Positions 1 to 64,000 of a stretch of DNA of 64,000 nucleotides are shown here, piece after piece. A model generated the notes under the pieces. The model made no database searches. It was not told the DNA's origin and saw only the letters and a list, made by a program, of their open reading frames with translations. This DNA is from Macrostomum lignano (lineage: Eukaryota): contig NIVC01001764.1 of NCBI GenBank assembly GCA_002269645.1, forward strand, positions 1 to 64,000, read 5' to 3'. A program made the translations under genes and the position numbers. Every line of letters begins with the position of its first letter. The stretch's first letter is position 1.

Positions 1-424
1 AACAATGACCATTGTGTTGCAACTTTTAAAGTGACCCTTGATCATACATGCGCTACCTCCAAAATTTGGTTGGCTGTGTGACTTAGTTTTTAACAAAAAT
101 GTGACTTGCATGTAAAAAAAACTGTAAAGCAAAATTAATGAAACTTTGGGTAAATGCAGAAGTAACTATGACTCTCTTATTAAGCCAAAATGCCTCGTCA
201 GCTACTTAGTACTACCACTTGGGTGTTTTTTGGGTGGGCATTTTTGTGACTTTCTTAGTTGGTCGCCAAATCAGTCGGCCAGATCGGCCAACTCAGCGAC
301 TGTTGCGCATGTATGCCCTTGATGCAGCCCATGTACTTTAGACAGTGACCCCTTGATACAACCTATTTACCTCAGAGAGTGACCCAAGGAGATGTACATT
401 TGTAGTTATTATAGGGCCTAGGCC

Positions 425-3400
425 TAGAAGCATAATGAGGAGGGTATCAGTGTATTGGCCAATACCCCCAAATTTCCAAAGCAAAAAGTTTTTTCAGTTG
501 CAAGTTATCATTTAAAAGTGAAAGCTATCTGAATTGATAGAATAACAATTAACAAACAAATATAGTGATAATATGTAAAATATCACTAATATGCACTAGA
601 AATATATAAAGTGGATCTCAAGTCTTTGATTTTTTTGTATTCATATAACTTGGTCTTTGGATAACTATCAACTCACTCACCCAACTGACCAACTATTTAG
701 GGGTGAAGGGGGTAAGTGGATAACTGAAATGTGTACTAGGGCATGGGTAGTCAGCTAGTGGAATTAGTGATAGACAATGGAGGTGGGTGCCTAGCCAGTT
801 TTCGCTGCAAAATTCATTAGCTTCTGATTTGTTTGAAAGAAGTCTGTCTAGAATTAACTATAAAATAAAATTCAGGGGGTTAGTACATTACATACAGAGA
901 ACTAGTAGGAAGAAAGGAGCTAAATGAGCAATCTACAAGTTATACATTAAGGAAGACTAAGAGTATCTGTCTGCTGTCCTCACCACCCAAGGAAGGGAAA
1001 TGAATAAGGAAATAATTAACTATAACCTCTTCCAAGTCATTTATAATTAATTCTAAGGCAGATTTTTTATTTCTAGATTGCTACTAAAATCTGCAAAGAG
1101 TTCATGTGAAATTCAAAATGAGCAAACAAAAATCTCATGGTCATGATATCTGCTCATTATTTGAGAACTTAAAGCAGTCTTGCCCAAACCCTGATCTTGC
1201 GCAACTGTCTAAACCTAGTTCCAGCACTACATAGCCAGTCATCTATTGTGTCTTGTGACATTGCTACTGACAGTTAGCCAGACTTGGCTACTCCAAATTC
1301 AGTTCCAACAGCTCTCGAGCAACAACTGCCTACAATTACTTCTTCAAGTCAGTTTGACAAGTCTGAACTCTAACATCAAGCAGATGAAACAGCTGCTGAG
1401 ATCAATGTCAATGACATTGGCTATGTTGTTGAACTTTGTCACAATGGAAAGCTGGATACAACTATTTGACTGCAATTGCTTAAGGACTATTGGGTGCCCC
1501 CTCCAAGGTACTCATTCCCATTCTTGCTTAAATCTAATAAGGGCAATGTCCACAAGCACTACTTGTCTCACCAATATATCTAACTGGTTGTAACACATGC
1601 TTTGAGTATTCTGCTAAGCTCAGCAGTGCATTTTGCAAGTGATTTTGAAGTTAATGAGGTTATTGACATATATTGCTAAATCCTACTCTTGCTATCTAGA
1701 TCTAGTCTTGACGAGATACTTACTTTTTCCATTCCAACCATTTCTTTCTCCTTTAGGTATTGCGTTCTTTTTCTTTTGATTAACTTTGCCATCCATGGAC
1801 AAAAAGTTGATGAATTTGTGAGAACTCCATGCACTAAGTTCAATGTGATCACAACAAAGCTGAAGAAGCATTTGCAATGTGACTATCACAGAAGTGACTG
1901 TGATCAAAGTTGATGCCCTGTTATCTGGAATGAATGTTGGCCACATGCTGGATATCAGTTGCACAAAGCTAGTGAAAGAAAATAGGGAAAGACTAAAACA
2001 TGTAATTGAACCAATTGAATTTCTTGCTTATTGTAGTCTAGTTTTTCAAGGACATTGTGACTGTGGACTTATAAAAGTTCATTTAGATGGAACTATTGAC
2101 TATGACAAAGGGAACTTGGTTGTACTTCTAAAGCTTCTTGCAAAACATGATCCTGTTCTATGTAATCACCTTTGTACTGGACCATCAAATGCCAAATACA
2201 CTTCCAGTGAATCACAGAATGAAATAATTCAGGCTCTGTCTAATGTTATCACCCAAAATTTAGTTAAAAAATCAACAAAGCAGGCTACTTTGTGCTGCTT
2301 GCAGATGAGACTATAGATTCTTTATACAAAGAACAAATATCCATCTATGTTAGGTACTTCAACATCAATGGTGGAAGTGTAGTTATTAACAAACAGTCCA
2401 TATGCTTTGTTCATATTGAAGATCTGACTGACTGGTATTGGGCTTGCAAAGCTTCTTGAGACACTTGATTCTCTCCATATTATAGCATAACTTGTTACTC
2501 AAGGCTATGATAGACCTTCAACCATGCCTGGCAAGTTCAATGACATTCAGGCAGTGATTTGCAAGTACTGGGAAAAAAAAACTAGCAATCTATATGCACT
2601 GTGCTGCACATGATCTAAACATATCTTTCCAGGATGCTTATAAGCTAGATTTAGTTTTAAGCTACTATTACTGCCATTATTATAGTCACAGTTTTATTTG
2701 CTGATTGCCACAAAAATAGCTCTGCTTGAAAAAATCTAAGAGTTGGTTCCAAAGTTATCTATGCATCAACTTTTATAGAACTGCAAGACCAGATGGGTTG
2801 AAAAGTAGGAGGCTTTCATCCAATTCAACCTGCTCTTACCACCAAACATTGAAGCTCTATAGGAGATCAGCACATGGGTAGGAAAGGCAGGCAACAATGC
2901 TCAAAACAACCTTAAACTTTTACTAGGCCCAACTAGACAACAAATATTTTAATTATTTCAGGCCACATTATCAATGCTATTCTTAATATCACAAAGCCAT
3001 TATCAAAAAAAAATTTTAATATGTAGATCTCAATCTTGTTGATTGTGTCAATAAAATTAAGGCTGTCATTGCTATCATTGATGTTCTTCAAGATCTCTTC
3101 TCTGATAATAGCCAAGTCTATTTCAATAAGATATTCAATTCTGCTAAGAAAGCATTCGGTGAGCCACTATAAAAGCCTCAAACCAATGCCAGGTCAGGTG
3201 TCAATGGAAGCATTGTACTAACCCTGGTGTCTCCATGGGACATGATTATCTGTAAGTAACTAATTTAAACTTTTAGTTGTCAAGTCTTAATATAATAAGC
3301 CTAGAATTAGTATGAGTAATATATATTTAGCAACATTAAAGTCACCACCTTTGAGAGTGAGGAGTAAATTCTAGCTCAGTATTGCCTTTTGAGTGATGCA

Positions 3401-3726
3401 ACTTGCAATATGAGAGTTGCAGAGTTGGGCTAGCTGAGGAGAGATTGGGAAGAGCAAAAAGCAAAGATTAGATACATTGAAAACCCAGTTTTCATAGTTT
3501 TTTTTTCAAGCATTTTTAATATCAAGATGGTTGACACAAGGTAATGGGTGCTGGTCGAAAGACACTGCTCACTGGGGCAAAGGATGGCTGGATGGCAAAT
3601 TCATTTAATATTACTGATTACTGAGTACTATATAGGCCTAACTAATCAAATTAGCCTAGTAGAGTAGATTCATTAATCATTAATTCATTAATCATCACCC
3701 CCAAAAAATTCCTGGCTACGCCCCTG
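425..3726 (+). mobile_element. Decayed full-length hAT DNA transposon (DUF4371/ZMYM1-like transposase), about 3.3 kb
   Basis: Perfect 8-bp TSD CCTAGGCC at 417-424 and 3727-3734. The right TIR reads CAGGGGCGTAGCCAGG (reverse complement of 3711-3726); the left TIR TAGAAGCATAATGAGG (425-440) matches 9/16, and 6 of the 7 mismatches are C>T or G>A. Fragmented transposase motifs on +: GNLVVLLKLLAKHDPVL..NAKYTS..SQNEII, LADET, QGYD, HCAAH, TRWVE. Confidence 0.9.
1450..3250 (+). pseudogene. hAT transposase remnant with multiple stops and frameshifts
   Basis: ORF 1879-2316 carries the DUF4371-type block. Catalytic-region motifs (LADET about 2300, QGYD about 2500, HCAAH about 2600, TRW about 2790) lie in broken frames. 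Confidence 0.85.
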
Positions 3727-5092
3727 CCTAGGCCCTCGTTCAATTACTTCGGCAATTTAGGCACTGCATGTTAGGAACTTTTTTAATTTCTGGTTTCTTG
3801 TAAAACGTACTTATAAGAAATGGTGAAAGTAAAACAAAGTACATAAAACGCTTGTACACTTATAAATAATTAGTGAAATATATTACTGTTAATTAGTAAA
3901 AACAAAACAAGACATATTTTTCTTCTATAAGGCATGATTTTTGTATCTCACGAATGTTCTAGAAAAAAAGCTTTCTGCTTGTTTGTTTTATAAACTCTGA
4001 CGTATACGACCATACGTAATTAGGACAAAATTGATCCTGAGGCTTTTCACATTACTGCCTACCCAATTTCAAAAACAGACTGGCTTTGGATCTTCCAAGA
4101 AAAAAGCATTGTAGGATTGTTTTTTAACTTTATTGAATGTTTGCATGCCCGAACAGCCTCACTTTGCACAATTTTTCACTCCTTGGCTATTGCCATTCAA
4201 TAATTTGAATTTACAAATTGGATCTGGTTCTAAAACCAGAATAATTAAAATAAAAGGCCCAGTAATGATAGTGATACTACTATAATGTGCAAGCTATAAA
4301 GTGATGTCAGTAAAACAATTTACTTCAATCATAAGTCATAAATGAATGAATCTTAGCATTTAATCAATACAAAAAGCAATAAAATATTTGTTTTGGTTAT
4401 TAGAGTAGTAACTAGTAAGCAGGGATAATAGCATCGACATTAGTATGCAATGCAACCCCAATGGCCTAATTATCATATAATATGCATCATAAGATTGCTA
4501 TAGCCTATAGGTCTATTTGTTTTATTTTAGCTAAAAGGCCTAGGCCTATAAGAATTTTCGGAAATAAAAAATTGTATAACAAGTTTAGTAAGCAATAGTG
4601 TTAATGGTATCAATAGAAAGAAAGTGTCAATAATAAATGATCAAATTATTGCCTGGACTAGGCTAGGCCTTTTAGCTAGCCTAGCTTTAGTTAGCTTTGA
4701 TATTTAAAATAGGCCTACTGGATTCTAGTAGATTTGATTTAGTATAATATGTAGCTTAATTAATAATTGTCTAAGACTAAGAGCTTATTATAATTTGTAT
4801 TAGGAAATGTAGGCCCTAGTCATTTGAATATACCTTAACACACTGGTTTAACATTGTGATATATCTATAATGATAATTAATAGATTAAATTTTATTTAAC
4901 TTTTTAATCTATTTACTTTTTTTTCTTTTTAATAGTTACTTATATTTTCTCATTAATTCAAGCTTTGGCACCTTGGCAATTCCTTACAAAGTTTAATATC
5001 TTAGCAGTAACTTGTAAGGCAAAATCTTTTGACTATTAGTTTTTTAAACCTAAAGCAGATTTTTATTTAATATTTGACCTTGTATGCTTCTA

Positions 5093-6354
5093 TTGGGTTG
5101 TAATAAAAGGTTTGAGCATTTATGTAGTCAAACTTTAAATTCAGTTTTCTAGTCCCATAATACTAATAGTTTTTAGTCTAGGATATAATCACTATCCTAA
5201 TAAATGATCTTTTGCCATCATAGGATCAAAAACTATTATATTACCCAAAATAGCATTCCCAATCTGGCAATAAGATTCTAGATGCCTTTCTTAAAGAACT
5301 AAGGCAATAGTGACTTAAAGTATTGCTCAAGCAAAGCTGTCATCTCCTTAGCCTATCTAGAGGCTATCAAGCAAGTATGGAGAGTGAGGCATGACTTCCC
5401 AGCTCAGCTCAAGCAGCTTCTACAGTGTCTTCTTCACCACATAAGGTTGGGAATTGTCGTGAAAAAATCAAATTTTTGCACCAGCACCCTGCTGCTTTGA
5501 CAATAGCCTAGGCCTAGTATAGTCTATCTAGCTGTTTATAATAGACTTTGGCAGTGATGCTGGTATTATAGGCAAGAGCTCCCAATGGACAATTTGACTG
5601 GAATTCTACCAGATACACAACATGAGTACATGACTTTCTTTTGGTTTGGATCAGGTTTGGGTATTGGTTGTGGCTAATCTCCCATGCCAAGCCATTGGCG
5701 CTTGTGTGTATAGTTGAAATTGGCCATCCACTTCTCATTACCAATCACTAGGCTATCAAGCCATCCTGGGTTGTGGCAATAGGATAAGAGTTGGGTGCAT
5801 GTATATGATAATATGTTGATCCTTATTCTCATGTGAAAGTTTATGAGGAACCCATTGACCAAGCTTGTGCACTTTGCTGAGTTGATGAAAGTAGCAGTCA
5901 ATGGTCATGGTAGAGACCTTGAAGTACTCTGCCATTTCATGTATTGTAAGATTTGGCTTAGCTTTAACAAGTAAGGCAAGCTGCTATATATCAAGCTTAG
6001 GTGGGTGACTAGAGTGTTCCTTGTCTTCAAGTTATTCCTCACCCTTCTTGAACTCCGCAAACCAGGCATAGCAATATTGCTCACTCAGATAGTCCTCGCC
6101 ATATGCCTAAGATAACTTGCAATATGCCTTAGCTACTGAGTTGCCTAGCTTGAAGTAGAAAAGTAAATATGCTTAAATGAAGTAATGTTGATCATGTTAT
6201 TGCATAGCCATTGTAGGTGAAGGTTGATCATAACCAAGTCAATATGGTAGTGCACACTGGTTACTCTTATATAGCCCCATAGAACATTCTAGAAATTTCT
6301 TTAGAGAAAGTTCTAGAAGTTTAAAGAAAACACTTGAACTTTTTTACAACCCAA
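5093..6354 (-). mobile_element. Decayed full-length mariner (Tc1/mariner) element, 1262 bp
   Basis: TIRs begin TTGGGTTGTAA at both ends, flanked by TA (5091-5092, 6355-6356). Minus-strand remnants: FYFKLG..AYGED..WFAEFKKG..LEDKEHS (HTH), GQWVPHKL, GNEKW (from GDEKW), HDNSQPY (from HDNARPH), WEVMPHSPY. Several in-frame stops. Confidence 0.92.
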
Positions 6355-8031
6355 TATCAAATAAAGATAAACTAATTTAATGTTATTGATCCTATGCAAC
6401 AATCTAATATTAGCTATATTAGCCAACAATTCAAATATAAGAATAGGAATTAATTCAAATAGGCTTTTTAACATAGTTCATTGAAAATTAAACTATTTAA
6501 CTTTAGCCTATTATAGTCTATCTCAGTCTATCAAAGTATAAGATAAAAATATAAACTATTTCTTAATACTAACAATAAAATATCATTCAAGATTCCTATG
6601 ACACTCTAGTTTATTATATAAACTATAACTTATATGCCAACTATAGTGGTAACATTAGAGAAATGAAGGATGCCTAAATATCTAAAAGTCCATTGATACT
6701 TGGTCTAACAAATAGGATCTAGGTGTGGTAACAGTTTAAAGTGCAAGTCAAGAATAATAGTCATTGTTGCTTGATTTATAGGGCTTAGGCAATTAAGCAA
6801 AATTCTATGTAGTAACTTCTATTGTGTTTCTTTCATATATTGATAGCTTGATAGGCTTGATAGTCTTGATAGTTAGGTGTGGCTCCTTGAATACACCACA
6901 GGGAGGTTTCAGCATATATCTGCCAAGGATACGAAACCTTTTTTAGTTAAGGAGGCAAATTTTTTTACCAAAAAATACACTACAGAGATGAGTTTTTCAC
7001 TTTTTTATACAAAAATTACTTTCAATAGGAGACAGGCTTAGTGTTCATCTTTAGATATAAAAAAGAACCATATTTATAAAAAGTTTTTTTTAATTTGGAT
7101 TCTATGTATTTTTTTTCATTCTATATATAGTTCCTATGTTCAAAATCATAAAAAATGCCTTGACAGCTTAAATCCAAGTCTGCAAGTCTGCAACTTTGCA
7201 AGTAAACATAAACCAAAATTTTAATTCAGCTCTAAATTAATGCGTTTGCACTTAGAAGTAAGCTTGCATTATTAACATGGAACAAAAGTAATTTCAAGAC
7301 TTATTATTATTAGTTTGAAACTTTGAATAACCTATTGACAAGAAATTTGTATATTTAGCATTTTATTTGATTTTGAACTTTTGGTTACTATTAGAATAGC
7401 TAGCATCTTGGTTCTTAATTTAGCAACTTGAGTTTGCACCCAGTAGGCCAAATGGAACTATAATTTTGAAATCAAACAACCAGATAGTGCTTATAGATTT
7501 AGCTGACTGAGACCTTTTTATCCCTATAAATGAAATTATTGCAGTTTCTTAATACCTATGTTTTTATACATATACATATATAATTTTTGTATTTTAAATA
7601 GTCACTATGATTATTTTACTTAGTTTAATTTTGTGAATCTTTCATTAGCTGCTAATTAATTTTTAATTGCTTCAACAACCAAAAATGTTTGGCTTCCATT
7701 TTCTTGTTTTTATTCAATTATTAAACATATTTTGTTTAATTTATTATCATTTTTCCTATTGTTTACTACTATTAGTAAAGTATCAAGAAAATTCAGTAGT
7801 AGAAGTTGTATTTGCTATTTTTAATTTATTGATAAATATTCTGGAGCTAGTTTGAGCCTCATCTTTTTTGGACAGAGACAATGTCTTTGTTTGAAACAAC
7901 AGAGTCCCTTGATCTGGGGGCAGTGTATGCGGAGCCTGGCCATGCAGGCTCCCCATGCTGTCTTTGTCAGTGATGTGGGCTTGTTGCTGGGGTTGGATGG
8001 TTAAAGCCAATGCCGCAGTCAACATCATGCC

Positions 8032-10347
8032 ATGCAATTTCAGGAAGCAGTGCTGCTTGCCTCAGAGGCTGAAGGCTTTGTCCAGAGCCTCCAGTCGCTA
8101 GAGCTGACTCGTATAGGCGATCCCCAATGGCAGAGGCAGCATCAGTACATTGAAAAGCTTAATATGCAGGCTGTCCTGTCAGTTGCTAAGCAGCAAGATG
8201 AGTTCGTGCCCGAATTCGTGGTCAATCACGGCAAATTGGAGACACTGATGCACGACCTGCTTGTAACTGAAGTTTGGAAAGAGAAAATATTTCCATTGAT
8301 GATTTCTAATAGCGACTTCAAGCCGCAGGTGACCTTTCCTATCTATCTGGTGCTCTATCATGAAGCTACAGTGCTAAATTTGTTGGAGACGCTGAGCTTT
8401 CATTCGGATGTTGTTGAGAGTCTTGGCGAAGTTGCTTTAGACTTGATTGATTATTGTCACAGGAAGCTGGTTAAACTGACACAGTCAGGCAGCATGCTGG
8501 AAGATGGTCTGCTGTCAGTTAGAAGTAAAACTAACAGCGGTCTGTCAGGTGAAAATGAGACCGGAGACTCCGCCAGGTCGAGTCTCTCTGAGCTTGAGCA
8601 GCAGAGACGCAGTCTAGAATTTGAATTGGCACTGAAATGTGTCACAGTGTCCAGCAACTTGCTGACTAACTCCAAGTCTTTGTCTTTGTCAGCTCTGACT
8701 CGGGCACTGAATGTGCACGACTATCCACTGCTGTTTGCCAGTCTGATCGAATTGCGTCCTTGGAAACTGCGGCATCCGTCTACTGGCCAGTGCTATCAGT
8801 ACGTTGACAATGGTTGGCAGACTGTTGACCAGGCGGAGTTCAACAGTGGAATTGTCAAGTTAGAAGGCTGCGTTTGGTTAGCCCTGTACGAGATGCTTAC
8901 TAACTCAGAGTGTCAGCGTAAATATGAGATGACTAATTATCGAAAGAATTTCTTATTGAAGCTTCGTTCGCATCTGCACGAGACTGTGCTGGATCAGTTG
9001 TCCTTTCTAGTGCCGCTAAGGCAAGGCTTGGAGCATATGGCTCTGTTGGAGCCGGCGCCTTATAAGAAAGAATTGTTGCTGGAACAGCTGCCTGAAGTCA
9101 GGGCTGCTATTCTTGACAAGTATCAAGGTTAGTGCTGCTGGTTTCATCTACTCATTTCCAGAGCACATTTGATTGCAAATAGAAAGTGATTCACAATTCT
9201 TCACAGAGATGCATTTTTTTGTTACTTACATTCTTAACTTAGCGAAAATAGCCTTCAATTCCCCACTAAAAATGGGAAAAATCGCCTTAAATTCCCCACC
9301 AAACATTGGAAAAATCGCCTTCAATTCCCCACCAAAAATGGGAAAATCGCCTTCAATTCCTCACCAAACATTGGGAAAATCGCCTTCAATTCCCCACCAA
9401 AAATGGGAAAATCGCCTTCAATTCCTCACCAAACATTGGAAAAATCGCCTTCAATTCCCCACCAAAAATGGGAAAATCGCCTTCAATTCCCAACCAAAAA
9501 TGGGAAAATCGCCCTCAATTCCCCGCCAAAAATTGGAAAAACTGCCTTCAATTCCCCACAAAAAAAGGAAAAAATCGCCTTCAATTCCCCACCAAAAATG
9601 GGAAAATCGCCTTCAATTCCCCACCAAAAATGGGAAAAATCGCCTTCAATTCCCCAATAAAAATGGGAAAAATCGCCCTCAATTCCCCACCAAAAATGGG
9701 AAAAATCGCCTTCAATTCCCCACTAAAAATGGGAAAAATCGCCTTCCATTCCCCACCAAAAATGGGAAAAATCGCCTTCAATTCCCCACTAAAAATGGGA
9801 AAAATCGCCTTCCATTCCCCACCAAAAATGGGAAAAATCGCCTTCCATTCCCCACCGAAAATGGGAAAAATCGCCTTCAATTCCCCACTAAAAATGGGAA
9901 AAATCGCCTTCCATTCCCCACCAAAAATGGGAAAAATCGCTTTCAATTCCCCACCAAAAATGGAAAAAATCGCCTTCAATTCCCCACCATAAATGGGAAA
10001 AATCTTCAATTCCCCAACCCCCAGGCAAATGGCCCGACATCGCCCGCATCCAGATGGGCACAGTGTTCAACATCAGCGCAGCAGATTTCAAATCCCAAGC
10101 CGCCCTCTGGTCGGACACTTACAATCTGGATGTACTTGAAGCCATGCTGGCTGAGCCGCCAAAATGCGGCGCCTGCGGCGCCCCTGCTGTTAAACGCTGC
10201 TCACGCTGTCAGAACGAATGGTACTGCCGAAGAGAGTGCCAAGTGGGGCACTGGACTAAGCATAAACCGGCGTGCGACTTGATGCTGGTGGTTCCTGAGA
10301 ATAAACCCAACGCTGGAGCCATCGTTGAGGAAGTTAAATCTGATTAA
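8032..10347 (+). CDS. ZMYND10: Zinc finger MYND domain-containing protein 10 (BLU; dynein-arm assembly factor); exons 8032-9127, 10025-10347; about 472 aa
   Basis: N-terminus LLASEAEGFV..W..QH..IEKLNMQA and C-terminal MYND finger CGACGAPAVKRCSRCQNEWYCRRECQVGHWTKHKPAC. Donor CAAG|GTTAGT and acceptor CCCCAG|GC join in phase 1 (..YQGKWPDIAR..). Confidence 0.95.
9245..10020. repeat. 32-33 bp intronic minisatellite (AAAATCGCCTTCAATTCCCCACCAAAAATGGGA)
   Basis: Tandem copies fill the ZMYND10 intron up to the acceptor. Confidence 0.95.
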
Positions 10348-10734
10348 CGCCAGTTTTTTATTTCACTTTTTTTAATTACTGACTTTATTTAATTGCCTAA
10401 TTTTCATTCGCACTACTTGTTTAGTAGGTTTTGATCAGTTGTTTACACGCGTTCGCCTATAATAATCCGTCCTGTTTTTTTGTTTTCCTTACTATCTTAT
10501 CATTCCATGTTGGCTGTGAAGTTTTTTTATTAAAAATGGTACTTTTAATTGCGTGTTCTATTAGTTATGTCACTGAAGTTTATACGGACAATATTCAAAG
10601 TGCTAATTAAATATTTGTTGAAAAACCCAGCAAGCTTTTTTGATGTTTTGTAATTTTGTGAGTGCTGACTTTTTTTAGCCATGTAACTTCGTTTCTTAAT
10701 AAAAGTCTAATGTGTGATTTCACGAATCCTAAGA

Positions 10735-11470
10735 ATGCCCCTCTCAGCCATCAATAAGAATCGCCCCTCAGCCATCAATAAGAATCGCCCCTCAGGCATC
10801 AATAAGAATCGCCCCTCAGCCATCAATAAGAATCGCCCCTCAGCCATCAATAAGAATCGCCCCTCAGCCATCAATAAGAATCGCCCCTCAGCCAATAAGA
10901 ATCGCCCCTCAGCCATCAATAAAAATCGCCCCTCAGCCATCAATAAGAATCGCCCCTCAGCCATCAATAAAAATCGCCCCTCAGCCATCAATAAGAATCG
11001 CCCCTCAGCCATCAATAAAAATCGCCCCTCAGCCATCAATAAGAATCGCCCCTCAGCCATCAATAAGAATCGCCCCTCAGCCATCAATAAGAATCGGCCC
11101 TCAGCCATCAATAAGAATCGCCCCTCAGCCATCGATAAGAATCGGCCCTCAGCCATCAATAAGAATCGCCCCTCAGCCATCAATAAGAATCGCCCCTCAG
11201 CCATCAATAAAAATCGCCCTTCAGCCATCCATAAGAATCGCCCTTCAGCCATCCATAAGAATCGCCCTTCAGCCATCCATAAGAATCGCCCCTCAGCCAT
11301 CAATAAGAATCGGCCCTCAGCCATCAATAAGAATCGCCCCTCAGCCATCAATAAGAATCGGCCCTCAGCCATCAATAAGAATCGCCCCTCAGCCATCAAT
11401 GAGAATCGCCCCTCAGCCATCAATAAGAATCGCCCCTCAGTCATCAATGAAAATCGCCCCTCAGCCATCC
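10735..11470. repeat. 24-bp intergenic minisatellite (AATAAGAATCGCCCCTCAGCCATC), about 30 copies
   Basis: Direct inspection; explains the 8-aa periodic ORFs. Confidence 0.95.
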
Positions 11471-11594
11471 CTAAAAATAATTCCTGATAAAGATTTATTG
11501 ATAAATTGAGAGAATAAAGAAATTAAAGAATTTTTTACCGATAGGCGATCGCCTAAAACGTATTCCAGACTTCAGCAGAGCGGCAAGCATCGAT

Positions 11595-13098
11595 ATGCAC
11601 CAAGCCGAAGACAGTGACAGCTTGAAGTCCACCGACTGGCGAGTGGACAAGCGACGCAAAGAGAAGGAGCGACGACGTGAGCGTCACAGGGCAGCCGTTC
11701 GATTAAAAGGTTTTGTCATTTTCACTTGTTTTGGATATATTTTTGCATTTCTACTTTAAGTAGCTGAAGTAAGATATGGTTCAAATTTATTTGGTTTTTT
11801 AGGCTAAGTTTTTTGAAGCGGTGATACCCCAGGAGAAAAATGAAGCGATTTCTCAAATTGTTAATAGAGGGATTCCACAGGTGTTTAATGGGAAGATTCC
11901 CCAGGTAGTTAATGGGTGATTCCCCAGGTAGTTAATGGAAGATTCCCCAGGTGGTTTATGGGGCGATTCCCCAGGTAGTTAATGGGAAGATTCCCCAGTT
12001 AGTTTATGGGGAATTCCCCAGGTAGTTAATGGGGATTCCCAGTTAGTTAATAAGGGATTCCCCAGATGGTTTATGGGGGATTCTCTAGGTAGTTAATCGA
12101 GGATTCCCTCAGTAGTTCCCCCAAGCAGTTAATCGCGGATTCCCCGGGTGGTTAATAGGAGAATTTCCGAGTTGGTTAATGGTGGGATTCCCCAGGTGGT
12201 AAATGGTGGGATTCCCAGGTGGTTAATGGTGGAATTCCCAAGTGGTAAATGGTGGGATTCCCCGGCTGATTAATGTTGGGACTCCCCAGATAGTAAAAGA
12301 TAATAAATTAGACTTCTTTGGGGGCTGAGAAGTTATTTCAGTTTTTTATTGCATTTGGCTTAATGTTTTTTTAAAGTACATGTAGTAATTTTAAAACTCC
12401 CTACCTTTACCGCCGCAGTGGAGTCCGGCCTCGATCACGTGACTAAGCGCGATGCAAAAGCTCTGCTTGACGCCCGATTAGAATTGGCTCTTAGCCAAGG
12501 CCAGCCAACAATCTGCTTAGACTTGACCTATGAATCGAAAATGTCCGATAAAGAGGTGGACAAATTGGCTAAACAATTAAATAGACTCTATGGTATTCAC
12601 CGATCTTCTCAGCCTAATATGGTTCAACTCTGTTTAACCAATTATCAATTAGAGTCTCGCTTAGCAACTGTTGCTAGGCAGAAATATTCCATGCAAGCCT
12701 ATCGTATTGCATTATTTCCTCAATCGCCAGTTGATAGCTTTCCTAATAAGGAGATTATTTACCTGTCACCGGATGCTGAGCAGTGTCTATATGAGCTTTC
12801 TCCATCCGCTGTCTACGTCATTGGCGGCTTTGTTGATGAAGCTAGACAACCGGGCGCGTCTGTTAGTGAGGCTGCTCAGTTTGGCTGCAAAGCCGTTCGA
12901 CTTCCGATTGATAGTCACGTGACGTCCTCTACCATAACATCCGCGTCTTTGCGTAAACTACCATTGCCAGTGAATATTGTATTCGGCGTTCTTGTTGATT
13001 TGGTCAACGGATCGACTTGGACTGAGGCGTTGATGGGGCGACTACCGCCGCGACTGAAATTGCAGCCAAAACAGGGTAACTATTTGGCGAATTCTTGA
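11595..13098 (+). CDS. TRMT10B: tRNA m1(A/G)9 methyltransferase, TRM10 family (TRMT10B-like); exons 11595-11709, 12419-13098
   Basis: SPOUT Trm10 motifs ICLDL..MSDKEVDKLAKQLNRLYG, IIYLSPDAE, VYVIGGFVD, AVRLPI. The basic first exon MHQAEDSDSLKSTDWRVDKRRKEKERRRERHR splices in phase 1 (AAAG|GT..CAG|TG). Confidence 0.85.
11865..12290. repeat. Degenerate 22-25 bp intronic minisatellite (ATTCCCCAGGTAGTTAATGGG)
   Basis: Tandem imperfect copies in the TRMT10 intron. Confidence 0.85.
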
Positions 13099-13249
13099 AT
13101 GGCTTGCGCCAGATTTGGTTCTTGTAACTGCGAGTGCACTTTTTAACACAGTTGAGTGCAATCATCTTCGTTATCATGCTCTTTCGATCTTAGCCCCCGT
13201 TGGGGGAGGCCATAAAAGAAAGGAACTTTCCAAGAAATATCATAATATT

Positions 13250-14200
13250 TCCAAGAAGTATCCCTGTCCATTTCCAAGAAAAAACTGCTCCTGTCCATTT
13301 CTAAGAAAGAACTACCTCTGTTCATTTCTAAGAAAGAACTACCCCTGTCCATTTCTAAGAAAGAACTACCCTTTCCATTTCCAAGAAAGAACTACCCCTT
13401 CCATTTCTAAGAAAGAACTACCTCTGTCCATTTCTAAGAAAGAACTACCCCTGTCCATTTCCAAGAAAGAACTACCCCTGTCCATTTCTAAGAAAGAACT
13501 ACCCTTTCCATTTCCAAGAAAGAACTACCCCTGTCCATTTCCAAGAAAGAACTACCCTGTCCATTTCTAAGAAATAACTACCCTTTCCATTTCCAAGAAA
13601 GAACTACCCCTGTCCATTTCTAAGAAATAACTACCCCTGTCCATTTCTAAGAAATAAATACCCTTTCCATTTCCAAGAAAGAACTACCCCTGTCCATTTC
13701 TAAGAAAGAACTACCCCTGTCCATTTCTAAGAAATAACTACCATTTCCATTTCCAAGAAAGAACTACCCCTGTTCATTTCTAAGAAAGAACTACCCCTGT
13801 CCATTTCTAAGAAATAACTACCTCTGTCCATTTCTAAGAAATAACTACCATTTCCATTTCCAAGAAAGAACTACCCCTGTCCATTTCCAAGAAATAACTA
13901 CCCTTTCCATTTCCAAGAAAGAACTACCCCTGTCCATTTCTAAGAAAGAACTACCCCTGTCCATTTCTAAGAAAAAAATACCTCTGTCCATTTCTAAGAA
14001 ATAACTACCATTTCCATTTCCAAGAAAGAACTACCCCTGTCCATTTCCAAGAAATAACTACCCCTGTCCATTTCCAAGAAAGAACTACCCCTGTCCATTT
14101 CTAAGAAAGAACTACCCTTTCCATTTCCAAGAAATAACTACCCCTTTCCATTTCCAAGAAAGAACTACCCCTGTCCATTTCTAGGAAAGAACTGTCCCTG
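13250..14200. repeat. 27-bp intergenic minisatellite (CCATTTCTAAGAAAGAACTACCCCTGT)
   Basis: About 35 tandem copies. Confidence 0.95.
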
Positions 14201-14689
14201 AAAGTTTTTTGAGAAAGAACTGCCCTGTCCATTTTAGTATATAGGACTGTCCCTGACAGTTTCCAATAAAGAAGAACTGTCCTTAACCCTTTTCAAGGAA
14301 AATTTTCAAGAATCAAACTCCCTGACTTTATAAACAATGAATCATGCCTTGAAATTTTTTAAGCGTCGTCATTGACTTTTATAACACTCCCTTCTGTTAT
14401 TTATTTCTCATATACGAAACTATTTTGTGGTTACACTGTTATCATTCGTAATGCGTTTTGTTATTTGTAGATTAATAGAATTAGTAACTTTATTACAAGT
14501 GTGACTCGCTTTTTGATAGCCGATCTGTATATCTTCCATAGCATTCTGATGAAGCTGAATAAATTGTTAATTTGAAGTCAAGTACTTCAGTTCAGTTCTT
14601 TTACAGTTTCTTTGTTTCTTTATTTGGGATGTTTTTTATGTATTATGCAGAGAGACTTTGTGGTAAACGCTTCTAACCTTCATCCCCCA

Positions 14690-14830
14690 GATAGCAAGCA
14701 TCCCCAGATAGCAAGCAACCCCCAGATAGCAAGCAACCTAAACAGCAAGCACCCCCCAGATAGCAAGCAACCTAAACAGCAAGCACCCCCCCAGATAGCA
14801 AAGACCCCTCAAAATACAATAGCAAGGTCG
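14690..14830. repeat. Short degenerate repeat (CCCCAGATAGCAAGCA)
   Basis: Several imperfect copies upstream of HECTD1. Confidence 0.7.
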
Positions 14831-15055
14831 CCCACAGCCTTATAGCCAGATTATTATTATCGTATTGTATTTCGACAATACCCTTTCGAATTTCTGACAT
14901 TCTTCTCAGTTTGATTTGAATTTGTTTATTTTAAAGAACTTCAAATAAAACTCTACTCAAATAACTAATCGAAGAAGACACAAAACTATCGCTAGCTCAG
15001 ATTTAGCTGTGAGCAGCAGCAGATCAGCAAATCAGAAGCAACTGCAGAAGAGAAA

Positions 15056-18000
15056 ATGGATCGAATTGATCCGGACACATTGCTGGACTGGCTCAGCTCG
15101 GGCCACGGCTGCGACCTCGACAATCGCCTGATGCAGCGCGACGCTCTTGAACGACTGTGCGAAGTGCTACTGTTCTCCGACAATGTCGATCGCTGCTTTG
15201 AAATGTGGTCGCCAAGAGTGTTCTTGCCGGCACTTTGCCGCATCTTTCTTGACGAAAGCGCTCCGGAAGAGATCCTGGAGATTGCCGCTCGAGCCATCAC
15301 CTATTTCTTAGACGTGTCGCATGATTGCTCAAGGCGTATAGTTCAGGTCGATGGCGCTGTGAAAGCTATCTGCACTCGACTATTGGTTGCTGACATGTCT
15401 GACTATTGCAGCAAGGAGCTGGCTCAGCAGTGCATTAAAATCATCGAGGGCATCTGTCAGAGAGAGCACGCCGCGGTGTACGAAGCTGGCGGATTGCAAT
15501 GCCTGCTAGCCTTTGTGAAAGCTCACGGTGCCCAGTGCCATCTGGACGTTACTCACTCGGCAATGAACGCTGCTACGAGACTGTGCACCAGAGTTGAACC
15601 GTCTGATGATAGCCTGCCTACCAGTGTGGACTGTCTGCAGTACCTGCTGGAGCATCAGGACTCCGGCGTTGTTGACATCACATTGCGCTGCTTGGCCACT
15701 CTAGTTGACCGGTTTGCTAAACGTCACGCAGATCCGGCGCCCCTCGCTCCAGAAGGTGTCCTGTCGATGCTGCTAAAACAGCTTCGTCGCCGATCTGAAC
15801 GTAACTTCACCGCAGTCACCGCCGTGTTGACTTCGCTGTGCAAAGCTTCGCCAGAAGTGGCCCAGGCTCTGCTACTCCGTCAGGATTTGGACTTGCCAGA
15901 CGCGCTGATTGAAGCTTTGAAACTGTCGGCTTCTTCTGGCGGAGAAGATCGGATCGCTTTGGAATCGTTGCGTTTGTCCGAGTTGCTTATGACTCTGGTG
16001 TTTGAGGGTCGGCCAGCTCTGGTCCAGCTGTCTGGCAGTAGCGTTGTAGCCGCTGCACTCGGTGGCTTGCGTGGCGCTTCCGGTGGTGGCGCCGGCGGCG
16101 GCGCAAGCGGAAGCGCCGAACGACCGCATCGTCAGCTGATCGATGCAATTCGCAGCAAAGACACTGAGACGGTTGTTGACGCTATCGAATCTGGCGCATT
16201 CGATGTCAACTATATGGACGATGTTGGTCAGACATTGTTAAACTGGGCTGCAGCTTTCGGTACTAAAGAGATGGTGAAGTTTCTCTGCTCCAGAGGCGCC
16301 GATGTCAACTTTGGCAAACGGTCCAGCTCGTTGCACTACGCAGCCTGTTTTGGTCGGCCGGAAATTGTCAAACTATTGCTCAAATACGGAGCCGATCCAA
16401 CTCTGAAAGATGAAGAGAACAAGCTGCCGATTGACAAAGCTAGAGAGCGTCAGGATGCCGGTCACCGTGAGGTTATTAGCATTCTCACCTCGCCTAGAGA
16501 GTACATGTCTCCAGCTGGCTCTACCGCTGCCGCCGCAGCTGCCGCTGAAAACGCCGCAGTCGGCGATCCTGATGACTCAGAAGATGCGCCTTCATCTGCT
16601 AACGCTTCGAATGGCACCGCCGGATATCCGGAATGCCGACCGGCTTTCATGCACCGATTCGCTCCGGCCCTGCTAGGCCTCTACTGGGACAGCATGGCCC
16701 CGTCTATACGCAGGTGTGCAATTCACCTGCTGTTGAAGCTGCTGTCTTACGCTGATGCAGATTTCCTTGCCAGTTTAGGCGGCAGCGAGTTGGCTAGCGG
16801 CCTAGTTCAACTAGTTGCTCACGCTCTGCAAGATGAACAATCCGATATTGGTCAGAGAAATGCCGCATTGAGAATTGCTGAGCAATTGTTAGATAAAGCT
16901 AAATCTGCGTTTGGTGAACAGTTCTTCCGGCTGGGTGCCATTGCTCAGATTCGGGCTATGCACGAGGCGCATCTGCGAGAGAAGGCTAGGGAGAAAAGGG
17001 CAGCTAAAGAGCAAGCTAAGGAGCAGTTGAAGCAGGCGCAATCTGCTAGCGCTGGCAGTAATAGTACCGAGTCATCTAAAACTGCTGCAGTCACACCTGC
17101 TGTTTCTACCAGCCCAGTTGGTGAGTTAACTTGCTGACATATGCAGTATTTACTCTGTATCAAATGTGCGAATAACCCAATGATTCATTCTGTCCTTAAT
17201 GTGCACTACCTGTTATTTCCATCCCCAATGTCAATTGCCAACTCACCCCCACGATTCTTTCTATCCCCCCAATGTACACCACCAATTCACCCCCTCAATT
17301 AATTCTGCCCCCAATGTACACCGCTAGCTCACTCCCCGATTCTTTCTGCCCCAATGTACACCGCCAACTCACCACTCTCGATTATTTCTAGCCCCAATGT
17401 ACACTGTCAACTGACCCCCTCCCGATTCTTTCTACCCCAATGTACACCGCCAACTCACCCCCTCCCAATTCTTTCTACCCCAATGTACACTGTCAAATGA
17501 CCCCCTCCCGATTCTTTCTACCCCAATGTACACCGCCAACTCACCCCTCCCGATTCTTTCTACCCCCAATGTACACTGCCAACTCACCCCTCCCGATTCT
17601 TTCTGCCCCAATGTACACCGCCAACTCACCCCTCCCGACTCTATCTACCCCTAATTTACACCTCCAACTCACCCCTCAGATTATTTCTGCCCCCAATGTA
17701 CACTGCGAACCCATTAATTGCACACACGCACAAACCCTTACTCCCTACAGCCCAGCAAGAGCTTGAACAGCACCGTCTGTACCAATGGTTCGACTGGAGC
17801 CTGGCTCGAACCCGGGAGAGCCTATTCCTATTCGGCAGGCACTGCGCCATCGAGCTGCCCAACATGAGCAATGGCTGGTTCAAATACCAGCTGGACTCTC
17901 GCGTGTGCACCATGTACAGCAGCGGCAGCGCCGAGTCGGAGTCGCCTCAGCGCTCGCAACACCAGCGCGAGACCGCCATGCAGCAGCAGGACGATTTCAG

Positions 18001-18237
18001 CCGCCGCCTGCAGTCGGTGAAGGCCCTGGCGCTGCGGCATCATCGAAGCGGCTCGCAGAAACTCGCCGAATTTCAGGCCGAAGTTGGCAAATGGCAGCTG
18101 ACCGCCAGCGGCTCGGAGCTGCGCGTCTGCAATCGGGACGGCGGGACCCAGACTACCGTGCTCAGGCCCGGCCTGGCCGGCTTCGAGTTCGAGACCTCCA
18201 GGAAGACGCACCTTAAGTAAGCTGACTGCCTGTCTGA

Positions 18238-18271
<34 letters not shown>

Positions 18272-18370
18272 GTGTCTGTCTGTCTGTCTGTCTGACTGCC
18301 TGTCTCTGTCTGTCTGTCTGTCTGTCTATCTGTGTCTGTCTGTCTGTCTGTCTGTCTCTCTGTCTGTCTC

Positions 18371-18413
<43 letters not shown>

Positions 18414-18418
18414 TTCTG

Positions 18419-18479
<61 letters not shown>

Positions 18480-18488
18480 GCGTGTCTT

Positions 18489-18527
<39 letters not shown>

Positions 18528-18642
18528 GCGTGTCTTTCTGTCTGTCTGTCTGCCTGTCTGTCTGTCTGTCTGTCTGTCTATCTGCGTGTCTTTCTGTCTG
18601 TCTGTCTGCCTGTCTGTCTGTCTGTCTGTCTGTCTATCTGCG

Positions 18643-18695
<53 letters not shown>

Positions 18696-18704
18696 GTGTG
18701 TCTT

Positions 18705-18770
<66 letters not shown>

Positions 18771-20517
18771 CTACTTAAATGGGTTCATTAATATTTGCCT
18801 TTGTTGCTGTAGGTATTGGGTATCATTTTCAATAAAATCCAATATACTAAGGATACAAAAAATTCGTACGAAATTATCTAATTAAAAACCTCCGTATGAG
18901 ATTACAGATAAAGCATTTACAGAAACCACCCTCACTAATGTTTTTCCACAACCCCCTCCTACCCCAGGTACGTGAGTGAGCATCAGTCCCAGTCTTCCCA
19001 GCAGCAGCAGCCCAGTCAGCACCAGCCGAACTGCAACTCGCTAGCCAGCGCCCTGTTCCTTCGCCACCTGCAAGATGTCGACGCGGCCCAGACGGGCGTC
19101 TGCGACAAGCTTCGCGCTGTTGGCCGAGCCTTGGCCGCTACGCCCAACCAGCCGCACCAGCTGGCAGCGGGTGAGCCACCCAGCACAGGCAGCAGCGGTG
19201 TAATAAACGAATCAGGTGTAGTAGAATTGGTCCAACTATTTGACCATGAGGCCACTGTGTCGGCTTACGAATTGCACACGTCTGGTTTGTTGCCAGCCCT
19301 GCTGATGTATCTGCATAGCGAGGACAGGCAGGTGGCTGCTAATCGGCAGGCTCATTTTCTGAAGCAGTTCTCGGGTAAACCGGCCGAACTGTTTGTTGCT
19401 AAGCTGGTTGCTGTGCTTCAGTTAGTGGAGCGTCTGCCCCTGCTCTTGCTGGACTCTGCTCCTGTGGCTTCAAATTCGTCTGCTTCTTCTGCAGCTGCAG
19501 CCGCCGCCGCTGCCGCAGCTGCTTCAGCTAGCGGATCCGCAGCTTCGGCTGTTGTTGCTGCTGCTGCCGCCGCTGCTGCAGCCGCTTCCGCTGCATCTTC
19601 CGCTAATTCGTCATCGGGATCCGGTCGACACGGCGGCAGCGCCGATCAGCAGAGCCTGGCCAGTCTAGTTAAGAAGCTTCGATTACAATTGGAATGCGGC
19701 ACTGGCACTGGCCCTGTCACGGCTAAGAATAGCGACGGTTTAGTAGATTTAACAGGCCGACAGCTTAGAGTGGAACCGCTGTGCTCTGTAGGCGAGCTGG
19801 AGCAGTATCTGTTGAAGCGGGTGTGCAAACAATGGCACGATCTTGATAGATCTACGTTTAGAATGTTCCAAGCTTTGTCTGCAGCCCCGGATGGTGCTGT
19901 GCAGCTAACCTATGCCTACGATTTCGATGAGAATGGTCTGTTCTATTGGCTAGGCACCAATGCTGGTAGTCAGCCTAGCTGGGTCAATCCAGTTCAAGCT
20001 GGTGTGGTTGTCATGACAACTTGGAATGGCAAAGATTTGTCCTACGGTAAATTGGAACATTTCCTATCTAGAGATCATGCTCCGTTGAATTGTCACACGG
20101 CTGATGACCGACAGGCTGCGGTACAGATTGATGTTGGAGTTGACCTCCTGCCTAGCGCCTACACCATACGGCATGCCCGCGGGTTCTCACGCTCCGCGCT
20201 GCGCAACTGGGTACTGGAAGCGTCTCACGATGCCACTAATTGGATTGTGATTAGTAAGCACGTCAATGATGAGGGCCTGCGAGACCCCGGATCCACGTGT
20301 ACTTGGCCGATTGAGTTGGCTGATTTAAGATCTGCGACTGCTCACGATTTGGAGACTGATGATGGAGCTGCGGCTGCTGGATGCTCCAGAGGCTGGCGCT
20401 ACTTTCAAATTAGGGTGAGGCGCTGGGGACTCTGGGCGTTCGCTGTTGGTTGATTGACAGGTTAGCAGGTAGACTCTAGGACAGAAGCTGAGACACTAAC
20501 CCGGTAATTAGATAGGC

Positions 20518-20564
<47 letters not shown>

Positions 20565-23500
20565 AAAACGGAAAGACAAACAGACAGACAGCCAGACAGA
20601 CGAACGGAAAGACAGACAGACACTAAGACAGACAGACAGACAGACAAACGGAAAGACAGACAGACACCAAGACAGACAGACAGACAAACGGAATGAAAGA
20701 CAGACAGACAGCCAGACAGACTAACGGAAAGACAGACAGACACTAAGACAGACAGACAGACAGACACTAGGACAGACAGACAGACAGACAGACACTAAGA
20801 CAGACAGATAGACAGACACACAGACAGACAGATTGACAGACAAACGGAAAGAAAGACAGACAGACAGCCAGACAGACGAACGGAAAGACAGACAGACACT
20901 AAGACAGACACACTAAGACAGACAGACAGACAGACAGACACTAAGACAGACAGATAGACAGACACACAGACAGACAGATTGACAGACAAACGGAAAGAAA
21001 GACAGACAGACAGCCAGACAGACGAACGGAAAGACAGACAGACACTAAGACAGACACACTAAGACAGACAGACAGACAGACAAACGGAAAGAAAGACAGA
21101 CAGACGAACGGAAAGGCAGACAGACAGACAAACGGAAAGAAAGACAGACAGACAAACGGAAAGAAAGACAGACAGACAGACGAACGGAAAGACAGACAGA
21201 CAGACGAACGTAAAGACAGACAGACAAACGGAAAGAAAGACAGACAGACAAACGGAAAGAAAGACAGACAGACAAACGGAAAGAAAGACAGACAGACAAA
21301 CGGAAAGAAAGACAGACAGACAGAACAAACGGAAAGAAAGACAGACAGACGAACGGAAAGACAGACAGACAGCCAGACAGACAAACGGAAAGACAGACAG
21401 ACACTAAGACAGACAGGCATACTGACAGAATTTATTTTTTAATAATTTTAATTCTGAGGCGCAGACTGGATGTTAGCAGGGCTAAATTAATGTGTCGACT
21501 TGAAGTATCTTGCTAAATAGTTTAGTTTAAGTTAATATATGTATATTGTAAAAATTGAATGGAATATAGATTTTACCACTATATATAGACAAAAAACGCT
21601 AATATTGCTACTGAAAAAAGCGTAGATGAACAAGATTGATTGACAGCTAAGATAGCTAAATAGTAGCTAGACTGACTCATTGATCAATTCCACCATGCCA
21701 ATCCCAGGTCACCGGCAAGAACGCCAGCAACCAGATGCACGTACTCAGCTGCTCAGGCCTCGAACTCTACGGCCGAGTAACTCGAGCTCACGCTGAAGTT
21801 GGCGCGGCACTTCGAGCTCGGGAGCAGCAGCTGGCTAAGGCTAGGCGTCGAATCCGGGACCACGCGCTGAACCAGCTGGTGCCGGGAGCTCGGGTTGTTC
21901 GCGGCCCCGACTGGTGCTGGGGCTCGCAGGACAGCCTGGGCGAAGGCACCGTCACCAAGGAGCTGACTGGCGGCAAGGTGGCGGTCCGCTGGGACGCCAA
22001 GCCGGACCAGATCAGGGTCTATCGGATGCAGAAGAGAGACAATGTGTACGACCTGACCTTGGCGCCGTCGCATGATGAGCAGCAGGTAGGAATGTTTTTA
22101 CCGTAATAAGGCTAAGATCTTCTGAATCTCATTTAATTTCTTTGTGGTAATAGTTTTAAAAACCGGTCTTCAAATCCTTTAACCAGCCTTCAAATCCCCT
22201 AACCGGCCTTCAAATCCCCTAACCAGCCTTCAAATCCCCTAACCGGCCTTCAAATCCTCTAACCGGCCCTTAAATCCCCTAACCGGCCTTCAAAGCCCCT
22301 AACCGGCCTTCAAATCCTCCTGACAAAACCGGCCTTCAAATCCTCCTGACAAAACCGGCCTTTAAATCCCCTAACCGGCCTTCAAATCCTCCTGACAAAA
22401 CCGGCCTTCAAATCCTCCTGACAAAACCGGCCTTCAAATCCTCCTGACAAAACCGGCCTTCAAATCCTCCTGACAAAACCGGCCTTCAATCATCTGACGA
22501 AACCGGCCTGGCCTTTAAATCCTCTGACAAAACCGGCCTTTAAATCCTCTGACAAACTGGCCTTCAAATCCTCTAGACAAAACCGGCCTTTAAATCCTCT
22601 GACAAAACCGGCCTTCAAATCCCCCCTGAGACCCTAACAAAACCGGCCTTCAAATCCCCCCTGAGACCCTGACAAAACCGGCCTTCAAATCCCCCATTTC
22701 ACAAAACCGGCCTTCAAATCCACCCACTGACAAGACCGGCCTTCAAATCCACCCACTGCCAAGACCGGCCTTCAAATCCACCCACTGACAAGACCGGCCT
22801 TCAAATCCACCCACTGCCAAGACCGGCCTTCAAATCCACCCACTGACAAGACCGGCCTTCAAATCCACCCACTGACAAGACCGGCCTTCAAATCCACCCA
22901 CTGACAAGACCGGCCTTCAAATTCACCCACTGACAAGACCGGCCTTCAAATTCACCCACTGACAAAACCGGCCTTCAAATCCACCCACTCACAAAACCGG
23001 CCTTCAAATCCACCCACTCACAAAACCGGCCTTCAAATCCACCCACTGACAAAACCGGCCTTTAAATCCCACATTGACAAGACCGGCCTTCAAATTCCCC
23101 CACTGACAAAACCGGCCTTCAAATCCTCCACTCCCAGGTCCGCCAATACAACCTGACACAGCGCAAGAGCAACAGCTCCCCAGCTCTGGACTTCAGCGGC
23201 CCCAGCAGCGCCGGAGGCGGCAGCAACAGCGGCAGCTCGGCTGCTTTAAACGAAGCGGAAAAATTTGAAGATGAAGAACGCTGGCTGTCCGAGGTGCTCG
23301 ATCGGGGCGACCTCAGCCTGCTGAAGAACATGGAAGACCTGATGATGCGAGGCTCATCAGCTGGAGCCGGCCGATCTGCTGTGATGGGCGTGGCTGATCA
23401 CCTGACCGCCAGCGATCCCAACCTGGACTCGGATGCCGCAGCTACATCTGCTGGTTCCGCTGCCGCTGGCTCAGCATCCGCCTCAGCTCCATCCTCTGCG

Positions 23501-26500
23501 GCTTCGACAACATCAAGAGCCGGAGCAGCCGCTGCAGCAGCTGCAAACGCTTCATCTCCTGGCGATTTCTCCGACTTCTTCAACAACTTTGCCGCTGCAG
23601 TCCGAAGCTCGATGCGCCGGCACAATCAGCACCAGATGCAGCAGTCAGCTGCCCAGTATCACCACCTGATGCATGGCAGCGGCGCTCGCGGCTCCAACAG
23701 CTCGGCATCCGCTTCAGCAGCTGCCGCAGCCGCCAGTGCCGCGGCGGGGTCTCGAACTCCGGACCTCCGCCGTCAGTACGCCCGGCTGTGGAGCCACGCC
23801 CGTCACCGCGGCGGAGGCGGCGGCGGCAGTGGAGGCGGCGGAGGAGGCGGCGGTCACACCGGAGCTTCCGTCGGCGGAGGCGGCAGCTCGGAGCCGCCGC
23901 CGGACTCAACGCAGAGCTTCCCGAATCTGCCGACAGCATCGGAGACATCGCCGAAGCAGCGGTCTGACTCGCAGCAGCAGCAACAGCAGAGCCAGGCGCC
24001 GAACCCGCTGCCTCAGGTCGGTCGCCGGCAGCGTCGGAAAAGCGGCAGCGGCAGCGGCGGGTCCTCCAGCGCCGCGGCTGCGGTTTCCGGCACGGCCACC
24101 ACCGTGGTGCTGTCGGACAGCGACTCCGACATGATGCAGCTCTGCTCAGCTCACCATCCCGATGACGAGTTTCTTGACTATCACGAGGATGACGCTACGG
24201 CCACCGCTGCCGCAGCTTCAGCTGGCATGGATGTCGATGTAGACTTCCCGCCGCCGGAAGTTGTCGCAGCCATTGTCGGCGGCGGCGGCGGCGGCGGAGG
24301 TCGGCAGCCGTGGGACGACGAGCTGATTGTGAAGCGTCAGTGCCCGGCCCTGCTGCCAGCCTTTGACCCGGTGCCAGGCAGGACCAACGTGAACCAGACT
24401 CAGGACTTCCACATTGGAGATCCCAGCCCAGCCAGTATGGACAAGCTGATGTCGCTAATGCTGCCACAGTCAGCCGCTGAGTCAGACAATGCCCCTAGCA
24501 ACAGTACAAAACTGGTGCTGAGTGTGAAATCTGTTCAGCACACGGATCTCGAGCTGACTATGCAGGACCGGTCAGCTTCCGTGTTCAAGTATATCGTTCA
24601 GGCCATGCTGGAGGCGTCCCTGCGTTCCAGCGCCACTGCCGGGTCGGCGGCTTCTCGCGGCAACGGCGCTGCCATCTCAGACCAGCTCAGGCGAGTCTGG
24701 GACACTTCGTTCACGTTGGCCTATCGAGAGGCTGATGCTGCTGAGGGATCGTTGAGTGACAGTCGGAGCCCTGCTGCTGCTGCTGCTGTCAAAGGCGCTG
24801 AGCGAGATTCCACTGGCAGCGAGGCCCGACTGTTGAGTCGGTCGGCTCCGTCTGATGTCGGCCGATCGCCTGAGGAAATGACCCCGGCTCAGGTAAGCTT
24901 TGTTATTGTTATTGGTGTGTATCTGTATGAGAGGAGATAGATAGGTGAGACTGGAGGTGAGATTAAAGGAGTGAGACTAGATTAGAGGGGTTTGAGATTG
25001 GTAGGGTGGGACTAGATTAGAGGGGTGTGAGATTGGTAGGGTGGGACTAGATTAGAGGGGTGTGAGATTGGTAGGGTGAAACTAGATTAGAGGGGTGTGA
25101 GATTTGAAGGGTTGGGACTAGATTAGAGGGGTGTGAGATTAGTAGGGTGGGACTAGATTAGAGGGGTGTGAGATTGGTAGGGTGGGAGTAGATTAGAGGG
25201 GTGTGAGATTAGTAGGGTGGGACTAGATTAGAGGGGTGTGAGATTGGTAGGGTGGGACTAGATTAGAGGGGTGTGAGATTTGTAGGGTGGGACTAGATTA
25301 GAGGGGTGTGAGATTAGTAGGGTGGGACTAGATTAGAGGGGTGTGAGATTGGTAGGGTGGGACTAGATTAGAGGGGTGTGAGATTTGTAGGGTGGGACTA
25401 GATTAGAGGGGTGTGAGATTTTTAGGGTGGGACTAGATTAGAGGGGTGTGAGATTGGTAGGGTTGGACTAGATTAGAGGGGTGTGAGATTTGTAGGGTTG
25501 GACTAGATTAGAGGGGTGTGAGATTTGTAGGGTTGGACTAGATTAGAGGGGTGTGAGATTTGTAGGGTTGGACTAGATTAGAGGGGTGTGAGATTTGTAG
25601 GGTTGGGACTAGATTAGAGGGGTGTGAGATTGGTAGGGTGCGACTAGATTAGAGGGATATGGAATTGGTAGGGTGAGACTAGATTAGGGGTGAGATTGGT
25701 AGGGTGAGACTAGATTAGAGGGGTGTGAGATTGGTAGGGTGCGACTAGATTAGAGGGATATGGAATTGGTAGGGTGAGACTAGATTAGGGGTGACATTGG
25801 TATGGTGAGACTAGATTAGGGGTGACATTGGTAGGGTGAGACTAGATTAGAGGGGTGTGAGATTTGTAGGGTGGGACTAGATTAGGGGGTGAGATTGATG
25901 GATGCGACTAGATTAAGAAGATGGTGAGATTGGTAGGGTGAAATTAGATTGGAGGGTGTGAGATTGAAGGGGTGAGACTGAATTAGATGGGTAGGCATGA
26001 GATTAGTTGGGTTAAAACTAATTAGAGGGGGTGAAATTAGATTAGAAGGCCTCTGAGACTAGATTAGAGGGGTCTGGGGGATAGTTAGGGTGCGACTGGA
26101 TTGAATGGGTGGACATAAAATTATGAGTGAGAGATTTTGCGTTGTGAGATTAATGGGATGAGATTTAATTAAAGGGGTGTTGCGATAAATAGGGTGAATC
26201 TTTCTCAGGAGTTCAATAATTATTCGGTATATTCGCTTTTGTGGAGTCTTTGTTTACCGATATGTATTTTGCAGAGGAATCCAATGCATTACATAAACTT
26301 CGATACATATCGTTAGCCAATTGCAGAGAAAAGCCAATGCATTACATAAACTTCAATACATATCGTTAGCCAATTGCAGAGAAAAGCCAATGCATTACAT
26401 AAACTTCAATACATATCGTTAGCCAATTGCAGAGAAAAGCCAATGCATTACATAAACTTCGATACATATCGTTAGCCAATTGCAGAGAAAAGCCAATGCA

Positions 26501-29500
26501 TTACATAAACTTCGATACATATCGTTAGCCAATTGAACCCCCCACAATTACAGGTAGAGCAGAGCCTACACCGGGGCAGCCTGCACAAATCGCAGGTGCT
26601 GGACTACATTGCCGCCTCTGCCAGCGAAGACTTCATGCGCGAATGGCGCCTGCGCGGCTCCAGGCGCAATGTGATGCGCAAGAACAACTGCCGCAAGCTC
26701 ATCTCCGCCTATCGCCAGCTGCTGAAGGACCAGACGGCTTCGGCCGCGTCGCCTGCCGAGCGTCAGCGGCGTCGACGAAGGACGGCATCGCTGCGACTGG
26801 CCAGCGAGTCGGAGCCGCTGACTGCGGACACCGCCGGTGTGGAAGACGCTCTGAACCTGCTGCACATTTTCTACACGGCCAACGCTGTACCTGCTGAGCT
26901 GTTCCACTCCAAGAAGCTCACTCAGAAGCTCACTCGGCAGGCTCAGGAGCCGCTGATGCTGGCCAGCTTAGCCCTGCCTGACTGGTGCGAGTCTGTGGCC
27001 AACTACTGCCCTATATTGTTCCCATTTAGCCTGCGGCTGCAGCTGTTCCACTGCGTTGCTTTCGGGCCAACCAGGGCGCTCATGTGGATTCAGGCGCAGA
27101 AGCGGCGCGCTCAGGAGCTGCAGCAGGGCCAGACTAAACGGCCTGTTAGGGAGGACCAGCTGCCATTGGGCGAGGTGAGTGACGATATGTATCGAAAATC
27201 GCTTATTAGATGCATTCGTTTAAATTTTGATGTCGCCGATATGTATCGAAAAATAACTATTTTGCACAATGTTGGCAATATGTTTCGAAATAAAAACACT
27301 ATTTACTCAATGTAGCCGATATGTTTCGAAAAAGCAGTATCTAATCAATCTAGCCGATATGTTTCGAAAAAGCAGTATCTACCTAATGTAGCCGATATGT
27401 TTCTAAATAAAAACACTATTTACTCAATGTAGCCGATATGTTTCGAAAAAGCAGTATCTAATCAATCTAGCCGATATGTTTCGAAAAAGCAGTATCTAAT
27501 CAATCTAGCCGATATGTTTCGAAAAAGCAGTATTTACTTAATGTAGCCGATATGTTTCGAAAAAACTATTTACTCAATATAGCCGATATGTTTCGAAAAC
27601 ACGATTTACTCAGTGTAGCCGATATGTATCGAAATAAAATAATATTTACTCAATGTAGCCGATATGGTTTGAAATAAAACACTATTTACTCAATGTAGCC
27701 GATATGTATCGAAATAAAACACTATTTACTCAAAGTAGCCGATATGTATCGAAAAGACATAAATCTCACTACAAACCTACCGCCCCAGGTGGATCTGGGC
27801 CGACTGAAGCGCGAGCGAGTTCGAATCCCCCGCCTGTCTGGCGATCCCCTCCTGGCCTGGGCTGCTCAGCTGCTCGACACTCACGCAGCTCGCAAAGCCG
27901 AACTCGAAGTGCAATTCGATGGCGAGCAGGGCACCGGGCTGGGCCCGACTCTCGAATTCTTCAGCCTGCTGGCAGCTGAGTTCACCCGCCGCGATCTGGG
28001 CATGTGGATCTGCGAAGATCCCAACGCTGATGAGGCTGAGGATGCTGTGGCCGAGGATGGCAAGCCGGTTGGCTACTATGTGACCCGGCCTTCCGGTCTG
28101 TTTCCGGCTCCATATCGCACCTGCCCGCCCAGGGTGGCGGCTCTGTTCCGGCTGCTGGGCATGTCGCTGGCCAAATGCCTGCAGGACGGTCGCCTGATGG
28201 ACGTGAGCTTGAGCACACCGCTGCTCAGACTGCTCTGCCAGGCTCAGGAGCCGGGGGACAGGGACTCCAGTGCCGCTTGGTGGTCTGGCATCCTGGGCTC
28301 GCAGGATTTCGCCTGTCTGTATCCGGAGCGGGCCAGCCTCATCAACCGGCTGGAGTCTGAGCCGGATCGGGCTGCGGTGGCCGCTGAGCTGGAGGACCTG
28401 TGTCTGGACTGCGTCTGGCTGCCCACTTCTCGGGTGTACGGAGAGACTGTGACACCTCTGCGGCGCCTGCAGGAGGCTGAGGGTGCGTGCTGGGGCATAT
28501 CGTAATCGCCCCCTACCTGTGATATCCGCCCCCTACCTGTCTGGCGTATCCGCCCCCTACCTGTCTGGCATATCCGCCCCCTACCTGTCTGGCATATCCG
28601 CCCCCTACCTGTGATATCCGCTCCCTACCTGTTTGGCGTATCCGCCCCCTACCTGTCTGGCGTATCCGCCCCTACCTGTCTGGCATATCCGCCCCCTACC
28701 GATCTGGCGTATCCGCCCCCTACCTGTCTGCCATATCTGCTCCCTACCTGTCTGGCGTATCCGCCCCCTACTGGTCTGGCATATCCGCCCCCTACCTGTC
28801 TGGCATATCTGCTCCCTACCGGTCTGGCATATCCGCCCCCTACCTTCTCATTATCCGCCCCCAACCTCCCCATCATCCGCCCCCTCAACCTCCCCATCAT
28901 CCGCCCCCTTCAACCTCCTCATCATCCGCCTCCTTCAACCTCCCCATCATCCGCCCCCTCAACCTCCCCATCATCCGCCCATTCAACCTCCCCATTATCC
29001 GCCCCCTCAACCTCCCCATCATCCGCCCTCAACCTCCCCATCATCCGCTCCTTACCTCCTCATCATCCGCCCCTTCAACCTCCCCATCATCCGCCCCTTC
29101 AACCTCCCCATCATTCGCCCCTTCAACCTCCCCATCATCCGCCCCTTCAACCTCCTCATCATCCGCCCCTTCAACCTCCCCATCATCCGCCCTCTCCAAC
29201 CTCCCCATCATCCGCCCCTTCAACCTCCCCATCATTCGCCCCTTCAACCTCCCCATCATCCGCCCCCTCAACCTCCCCATCATCCGCCCCCCTCAACCTC
29301 CCCATCATCCGCTCCTTACCTCCTCATCATCCGCCCTCTCCAACCTCCCCATCATCCGCCCATTCAACCTCCCCATTATCCGCCCCCTCAACCTCCCCAT
29401 CATCCGCCCTCAACCTCCCCATCATCCGCCCCCTCAACCTCCCCATCATCCGCCCTCAACCTCCTCATCATCCGCCCCCTCAACCTCCCCATCATCCGCC

Positions 29501-30233
29501 CTCAACCTCCTCATCATCCGCCCCCTCAACCTCCCCATCATCCGCCCTCAACCTCCCCATCATCCGCCCCCTCAACCTCCCCATCATCCGCCCTCAACCT
29601 CCTCATCATCCGCCCCCTCAACCTCCCCATCATCCGCCCCCTGTTAAAATTTCAGCCCCAGCGGAAGCCGCCCCCCTGGCAACCCTGTTCGAGGCCAGCC
29701 CGGAACCGGTGACCCTGTCCAACCTTGCTGAGTTCGCTGCCCTCACGCGCCAGTACGCGCTGGATACCGGTCTGCGCGCTCAGCTGGAAGCGCTCAAAAA
29801 CGGATTCGACTCCGTGTTCCCCATGCACCGCCTGAGGCTGTTCACCCCGGAGGAGCTGCGCTCTCTGCTCTGCGGCGAGCAGGCGCCCGAATGGACCAGA
29901 GAAGACATTCTGGAGCACACGGAGCCCAAGAACGGTTACCATAGAGACCACCCAACTGTGCTCATGCTGGCCGATGTGCTCACCGAGTTCAACCCAGCCG
30001 AGAGGAAGCAGTTCCTGCAGTTCGCCACTGGCTGCTCAAGTCTGCCACCGGGCGGACTCAGGAATCTGCATCCCAGACTCACCATTGTCCGCAAGCACGA
30101 CTCTAGCGATGGATCATATCCGTCTGTGAACACCTGCCTGCACTATCTGAAACTGCCTGAGTACTCGTGCTCAGCTGTCATGCGAGACCGGATCCTTGTG
30201 GCCACTCTGGAGAAGGGATTTCATCTCAATTGA
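15056..30233 (+). CDS. HECTD1: E3 ubiquitin-protein ligase HECTD1; exons 15056-17120, 17751-18216, 18968-20414, 21708-22085, 23138-24892, 26554-27174, 27789-28482, 29656-30233; about 2667 aa
   Basis: Starts [13 protein letters not shown]. Contains ARM-like N-terminus, ankyrin repeats ([32 protein letters not shown]), SUN-like domain ([28 protein letters not shown]), MIB/HERC2 domain ([15 protein letters not shown]), basic helix bundle, and HECT domain ending [23 protein letters not shown]. All seven junctions are GT-AG and phase-compatible (8004 nt). The last acceptor could alternatively be at 29661. Confidence 0.96.
17225..17705. repeat. About 43-45 bp minisatellite, HECTD1 intron 1
   Basis: Unit CCCAATGTACACCGCCAACTCACCCCTCCCGATTCTTTCTACC. 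Confidence 0.9.
18222..18772. repeat. (TCTG)n microsatellite, HECTD1 intron 2
   Basis: Direct inspection. Confidence 0.97.
20515..21415. repeat. (CAGA)n microsatellite with variant blocks, HECTD1 intron 3
   Basis: Direct inspection; reverse complement of the intron 2 repeat. Confidence 0.97.
22160..23130. repeat. 20-29 bp minisatellite (AAAACCGGCCTTCAAATCC..), HECTD1 intron 4
   Basis: Unit lengthens from about 20 to about 29 bp along the array. Confidence 0.93.
24945..26100. repeat. 35-bp G-rich minisatellite (GACTAGATTAGAGGGGTGTGAGATTGGTAGGGTGG), HECTD1 intron 5
   Basis: About 25 good copies that decay at both ends. Confidence 0.93.
26280..26533. repeat. 53-bp tandem repeat, about 5 copies, just before the HECTD1 exon 6 acceptor
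   Basis: Unit ATTACATAAACTTCRATACATATCGTTAGCCAATTGCAGAGAAAAGCCAATGC. Confidence 0.92.
27180..27770. repeat. About 38-42 bp minisatellite (GCCGATATGTTTCGAAAAAGCAGTATCTAATCAATCTA), HECTD1 intron 6
   Basis: Direct inspection. Confidence 0.9.
28505..29642. repeat. 24-bp C-rich minisatellite with two unit types, HECTD1 intron 7
   Basis: CCGCCCCCTACCTGTCTGGCGTAT switches to CCGCCCCCTCAACCTCCCCATCAT near 28850. Confidence 0.93.
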
Positions 30234-30474
30234 GTCGGTTGAGGATGACGGCTTGAAATTTGTTGCTGTTTATTGAATCAGTGTTGCCCTTCCCTGTCAT
30301 TGCTGCTTCTGGGTTGGATCTGTCTGTCTTTTGGCTTTTGAAACTGTTTAATGTGCTGTTGGATCATTAGGTAATTATTGGGGGTGGAAATCAGGTGGTG
30401 GGTCATTGGGTCTTGATTGGGTATAAAATCGTTAGGATACTAATTTGAGCTCATTTAAAGTCAAGCTTCAGATA

Positions 30475-31025
30475 ATAATAACAGGTCATTCAAGGTCATT
30501 GTTCAGATGCTAATAGCAGGTCATTTAAGGTCATTGTTCAGATGATAATAACTGGTCATTAAGGGTCATTGTTCAGATGCTAATAACAGGTCATTTAAGT
30601 TCATTGTTCAGATAATAATAACGGGTCATTTAAGGTCTTGTTCAGATGCTAATAACAGGTCATTTAAGGTCATTGTTCAGATAATAATAACTGGTCATTT
30701 AAGGTCGTTGTTCAGATAATAATAACAGGTCATTTAAGGTCTTGTTCAGATGCTAATAACAGGTCATTTAAGGTCATTGTTCAGATAATAATAACAGGTC
30801 ATTTAAGGTCATTGTTCAGATAATAATAACGGGTCATTTAAGGTCATTGTTCAGATAATAATAACGGGTCGTTTAAGGTCTTGTTCAGATGCTAATAACA
30901 GGTCATTTAAGGTCATTGTTTAGATAATAATAACTGGTCATTTAAGGTCATTGTTCAGATAATAATAACAGGTCATTTAAGGTCATTGTTCAGATGCTAA
31001 TAACAGGTCATTCAAGGTCATTGTC
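30475..31025. repeat. 35-bp minisatellite (AATAACAGGTCATTTAAGGTCATTGTTCAGATGCT) downstream of the HECTD1 stop
   Basis: About 15 copies. Confidence 0.92.
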
Positions 31026-31706
31026 ATTGTTAGTTAGGATACTAAAAACAGATCATTTATGGTCATAATTAAATAATTTATAAACACTAGTGTTTCATCG
31101 AAGAACAGATGACCTTCAAATGTTCTTTGTCGTGTGGCAAACTGTTTACATCATCAAATAAACTAAAAAGATATAATTCTAAGTTAATCAGTAGCGAAGA
31201 GCATTGAAATCATAAACTATATTTGCTATATTGTGTACAAGTGCTTGCAACATCCCCTATACATACTAATTATTTATTAATGAGAGTACTAACCAATTCA
31301 TCTAGCCCCCCTCCCAGCTAATTTTCTGTTAAATTGATAAATTTATTAATTGCTTTTTTGCATTGCAACTCAATATATTATTCGCTTTATCTCCGCGACT
31401 CCATTAATCTGACCTTAAACTTCAATTTCCTATCCAGAATTGCCCAAGTGGAAGTTTTAGTGTAGCATTATATATTAACTATACTAACATATATTGTTAA
31501 CATCTTGATCAGTTTCCATTTATTCACAAGCGGTTGAATGCTCAGATCGAACAGAGAAAACTGCAAAACAAATTTATTTTCTGTGATCACCGTGCCATCA
31601 ATTCCAGATCATTTAATTGGGTCTGTCTGTTCTTTTTGCTTTTTAAATTCACCTTTAGATGCTTTATTAACTTCGTCTGTCTTTGCTATTTGAACCTCGC
31701 TTTGTC

Positions 31707-32548
31707 CGGGGGTCGGCTGACCTCGGCCAGCCAAGCCGGGTCTTTTGAGAAATTTCACAATTGCAATCCGGCCCGCTCAAGGCTTGTGGCTCTTCTGAGC
31801 CCTCTTCTCTCTCTTCTCTTCTCTCCCCTCTTCTCTCCCCTGCCCTCTTCTCTCCCCTCTTCTCTCTCTTCTCTACCCTCTTCTCTCTCTTCTCTCTTTC
31901 CCTCTTCTCTCTCCCTATCCCCTCTCTTCTCTCCCCTCCCCTCGTCTCTCCCCTCTTCTCTCTCCCTCTCCCCTCTCTCCTCGCCCCTCCTCTCTCCACT
32001 CTCTCCCCTCTTCTCTCCCCTGCCCTGTTCTCTCTCCTCTTCTCTCCCCTCTTCTCTCCCCTCTTCTCTCTCTTCTCTCCCCTCTTCTCTCCCCTATTCT
32101 CTCCCCTCTTCTCTCCCCTCTTCTCTCCCCTCTTCTCTCCCCTCTTCTCTCCCCTCTTCTCTCCTCTCTTCTCTCCCCTCCCCTCTTCTCTCTCCCTCTC
32201 CCCTCTCTCCTCGCCCCTCCTCTCTCCATTCTCTCCCCTCCCCTCTTCTCTCCCCTCCCCTCTTCTCTCTCCCCTCTTCTCTTCCCTCTTCTCTCCCCTC
32301 TTCTCTCCCCTCTTCTCTCTTCCTTCTTCTCTCCCCTCTTCTCTCCCCTCCCCTCTTCTCTCCCCTCCCCTCTTCTCTCCCCTCCCGCCTTCTCTCCCCT
32401 CCCCTCTCAAGGTCTGTCTCCTCTCATCTCTCTCTTCCCTCCTCTTCTCTACTCTTATCTCTATCCCCCTTCCTCTCCCATCTGGCCCGCAGCCATGAGC
32501 TGCATGACTCATCTGGCCCTTTAATGTAAGAAAGTCTGCCGACCCCTG
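31707..32548. mobile_element. Non-autonomous hAT-type MITE with internal CT-rich minisatellite (copy 1)
   Basis: Ends CGGGGGTCGGCTGAC and (reverse complement) CAGGGGTCGGCAGAC..AAGGGCCAGAT resemble Charlie/MER58-type hAT termini. Flanks GCTTTGTC and GTTCAGTC match only 5/8. Confidence 0.6.
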
Positions 32549-33043
32549 GTTCAGTCTGTCCTCTCGATTATTCGATCCCTTGGAATCAAAGTGCTTTTTG
32601 TTCTTTTAAACTGTTATCCTCTCGCACCGCTTCGCACCTCACCCCACTGTTGAGTTCCTGTGCAGGGTGTCTCGCTTCTGTACAATATTATAATGATAGT
32701 ATAACCATATAATTACTATTGTTTATCCCAGTTCTATAAATACATAAACCTTTAGCTTTTCATTGCACGTTTCTTTTGGCAATTTTGAGAAAAAAGAATT
32801 GCTACAAATGCACATTCAATTGGTAGTGTTGACTTTCGGCTTTCTGATTGATCTGTGCTTTTAATCAACTGCTGGATTGAATCAACTACAGAGAAAACTG
32901 CAAAACAAATTTATTTTCTGTGATCACCGTGCCATCAATTCCAGATCATTTAATTGGGTCTGTCTGTTCTTTTTGCTTTTTAAATTCACCTTTAGATGCT
33001 TTATTAACTTCGTCTGTCTTTGCTATTTGAACCTCGCTTTGTC

Positions 33044-33880
33044 CGGGGGTCGGCTGACCTCGGCCAGCCAAGCCGGGTCTTTTGAGAAATTTCACAATTG
33101 CAATCCGGCCCGCTCAAGGCTTGTGGCTCTTCTGAGCCCTCTTCTCTCTCTTCTCTTCTCTCCCCTCTTCTCTCCCCTGCCCTCTTCTCTCCCCTTCTCT
33201 CTCTTCTCTACCCTCTTCTCTCTCTTCTCTCTTTCCCTCTTCTCTCTCCCTATCCCCTCTCTTCTCTCCCCTCCCCTCGTCTCTCCCCTCTTCTCTCTCC
33301 CTCTCCCCTCTCTCCTCGCCCCTCCTCTCTCCACTCTCTCCCCTCTTCTCTCCCCTGCCCTGTTCTCTCTCCTCTTCTCTCCCCTCTTCTCTCCCCTCTT
33401 CTCTCTCTTCTCTCCCCTCTTCTCTCCCCTATTCTCTCCCCTCTTCTCTCCCCTCTTCTCTCCCTCTTCTCTCCCCTCTTCTCTCCCCTCTTCTCTCCTC
33501 TCTTCTCTCCCCTCCCTCTTCTCTCTCCCTCTCCCCTCTCTCCTCGCCCCTCCTCTCTCCATTCTCTCCCCTCCCCTCTTCTCTCCCCTCCCCTCTTCTC
33601 TCTCCCCTCTTCTCTTCCCTCTTCTCTCCCCTCTTCTCTCCCCTCTTCTCTCTTCCTTCTTCTCTCCCTCTTCTCTCCCCTCCCCTCTTCTCTCCCCTCC
33701 CCTCTTCTCTCCCCTCCCGCCTTCTCTCCCCTCCCCTCTCAAGGTCTGTCTCCTCTCATCTCTCTCTTCCCTCCTCTTCTCTACTCTTATCTCTATCCCC
33801 CTTCCTCTCCCATCTGGCCCGCAGCCATGAGCTGCATGACTCATCTGGCCCTTTAATGTAAGAAAGTCTGCCGACCCCTG
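33044..33880. mobile_element. hAT-type MITE, copy 2 (produced by the tandem duplication)
   Basis: Same termini and flanks as copy 1. Confidence 0.6.
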
Positions 33881-34204
33881 GTTCAGTCTGTCCTCTCGAT
33901 TATTCGATCCCTTGGAATCAAAGTGCTTTTTGTTCTTTTAAACTGTTATCCTCTCGCACCGCTTCGCACCTCACCCCACTGTTGAGTTCCTGTGCAGGGT
34001 GTCTCGCTTCTGTACAATATTATAATGATAGTATAACCATATAATTACTATTGTTTATCCCAGTTCTATAAATACATAAACCTTTAGCTTTTCATTGCAC
34101 GTTTCTTTTGGCAATTTTGAGAAAAAAGAATTGCTACAAATGCACATTCAATTGGTAGTGTTGACTTTCGGCTTTCTGATTGATCTGTGCTTTTAATCAA
34201 CTGC

Positions 34205-34610
34205 TGGATTGGGATTTGGGAGATGCTGATTGGGATTTGGGAGATGCTGATTGGGATTTGGAAGATGCTGATTGGGATTTTGGAGATGCTGATTGGGATT
34301 TGGGAGATGCTGATTGGGATTTGGGAGATGCTGATTGGGATTTGGGAGATGCTGATTGGGATTTGGGAGATGCTGATTGGGATTTGGGAGATGCTAATTG
34401 TGATTTGGGAGATGCTGATTGGGATTTGGGAGATGCTGATTGGGATTTGGGAGATGCTGATTGGGATTTGGGAGATGCTAATTGGAATTTGGGAGATGCT
34501 GATTGGGATTTGGGATTTGAGAGATGCTGATTGGGATTTGGGATTTTGGAGATGCTGATGGGGATTTGGGAAATGCTGATTGGGATTTGGGAGATGAAGA
34601 TTAGGATTTT
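34205..34610. repeat. 21-bp minisatellite (GGGATTTGGGAGATGCTGATT), copy in duplicated unit A
   Basis: The same array recurs at 40515-40870. Confidence 0.95.
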
Positions 34611-34979
34611 AGAGATACTGATAGGGAGTAAGGAAGTGCAACATATAATTGGAGTTGGTACATACATTACATCCACATATGTACATTTAGAAGCCTTTTC
34701 GATTGGTCTCAATTTTGTTTGAAGCAGTGCTTGGTGCAGAGCCCTGTAGTGTTTACTTATTTTTTGCATGGTTACATCTGAATATTATTGGATATAAATT
34801 TCATGAAATTTACGCCTTTATTATTCAGGAAACAAAGGCCCAGTTTATTTCGATTTAGATTAGATGGCATCAACAACAGAGAGAATTAACAGCGGCTACA
34901 TTAATTAGGGAAAAACAGTCGTGGGTTTGTCGTTACAACTTTTCTTCGAGTAGGTGCGGCTCCTGTGTTGTTTACGGGC

Positions 34980-35945
34980 CGTGTGTTTGGGGCGGGCCCC
35001 GTGATACAAACTGGCCGTGTGTTTGGGGCGGGCCCCGTGATACAAACTGGCCGTATGTTTGGGGCGGGCCCCGTGATACAAACTGGCCGTGTGTTTGGGG
35101 CGGGCCCCGTGATACAAACTGGCCGTATGTTTAGGGCGGGCCCCATGATAGGAACTGGCCGTATGTTTGGGGCGGGCCTCATGATAGGAACTGGCCGTAT
35201 GTTTGGGGCGGGCCCCATGATAGGAACTGGCCGTATGTTTGGGGCGGGCCCCATGATAGGAACTGGCCGTATGTTTGGGGCGGGCCCCATGATAGGAACT
35301 GGCCGTATGTTTGGGGCGGGCCCCATGATAGGAACTGGCCGTATGTTTGGGGCGGGCCCCATGATAGGAACTGGCCGTATGTTTGGGGCGGGCCCCGTGA
35401 TAGGAACTGGCCGTATGTTTGGGGCGGGCCCCATGATAGGAACTGGCCGTATGTTTGGGGCGGGCCCCATGATAGGAACTGGCCGTATGTTTGGGGCGGG
35501 CCCCATGATAGGAACTGGCCGTATGTTTGGGGCGGGCCCCATGATAGGAACTGGCCGTATGTTTGGGGCGGGCCCCATGATAGGAACTGGCCGTATGTTT
35601 GGGGCGGGCCCCATGATAGGAACTGGCCGTATGTTTGGGGCGGGCCCCATGATAGGAACTGGCCGTATGTTTGGGGCGGGCCCCATGATAGGAACTGGCC
35701 GTATGTTTGGGGCGGGCCCCATGATAGGAACTGGCCGTATGTTTGGGGCGGGCCCCATGATAGGAACTGGCCGTATGTTTGGGGCGGGCCCCATGATAGG
35801 AACTGGCCGTATGTTTGGGGCGGGCCCCATGATAGGAACTGGCCGTATGTTTGGGGCGGGCCCCATGATAGGAACTGGCCGTATGTTTGGGGCGGGCCCC
35901 ATGATAGGAACTGGCCGTATGTTTGGGGCGGGCCCCATGATACGA
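34980..35945. repeat. 36-bp minisatellite (about 27 copies) within the 3' end of DUF2431-like gene A
   Basis: Unit TTTGGGGCGGGCCCCATGATAGGAACTGGCCGTATG; reads SWGPPQTYGQFL in the gene frame. Confidence 0.97.
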
Positions 35946-36721
35946 ACTGGCCCTGTGGTAGTTGCTGACCCTGTGCTTGTTGCAGGTTTTGCCGTCGGAA
36001 CTGCAGAGTAGCGAATTGCTTGTTTTCTGTCAGTGACTTTGCTTTATCAAGCAGAGGGTTAGTAAATTTGTGCACATATCCTCGATCCAGCATTTTGCCA
36101 ACAAATTCTCTGTCGGCACCGAGACACTCGTAGCCGTTCTGTGCCGCTACAGCCTTCGGATTGCCGTACCTTGTGACCCATTTTAACGGGTTTTTTTGGT
36201 AGAGTTGAGTCAACGCACAGCCCGATGAGCAGCAGCTCGCCATGGTTTTGAACCTTCGCCGCGGCTGCCATTACTCTCTCTAGGAAAGCCTGCTGATTCT
36301 CGCGATCTTTTTTCGACCACGGACACTGAAACCACAGGAAGATGTCCCAATTACTCTCCCGAGAAAGGGAAAGCGTCTGTAAAAATTCATCTCTGGTTTC
36401 TCCCATATTTGTAGCGTCAAGACGCAGTCGCCTTGGCCAGCGGTTTCTGATTTCTTGTTCTTGAACCAAAATGTCAGTAGCAACGATTCCGTCCCAAATC
36501 GGATGCCCGACGCCCAAAAGTTCGCCACGCAGTTTTGCAAATGCGGTGCTGAACGTGAAGAACTTGCCCTCTCCGAGGAACACAATGCATGTGCTGGGGT
36601 GAGGTGCAGGTACACGCAGTGAGATGAGAGGGTAGCTTTCACCATTGATGGGGAACTCATTAGTCCATTGAGGCTCCTGATTAATATTCATTGCCTCCAT
36701 CCTTTCTGCCAGTCCAGTCAT
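35179..36721 (-). pseudogene. DUF2431/BMT5-like SAM-dependent methyltransferase-fold gene, copy A; +1 frameshift at an A-run near 36190 (pseudogene or sequencing error)
   Basis: ORF 36059-36721 (FLGEGKFFTFS..LDAT..WFQCPW) continues in ORF 35179-36243 (KWVTRYGNPK..GYECLGADREF..GYVH). Deleting one A gives TLPKNPLKW, matching TLPKNKPTEEKW in copy B. Confidence 0.75.
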
Positions 36722-37394
36722 CTTCTATCCTGTTGCAAAGGAAATGATAGATGGCATAGTTAGTGCTGTCCTAAAAAAGGTTTAACAAAACTAATTAATA
36801 CGAGCGTACAGATAATTTTTGCACAGAGCTCGCATTGTAAATATTTAGCAACGCAGAGTATTAAGTGTATTTCCACTTACCTGTTGCCAATAATGATCGA
36901 AAATATGCTTAAAAAGGCTTAAAAATATGCTTACAGATCAAGTGTTAGGCTGTAAAAGCTTTAGGCTTCGGCCTAAGTGTATTTATAAGCTTGGGGAGCC
37001 ACTAAAGATCGTGAAACCAAGCCTACAGTTGAAAGTTGAACTTGGGGGCGAAAACTAGAAGCGAAGATAAGAAGCCTAAAGTGGGGGTAGTTAGAAGACA
37101 GCAAGTGAGATTAGAGCTATGATAAGAGTCTAACAGCCACCCCCATCAATGCAATCTGGCCAGGGAGCAATGACACGACTCACCTGAAAGACACTCCGGT
37201 GGCCTGACGTGCGAATCAATTTAAAGATGAACTCTGGACTTGACCTCTTATAGTCCCTGGACTCAACCTTGCGAAGTAACTGATATCGAATTACCCTCCT
37301 CGCCACGTAGCAACGCGTTTGTCTAATTTTGCTGCGTCTGTTTTTTAGACCCTGCCATTGCTAAGCCAGCGGCATGGTCTGAAAAAGTGAGACT

Positions 37395-37515
37395 GAGAGC
37401 GGAGGTGGAGATGGAGATGTGAGGCTGAGAGGGGAGGTGGAGATGGAGAGGTGAGGCTGAGAGGGGAGGTGGAGATGGAGAGGTGAGACTGACAGGAAGG
37501 TGGAGACCGAGAGGT
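37395..37515. repeat. About 30-bp GA-rich minisatellite (GAGAGGAGGTGGAGATGGAGAGGTGAGACT), short copy
   Basis: Same family at 43445-44030 and 45505-46262. Confidence 0.85.
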
Positions 37516-37734
37516 GATACTGAGATAATGTCTAATGATGGATCTTCCTGCATCCATAAATGCTTTTTGCTTTTTTGCTCACAAAATTTGCTCTTTTTAT
37601 AAAGGCTGCTTCTGCTTTAACTGCTCGAAATTTTTTTCTCAATTTTCAAATTCTGAGAAATTTTTGGCTCTCTGGCTCGACTGAAAGCCTTCATGGCTGC
37701 GGCTTCAGTTCAACAGCACTTGACGAGCAAATAA

Positions 37735-37870
37735 TTGTTCACCAATGCTGTGTTCACCAATGCTGTGTTCACCAATGCTGTGTTCACCAATGCTGTGTTC
37801 ACCAATGCTGTGTTCACCAATGCTGTGTTCACCAATGCTGTGTTCACCAATGCTGTTTACAATGCTGTGT
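37735..37870. repeat. 15-bp tandem repeat (CACCAATGCTGTGTT)
   Basis: About 9 copies. Confidence 0.92.
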
Positions 37871-38639
37871 ACAATTTGCATATAGCTACGATTTCAAACT
37901 TCTAAAACTTTTTTTCTTTGTAAAACATTGAGGTCAAAAAGTCTTTGATAAAGGATTTGAATGTAAGAGAGGCGGTGAGAGAGGTAGAGAGAGTGGTAGA
38001 TAAAGTAGTCCAACATGGGAGAGATTGCTCAGTGGCTCTGGTCTGCTCACAGCAGTTCGGTTTTCAGCTAATTTTGAGCACAGATAAATAACTGACTCAA
38101 TTGTGACTGCTTAGCCAGAGGTGAGCTTTGGCTACAGTCAGGGGTCAGTATGATAAGAACCATTTCGAATAGAGAGAGAAGTTTCGCTTGAAGCATTGAC
38201 TTTTATTTTCGATTAGATAGCAGCTTTAAGGCTCATAGCAGCATGCGAGTAACTTGGGGGTTGGGGAACCGCAAACTGCAGTGGCACCCCGCTGTGCTGC
38301 GTCACTGCTGGCCGCTTCTCTCGTCTTCCAGATAAGAAACTCGAGTTGGAATCGAAAGAGAAGTTCAAAGATAGGCACAAGGTCAGGTATGGGGCAATTC
38401 ACTGTAAATTATTTTGCACTTAGCAAGCTTGTGTTGGGGACTCAGCATAATCTTCACTCATCACTACAGCGCAGGAAGGTGCCGGGACAGCAGCTGCGCC
38501 GACAGCGGTGGCTCTGCAGAGAGGGTGGGGCTTGGATGGCTCAGCTCAAAATGCATTGAAACATTGCGCTCAGAATGATGGATGGTAACCAAGATTGACA
38601 GGAGCTCAGCTTTTGCCACATCTTCGATGCCTCAACAGG

Positions 38640-39050
38640 TGCCCCAACCAAGAGACAGGGGCGCCCACCAACAGACAGGGGCGCCCACCAACAGACAGGG
38701 GCGCCCACCAACAGACAGGGGCGCCCACCAACAGACAGGGGCGCCCACCAAGAGACAGGGGCGCCCACCAACAGACAGGGGCGCCCACCAAGAGACAGGG
38801 ACGCCCACCAAGAGACAGGGACGCCCACCAAGAGACAGGGGCGCCAACCAAGAGACAGAGGCGCCCACCAAGAGACAGGGGCGCCAACCAAGAGACAGGG
38901 GCGCCAACCAACAGACAGGGGCACCCACCAACAGACAGGGGCACCCACCAACAGAAAGGGGCCCCCACCAACAGACAGGGGCGCTTACCAAGAGACAGGG
39001 GCGCCCACCAAGAGACAGGGCGCCCACCAAGAGACAGAGGCGCCCACCAG
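38640..39050. repeat. 20-bp minisatellite (ACAGACAGGGGCGCCCACCA)
   Basis: Reverse complement of the array in UPB1 intron 6. Confidence 0.93.
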
Positions 39051-39976
39051 TGCCGCTCAAGCGCCGAGAATCACAGGATGCATGGCTTGTGCAGTTTCGA
39101 GCTGGTTCAGAAGTCACAAAAACCCTTTGAACTTTCCCAGGGACAAAATGGACCTCCCGATCCACTTGCAGGCTGCTGGCGTCCCAGCTGATTATTAGAT
39201 AATTAACTAATTAGCAGATGTACACGTGCAGTAAAACTGCATGAATGTCTCAAGTCATCAAAATAGCCTCGGGTGCTGCAGTCGTGGCGCACAACTCAGA
39301 GTTTAAATAAAATGCTCGTTTATCACTGACTACTGTTAGTAGGAAGGGGCGAGGCCTCACCTGCTGTCCGCAATTGTTTGAATACAAATTATTCATAAAA
39401 ATGTCACAACCACCGCTCTCTAGAGACCTTGTTGCGGGCTCTTCTACAGACCGATAGCAGACGGACATTTTTCCCAAATATTTTCAGCGCCAATATTATA
39501 AATACTAGCTATTGCTAGTGCCTCCCTTATTTAAATTAATGCCGAAAGTTTAGGAGGGGCGGGCGAAGGTCTCGGATATTATGCATGGAAGTGAATAAGC
39601 AAATAGCTGATAAATTGTTCCAAAGAGTCTGTCATATTTGCTAGAGTTGAGAGCTGAACCCACAGATCGCTATGAAATAAGCCAATCCAGACAAAAGGAA
39701 AGTAGAAAGGAAAAACCGAGCAACCTCGATCCAGTGGAAGCGCCGCCAAGGACCACTAAAAGTTATCGTTGTATCAGGACGCAACACTCGTACATATTGC
39801 AAAATTACGAGTATTTGAAGGCCTGCTTGTATGCATTGAAGCTCAACTTTAAATGCTCATAAATCTGGGCTGGTTAAACTTAGAGTGATAATTTTTCGCC
39901 AGGTTGTTCAATAGAACAAAGTAAAATATCAGCCAAGAAAATATATTTGTATTCTATAAGTAAACAGCGAAGAAAT

Positions 39977-40216
39977 GCTGGCGCCCCTCTAGTGTACATT
40001 ATGGCGCCCCTCTAGTGTACATTATGGCGCCCCTCTAGTGTATATTATGGCGCCCCTCTAGTGTATATTATGGCGCCCCTCTAGTGTATATTATGGCGCC
40101 CCTCTAGTGTATATTATGGCGCCCCTCTAGTGTATATTATGGCGCCCCTCTAGTGTATATTATGGCGCCCCTCTAGTGTATATTATGGCGCCCCTCTAGT
40201 GTATATTATGGCGCCC
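39977..40216. repeat. 23-bp minisatellite (GGCGCCCCTCTAGTGTATATTAT)
   Basis: About 10 copies. Confidence 0.93.
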
Positions 40217-40514
40217 CTTCTTCTCCCATCTGGCCTCAAACTGCTTTTTGTTCTTTTAAACGGTTATCCTCTCGCACCGCTACGCACCTCACCCCACTGT
40301 TGAGTTCCTGTTCAGTGTGTCTTGTTTCTGTACAATATTATAATCATATAATTACTATTGTATATCCCAGTTCTATAAATACATCAACCTTTAGCTGTTC
40401 ATCGCACGTCTCTTTTTGGCAATTTTGAGAAAAAAGAATTGCTACTAATGCACATTCAATTGGTAGTGTTGACTTTCGGCTTTCTGATTGATCTGTGCTT
40501 TTAATCAACTGCTG

Positions 40515-40870
40515 GATTGGGATTTGGGAGATGCTGATTGGGATTTGGTAGATGCTGATTGGGATTTGGGAGATGCTGATTGGGATTTGGGAGATGCTGA
40601 TTGGAATTTGGGAGATGCTGATTGGGATTTTGGAGATGCTGATTGGGATTTGGGAGATGCTGATTGGGATTTGGGAGATGCTGATTGGGAATTGGGAGAT
40701 GCTGATTGGGATTTGGGAGATGCTGATTGGGATTTGGGAGATGCTGATTGGGAATTTGGGAGATGCTGATTGGGATTTGGGAGATGCTGATTGGGATTTG
40801 GGAGATGCTGATTGGGATTTGGGAGATGCTGATTGGAATTTGGGAGACGCTGATTGGGATTTTGGAGATA
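40515..40870. repeat. 21-bp minisatellite (GGGATTTGGGAGATGCTGATT), copy in duplicated unit B
   Basis: Preceded (40217-40515) by a diverged copy of the 32470-32880 module. Confidence 0.95.
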
Positions 40871-41995
40871 GTGCAGAGCCTGTAGTGTTCATTCATTTTC
40901 TGCGTGGTTATACATTGGATATAAATTTCGTCAAATGTACGCTTTTATGTATAGGATAATATAGCGTTATAATTCTATTACTTCACTTACGCCAAACTGC
41001 ATGGATTTCAATGAGCAGGACGATTTGCAAAATTTCAATGCCATAGACAAATGCATACAGTATTGGAAAATTACTTAAGGCACACACAAGCTGATTAGCT
41101 GGAGCAGGCTTTAACCACTTTGAAACTCGTGCGATACATCGATCTTGACAAAATCGATTTGTCGTTCGACCAATTATTTTTGGATATGGAGCCAGCTCAA
41201 GATGCGACAAGAGTCAATAACGATAACATACCTACTAGACAGCTCGATAATAATACTGACGGCTGAAGATTTACAACGACACTTGGACGACATCTAAAGG
41301 CATCTCATTCCCAGGCTCGGCTTATGGCTGAGACTCCCCAGTGTTGGCACTATCCCTAGAATGGTTTTGTCTCTGGTTGTCTCCAGCTCTCTACAGATTG
41401 AAGTTCGCGTTGAACCTCTTGGATCGACAGGTCAGGATGCTGTACCACCTGCTGAGAAAAAATGTTCTGTCGACAAGGTGGAGATTGTCGGTGAGCTAGG
41501 GTTGTGGTGTTGTTCAAGTGACAGTAGTAAAAATTCGATGAACCTTGGTTGAAGCTAATTAATCAAACTGTTATTTGCTGTTATCTTGATTATTTGATAT
41601 TTTTACGAGCTATTAAATATGCTTGCCTTCCTGAAGACACGTTTCTTACGGACTAGTGCATCATATATGCCAACAAGCCCATTATCTATTTAATGGTCCT
41701 GACAGCAAGCCCATTTTCTAGATAATGGTCCAGTGATACTTGAGTGTGGCCATAGACAAGCCCATTCCCAAAAAAATAAGTGGACCATTGTGCGAGCTTT
41801 TCTGGCGTGAGTGGAGTTAACTGTTCAAGAAACGAAAACCAAGTCTGTTTTGATTTAGATTTAATGGCGGCAACAAAGAGGGAATTAACAGCTACTATAA
41901 CAAAGAGGGAATCAACAGCGGCTACAATATAGGGAAAAACAGTCGTGGGTTTGTTGCTACTACTTTTCTTTGAGTAGTTGCGGGTCCTGTGCTGT

Positions 41996-42769
41996 TTACG
42001 GGTCCTGTGTTTGGTGTGGGCCCTGTGCTGGGTGCAGTTGTTGCCGTTTGAAAAGCAGAGTAGCAAATTGCCTGTTTTCTTTCAGTATTTTGCGTTTTCC
42101 AAAATTAAGCCCAGGGTCAGTAAATTGGTGCTCATATCCTCCATCCAGCATTTTGCCAACAAATTCTCTGTCGGCGCCGAGACACTCATAGCCGTTCTGT
42201 GCCGCTACAGCCTTAGGGTTGCCGTAGCTTGTGACCCATTTTTCTTCGGTTGGTTTGTTTTTTGGTAGAGTTGGGTCAACACACAGCCCGATGAGCAGCA
42301 GCTCGCCAGGGTCTTGAACCTTCGCGGCGGCTGCCATTACTTTCTTTAGGAAAGCCTGCTGGTTCGAATATTTGCGCCCGTTCTCGTCCTTGTCCGCCCA
42401 CGGACACTGAAACCACAGGACGATGCGAGATGGCTTCTGATCGAGGAAAAGTTTCTCTAAAAAAACGTTTCTGGTTTCTCCCATCTTTGTAGCGTCAAGT
42501 CTCAGTCGCCTGGGCCAGCCGTCTTTGATTTCTTTTGAAACCGAAATGTCAGTAGCAACAATTTCGTCATAATTTGAGCCACGCAGTTTTGCAAACGCGG
42601 TGCTGAACGTAAAATTGCCCTCTCCGAGGAACACGAAGATTGTGCTGGGCTGCGGCAGTGGATCTAAACACAGTATGGTGTGACTGTACTCGACTTTATT
42701 GATAACTGTGCCTACATATTCAAATTTTTTCCATTGAAGCTCTTGGCCTTGATTCTGATCTTCTGCCAT
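41996..42769 (-). CDS. DUF2431/BMT5-like SAM-dependent methyltransferase-fold protein, copy B, intact, 257 aa (MAEDQNQ..), single coding exon
   Basis: Motifs VFLGEGNFTFSTAFA, IVATD, LRLDATKM, WFQCPW (at the FNFPH position), LLIGL and GYEH resemble the DUF2431 family. The start is set by a 5'UTR intron acceptor (42778) conserved with copy A. Confidence 0.75.
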   Translation of the reverse strand: MAEDQNQGQELQWKKFEYVGTVINKVEYSHTILCLDPLPQPSTIFVFLGEGNFTFSTAFAKLRGSNYDEIVATDISVSKEIKDGWPRRLRLDATKMGETRNVFLEKLFLDQKPSRIVLWFQCPWADKDENGRKYSNQQAFLKKVMAAAAKVQDPGELLLIGLCVDPTLPKNKPTEEKWVTSYGNPKAVAAQNGYECLGADREFVGKMLDGGYEHQFTDPGLNFGKRKILKENRQFATLLFKRQQLHPAQGPHQTQDP

Positions 42770-43444
42770 ATTCTGTCCTGTTGATAAGGAAATAATATAT
42801 AGCATTATTAGTGCTGTCCTAAAACTGGCTTTATCAAAACTAATATATACAGATTAAAACTCATGCATAGCTTGCATTATAAGTTCCCATCAGACCAGCA
42901 GCATTTAGTAAATAGAATGCTATTACCTGTTGCCAAGAACGATCGACAGTGCTTGAATAGAACTTACAAAACGCTTAAAAGTCACCCGAACTGTTTTAGC
43001 TTAAAGCTTCGGTGGAGAGAGATGAGAAATCTGTTTGGTTCCAGGCTATTAATACCCTACTAAGCTCGCACATGTTAGGGTGTGTGGCCCTTTCTCGGCC
43101 AGTCTGTCCGGCAAATCGTGCGGGTGCGTGTTGCCACCCCAGCTATTGAGGGGGGGGGGGCTGGCAGCTTGACTCTTTACTCCCCTCTCCTTCCCTGTTG
43201 CAGGCTGAAACACGGCGCAAACTCTCCTTTCCATCTCTAAAAAGGAAACATTAAAAAGACACGAGCGTACATATGTACGTTCTCGATTAGTCGGGCTTTT
43301 TTGAGGGACCACCACGGAAAAGCCATGGACAAGCCTTTACAAATTCTGTACATTTCCTTTGACTTATTGCTTGCTCTCGATTCTCTACATTGCTTATCAA
43401 GAATTTTAGTATTCCTTATACCCTGTCAGCTATTTACGAAGGGT

Positions 43445-44030
43445 AGGTGGAGCTGGAGAGGTGAGACTGAGAGAGGAGGTGGAGATGGAGAGGTGAGACT
43501 GAGAGAGGAGATGGAGATAGAGAGGTGAGACTGAGAGAGGAGTTGGAGATGGAGAGGTGAGACTGAGAGAGGAGATGGAGTTGGAGAGGTGAGACTGAGA
43601 GAGGAGGTGGAGATGGAGAGGTGAGACTGAGAGAGGAGGTGGAGTTGGAGAGGTGAGACTGAGAGAGGAGATGGAGATAGAGGTGAGACTGAGAGAGGAG
43701 GTGGAGATGGAGAGGTGAGACTGAGAGAGGAGGTGGAGATGGAGAGCTGAGACTGAGAGAGGAGATGGAGATGGAGAGCTGAGACTGAGAGAGGAGATGG
43801 AGATAGAGAGGTGAGACTGAGAGAGGAGATGGAGATAGAGAGGTGAGACTGAGAGAGGAGGTGGAGATGGAGAGCTGAGACTGAGAGAGGAGATGGAGAT
43901 GGAGAGCTGAGACTGAGAGAGGAGATGGAGATGGAGAGGTGAGATGAGAGAGTAGATGGAGATGGAGAGATGAGACTTACAGGGGAGGTAGAATAGAAAT
44001 GGAGAGGTGAGATGAGCGGCAGGTGCAAAT
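43445..44030. repeat. About 30-bp GA-rich minisatellite
   Basis: Direct inspection. Confidence 0.92.
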
Positions 44031-44545
44031 GGAGAATTGCATACGAAAGTGCATCCACATTATGCAGTTAGAGAACGGTCCATGTTTGGAGTCCCCAATC
44101 AACGTATTAAAATGCATCGCACGCCAAACTCTCGAAAACCATACGGGGCGGTGGGGTTAGAGCGGTTTAAGAGTTGCTGCGACAAGGGCTGGCTGTCTAG
44201 ACAAGTTCCAGCATGATGGCAGTGGTAGACAGTTGTCTACTAGGTAGATAATCGCTGCGGGAGGAATGCGGCAGCTGCATTAAACAGAGCTGGCCAGGGC
44301 TGAGCTGAGAGTTGCTGGCTGCGGCAGGGTGCGATCTAGACAAGTTCGAACAGGCCGGGCGGAGTTGCTGCGTGGGCAACATGCTAGGGCCTGGGTAGGC
44401 TGTTGGAGGGGTCTAAGGAATTGACAGATTCTTCTGGTTTTTTTCTCCGTTTGTGTTTTTTTCAGACTCGTTTGTCCCGCCTACCCAACCGGAATCTGTA
44501 ACTGGACCCGGTGAGTTATCTAGCCCCCATTACCCAGACAGACCC

Positions 44546-44710
44546 GGGGGCGCTTCATAAGATCTATATTTCACAACGCCTAAAGCACATGACTTCACAT
44601 CACCTGAATTTCATATCACCTAAATTTCACAACGCCTAAAACTGAATTTAAAGGAGAGAAGCAAAGATTTTAGGCGTTGTGAAATTTAGGTTTTTTGAAA
44701 AGCGTCCCCC
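44546..44710. mobile_element. 165-bp MITE-like foldback element
   Basis: 5' end GGGGGCGCTTCATAAGATCTATATTTCACAACGCCTAAA versus reverse complement of 3' end GGGGGACGCTTTTCAAAAAACCTAAATTTCACAACGCCTAAA. No clear TSD. Confidence 0.6.
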
Positions 44711-45349
44711 TCTAAGGGGGACTAATGTTTGACTGGAATTCCTCTTTGTGCTCTGTTACTTCTCTCTGCCTGCAATGTACTTTTTAGCCTTCTAATGGGG
44801 GTAACCTAGAGGATTAGAATCCCAATTTGTCACCCTCTACCCTTGACGTCTCGATAGCGCAATTGAATTAGTGTCATTAATTCCTCGCGACTGAGTTCAA
44901 TGTTTCGATATAATATACTAAAGTTGGTTTGCATTATACTCAAATATGTATCATATTGTACCTAATTTTATCAATTTACGCCTTACATTATTTGCATCTA
45001 CAGTGTATGTCTTATGCCTACATCTATATACGGCTGCATTATTTCTGAAATTATTACTTGAATCTACAATATTATGCGCCTACTACACTAATAAAGCGAT
45101 ATGTATCGAAAATATGCTTTGTAAGAGTATTATGTCTATATATGTTTCGTATTATGCATTATGCACCGATATGTACTTTGCCTACCGATATGTTTAATAT
45201 GCGTCAATATGTTTGTACAGCCTACAATGTGTGTGTTGTCTACTTTTTGTGTAAATATACGTAATTTAACCTACTATAAGTAGTTTTCACTAGTCTACTT
45301 TTGTTAATAACTAAAAAATCGATAACTTATTGAAAAAATCAATAAGTAC

Positions 45350-45460
45350 ATATCCGGGCGCCTGTAGCATACATATCGGGGCGCCTGTGGCTTACACATC
45401 GGGGCGCCTGTGGAATACATATCGGGGCGCCTGTGGCATACATTTCGGGGCGCCTGAACA
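45350..45460. repeat. About 21-bp repeat x5 (ATATCGGGGCGCCTGTGGCAT)
   Basis: Direct inspection. Confidence 0.8.
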
Positions 45461-45504
45461 CCCACCCCACCTCTAAAAACCGCCGTTACGGGGCCCTTAG
45501 TAGT

Positions 45505-46262
45505 GAAGGGGTGAGACTGATAGGGAGGTGGAGAGGTGAGACTGAGAGGGAGTTGGAGATGGAGAGGTGAGACTGAGAGAGGAGTTGGAGATGGAGAAGT
45601 GAGACTGAGAGGGAGTTGGAGATGGAGAAGTGAGACTGAGAGGGAGTTGGAGATGGAGAAGTGAGACTGAGAGAGGAGTTGGAGATGGAGAAGTGAGACT
45701 GAGAGGGAGTTGGAGATGGAGAGGTGAGAGTAAGAGGGGGGTGGAGATGGAGAAGTGAGAGTAAGAGGGGGTGGAGATAGAGAAGTGAGACTGAGAGAGG
45801 AGTTGGAGATGGAGAGGTGAGAGTAAGAGGGGGGTGGAGATGGAGAAGTGAGACTGAGAGAGGAGTTGGAGATGGAGAGGTGAGACTGAGAGGGAGTTGG
45901 AGATGGAGAGGTGAGAGTAAGAGGGGGTGGAGATGGAGAAGTGAGACTGAGAGGGAGTTGGAGATGGAGAGGTGAGACTGAGAGGGAGTTGGAGATGGAG
46001 AAGTGAGACTGAGAGAGGAGGTGGAGATGGAGAGGTGAGACTGAGAAGGGAGATGGAGAGGTGAGAATGAGAAGGGAGATGGAGAGGTGAGAATGAGAAG
46101 GGAGATGGAGAGGTGAGAATGAGAAGGGAGATGGAGAGGTGAGAATGAGAAGGGAGATGGAGAGGTGAGAATGAGAAGGGAGATGGAGAGGTGAGACTGA
46201 GAGGGGAGGTGGAGATGGAGAGGTGAGACTGAAAGGGAAGGTGGAGATGGAGAGGTGAGACT
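45505..46262. repeat. About 30-bp GA-rich minisatellite, third copy of the family
   Basis: Direct inspection. Confidence 0.92.
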
Positions 46263-46859
46263 GTAACAGCGTGGATCAATGATGTTAGCCCAGATAATTT
46301 TCACTGTATCAATTAAGGTGAGTACAATTTACTGTAGGTTAGGTCGGGCCTCTCTACCTAGTTAAGTAGTATCTGGGGAGGGTGAAAATTAAAAACTTTC
46401 TGCGTACAGGGTTGAAAATAGGTTAAAAAAACTTTCTACCAAAAAGCCACGGCAGTTGAGCAAGGTATAAACTGCCTGAGTTCCTTCAACTGGTAAGATT
46501 TCCCTTTAAATGTTGATTGTCAAGAAACAAATGTAGTTTATTCAGTTAAAGTTGTAAAATTAAAGTTGTAAAATTGTACAAGTTGTAAAATTAAAAAAAT
46601 TGAAGTAAATCGTGATTTTTTAAGACAATAGGACAATGATATATTTTAGTTTTTGTTGATTTGTATTTAAAAAATTTGATTTCCTAAAGCTGGAATACAG
46701 CTCTAAATTATAATAATAGTAAAAATAATAATTAATTAAGTCGCGTCAACTTGTTACTCGAGTGAATCCGTCAGCGTGCAGGTCTCGGCGTTTTACAGCG
46801 TTCACTATGTCCGCTTTTGCACTATTATCGCCATTCTTCTCTCTGTTGCGACCTGTGCG

Positions 46860-47110
46860 TCAGTGCACGTGGGCACTGACACCGCCTCGGCACCCTGCGC
46901 TGCCCAACGGACACGCCATCGCCGTGTGCGAGGACTTCCGGTACCTCGGTTCTCTTCGGCAACGTCGAGCTCGATCGGCGCCACTCCATCATCTCGGACA
47001 GGAGGAATCAGTTGGCCTGGCCAAGGGCGAACTGTGACGCTGACTGACTGTTTTGTGACTGACTTCCAGGCGCTCCAGACCACAGCCGCCTGTCCTCCCA
47101 CATGCGCAAG
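46860..47110 (+). mobile_element. Short remnant of a non-LTR retrotransposon (RTE-like) reverse transcriptase
   Basis: GC-rich island reading LPNGHAIAVCEDFRYLGS, the typical late RT motif (V..F.YLG) of LINEs. Confidence 0.6.
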
Positions 47111-47774
47111 AGCTCAGTGGTCTTTTGCGTGCGCCTCTTATCTATGTCATCTCTTCTCTCTCCTTTCCCCCTTATCTCTCCCCTCTCCATTTTCATCTTC
47201 TCTCCTCTATTCTATTGTCTTCTCTCTGATCTTCTGTCTTTTTTCATCCCATACCTCACCTCAGCTCCTCGTCTCATCTTCTCTCTCGCCTATCGCTTCT
47301 CTCTTAGCTCTCTTCTCTTCTCTTATCTTTTATACTTTCCTCTCTGATCATCCGACCATAAGCCATACGCTATAACATATTCTACTACAAATTTTTAGTG
47401 AATTCAACAGGCCTTCTAGTTTTTCTTCAATACGTAAATCTTTATTGGCTGCGTGCCTCAAAAGGGCCGTTTTGGTTTTTCCAATAATCAATACGTTAAA
47501 GTAGGGACCAAACAAAGTCAAAAAAGCACCAGATCTTTCGAATGACCTTTATTGTCATTACAATCGCCGATACTAAAATCCAGATTAACGATTGATTAAT
47601 TATACTGTTATATTTTACTGGTTAAGTGATTTGTTAGAAACAAAGATCATGATTTCTATCATATATAATTAATGCTTGAATACAAAAAATTCTAGCAAGC
47701 TTTTATATGTCGTTTATATAAACTGGCAACTTTAAGTAATTAATTGAATTTTAGCCAAAGCCAAATTGATCTTT

Positions 47775-50700
47775 TCATTTTTCCGCTATAATTTGCGGCT
47801 GAAAGTCCGGCTTCACGGCTTTGGCTAAACTCTCAGCGTAGAGATCCAATCGCTGCGTCATCTGCAATAGAAAATTTTGAACTTAGTAAAACGGCCCTTT
47901 TAGGGGCAAGTTAAAAAATACAACACAATGATGCGATTCTGTTCATAAAGATAATACTCGTAAGCAGAAAATGACCCTGCTTCTCTAGTATTCTTGATAA
48001 TCAAGAATTTTTTATTTTGTATTTTTTTAATCTATTTAATTTTTCGCACTAATTTGAAATCGCGCTCGCGCTGTACTTTATACTCACCCGAAAGCCCCAT
48101 TGGTCCTTGACCTGGCGGCAGAGGTTCAAGTCCGCTTCGACTACCAGCAGGCCGTCTGACACCCGCGACAGGCCCTGAGAGTTTAGGAGGGGAAATGATT
48201 TTTTTTAAAATTGATTACTCCCATCAAAATTGCAACAAAATATTCCAATCAGATGTAACAACTCATAGTTGGGAACCAATTGCAAATTTTTATATAGCAT
48301 TTTATCCAAGTTGCAATATTACTGTGACTGAAAAATTTATGGATCTTCGTAAGTTCTTTTTTCAGTTAACACTATCTTAGGTGCGCATCCCTATGTTTTA
48401 GGGGGGGGGGGCTGTCTCGTTGTTGGGTGCCGCTGTCTCGTAGTTGGGTGCCGCTGTCTCGTAGTTGGGTGCCACTGTCTCGTAGTTGGGTGCCGTTGTC
48501 TCGTAGTTGGGTGCCGCTGTCTCGTAGTTGGGTGCCACTGTCTCGTAGTTGGGTGCCGCTGTCTCGTAGTTGGGTGCCGCTGTCTCGTAGTTGGGTGCCA
48601 CTGTCTCGTAGTTGGGTGCCGCTGTCTCGTAGTTGGGTGCCACTGTCTCGTAGTTGGGTGCCACTGTCTCGTAGTTGGGTGCCACTGTCTCGTAGTTGGG
48701 TGCCACTGTCTCGTAGTTGGGTGCCACTGTCTGTTAGTGGGCGCCACTGTCTGTTGGTGGGCGCCCCTGTCTGTTGGTGGGCGCCCCTGTCTGTTGGTGG
48801 GCGCCCCTGTCTGTTGGTGGGCGCCCCTGTCTGTTGGTGGGCGCCCCTGTCTGTTGGTGGGCGCCCCTGTCTGTTGGTGGGCGCCCCTGTCTGTTGGTGG
48901 GCGCCCCTGTCTGTTGGTGGGCGCCCCTGTCTGTTGGTGGGCGCCCCTGTCTGTTGGTGGGCGCCCCTGTCTGTTGGTGGGCGCCCCTGTCTGTTGGTGG
49001 GCGCCCCTGTCTGTTGGTGGGCGCCCCTGTCTGTTGGTGGGCGCCCCTGTCTGTTGGTGGGCGCCCCTGTCTGTTGGTGGGCGCCCCTGTCTGTTGGTGG
49101 GCGCCCCTGTCTGTTGGTGGGCGCCCCTGTCTGTTGGTGGGCGCCCCTGTCTGTTGGTGGGCGCCCCTGTCTGTTGGTGGGCGCCCCTGTCTGTTGGTGG
49201 GCGCCCCTGTCTGTTGGTGGGCGCCCCCTGTCTGTTGGTGGGCGCCCCTGTCTGTTGGTGGGCGCCCCTGTCTGTTGGTGGGCGCCCCTGTCTGTTGTTG
49301 GGCGCCCCTGTCTCTTGGTGGGCGCCCCTGTCTGTTGGGTGATTTTGCATAATCTTATATCATCTATCTTGCACAGAAACGGAACTCACAGGACTCCGCG
49401 CCCCGTTAGGAGCAGTCACGTACGATGAACCGTAGAAATGACCAAAATCATGGTGAGCACTCCTGCCGTCACCGGAAGTGAACTCGTGAGCGAAATTCTC
49501 CTGTAGGAGAGCAGATAGACACAATATATTCTACGAGCGTAATTAAATAAGAAACAAAATTGTGGGTGTTAGACAGGATGTTAGAGACTCTGTTAGAGTG
49601 GGTGTGTTAGACAGAGTGTTAGAGACTCTGTAGTGGGTGTTAGACAGGGTGCTAGAGACTCTGTTAGAATGGGTGTGTTAGACAGTGTGTTAGAGACTCC
49701 GTTAGAGTGGGTGTGTTAGACAGGATGTTAGAGACTCTGTTAGAGTGGGTGTGTTAGACAGAGTGTTAGAGACTCTGTAGTGGGTGTTAGACAGGGTGCT
49801 AGAGACTCTGTTAGAATGGGTGTGTTAGACAGAGTGTTAGAGACTCTGTTAGAGTGGGTTTGTTAGACAGTGTGTTAGGGACTCTGTTAGAATGGGTGTG
49901 TTAGACAGTGTGTTAGAGACTCCGTTAGAGTGGGTGTGTTAGACAGTGTGTTAGAGACTCCGTTAGAGTGGGTGTGTTAGACAGAATGTTAGAGACTCCG
50001 TTACAGTGGGTGTTGAAGTTAAATAAAGTGTTAGAGACGCGATCAAAAGCTGGTGTTAGACAGGACACCATGGCTCAAACTCACTGTGCCCACTCGGTTG
50101 ATAGCAACAGAGTAATAGTTATTGGCTATGGCGGCATTGCGAGCCTCAATCGGCCAGAAAGCCTCGCTGAGGCTGTCCACCGTAGCGGAGGGGTTGAACA
50201 CGATCTCTGCACCGTTCAAACCGTACATCAGCCAGTTCTGCGGGTGGTGCCGGCCGTAGCAGATGTTCACCGCGATGCGACCGAACTGGGTGTCGAATAC
50301 CGGATGACCCAGCTCGCTCTCCATGTAGTAGGTTGACTGCGGGTGAACGAGTGATAGAGTTCATGAGTTCATGAGTGAGTTCATGAGTTTATGAGTGAGT
50401 TCATGAGTTCATGAGTGAGTTCATGAGTTCATGAGTGAGTTCATGAGTTCATGAGTGAGTGAACGAGTGAATGAGTGAGTTCATGAGTTAATGAGTTCAT
50501 GAGTGAGTGAACGAGTGAATGAGTTAGTGAGTGAGTTAGTGAGTGACTGAACGAGTGAATGAGTGAACGAGTGAATGAGTGAACGAGTGAATGAGTGAAC
50601 GAGTGAATGAGTGAGTGAGTGAATGAGTGAGTGAATGAGTGAGCGAGTGTGTGAGTTAGTGAGTTAGTGAGTGAGTTATTGAGTGAACAAGAGAAAGAGA

Positions 50701-53145
50701 TTTCCGACTCAAGAATATGTGAATCCAATACAAGCGTACATGTATATCTGTGAACCCTGGATGACCTTGGAGTTTACTTTGTGTAGTGCAGACATTTTTT
50801 ATCAAACTGACCGCAACTTTAGATAATGGCATAAGCAATTGCAGTCTCTGTGGAACATTCAGCAGTATTTAGATTAAAACCATGCACACAAAATTGAAAT
50901 TCATTAAAAAGTATAGAAATTTTAATCTTGTTTTAGCTGTTGAAGGCTGCGTACAACTGTTCAGTCCAGGACTGGGGGGTCGCCACACACACCCCCAATT
51001 GCCCCAGCTAATGCTGGCACCCATTTTACAGCTGGGTGAACTGAAACAATGCAGAGTTAAGTGTCTTGCTTAAGGACACAATTTGTTTCTAGTGGGTCAA
51101 GAATCGAACCCCAGACATTTCTTTCAGTCGTGAGTTCGACGCTCTAACTACCCACACAAACCCACGCCCATTTCACCTCATTGAAATCTCCCACTCGCGG
51201 TATGTGATTCTTCCTAGTCTTGCCAATCACTTTGCCAGTATTGGAAATCACCACGGCCGTATTCCAGACGGTGTCGCCGTGTGATTCGTCGCGTTCAAGA
51301 ATTGGCGACACGATCACCATGTTGTACCGGCCGGCCAGCTGTCGCATCGCCTGGGTGGTTGGGCCATCCTCGGCCGATTCGGCGAACTGCGTCCACGGGT
51401 GCTTCTCCCGGGTGCAGAAGGCGAACGGCATGTCTGTCGGGGTGGGGGGCAAAGGGGACGGGTGAGATTGACCAAGACGTTGTTTGACAGTCTACTCGAT
51501 AGTCTACTCGATAGTCTACTCAATAGTCTACTCCATAGTCTACTCTCGATAGTCTACTGCTCGGTAGTCTAGCCTACTTATTACTCTACTTGATGATCTA
51601 CTAGATAGTCTACTCGATAGTCTGCTCGGTAGTCTAGCCTACTTATTACTCTACTTGATGATCTACTAGATAGTCTACTCGATAGTCTACTTGATAGTCT
51701 GCTCGATAGTCTACTCGATAGTCTACTCGATAGCCTACTCGATAGTCTACTCGATAGTCTACTCGATAGTCTACTCGATAGTCTACTCGACAATCTACTT
51801 GACAGTCTACTCGATAGTCTACTTGATAGTCTACTCGATAGTCTACTCGATAGTCTACTCGATAGTCTACTCGATTGTCTACTTGATAGTCTACTTGATA
51901 GTTCACTCGATATTCTACTCAACAACCTACTTGACAGCCTACTCAATAATCTACTAGACAATCTACTCGATAGTCTATTTGACAGTCTACTCGACAGCTC
52001 CACTAGACTCACTCCAGGTCTCTTGCATGCAGAGCACATTGACTCCGCAGTCGGCAGCCACTGCAATGTAACTGCTAATCTTCTTGATGAGGCTGTCTCT
52101 CTAAAATGAATTTTTTTATGTTTGCACTTTTAATGTTAACTGTTTAATATATTATGAAACGAGTGATACAGATAAACGTTTGAGATCTCGATCAAATACT
52201 GTTCACCTGCGCTCTAATTGGAGCATCTGTGGGCTCAACAATGGAATTCTGGATGGCTCCAATTCGAACAATTCTCGGTTTGCGCAATTCTTCAGCTAGT
52301 GCAGGAAATCGGAATGACTTGACCTCGAGCTTTAACTTGTCAGCCAGATCCTTCACTTTTGGATCGAATTTCAGATAGTGTGATGGGCTGTTTTAAAGGT
52401 TTTTTATGGGATACTATTAAGTTTTAAGAGTTTTACAGAAGTTATGATAATTAACTATCTATTAGTATACATTTGATTAATCTTCATGTACTTATCATAA
52501 AAATTTATAAAAAATCTAACTCACATTTCCATTTATTGTGAAAATAGAAATTTAAAAATGCTTTTTTCTTCTCAATATATAATTTTAATTTATTTGGTTT
52601 TACCAAATGGAGCATATATGCAAATAATTAAATTACAAATAGCTAAGCATTTGAACAATCCAAATGAGTTTAATGAACTTAATAGTCAGAAAGATCTATA
52701 TATTTGCTAAGAAATCATTGCTTCCCATTTTCATGAAAATTAATCAGCAAATTTTTTACTCTTTAATTTTTAGTCCAGAAGGAAATAAAAATGGACTATC
52801 TTATGCAATTTCAGCAGCTATGACACCGTCTTATCTATTTAAATATTCTATAGATTATACATTCATAATTTACCGATTCAACAAATAATTGAAACGATTC
52901 TTTAATTCAGTCGTAAATCAAAATAGTTTTTATTTTTCAGCAAACTAGACTACTTTTATTTTTTAGTAAGGTTGATCGACGTTTTTTTTAAAACTAAAGG
53001 AAATCAAGGAACGTTTAGAGGTAAGGAGAGTTACGAGTACTTACTCCTGAATATCGAAACCATAAAGACCACGGTGAACTTTCTGTAACTCCTCTTTTGG
53101 AATATATTTTTCCAATATTTCTTCAATACTGTTAAATTGAGCCAT
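47775..53145 (-). CDS. UPB1: Beta-ureidopropionase (nitrilase family); exons 53145-53045, 52387-52207, 52100-52013, 51433-51177, 50336-50085, 49500-49390, 48174-48088, 47861-47775; about 387 aa
   Basis: [16 protein letters not shown]; [14 protein letters not shown]; [17 protein letters not shown] (catalytic Glu); [19 protein letters not shown] (Lys); [11 protein letters not shown] (Cys); [22 protein letters not shown]; [19 protein letters not shown]. All junctions are GT-AG and phase-compatible (1164 nt). Confidence 0.96.
48410..49340. repeat. Composite minisatellite in UPB1 intron 6: 21-bp (CTGTCTCGTAGTTGGGTGCCR) then 20-bp (CCCCTGTCTGTTGGTGGGCG)
   Basis: Switch near 48730. Confidence 0.95.
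49560..50040. repeat. About 38-bp minisatellite in UPB1 intron 5
   Basis: Unit TCCGTTAGAGTGGGTGTGTTAGACAGTGTGTTAGAGAC. Confidence 0.9.
50355..50690. repeat. (TGAG)n-based microsatellite in UPB1 intron 4
   Basis: Direct inspection. Confidence 0.9.
50925..51160 (-). mobile_element. tRNA-derived SINE with CORE-like domain
   Basis: Minus strand: A-box-like GTAGTTAGAGCG, B-box GGTTCGATTC, then TGTGTCCTTAAGCAAGACACTTAAC..TTCACCCAGCTGTAAAATGGG, resembling the CORE-SINE consensus. Confidence 0.75.
51490..52010. repeat. 12-bp minisatellite (GATAGTCTACTC) in UPB1 intron 3
   Basis: Direct inspection. Confidence 0.93.
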
Positions 53146-54069
53146 TAAATCTTGTAGCGCTAAAGAACAAGCTGAACTTCAAATGAATAAAAAATGAATA
53201 AGTTCAGCTAGCTATCAGGCAAAACCTTTATTTTGTGATAATTTTCTTTGAAAATTAAGAAGTCAAAATAGTGCTGAAATGCTTTTAATTAGTCATTAAA
53301 ACAAATTTCATGTTACATCTCATTTTATTTAAGCAAATCAACTTGAAAATTATATCATTAGGCCTTTAAAACTGCTTTAAAAACAACAGAATTAAAAGTC
53401 TTCGGGACTATCTACTGGATTAATGACTACAATCAAATTAAATTGCATCTGTTGGGTACGCTCGTACGCAGGAATTTTTGCCAGAACTATATTTAATAGG
53501 AATGAGAGGACAAAAATATGAAAATAATAATATACTTTGCCATTAAGAGTAAAATCAATAAAACATTGTGTTATAGACTAACGGAATAATCTTGCTTCAG
53601 GGCGCCAAAATAAGCGCCTGAATTCCTGCTGCAGTGCAGCGCCAAAATGAAGAGCTGCCAACATTGATTCTCAAAACAATGTACATGTATAGTAGAGATT
53701 TATTCATGTATATTCATGTAAAATAATTTTACGAGAATTCAATTCTTGGATGGCTTTACATATATACATGTACATGTACATGTAAAAAACCATGGCGACG
53801 ACGCCCCTGTACATGTGATTGTGAATATCAAACATGTTTTTTGTAGCAGGGGCAGGGCAACTTCTTTGTTCCTTTTTTCCTAACAAAAACGAACATATGA
53901 GTGTATTGAAATCAAGGAACTATATACAGAATACAGATTTATTGCAACTCTGCCAATGCATAGAAATTAAAAAAATGGATTAAGAAATCTGATTGATGCC
54001 GAACTTATTGTGTAAAATTAACATTTACATGCAAGCTGTTTTTTGTTACAGGAAATCGAGAGTAGCTAG

Positions 54070-54200
54070 GTAGGGGCGGAAAGGAGAGTAGGTTGGTTAA
54101 GGGGCGGAAAGGAAAAATGAGAATTGGTAGGGGCGGAAAGGACAGTAGGGGCGGACGGGAGAGGGGCGGGTGGGAGAGTAGGGGCGGAAGGGCGAGATCT
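54070..54200. promoter_or_regulatory. Cluster of about 6 GC-box-like motifs (GGGGCGG) about 0.9 kb upstream of the UPB1 start
   Basis: Repeated TAGGGGCGGAAAGG/GGGGCGGG; could equally be a degenerate repeat. Confidence 0.35.
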
Positions 54201-54234
54201 GGTGGTACCCTTGGTGCTGGCGCCCCTCAAATAA

Positions 54235-54445
54235 AATGGCGCCTCTCAAATGAAATGGCACCCCCACAGATGAAATGGCGCCCCTCAGATGAAATGGCGC
54301 CCCTCAGATGAAATGGCGCCCCTCAGATGAAATGACACCCCACAGATGAAATGGCGCCCCTCAGATGAAATGGCGCCCCTCAGATGAAATGGCGCCCCTC
54401 AGATGAAATGACACCCCACAGATGAAATGGCGCCCTCTCATATGA
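54235..54445. repeat. 19-bp minisatellite (CAGATGAAATGGCGCCCCT)
   Basis: About 10 copies. Confidence 0.9.
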
Positions 54446-55134
54446 AACTATACAATACAACTACAAACTACACAATTGAATCTCTCTTTCAATTTTTAGG
54501 TGAATAAACACCAAATTTCACATATACGAGTAGCAAAGCCTTCTTCTTAAGCCTGTCTGTGTGGCTTCGTTGGACCATGCGTAAAAAACATGCAGTTATA
54601 GACTTGTTTTTGGGTTTTTTAATTGTTATAATACTTCCACGGTTATGCAGTCAGTGATGCCGAGCGGGGTTCATGATACTAATCTGATGGAGGGGTCTGT
54701 GGCCGGACTAGTGCTAAAATGCGCTTGGAGTTCGGGACCGCACAAGCCTATATAGTCTCCCATTTAACCGTCGGTGGGGGACACAACTTGATGCCATTAT
54801 CCGAGTGCCTCTGGCGGAAGCTGGAGGGGAAATGAGGGGCTCACCAAAACTGGTGACGCTACAGAGGGGTAGAGGTGATCGAGCCTGTAGAAGCTATTCT
54901 CTACTCATGGCTGTAGCCTCGGTGCGATGCCGGTGTGTAGTGCGTCCACTTACGCCGGCTTCTGTGGAGGTAGCCTGACGGTGGTGGCAGGTGGCCCACG
55001 CTAAACGGTCGGTAAGTGGTGGATAGACGGGGCGAGCTTGGGGCTTCAGCCCTGGTTTCGGGGCTGCCGGGTTTTTCGATATTCCTGGCGGTTTGCCAAG
55101 AATTCTACATCCGAACTCAGTGTTGTTAGCATTT

Positions 55135-58100
55135 ATTTTGGCGCCGCAGGCACTTATTTAAGCGCGGCAGGCACTCATTTTAGTGCGGCAGGCACTCATT
55201 TTAGCGCCGCAGGCACTCATTTTAGTGCGGCAGGCACTCATTTTAGCGCCATAGGCACTCATTTTAGCGCCGCAGGCACTCATTTTAGCGCCGCAGGGAC
55301 TCATTTTAGCGCCTCAGGCACTCATTTTAGTGCGGCAGGCACTCATTTTAGCGCCGCAGGCACTCATTTTAGCGCCACAGGCACTCATTTTAGTGCGGCA
55401 GGCACTCATTTTAGTGCGGCAGGCACTCATTTTAGCGCCGCAGGCACTCATTTTAGCGCCACAGGCACTCATTTTAGTGCGGCAGGCACTCATTTTAGTG
55501 CGGCAGGCACTCATTTTAGCGCCGCAGGCACTTATTTTAGTGCGGCAGGCACTCATTTTAGCGCGGCAGGCACTCATTTTAGCGCCGCAGGCACTCATTT
55601 TAGCGCCGCAGGGACTCATTTTAGCGCCTCAGGCACTCATTTTAGCGCCACAGGCACTCATTTTAGCGCCGCAGGCACTCATTTTAGCGCCACAGGCACT
55701 CATTTTAGTGCGGCAGGCACTCATTTTAGTGCGGCAGGCACTCATTTTAGCGCCGCAGGCACTCATTTTAGTGCGGCAGGCACTCATTTCAGCGCCATAG
55801 GCACTCATTTTAGCGCCGCAGGCACTCATTTTAGCGCCGCAGGGACTCATTTTAGCGCCTCAGGCACTCATTTTAGCGCCACAGGCACTCATTTTAGCGC
55901 CGCAGGCACTTATTTTAGTGCGGCAGGCAGCCAGGCACTCATTTTAGCGCGGCAGGCACTCATTTTAGTGCGGCAGGCAGCCAGGCACTCATTTTAGTGC
56001 GGCAGGCACTCATTTTAATGCGGCAGGCACTCATTTTAGTGCGGCAGGCACTCATTTTAGCGCGGCAGGCACTCATTTTAGTGCGGCAGGCACTCATTTT
56101 AGTGCGGCAGGCACTCATTTTAGTGCGGCAGGCACTCATTTTAGTGCGGCAGGCACTCATTTTAGCGCCGCAGGCACTTATTTTAGTGCGGCAGGCAGCC
56201 AGGCACTCATTTTAGCGCGGCAGGCACTCATTTTAGTGCGGCAGGCACTCATTTTAGCGCCGCAGGCACTCATTTTAGTGCGGCAGGCACTCATTTTAGC
56301 GCCATAGGCACTCATTTTAGCGCCGCAGGCACTCATTTTAGCGCCGCAGGGACTCATTTTAGCGCCTCAGGCACTCATTTTAGCGCCACAGGCACTCATT
56401 TTAGCGCCGCAGGCACTTATTTTAGTGCGGCAGGCAGCCAGGCACTCATTTTAGTGCGGCAGGCACTCATTTTAGTGCGGCAGGCAGCCAGGCACTCATT
56501 TTAGTGCGGCAGGCACTCATTTTAATGCGGCAGGCACTCATTTTAGTGCGGCAGGCACTCATTTTAGCGCGGCAGGCACTCATTTTAGTGCGGCAGGCAC
56601 TCATTTTAGTGCGGCAGGCACTCATTTTAGTGCGGCAGGCACTCATTTTAGTGCGGCAGGCACTCATTTTAGCGCGGCAGGCACTCATTTTAGTGCGGCA
56701 GGCACTCATTTTAGTGCGGCAGGCACTCATTTTAGTGCGGCAGGCACTCATTTTAGTGCGGCAGGCACTCATTTTAGCGCGGCAGGCACTCATTTTAGTG
56801 CGGCAGGCACTCATTTTAGTGCGGCAGGCACTCATTTTAGTGCGGCAGGCACTCATTTTAGTGCGGCAGGCACTTATTTTAGTGCGGCAGGCACTCATTT
56901 TAGTGCGGCAGGCACTCATTTTAATGCGGCAGGCACTCATTTTAGTGCGGCAGGCACTTATTTTAGTGCGGCAGGCACTCATTTTAGTGCGGCAGGCACT
57001 CATTTTAGTGCGGCAGGCACTCATTTTAGTGCGGCAGGCACTTATTTTAGTGCGGCAGGCACTCATTTTAGTGCGGCAGGCACTTATTTTAGTGCGGCAG
57101 GCACTCATTTTAGTGCGGCAGGCACTCATTTTAGTGCGGCAGGCACTCATTTTAGTGCGGCAGGCACTCATTTTAGCGCCGCAGGCACTTATTTTAGTGC
57201 GGCAGGCACTCATTTTAGCGCGGCAGGCACTCATTTTAGCGCCGCAGGCACTCATTTTAGCGCCGCAGGGACTCATTTTAGCGCCTCAGGCACTCATTTT
57301 AGCGCCACAGGCACTCATTTTAGCGCCGCAGGCACTCATTTTAGCGCCACAGGCACTCATTTTAGTGCGGCAGGCACTCATTTTAGTGCGGCAGGCACTC
57401 ATTTTAGCGCCGCAGGCACTCATTTTAGTGCGGCAGGCACTCATTTCAGCGCCATAGGCACTCATTTTAGCGCCGCAGGCACTCATTTTAGCGCCGCAGG
57501 GACTCATTTTAGCGCCTCAGGCACTCATTTTAGCGCCACAGGCACTCATTTTAGCGCCGCAGGCACTTATTTTAGTGCGGCAGGCAGCCAGGCACTCATT
57601 TTAGCGCGGCAGGCACTCATTTTAGTGCGGCAGGCAGCCAGGCACTCATTTTAGTGCGGCAGGCACTCATTTTAATGCGGCAGGCACTCATTTTAGTGCG
57701 GCAGGCACTCATTTTAGCGCGGCAGGCACTCATTTTAGTGCGGCAGGCACTCATTTTAGTGCGGCAGGCACTCATTTTAGTGCGGCAGGCACTCATTTTA
57801 GTGCGGCAGGCACTCATTTTAGCGCCGCAGGCACTTATTTTAGTGCGGCAGGCAGCCAGGCACTCATTTTAGCGCGGCAGGCACTCATTTTAGTGCGGCA
57901 GGCACTCATTTTAGCGCCGCAGGCACTCATTTTAGTGCGGCAGGCACTCATTTTAGCGCCATAGGCACTCATTTTAGCGCCGCAGGCACTCATTTTAGCG
58001 CCGCAGGGACTCATTTTAGCGCCTCAGGCACTCATTTTAGCGCCACAGGCACTCATTTTAGCGCCGCAGGCACTTATTTTAGTGCGGCAGGCAGCCAGGC

Positions 58101-59430
58101 ACTCATTTTAGTGCGGCAGGCACTCATTTTAGTGCGGCAGGCAGCCAGGCACTCATTTTAGTGCGGCAGGCACTCATTTTAATGCGGCAGGCACTCATTT
58201 TAGTGCGGCAGGCACTCATTTTAGCGCGGCAGGCACTCATTTTAGTGCGGCAGGCACTCATTTTAGTGCGGCAGGCACTCATTTTAGTGCGGCAGGCACT
58301 CATTTTAGTGCGGCAGGCACTCATTTTAGCGCGGCAGGCACTCATTTTAGTGCGGCAGGCACTCATTTTAGTGCGGCAGGCACTCATTTTAGTGCGGCAG
58401 GCACTCATTTTAGTGCGGCAGGCACTCATTTTAGCGCGGCAGGCACTCATTTTAGTGCGGCAGGCACTCATTTTAGTGCGGCAGGCACTCATTTTAGTGC
58501 GGCAGGCACTCATTTTAGTGCGGCAGGCACTTATTTTAGTGCGGCAGGCACTCATTTTAGTGCGGCAGGCACTCATTTTAATGCGGCAGGCACTCATTTT
58601 AGTGCGGCAGGCACTTATTTTAGTGCGGCAGGCACTCATTTTAGTGCGGCAGGCACTCATTTTAGTGCGGCAGGCACTCATTTTAGTGCGGCAGGCACTT
58701 ATTTTAGTGCGGCAGGCACTCATTTTAGTGCGGCAGGCACTTATTTTAGTGCGGCAGGCACTCATTTTAGTGCGGCAGGCACTCATTTTAGTGCGGCAGG
58801 CACTCATTTTAGTGCGGCAGGCACTCATTTTAGCGCGGCAGGCACTCATTTTAGTGCGGCAGGCACTCATTTTAGTGCGGCAGGCACTCATTTTAGTGCG
58901 GCAGGCACTCATTTTAGTGCGGCAGGCACTCATTTTAGTGCGGCAGGCACTCATTTTAGTGCGGCAGGCACTCATTTTAGTGCGGCAGGCACTCATTTTA
59001 GTGCGGCAGGCACTCATTTTAGTGCGGCAGGCACTCATTTTAGTGCGGCAGGCACTCATTTTAGTGCGGCAGGCACTCATTTTAGTGCGGCAGGCACTCA
59101 TTTTAGTGCGGCAGGCACTCATTTTAGTGCGGCAGGCACTCATTTTAGTGCGGCAGGCACTCATTTTAGTGCGGCAGGCACTCATTTTAGTGCGGCAGGC
59201 ACTCATTTTAGTGCGGCAGGCACTTATTTTAGTGCGGCAGGCACTCATTTTAGTGCGGCAGGCACTTATTTTAGTGCGGCAGGCACTCATTTTAGTGCGG
59301 CAGGCACTCATTTTAGTGCGGCAGGCACTCATTTTAGTGCGGCAGGCACTCATTTTAGCGCGGCAGGCACTCATTTTAGTGCGGCAGGCACTTACTTTAG
59401 TGCGGCAGGCACTCATTTTAGCGCCACGTA
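55135..59430. repeat. 4.3-kb 21-bp satellite (GCAGGCACTCATTTTAGTGCG) with a 1657-bp higher-order duplication
   Basis: About 200 units; identical variant patterns recur at a 1657-bp offset. Confidence 0.97.
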
Positions 59431-59884
59431 CAGGCGCAGGCACGATCGTTTTGGCGCGGATCGGGAGACAGGCGCTCAGAACACCCCGCCCCCCGATCGG
59501 CAAACCACAACCCCTCTCCCAGGCCCCAACGCCTTGCGGGCGCAGTTGCACCCGCTCAGCCAATAGGAATGCGCCAATTATATTGTTAGAAGCCAATTAT
59601 GGCCATGAAGGTGATTTTAACAAACAGCAATAAAAAAGTGGACTTCGGTTACCCACAAAACTTGGCTATCGTCTCGAGGGTTTAGTCAGTCGAGGGAAAT
59701 TTTATTTACTTATTCATTTTCTTATTCAAAAGTGAATATACTACGAGTATTAAATAAATTATGCTTGTAATATTTTTGCTCATTAATGAATGATTTGAAA
59801 CAATAGATTTTAGCAGCAAGACAAAGCAACTACTGTACACTCATTACGTGATGTATACAATGGGATGTATCAGATAAAGGCGTG

Positions 59885-60117
59885 AGGCTAGAGGGAATGT
59901 GAAGGCGTGAAGCTAGTGGGGATGTGAAGGCGTGAAGCTAGTGGGGATGTGAAGGCGTGAAGCTAGTGGGGATGTGAAGGCGTGAAGCTAGTGAGGATGT
60001 GATGGCGTGAAGCTAGTGGGGATGTGAAGGCGTGAAGCTAGTGGGGATGTGAAGGCGTGAAGCTAGTAGGGATGTGAAGGCGTGAAGCTAGTAGGGATGT
60101 GAAGGCGTGAAGCTAGT
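59885..60117. repeat. 25-bp minisatellite (GAAGGCGTGAAGCTAGTGGGGATGT)
   Basis: About 9 copies ending just before an AG acceptor. Confidence 0.92.
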
Positions 60118-60129
60118 TCGCTACTCCAG

Positions 60130-60880
60130 TCTCCGCTCTGCTTGTAGCGGCCTGCCTGACCCAGCTGGTCCATTGCGAGAGCCTGCCGGGCTTCTGGCAC
60201 CGCCTGAGCAGCCAACAGTGCCTGCCTGAGAACCTGACAGCATGGGCGACTCAGACTCCGAGAGGAATCATCGAGTGTCTATACGAGGCTGGCTCGAGCG
60301 GCCTGCAGGTGGCCCAGTTCGACTCGGACACTCGCCAGTGCTCGCAGGGATCTCGCAGCCCCGCCGCTGTGCCGCATTCGCCAATGCCAGAGCCGCCAAG
60401 TTCCTCACCTTGAGCAGGAAGCTCATGCTGGGTGTGGGCTCGAAGCTGAGGGCCGCCTGGGTGATGAGCGACAATGCGGACGCCAGCAGGAGCAACTTGG
60501 TGTGCCGCCAGACGCAGCAGTGGATGTCGGAGAATGTGGAGTGGAGCAGCGAGGGAGTCAAGCTCGACGGAGTGTCGTCCAAGATGTGGCTGGAGAACGT
60601 GGAGTTTGCGAACTACCAGCAGCCATTCTCGTGGCTGGTCAGGCTCAAGCGGGAGATCAAGCAAGCAGCAATTCTTGACAGCTACGACTGCACCACCAAG
60701 GTCGATGGAGCCGCCTTATGGGACGGCACGCCAACTATCCAAGGCCTGTACCTCCGCAGAATCGCTTTGAGTTTTTATACTTACAAAACCGCACCGGAAA
60801 CGAATTCGTTTGACCCGAATTCGTTCGTGGAAGTCGGCCTGACATCGACGTCTCTCTCAAGCCAAACATTTTTCCTATAA
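60130..60880 (+). CDS. Putative secreted protein (signal peptide + Cys-rich PAN/apple-like segment + unknown domain); apparent 1-nt frameshift near 60349
   Basis: After acceptor CTCCAG (60129) one frame reads SALLVAACLTQLVHCESLPGFWHRLSSQQCLPE..IIECLYEA..AQFDSDTRQCSQG. The ORF 60242-60880 frame then continues ISQPRRCAAF..FFL*. GC-rich coding-like composition. Confidence 0.5.
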
Positions 60881-60944
60881 ATAGGCTATAAATAAATCCC
60901 GTTGCTCCTACCCCAAATGCTTTATTCTAGTTACTGTAATCCAC

Positions 60945-62228
60945 ACTGCTTTAATCCCAGTTGCTTTAATCCCAGTTGCTTTAATCCCAGTTGCTTTAAT
61001 CCCAGTTGCTTTAATCCCAGTTGCTTTAATCCCAGTTGCTTTAATCCCAGATGCTTTAATCCACGTTGCTTTAATTCGGGTTGCTTTAATCCCAGCTGCT
61101 TTAATCCACGTTGCTTTAATTCGGGTTGCTTTAATCCCAGCTGCTTTAATCCCAGTTGCTTTAATCCCAGTTGCTTTAATCTACGTTGCTTTAACCCCAG
61201 TTGCTTTAATCCCAGTTGCTTTAATCCCAGTTGCTTTATCCTAGTTGCTTTAACCCCAGTTGCTTTAATCCCAGTTGCTTTAATCCCAGTTGCTTTAACC
61301 CCAGTTGCTTTAACCCCAGTTGCTTCAACCCCAGTTGCTTTAACCCCAGTTGCTTCAATCCCAGTTGCTTTAATCCGAGTTGCTTTAATCCGGGTTGCTT
61401 TAATCCTAGCTGCTTTAATCCCGGTTGCTTTAATCTACGTTGCTTTAATCTACGTTGCTTTAACCCCAGTTGCTTTAACCCCAGTTGCTTTAATCCCAGT
61501 TGCTTTAATCCGGGTTGCTTTAATCCCAGCTGCTTTAATCCCGGTTGCTTTAATCTACGTTGCTTTAATCTACGTTGCTCTAACCCCAGTTGCTTTAACC
61601 CCAGTTGCTTTAATCCCAGTTGCTTTAATCCGAGTTGCTTTAATCCGGGTTGCTTTAATCCCAGCTGCTTTAATCCCGGTTGCTTTAATCTACGTTGCTT
61701 TAATCCCAGTTGCTTTAACCCCAGTTGCTTTAATCCCAGTTGCTTTAATCCGAGTTGCTTTAATCCCAGTTGCTTTAATCCACGTTGCTTTAACCCCAGT
61801 TGCTTTAATCCCAGTTGCTTTAATCCGAGTTGCTTTAATCCCAGTTGCTTTAATCCCAGTTGCTTTAATCCCAGATGCTTTAATCCACGTTGCTTTAATT
61901 CGGGTTGCTTTAATCCCAGCTGCTTTAATCCCAGTTGCTTTAATCCCAGTTGCTTTAATCCCAGTTGCTTTAACCCCAGTTGCTTTAATCCCAGTTGCTT
62001 TAATCCCAGTTGCTTTAACCCCAGTTGCTTTAACCCCAGTTGCTTCAATCCCAGTTGCTTCAATCCCAGTTGCTTTAATCCCAGTTGCTTTAATCCCAGT
62101 TGCTTTAATCCCAGTTGCTTTAATCCCAGTTGCTTTAATCCCAGTTGCTTTAATCCCAGTTGCTTCAATCCCAGATGCTTCAATCCCAGTTGCTTTAATC
62201 CCAGTTGCTTTAACCCCAGATGCTTTAA
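60945..62228. repeat. 15-bp minisatellite (TGCTTTAATCCCAGT), about 85 copies
   Basis: Direct inspection. Confidence 0.97.
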
Positions 62229-63094
62229 TTGATTTACCCCCGGTTGTTTTAATAATCCCGATTTGTTATTGTTAGTCCCGCGTGTTTAAGTCCAAGATGC
62301 TTTAATAAAAATTCTCCTTTCGCAGTTGTTTTAGTTACATGTGGCTGTAATATTTACCTGGCACCTTCACGTCCGCAATTCTCGTCAAAGTTACTCAATA
62401 TTCATCAATTTATTGAAATACTGGTAAGTTGTGATATGATGCAAAGGTTTCGTATTAATTTTTATTTTTAGTTTATTGGAGACTTAATTAAAGCACTATT
62501 GTATTATAGCAGCTTGCCTGAATTACGCGTATTAAAAACGATACTCTGACAAAATCCGTTTGCAGCATGTAGTTTTGATAATAATTAGCTCCATTGATAT
62601 AATTACTTAGATAAGAGCGTGCGGCATTTTTTGTCGCCTAATATAGAAAATTAGGAAGGCTTCTTTTATGAATCTATCTATTATGAAAGTGTGCACAGTG
62701 ATGACATCAATTGCACCGCATCGTGCTATACTCATACACGACAATTGTTTTGAAGGCACGAAACTTTTGATATCTGCACTGCCACTCACTCGCCTAGGTG
62801 ACAAACAAACAGAACCCTAATTGACTACGATCGTTGCTTGCCGGCTAATTACTATACCAACACGCACGCAGTCCCACATTGCTTTTTCACCTTCCTCCGA
62901 TTTAAAACACCAGCGTGCGCCTGCACCCCGCCAGTCCCTCCTAACATCCAGCTGGGATGACTCACCAACCTCAGCGCCACACTTTACAGCCCTAAACACC
63001 GGTCCCCGCGACAAAACCAACCCCACCACCCCCAAGGCAGTGTGAACCACCCAAGACCATAAAATTTTCCGTCTCCCCAACCCACCCCCCTCTG

Positions 63095-63200
63095 GGCCAA
63101 TCAGGCGCTACCGGCCGGTTAACCAAAATAAAAACTACCCCGTGCCAAGCTCGCCAATTGGAAGGGGGTGGGCCGGACCGGCTAACTGGTCTATAAAAGA
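63095..63200 (+). promoter_or_regulatory. Pol II promoter: CCAAT boxes (63097, 63154), G-rich box and TATAAAA (63192-63198)
   Basis: Canonical motifs with plausible spacing about 125 bp upstream of ATG 63323. Confidence 0.6.
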
Positions 63201-63322
63201 TAAGCGCCGCGTGTCTCGCCCCTTATCGCAGTAAGATTGTTGTTCAATACGAATCTGCCTGATAAATAGTGAAATAGGCATTGAATTTAACAACAAGATA
63301 CATTTGCATTTAGTTTCTTACA

Positions 63323-64000
63323 ATGGAAGATCATCACCAGCAGCAGCAGCAGACTGTAGCTCAGCCTTCGGCTAGTTCAACTGACGCGACCGCCCGCGGT
63401 TACATCAACCACAGCCCCGAAGAGCAGCCGCCTGTTTCAACAGCCACAGCTTCGGGCATGGACTTCTACAGTCAGATTCAGCAGCAGCAGCCGCCGCAAC
63501 AGCATTTTATGCCATACGCTATGAGCTACCATCCAGGCGCTGTGCCAATGCTTTACTCCGATCCGATGTACAGCACCGCGAATCGTCAGCAGGTGACACC
63601 GTGCAGCGGCCAGGGCCAACAGCAGCAGCAGCAGATGCTGCCAGCAGATCCGTACTACTACATGCAGTACCAGCACATGGCAGCCGCCGCCGCAGCCGCA
63701 GCAGCTTTTGCTATGCAGCAGCAGCAGCAGCTGTCACCTTCGACTAATTCTGCTCAACAACAGTCAACTCCGCAGTCTCTGCAGCAGCAAAAACAGCAAG
63801 AGCAGCAAATTCCGTACATCGTGAACCCCTACTATCCGCCGCCGCCGCCTCTGCCTCCATCAATGTGCTACTATCCGTATATGCAGTCGTCGCAGCCTCC
63901 CCTGCCGCCTCCATCGGCTGCTGCCAATGGCACTGTTGAGACTGCTCAACAACCAGGTCCGGAGTCTCCGCCTCAGTCTGTGCCTGCAGCTGCCACTGTG
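63323..64000 (+). CDS. 5' part of a gene encoding a Gln/Pro/Tyr/Ala-rich low-complexity N-terminus (runs off the window)
   Basis: Open frame [51 protein letters not shown].. for 226 codons without a stop; upstream TATA/CCAAT. Family not recognisable. Confidence 0.75.
   Translation, partial: MEDHHQQQQQTVAQPSASSTDATARGYINHSPEEQPPVSTATASGMDFYSQIQQQQPPQQHFMPYAMSYHPGAVPMLYSDPMYSTANRQQVTPCSGQGQQQQQQMLPADPYYYMQYQHMAAAAAAAAAFAMQQQQQLSPSTNSAQQQSTPQSLQQQKQQEQQIPYIVNPYYPPPPPLPPSMCYYPYMQSSQPPLPPPSAAANGTVETAQQPGPESPPQSVPAAATV

What the first reader, a model, noticed from the sequence alone, without database searches (positions are those of the whole stretch)
34972..42950. Tandem pair of stand-alone, fast-evolving DUF2431/BMT5-like methyltransferase-fold genes in an accessory region
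Seen: two minus-strand paralogs with GEG(N/K)F..TFS, LDAT, WFQCPW and GY.H motifs. Some blocks are nearly identical (YGNPKAVAAQNGYECLGADREFVGKMLD, VMAAAAKVQ..GELLLIGLCVD), while the N-termini and loops are very divergent with in-frame indels. Established: DUF2431 is the rRNA m3U methyltransferase domain of yeast Bmt5/Bmt6 and the N-terminal domain of animal FDXACB1, where the catalytic-loop motif is typically FNFPH and the genes are conserved housekeeping genes. Inference: the altered motif (FQCPW), absence of FDX-ACB, intronless CDS, tandem duplication and hypervariable loops suggest a lineage-specific family with a different substrate (RNA/DNA modification, defence or effector role), possibly retro- or horizontally acquired. 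Best candidate for an undescribed system in the window.
Basis: partly seen in the sequence, partly recalled or inferred. Interest (0 to 1): 0.75.

Follow-up and report, generated by a model that had tools for sequence, protein, structure and literature searches.

The report
Tandem divergent BMT5-like methyltransferase genes
Two neighbouring flatworm genes, one intact and one broken, belong to an unstudied branch of a known RNA methyltransferase family. They are a modestly interesting, uncharacterised enzyme family, not a new kind of system.

Summary
The window is the first 64 kb of Macrostomum lignano contig NIVC01001764.1. The two minus-strand paralogs are real.

- **Copy B (41996-42769)** is an intact, single-exon gene of 257 aa that GenBank annotates. 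It passes the Pfam BMT5-like threshold. Its AlphaFold model is a seven-stranded class I SAM methyltransferase fold.
- **Copy A (36721 down to about 35953)** is not intact. It has a +1 frameshift in an A7 run (36191-36197). Its 3' end is invaded by a 36-bp x27 minisatellite (34977-35952). GenBank has no gene model for it.

Both copies belong to a distinct, uncharacterised clade with about 320 cluster representatives. Named members come from a sponge, Macrostomum and agaricomycete fungi. The clade is marked by WFQCPW where FDXACB1 has FNFPH. It is homologous to the FDXACB1/BMT5 domain (hhalign 98.8%) but separate from it (bootstrap 100/100).

Whole-gene dN/dS is 0.5-0.6, so positive selection is not shown. 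I found no prokaryotic, viral or defence-system relatives.

The most likely function of copy B is SAM-dependent N-methylation of an RNA base. That function is inferred, not shown.

This is a new variant of a known kind, of moderate interest.

The parts
41996..42769 (-). Copy B: intact single-exon CDS, 257 aa plus stop (protein P0001). The longest ORF extends to an upstream ATG at 42805, but the ATG at 42769 aligns with copy A's start.
   Evidence: ORF list. GenBank gene of 257 aa at these record coordinates. Pfam PF10354 at 30.3 bits, E 6e-7. AF2 model and Foldseek hits to class I methyltransferases.
42770..42977 (-). 5' flank shared by copies B and A (about 71-73% identical). It includes the conserved ttttag|gacagcac, a possible trans-splice or 3' splice acceptor (inference only).
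   Evidence: blastn pairs A 35946-36933 with B 41998-42977 at 73%. The flank alignment is 146/206 identical. The sequences were read.
36198..36721 (-). Copy A, N-terminal part. It holds motif I (GEGKFFTFS), LDAT, WFQCPW and the LLLIGLCVD block, in frame -1.
   Evidence: ORF 36059-36721. tblastn frame -1 hit. Alignment to copy B.
36191..36197 (-). Run of 7 A that shifts copy A's frame by +1. Six A would restore LPKNPLKWVTRYGNPKAV.
   Evidence: Sequence. Repair experiment. Frames -1 and -2 in tblastn. It could be a true mutation or a homopolymer error of the PacBio-based assembly (PMC5730564).
35953..36190 (-). Copy A, C-terminal domain part (YGNPKAVAAQNGYECLGADREFVGKMLDRGYVH...QFATLQFRRQ), in frame -2.
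   Evidence: ORF 35179-36243. tblastn frame -2 at 77% identity.
34977..35952 (.). 36-bp minisatellite of 27.1 copies at 98% match. It grew out of the last codons of copy A; copy B has a single unit at about 41998-42027. In copy A's frame it encodes GPPQTYGQFLSW repeats up to a stop at 35179-35181.
   Evidence: TRF. blastn pairs A 34872-35003 with B 41899-42027. Translation. Sequences read.
34972..34974 (-). Ancestral TAA stop codon of copy A. It is homologous to copy B's stop at 41996-41998 and now lies beyond the minisatellite.
   Evidence: Compare ggcccgTAAacaacacagga (copy A) with ggacccgTAAacagcacagga (copy B).
33918..34627 (.). Downstream flank of the copy A unit, with a 21-bp satellite (34202-34627). 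It is 92% identical to the flank of the copy B unit.
   Evidence: TRF. blastn pairs 33918-34574 with 40236-40869.
40236..40869 (.). Downstream flank of the copy B unit, with the same 21-bp satellite (40510-40869).
37387..37525 (.). 32-bp satellite upstream of copy A. The same family lies upstream of copy B.
43448..43977 (.). 32-bp satellite upstream of copy B. A third block lies at 45524-46263.
42890..43445 (-). Unique upstream flank of copy B. It is 87-97% identical to the flank of paralog M1 on a second M. lignano contig. Identity collapses downstream of about 42890.
   Evidence: Global alignment with sliding identity.

Best explanation
The finding is a two-member piece of a tandem gene array next to the HECTD1 gene in Macrostomum lignano.

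**What the genes encode.** Each encodes a small (about 260 aa) single-domain protein with the class I (Rossmann-like) SAM-dependent methyltransferase fold. The proteins belong to a distinct, uncharacterised clade of the BMT5-like/DUF2431 superfamily. In that clade the catalytic loop after strand beta-4 reads WFQCPW, where FDXACB1 reads FNFPH.

**Copy B.** It keeps every core motif:
- motif I, GEGNFTFS, after beta-1;
- T73-D74 at the end of beta-2;
- D92-A-T after beta-3;
- Q121-C-P-W124 after beta-4;
- G211-Y-x-H214 in the C-terminal part.

It is an annotated gene in a transcript-derived annotation. I take it to be the working gene.

**Inferred mechanism.** Copy B binds SAM through motifs I to III. 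It uses the Q-x-P-aromatic loop to hold a flipped-out base by hydrogen bonding and stacking, as the (D/N/S)PP(Y/F/W) loop does in N-methyltransferases. It then transfers the methyl group to a ring or exocyclic nitrogen of an RNA base. The target is not the one set by the FNFPH-type loop of the Bmt5/FDXACB1 branch.

**Copy A.** It is a decaying duplicate, with a +1 frameshift and a minisatellite in its 3' end.

**How the array evolves.** It evolves by unequal crossover and gene conversion among old paralog lineages. That produces the alternation of near-identical and very divergent blocks.

**Shown:** the fold, the family placement, the motif substitution, the array structure, the mosaicism and the damage to copy A.
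**Inferred:** SAM binding, catalytic activity, RNA as the substrate, and copy A being a true pseudogene.
For: **Gene and fold**
- Copy B is an intact ORF and a GenBank gene model. The GenBank annotation derives from a genome-guided transcriptome (PMC5730564).
- Pfam BMT5-like is above the gathering score for copy B.
- The AF2 model has pLDDT 77 and pTM 0.81. Its strands, at 43-47, 70-73, 87-89, 115-121, 157-163, 194-200 and 235-242, are in the canonical order.
- Foldseek returns 487 PDB hits at E<=1e-3. SAM-binding Rossmann-fold proteins (nearly all methyltransferases) fill the 50 listed, among them the rRNA methyltransferases KamB/NpmA and NSUN4 and the mRNA cap methyltransferase Abd1.

**Family**
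- The profile search finds 322 representatives at E<=1e-3.
- 51 of 67 members hit PF10354.
- WFQCPW is exact in 125 motif matches among 177 sequences, and Q-x-P-aromatic is almost universal.
- hhalign against real FDXACB1 N-domains gives probability 98.8% and E 6e-17. Motif I, the DAT/DCT motif and WFQCPW/FNFPH fall in register.
- The canonical clade separates from the WFQCPW clade 100/100.

**Long-term constraint**
- The C-terminal half of A or B against M1 has dS of about 1.2-1.3 but omega of 0.27-0.31.

**Array dynamics**
- Duplicated unit and satellites.
- Flank-to-CDS identity break.
- Third-position patchwork.
- Three HECTD1-adjacent loci with different copy content.

**Copy A damage:**
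Against: - No biochemical or expression data were examined directly. No solved structure of any BMT5-like protein was found by sequence.
- Foldseek TM-scores are only 0.40-0.45.
- Among the Macrostomum copies, motif I carries indels: copy A GEGKFFTFS, M1 GDGKENCTFS, M2 GDGEGDSKFS. M2-type copies have lost LDAT.
- N-half omega for copy B against M1 is 1.2. The SAM-binding half may therefore be under relaxed constraint, and some or all copies may be non-catalytic.
- Fungal members have GES..RSL in place of GEGNFTFS.
- The substrate is unknown even for FDXACB1. Animal 28S m3U is made by SPOUT1 (PMC11641110).
- Copy A's frameshift sits in a homopolymer of a PacBio-based assembly and may be an error. 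Copy A's missing gene model may reflect the annotators' exclusion of transcripts that overlap repeats.
Confidence: 0.6

Rival explanations
1. The Macrostomum copies, copy B included, are pseudo-enzymes or a decaying family. They keep the fold and the C-terminal half for binding some ligand but no longer methylate anything.
For: - Motif I has indels in copy A, M1 and M2, and M2-type copies have lost LDAT.
- N-half omega is 0.54-1.2, against 0.27-0.73 for the C-half.
- Only copy B reaches the Pfam threshold. Copy A, M1 and M2 do not match at E<=1.
- Two of the five HECTD1-adjacent copies have frame breaks, and a third (L008) appears to share M2's break.
Against: - Copy B has a canonical GEGNFTFS, T-D, DAT and WFQCPW.
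- WFQCPW, the presumed catalytic loop, is the most conserved element of the whole clade. That is hard to explain without catalysis or substrate binding.
- The C-half has been under long-term purifying selection.
Confidence: 0.25
2. The invariant-looking Cys of WFQCPW is a catalytic nucleophile. The clade would then methylate C5 of a pyrimidine (m5C or m5U chemistry) rather than a nitrogen.
For: - Cys122 is at least 90% conserved. It sits in motif IV, where DNA m5C methyltransferases carry their Pro-Cys (established knowledge).
- NSUN4 is among the Foldseek hits.
Against: - The Cys is replaced by G, S, M, Y or L in members that are otherwise conserved. Examples are WFQGPW in M. lignano P0013 and WFQSPW in P0173.
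- I did not look for, or notice, a second catalytic motif of the m5C or m5U families.
- The NSUN4 hits are no better than generic methyltransferase hits.
Confidence: 0.07
3. The genes are simply the flatworm orthologues of the housekeeping Bmt5/FDXACB1 rRNA methyltransferase.
For: - Pfam assigns copy B to BMT5-like.
- hhalign shows homology to the FDXACB1 N-domain.
Against: - The clade is separate at 100/100 bootstrap.
- FNFPH is replaced by WFQCPW.
- There is no FDX-ACB domain.
- The genes are multi-copy, variable in copy number and mosaic.
- The Pfam score is only just above the cut-off.
Confidence: 0.03
4. The genes were acquired horizontally from bacteria or viruses, or they act as a defence or effector system.
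For: - The distribution among named organisms is patchy: a sponge, Macrostomum and agaricomycete fungi.
- The CDS is intronless.
- The genes lie in a repeat-rich region.
Against: - Motif scans confirmed by tblastn found no relative in 185,579 GTDB species genomes or in IMG/VR.
- PADLOC and NCBIfam give no match.
- BFVD gives only generic methyltransferase-fold matches.
- The Macrostomum sequences form one clade, together with an intron-bearing paralog.
Confidence: 0.05

Closest known systems
FDXACB1 N-terminal domain (vertebrate and insect ferredoxin-fold anticodon-binding domain-containing protein 1; Pfam PF10354)
   Same: The domains are homologous: hhalign probability 98.8%, E 6e-17 over 179 columns. 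Motif I is nearly the same (GEGNFTFS against GEGNFSFA). Both have a T at the end of beta-2, a D-(A/C)-T motif and a C-terminal GY(x)H/GYRS region.
   Different: - Catalytic loop: WFQCPW here, FNFPHCG(R/K) there.
- These proteins have no FDX-ACB domain.
- They lack the GQGGTPxD and SWQV blocks of FDXACB1.
- They form a separate clade at 100/100.
- They are multi-copy and mosaic rather than a single conserved gene.
- The function of FDXACB1 is itself unknown.
Saccharomyces cerevisiae Bmt5 (YIL096C), the 25S rRNA m3U2634 methyltransferase
   Same: Both fall in the same Pfam family (BMT5-like). Both have a Rossmann-like SAM methyltransferase fold. Bmt5 is the family's only member I found with a demonstrated activity; mutations in its SAM pocket abolish or strongly reduce m3U (PMC3950682).
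   Different: No Bmt5 sequence was compared directly here. The Pfam score of copy B is marginal (30.3 against 24.7). The motif IV residues that should contact the base differ. There is no evidence for nucleolar localisation or an rRNA target.
16S rRNA A1408 N1-methyltransferases KamB/NpmA and other small class I RNA methyltransferases
   Same: They are among the best structural matches to the copy B model (Foldseek E about 1e-6, TM 0.42-0.53 on the target). They are single-domain enzymes of similar size.
   Different: Sequence identity is only 12-15%. There is no family-level sequence relationship. The similarity is in the general fold only.
(D/N/S)PP(Y/F/W) N-methyltransferases (HemK/PrmC, RsmC/RsmD, N6-adenine DNA methyltransferases)
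   Same: They have a polar-x-Pro-aromatic loop after beta-4, at the same topological position as Q121-C-P-W124 (position from the AF2 model; the role of the loop is established knowledge).
   Different: This resemblance is recalled from memory and was not tested by alignment here. The first residue is Gln, not Asp, Asn or Ser, and the second is Cys, not Pro.

Membership tests
Pfam PF10354 BMT5-like / DUF2431 superfamily | Match to the family HMM above the gathering score | tested here: met
   Copy B scores 30.3 bits against a cut-off of 24.7, E 6e-7, covering residues 60-210 of the ORF and profile positions 3-152 of 168. 51 of 67 clade members match at E<=0.01, the best at 2e-12. Repaired copy A, M1 and M2 do NOT match at E<=1. 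They are members only through the clade.
Pfam PF10354 BMT5-like / DUF2431 superfamily | Profile-level homology to bona fide members (FDXACB1 N-domain) | tested here: met
   hhalign of A3 against A6 gives probability 98.8%, E 6e-17, 179 aligned columns, with the motifs in register.
Pfam PF10354 BMT5-like / DUF2431 superfamily | Class I Rossmann-like SAM methyltransferase fold with a seven-stranded sheet | tested here: met
   The AF2 model has pLDDT 77.1 and pTM 0.81, with seven strands in canonical order. There are 487 PDB Foldseek hits at E<=1e-3, and SAM-binding Rossmann-fold proteins (nearly all methyltransferases) fill the 50 listed. This rests on a predicted structure only.
Canonical Bmt5/FDXACB1 orthologue group | Motif IV F-N-F-P-H (invariant F, F, P, H, G in 14 real FDXACB1-type sequences) | tested here: not met
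   The aligned residues are W-F-Q-C-P-W. WFQCPW is the clade-wide form.
Canonical Bmt5/FDXACB1 orthologue group | Groups with the canonical sequences in a tree; a single conserved copy | tested here: not met
   NJ bootstrap separates the canonical sequences from the WFQCPW clade 100/100. At least 5 HECTD1-adjacent copies plus 2 copies of a distant paralog exist in one assembly.
FDXACB1 | C-terminal FDX-ACB (PF03147) domain | tested here: not met
   Neither copy A nor copy B has such a Pfam hit, and copy B is only 257 aa.
Bmt5 (functional class: rRNA m3U methyltransferase) | SAM-dependent N3-uridine methylation of large-subunit rRNA | not testable with these tools
   This needs biochemistry or nucleoside analysis. 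The yeast reference is PMC3950682.
Functional gene (copy A) | Uninterrupted reading frame across the domain | tested here: not met
   Copy A has a +1 frameshift at 36191-36197 and a minisatellite at 34977-35952. An assembly error at the homopolymer cannot be excluded.

The most novel reading that the evidence does not exclude
The WFQCPW clade is a separate, ancient opisthokont methyltransferase family. Its altered catalytic loop gives it a substrate or chemistry not yet assigned to any enzyme. Its repeated lineage-specific expansions and turnover may reflect an arms-race-type role, for example marking or disabling foreign or selfish RNA or DNA. The evidence for expansion is the radiation of unnamed members (probably sponge), several Mycena copies, tandem-domain proteins, and mosaic arrays of variable copy number in Macrostomum.
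Probability: 0.2. Interest if true: 0.65.

Novelty: new variant of a known kind. Interest (0 to 1): 0.35.

Why it matters
BMT5-like/DUF2431 is a methyltransferase family in which I found a demonstrated activity for only one member, yeast Bmt5. The role of its animal representative, FDXACB1, is unknown.

This work defines a second, sizeable branch with a different and strongly conserved catalytic loop. That gives RNA-modification researchers a concrete, testable candidate for an unassigned modification. M. lignano is tractable for the test, because transgenesis is established there and RNAi is in routine use.

The locus is also a compact example of three processes acting together in a repeat-rich, recently duplicated genome. 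Gene conversion builds mosaic paralogs. Unequal crossover changes copy number. Minisatellite growth destroys a coding 3' end.

It is not evidence for a new kind of biological system.

Tried and rejected
- **PDB sequence searches.** Copy B alone and the 67-sequence profile gave no meaningful hit. No experimental structure anchors the family.
- **PADLOC and NCBIfam.** Neither gave a hit.
- **The search for related loci.** A 10-sequence alignment found no relatives in GTDB genomes or IMG/VR. These scans need near-exact VWFQCPW or NFTF[ST][VI]A[LF]A, so very divergent prokaryotic relatives could be missed.
- **Literature.** Searches for DUF2431, BMT5-like, PF10354, the Mlig gene identifiers and the motifs FNFPH/WFQCPW found nothing on this clade.
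- **Cys122 as nucleophile.** I considered this and downgraded it, because the Cys is replaced in several members.
- **'Flanks more conserved than the CDS means diversifying selection'.** I rejected this in favour of mosaic gene conversion plus satellite-bearing flanks. The unique 5' flank of copies A and B is as diverged as the CDS (71-73%). Third-position identities alternate in blocks.
- **Whole-gene positive selection.** It is not supported: omega is 0.52-0.62. Only the N-half of copy B against M1 reaches 1.2, over 117 codons, and I did not test that for significance.
- **Organisms behind the ENA and Logan members.** These could not be identified. Long contigs carry eukaryotic gene fragments such as dynein heavy chain and IFT46. 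I suspect they are mostly sponges, but that was not shown.
- **Canonical FDXACB1/BMT5 gene in M. lignano.** I did not determine whether one exists.

Full report
**Source and setting**

Copy B's protein (P0001) is encoded on contig NIVC01001764.1 of Macrostomum lignano assembly GCA_002269645.1, at record positions equal to the window coordinates. The window is therefore the first 64 kb of that contig. The region is rich in satellites.

- On the plus strand, 15056-30233 carries ORFs with TRIP12-like TPR, ankyrin, Sad1/UNC, BTHB and HECT domains. This is a HECTD1-like E3 ligase gene.
- On the minus strand, upstream of the finding, lies a CN_hydrolase gene that runs from about 47775 past 52769, the limit of the fetched locus.

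**Checking the observation**

tblastn of copy B against the whole window finds only itself and one paralog (E 2e-70). The similarity is far beyond chance.

Copy B is an intact ORF at 41996-42805. The annotated CDS starts at the second ATG, 42769. That ATG aligns with copy A's start. The CDS is a single exon of 257 codons.

Copy A is not intact.
- Its similarity to copy B is split between frames -1 and -2.
- The switch lies in a run of seven A at 36191-36197. Removing one A restores ...LPKNPLKWVTRYGNPKAVAAQNGYECLGADREFVGKMLD....
- The last codons of copy A have been amplified into a 36-bp minisatellite: 27 copies, 98% match, at 34977-35952.
- The unit is homologous to copy B's C-terminal codons, and copy B has a single unit.
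- A repaired copy A would encode the domain followed by about 22 copies of GPPQTYGQFLSW, stopping at 35179.
- GenBank has no gene model for copy A. However, the annotators removed transcripts that overlap repeats (PMC5730564).

**What the proteins are**

- Copy B matches Pfam PF10354 (BMT5-like) at 30.3 bits, against a cut-off of 24.7.
- A profile search of 1.84 billion cluster representatives found 322 relatives at E<=1e-3 and 210 at E<=1e-10.
- Of 67 aligned members, 51 match PF10354, the best at 2e-12.
- With that alignment, AlphaFold2 gives a model with pLDDT 77 and pTM 0.81. It has seven strands in the canonical class I methyltransferase order, plus an N-terminal hairpin.
- Foldseek returns 487 PDB hits at E<=1e-3. 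SAM-binding Rossmann-fold proteins (nearly all methyltransferases) fill the 50 listed, led by a C6-FPP methyltransferase and the KamB/NpmA-type 16S rRNA methyltransferases. TM-scores are 0.40-0.45.
- BFVD gives only generic methyltransferase matches.

**Relation to the canonical family**

I retrieved real FDXACB1 sequences, using a probe recalled from memory that proved 93% identical to macaque FDXACB1. Their alignment shows LLVGEGNFSFA, ATC, GVDCTKL and an invariant F-N-F-P-H-x-G.

Profile-profile comparison with the 67-member alignment gives probability 98.8% and E 6e-17 over 179 columns at 16% identity. Motif I, DAT/DCT and WFQCPW/FNFPH are in register.

In an NJ tree the canonical sequences separate from the WFQCPW clade in 100 of 100 bootstraps. 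The genes are homologous to FDXACB1/BMT5, but they are not its orthologues.

WFQCPW is exact in 125 motif matches among 177 sequences, and Q-x-P-aromatic is nearly universal.

**Who has the clade**

Named members are:
- Amphimedon queenslandica A0A1X7TIT2;
- Rickenella mellea, Mycena vulgaris, M. galericulata and M. amicta, plus a UniRef entry already labelled 'BMT5-like domain-containing';
- several M. lignano proteins.

Most other members come from unannotated ENA or Logan contigs. Some of those contigs exceed 1 Mb and carry eukaryotic gene fragments. Several proteins hold two or three tandem domains, and one has N-terminal ankyrin repeats.

No relatives were found in GTDB species genomes or in IMG/VR, and none in PADLOC or NCBIfam. 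The family is thus neither specific to Macrostomum nor evidently of prokaryotic or viral origin. I found no paper on it.

**Evolution of the locus**

The A and B units repeat with a period of about 6.3 kb. Each has a 32-bp satellite upstream and a 21-bp satellite downstream. The core, meaning the CDS plus about 200 bp of 5' flank, is 71-73% identical.

Two other contigs of the same assembly carry homologous loci next to HECTD1.
- L002 holds M2 and M1.
- L008 holds one M2-like copy.
- M2-type copies share a frame break and have LEII or LKII where LDAT should be.

A more distant paralog (P0013, two identical copies) has two introns and reads WFQGPW.

In the trees, A pairs with B and M1 pairs with M2. 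All Macrostomum-type sequences form one clade.

Between the window and L002, the 5' flank of copy B and M1 is 87-97% identical down to about 42890. Identity then drops to 62-81% through the CDS, and the 3' flank is unalignable.

Third-codon-position identities show that copy B is a patchwork:

| Copy B codons | Closer to | Third-position identity |
|---|---|---|
| 13-43 | M1 | 0.88 |
| 43-92 | A | 0.84-0.92 |
| 92-116 | M1 | 0.88 |
| 128-250 | A | 0.72-0.92 |

The M1 C-terminal half is near synonymous saturation against A and B.

Whole-gene dN/dS is below 1:

| Pair | dN/dS | 95% CI |
|---|---|---|
| A-B | 0.62 | 0.43-0.93 |
| B-M1 | 0.54 | 0.37-0.78 |
| A-M1 | 0.52 | 0.37-0.71 |

The C-half against M1 is 0.27-0.31. 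The N-half of copy B against M1 is 1.2.

I read this as an old family under long-term constraint on its C-terminal half. Its tandem copies exchange segments by gene conversion and unequal crossover and are frequently lost. Positive selection is not shown.

**Mechanism (inferred)**

The model places the motifs as follows:
- GEGNFTFS follows beta-1;
- T73-D74 ends beta-2;
- D92-A-T follows beta-3;
- Q121-C-P-W124 follows beta-4.

From established knowledge of class I methyltransferases, the first three of these are the SAM-binding motifs I to III. The fourth is the catalytic, target-binding motif IV.

A polar-x-Pro-aromatic loop is characteristic of N-methyltransferases that act on flipped-out bases or amides. 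The only member of the superfamily I found with a demonstrated activity, yeast Bmt5, makes m3U2634 in 25S rRNA (PMC3950682). Animal 28S m3U is made by SPOUT1 (PMC11641110).

I therefore propose that copy B is a SAM-dependent N-methyltransferase acting on an RNA base, with a specificity different from that of the FNFPH-type branch.

My confidence:

| Claim | Probability |
|---|---|
| Copy B is an active methyltransferase | about 0.5-0.6 |
| It acts on RNA | about 0.4 |
| Fold and family placement | above 0.9 |

The main rival is loss of catalysis in the Macrostomum copies. Evidence for it is the motif I indels, the loss of DAT in M2 and the relaxed N-half. A Cys-nucleophile C5 chemistry is unlikely, because the Cys is replaced in some members.

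**Verdict**

It is a new variant (a distinct clade) of a known methyltransferase family, made up of one probably functional gene and one damaged duplicate in a dynamic tandem array. It is of moderate interest as an enzyme family with no assigned function. It is not a new kind of system.

Noticed in passing
window 15056-30233 (+): A series of large ORFs carries TRIP12-like TPR/ARM, ankyrin, Sad1/UNC, BTHB and HECT domains. This is a HECTD1-like E3 ubiquitin ligase gene, convergent with the methyltransferase-like array. The same neighbour occurs at the two other M. lignano loci (L002, L008).
   Followed up: partly
window 34977-35952; L002 836-2450 (single unit at window 41858-41942): Different minisatellites have grown out of the 3' ends of different array members. 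One is 36 bp x27 in copy A. The other is about 81 bp x20 after copy M2 on contig NIVC01002393.1. Each is represented by a single unit at copy B.
   Followed up: partly
window 42890 (breakpoint); L002 9274-11405: Identity between two M. lignano loci drops abruptly from 87-97% to 62-81% about 120 bp upstream of the start codon, and the 3' flank is unalignable. Together with the block-wise third-position identities, this indicates gene-conversion or unequal-crossover breakpoints. The exact history is unresolved.
   Followed up: partly
L002 1-700 and L008 10001-10860: M2-type paralogs on two separate contigs share a frame break and have LEII or LKII where LDAT should be. They are either a conserved pseudogene lineage or a gene with a tiny intron. 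UniProt model A0A1I8IQS6 bridges the break.
   Followed up: partly
L009 10001-13565; L010 10001-12664: The distant M. lignano paralog P0013 (Mlig024652/Mlig016493, motif WFQGPW) has two introns, at about residues 160 and 275. The HECTD1-adjacent copies have none. The polarity (retroposition or intron gain) is undecided.
   Followed up: no
L001 364-1785; proteins P0003, P0004, P0005, P0009, P0012, P0023: Many non-flatworm members, Amphimedon included, carry two or three tandem copies of the domain in one protein. The downstream copies are degenerate, for example YQLPP in place of WFQCPW. One member (P0114) has N-terminal ankyrin repeats.
   Followed up: no
window 32000-34630, 37387-40220, 43448-46263: The area is dense with unrelated satellites: CT-rich 12/17-bp, 21-bp, 32-bp, 15-bp, 20-bp and 23-bp units. 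All three frames are open in several of them, which creates long spurious ORFs on both strands. One such ORF gives a false FAM47 Pfam hit on the 36-bp repeat peptide.
   Followed up: partly
window 47775-52769+ (-): An annotated multi-exon gene with a CN_hydrolase (nitrilase-superfamily) domain lies upstream of copy B on the same strand.
   Followed up: no
window 1-8000: The first 8 kb are markedly AT-rich (GC 0.30-0.38), against 0.42-0.63 for the rest of the window. The cause was not examined.
   Followed up: no
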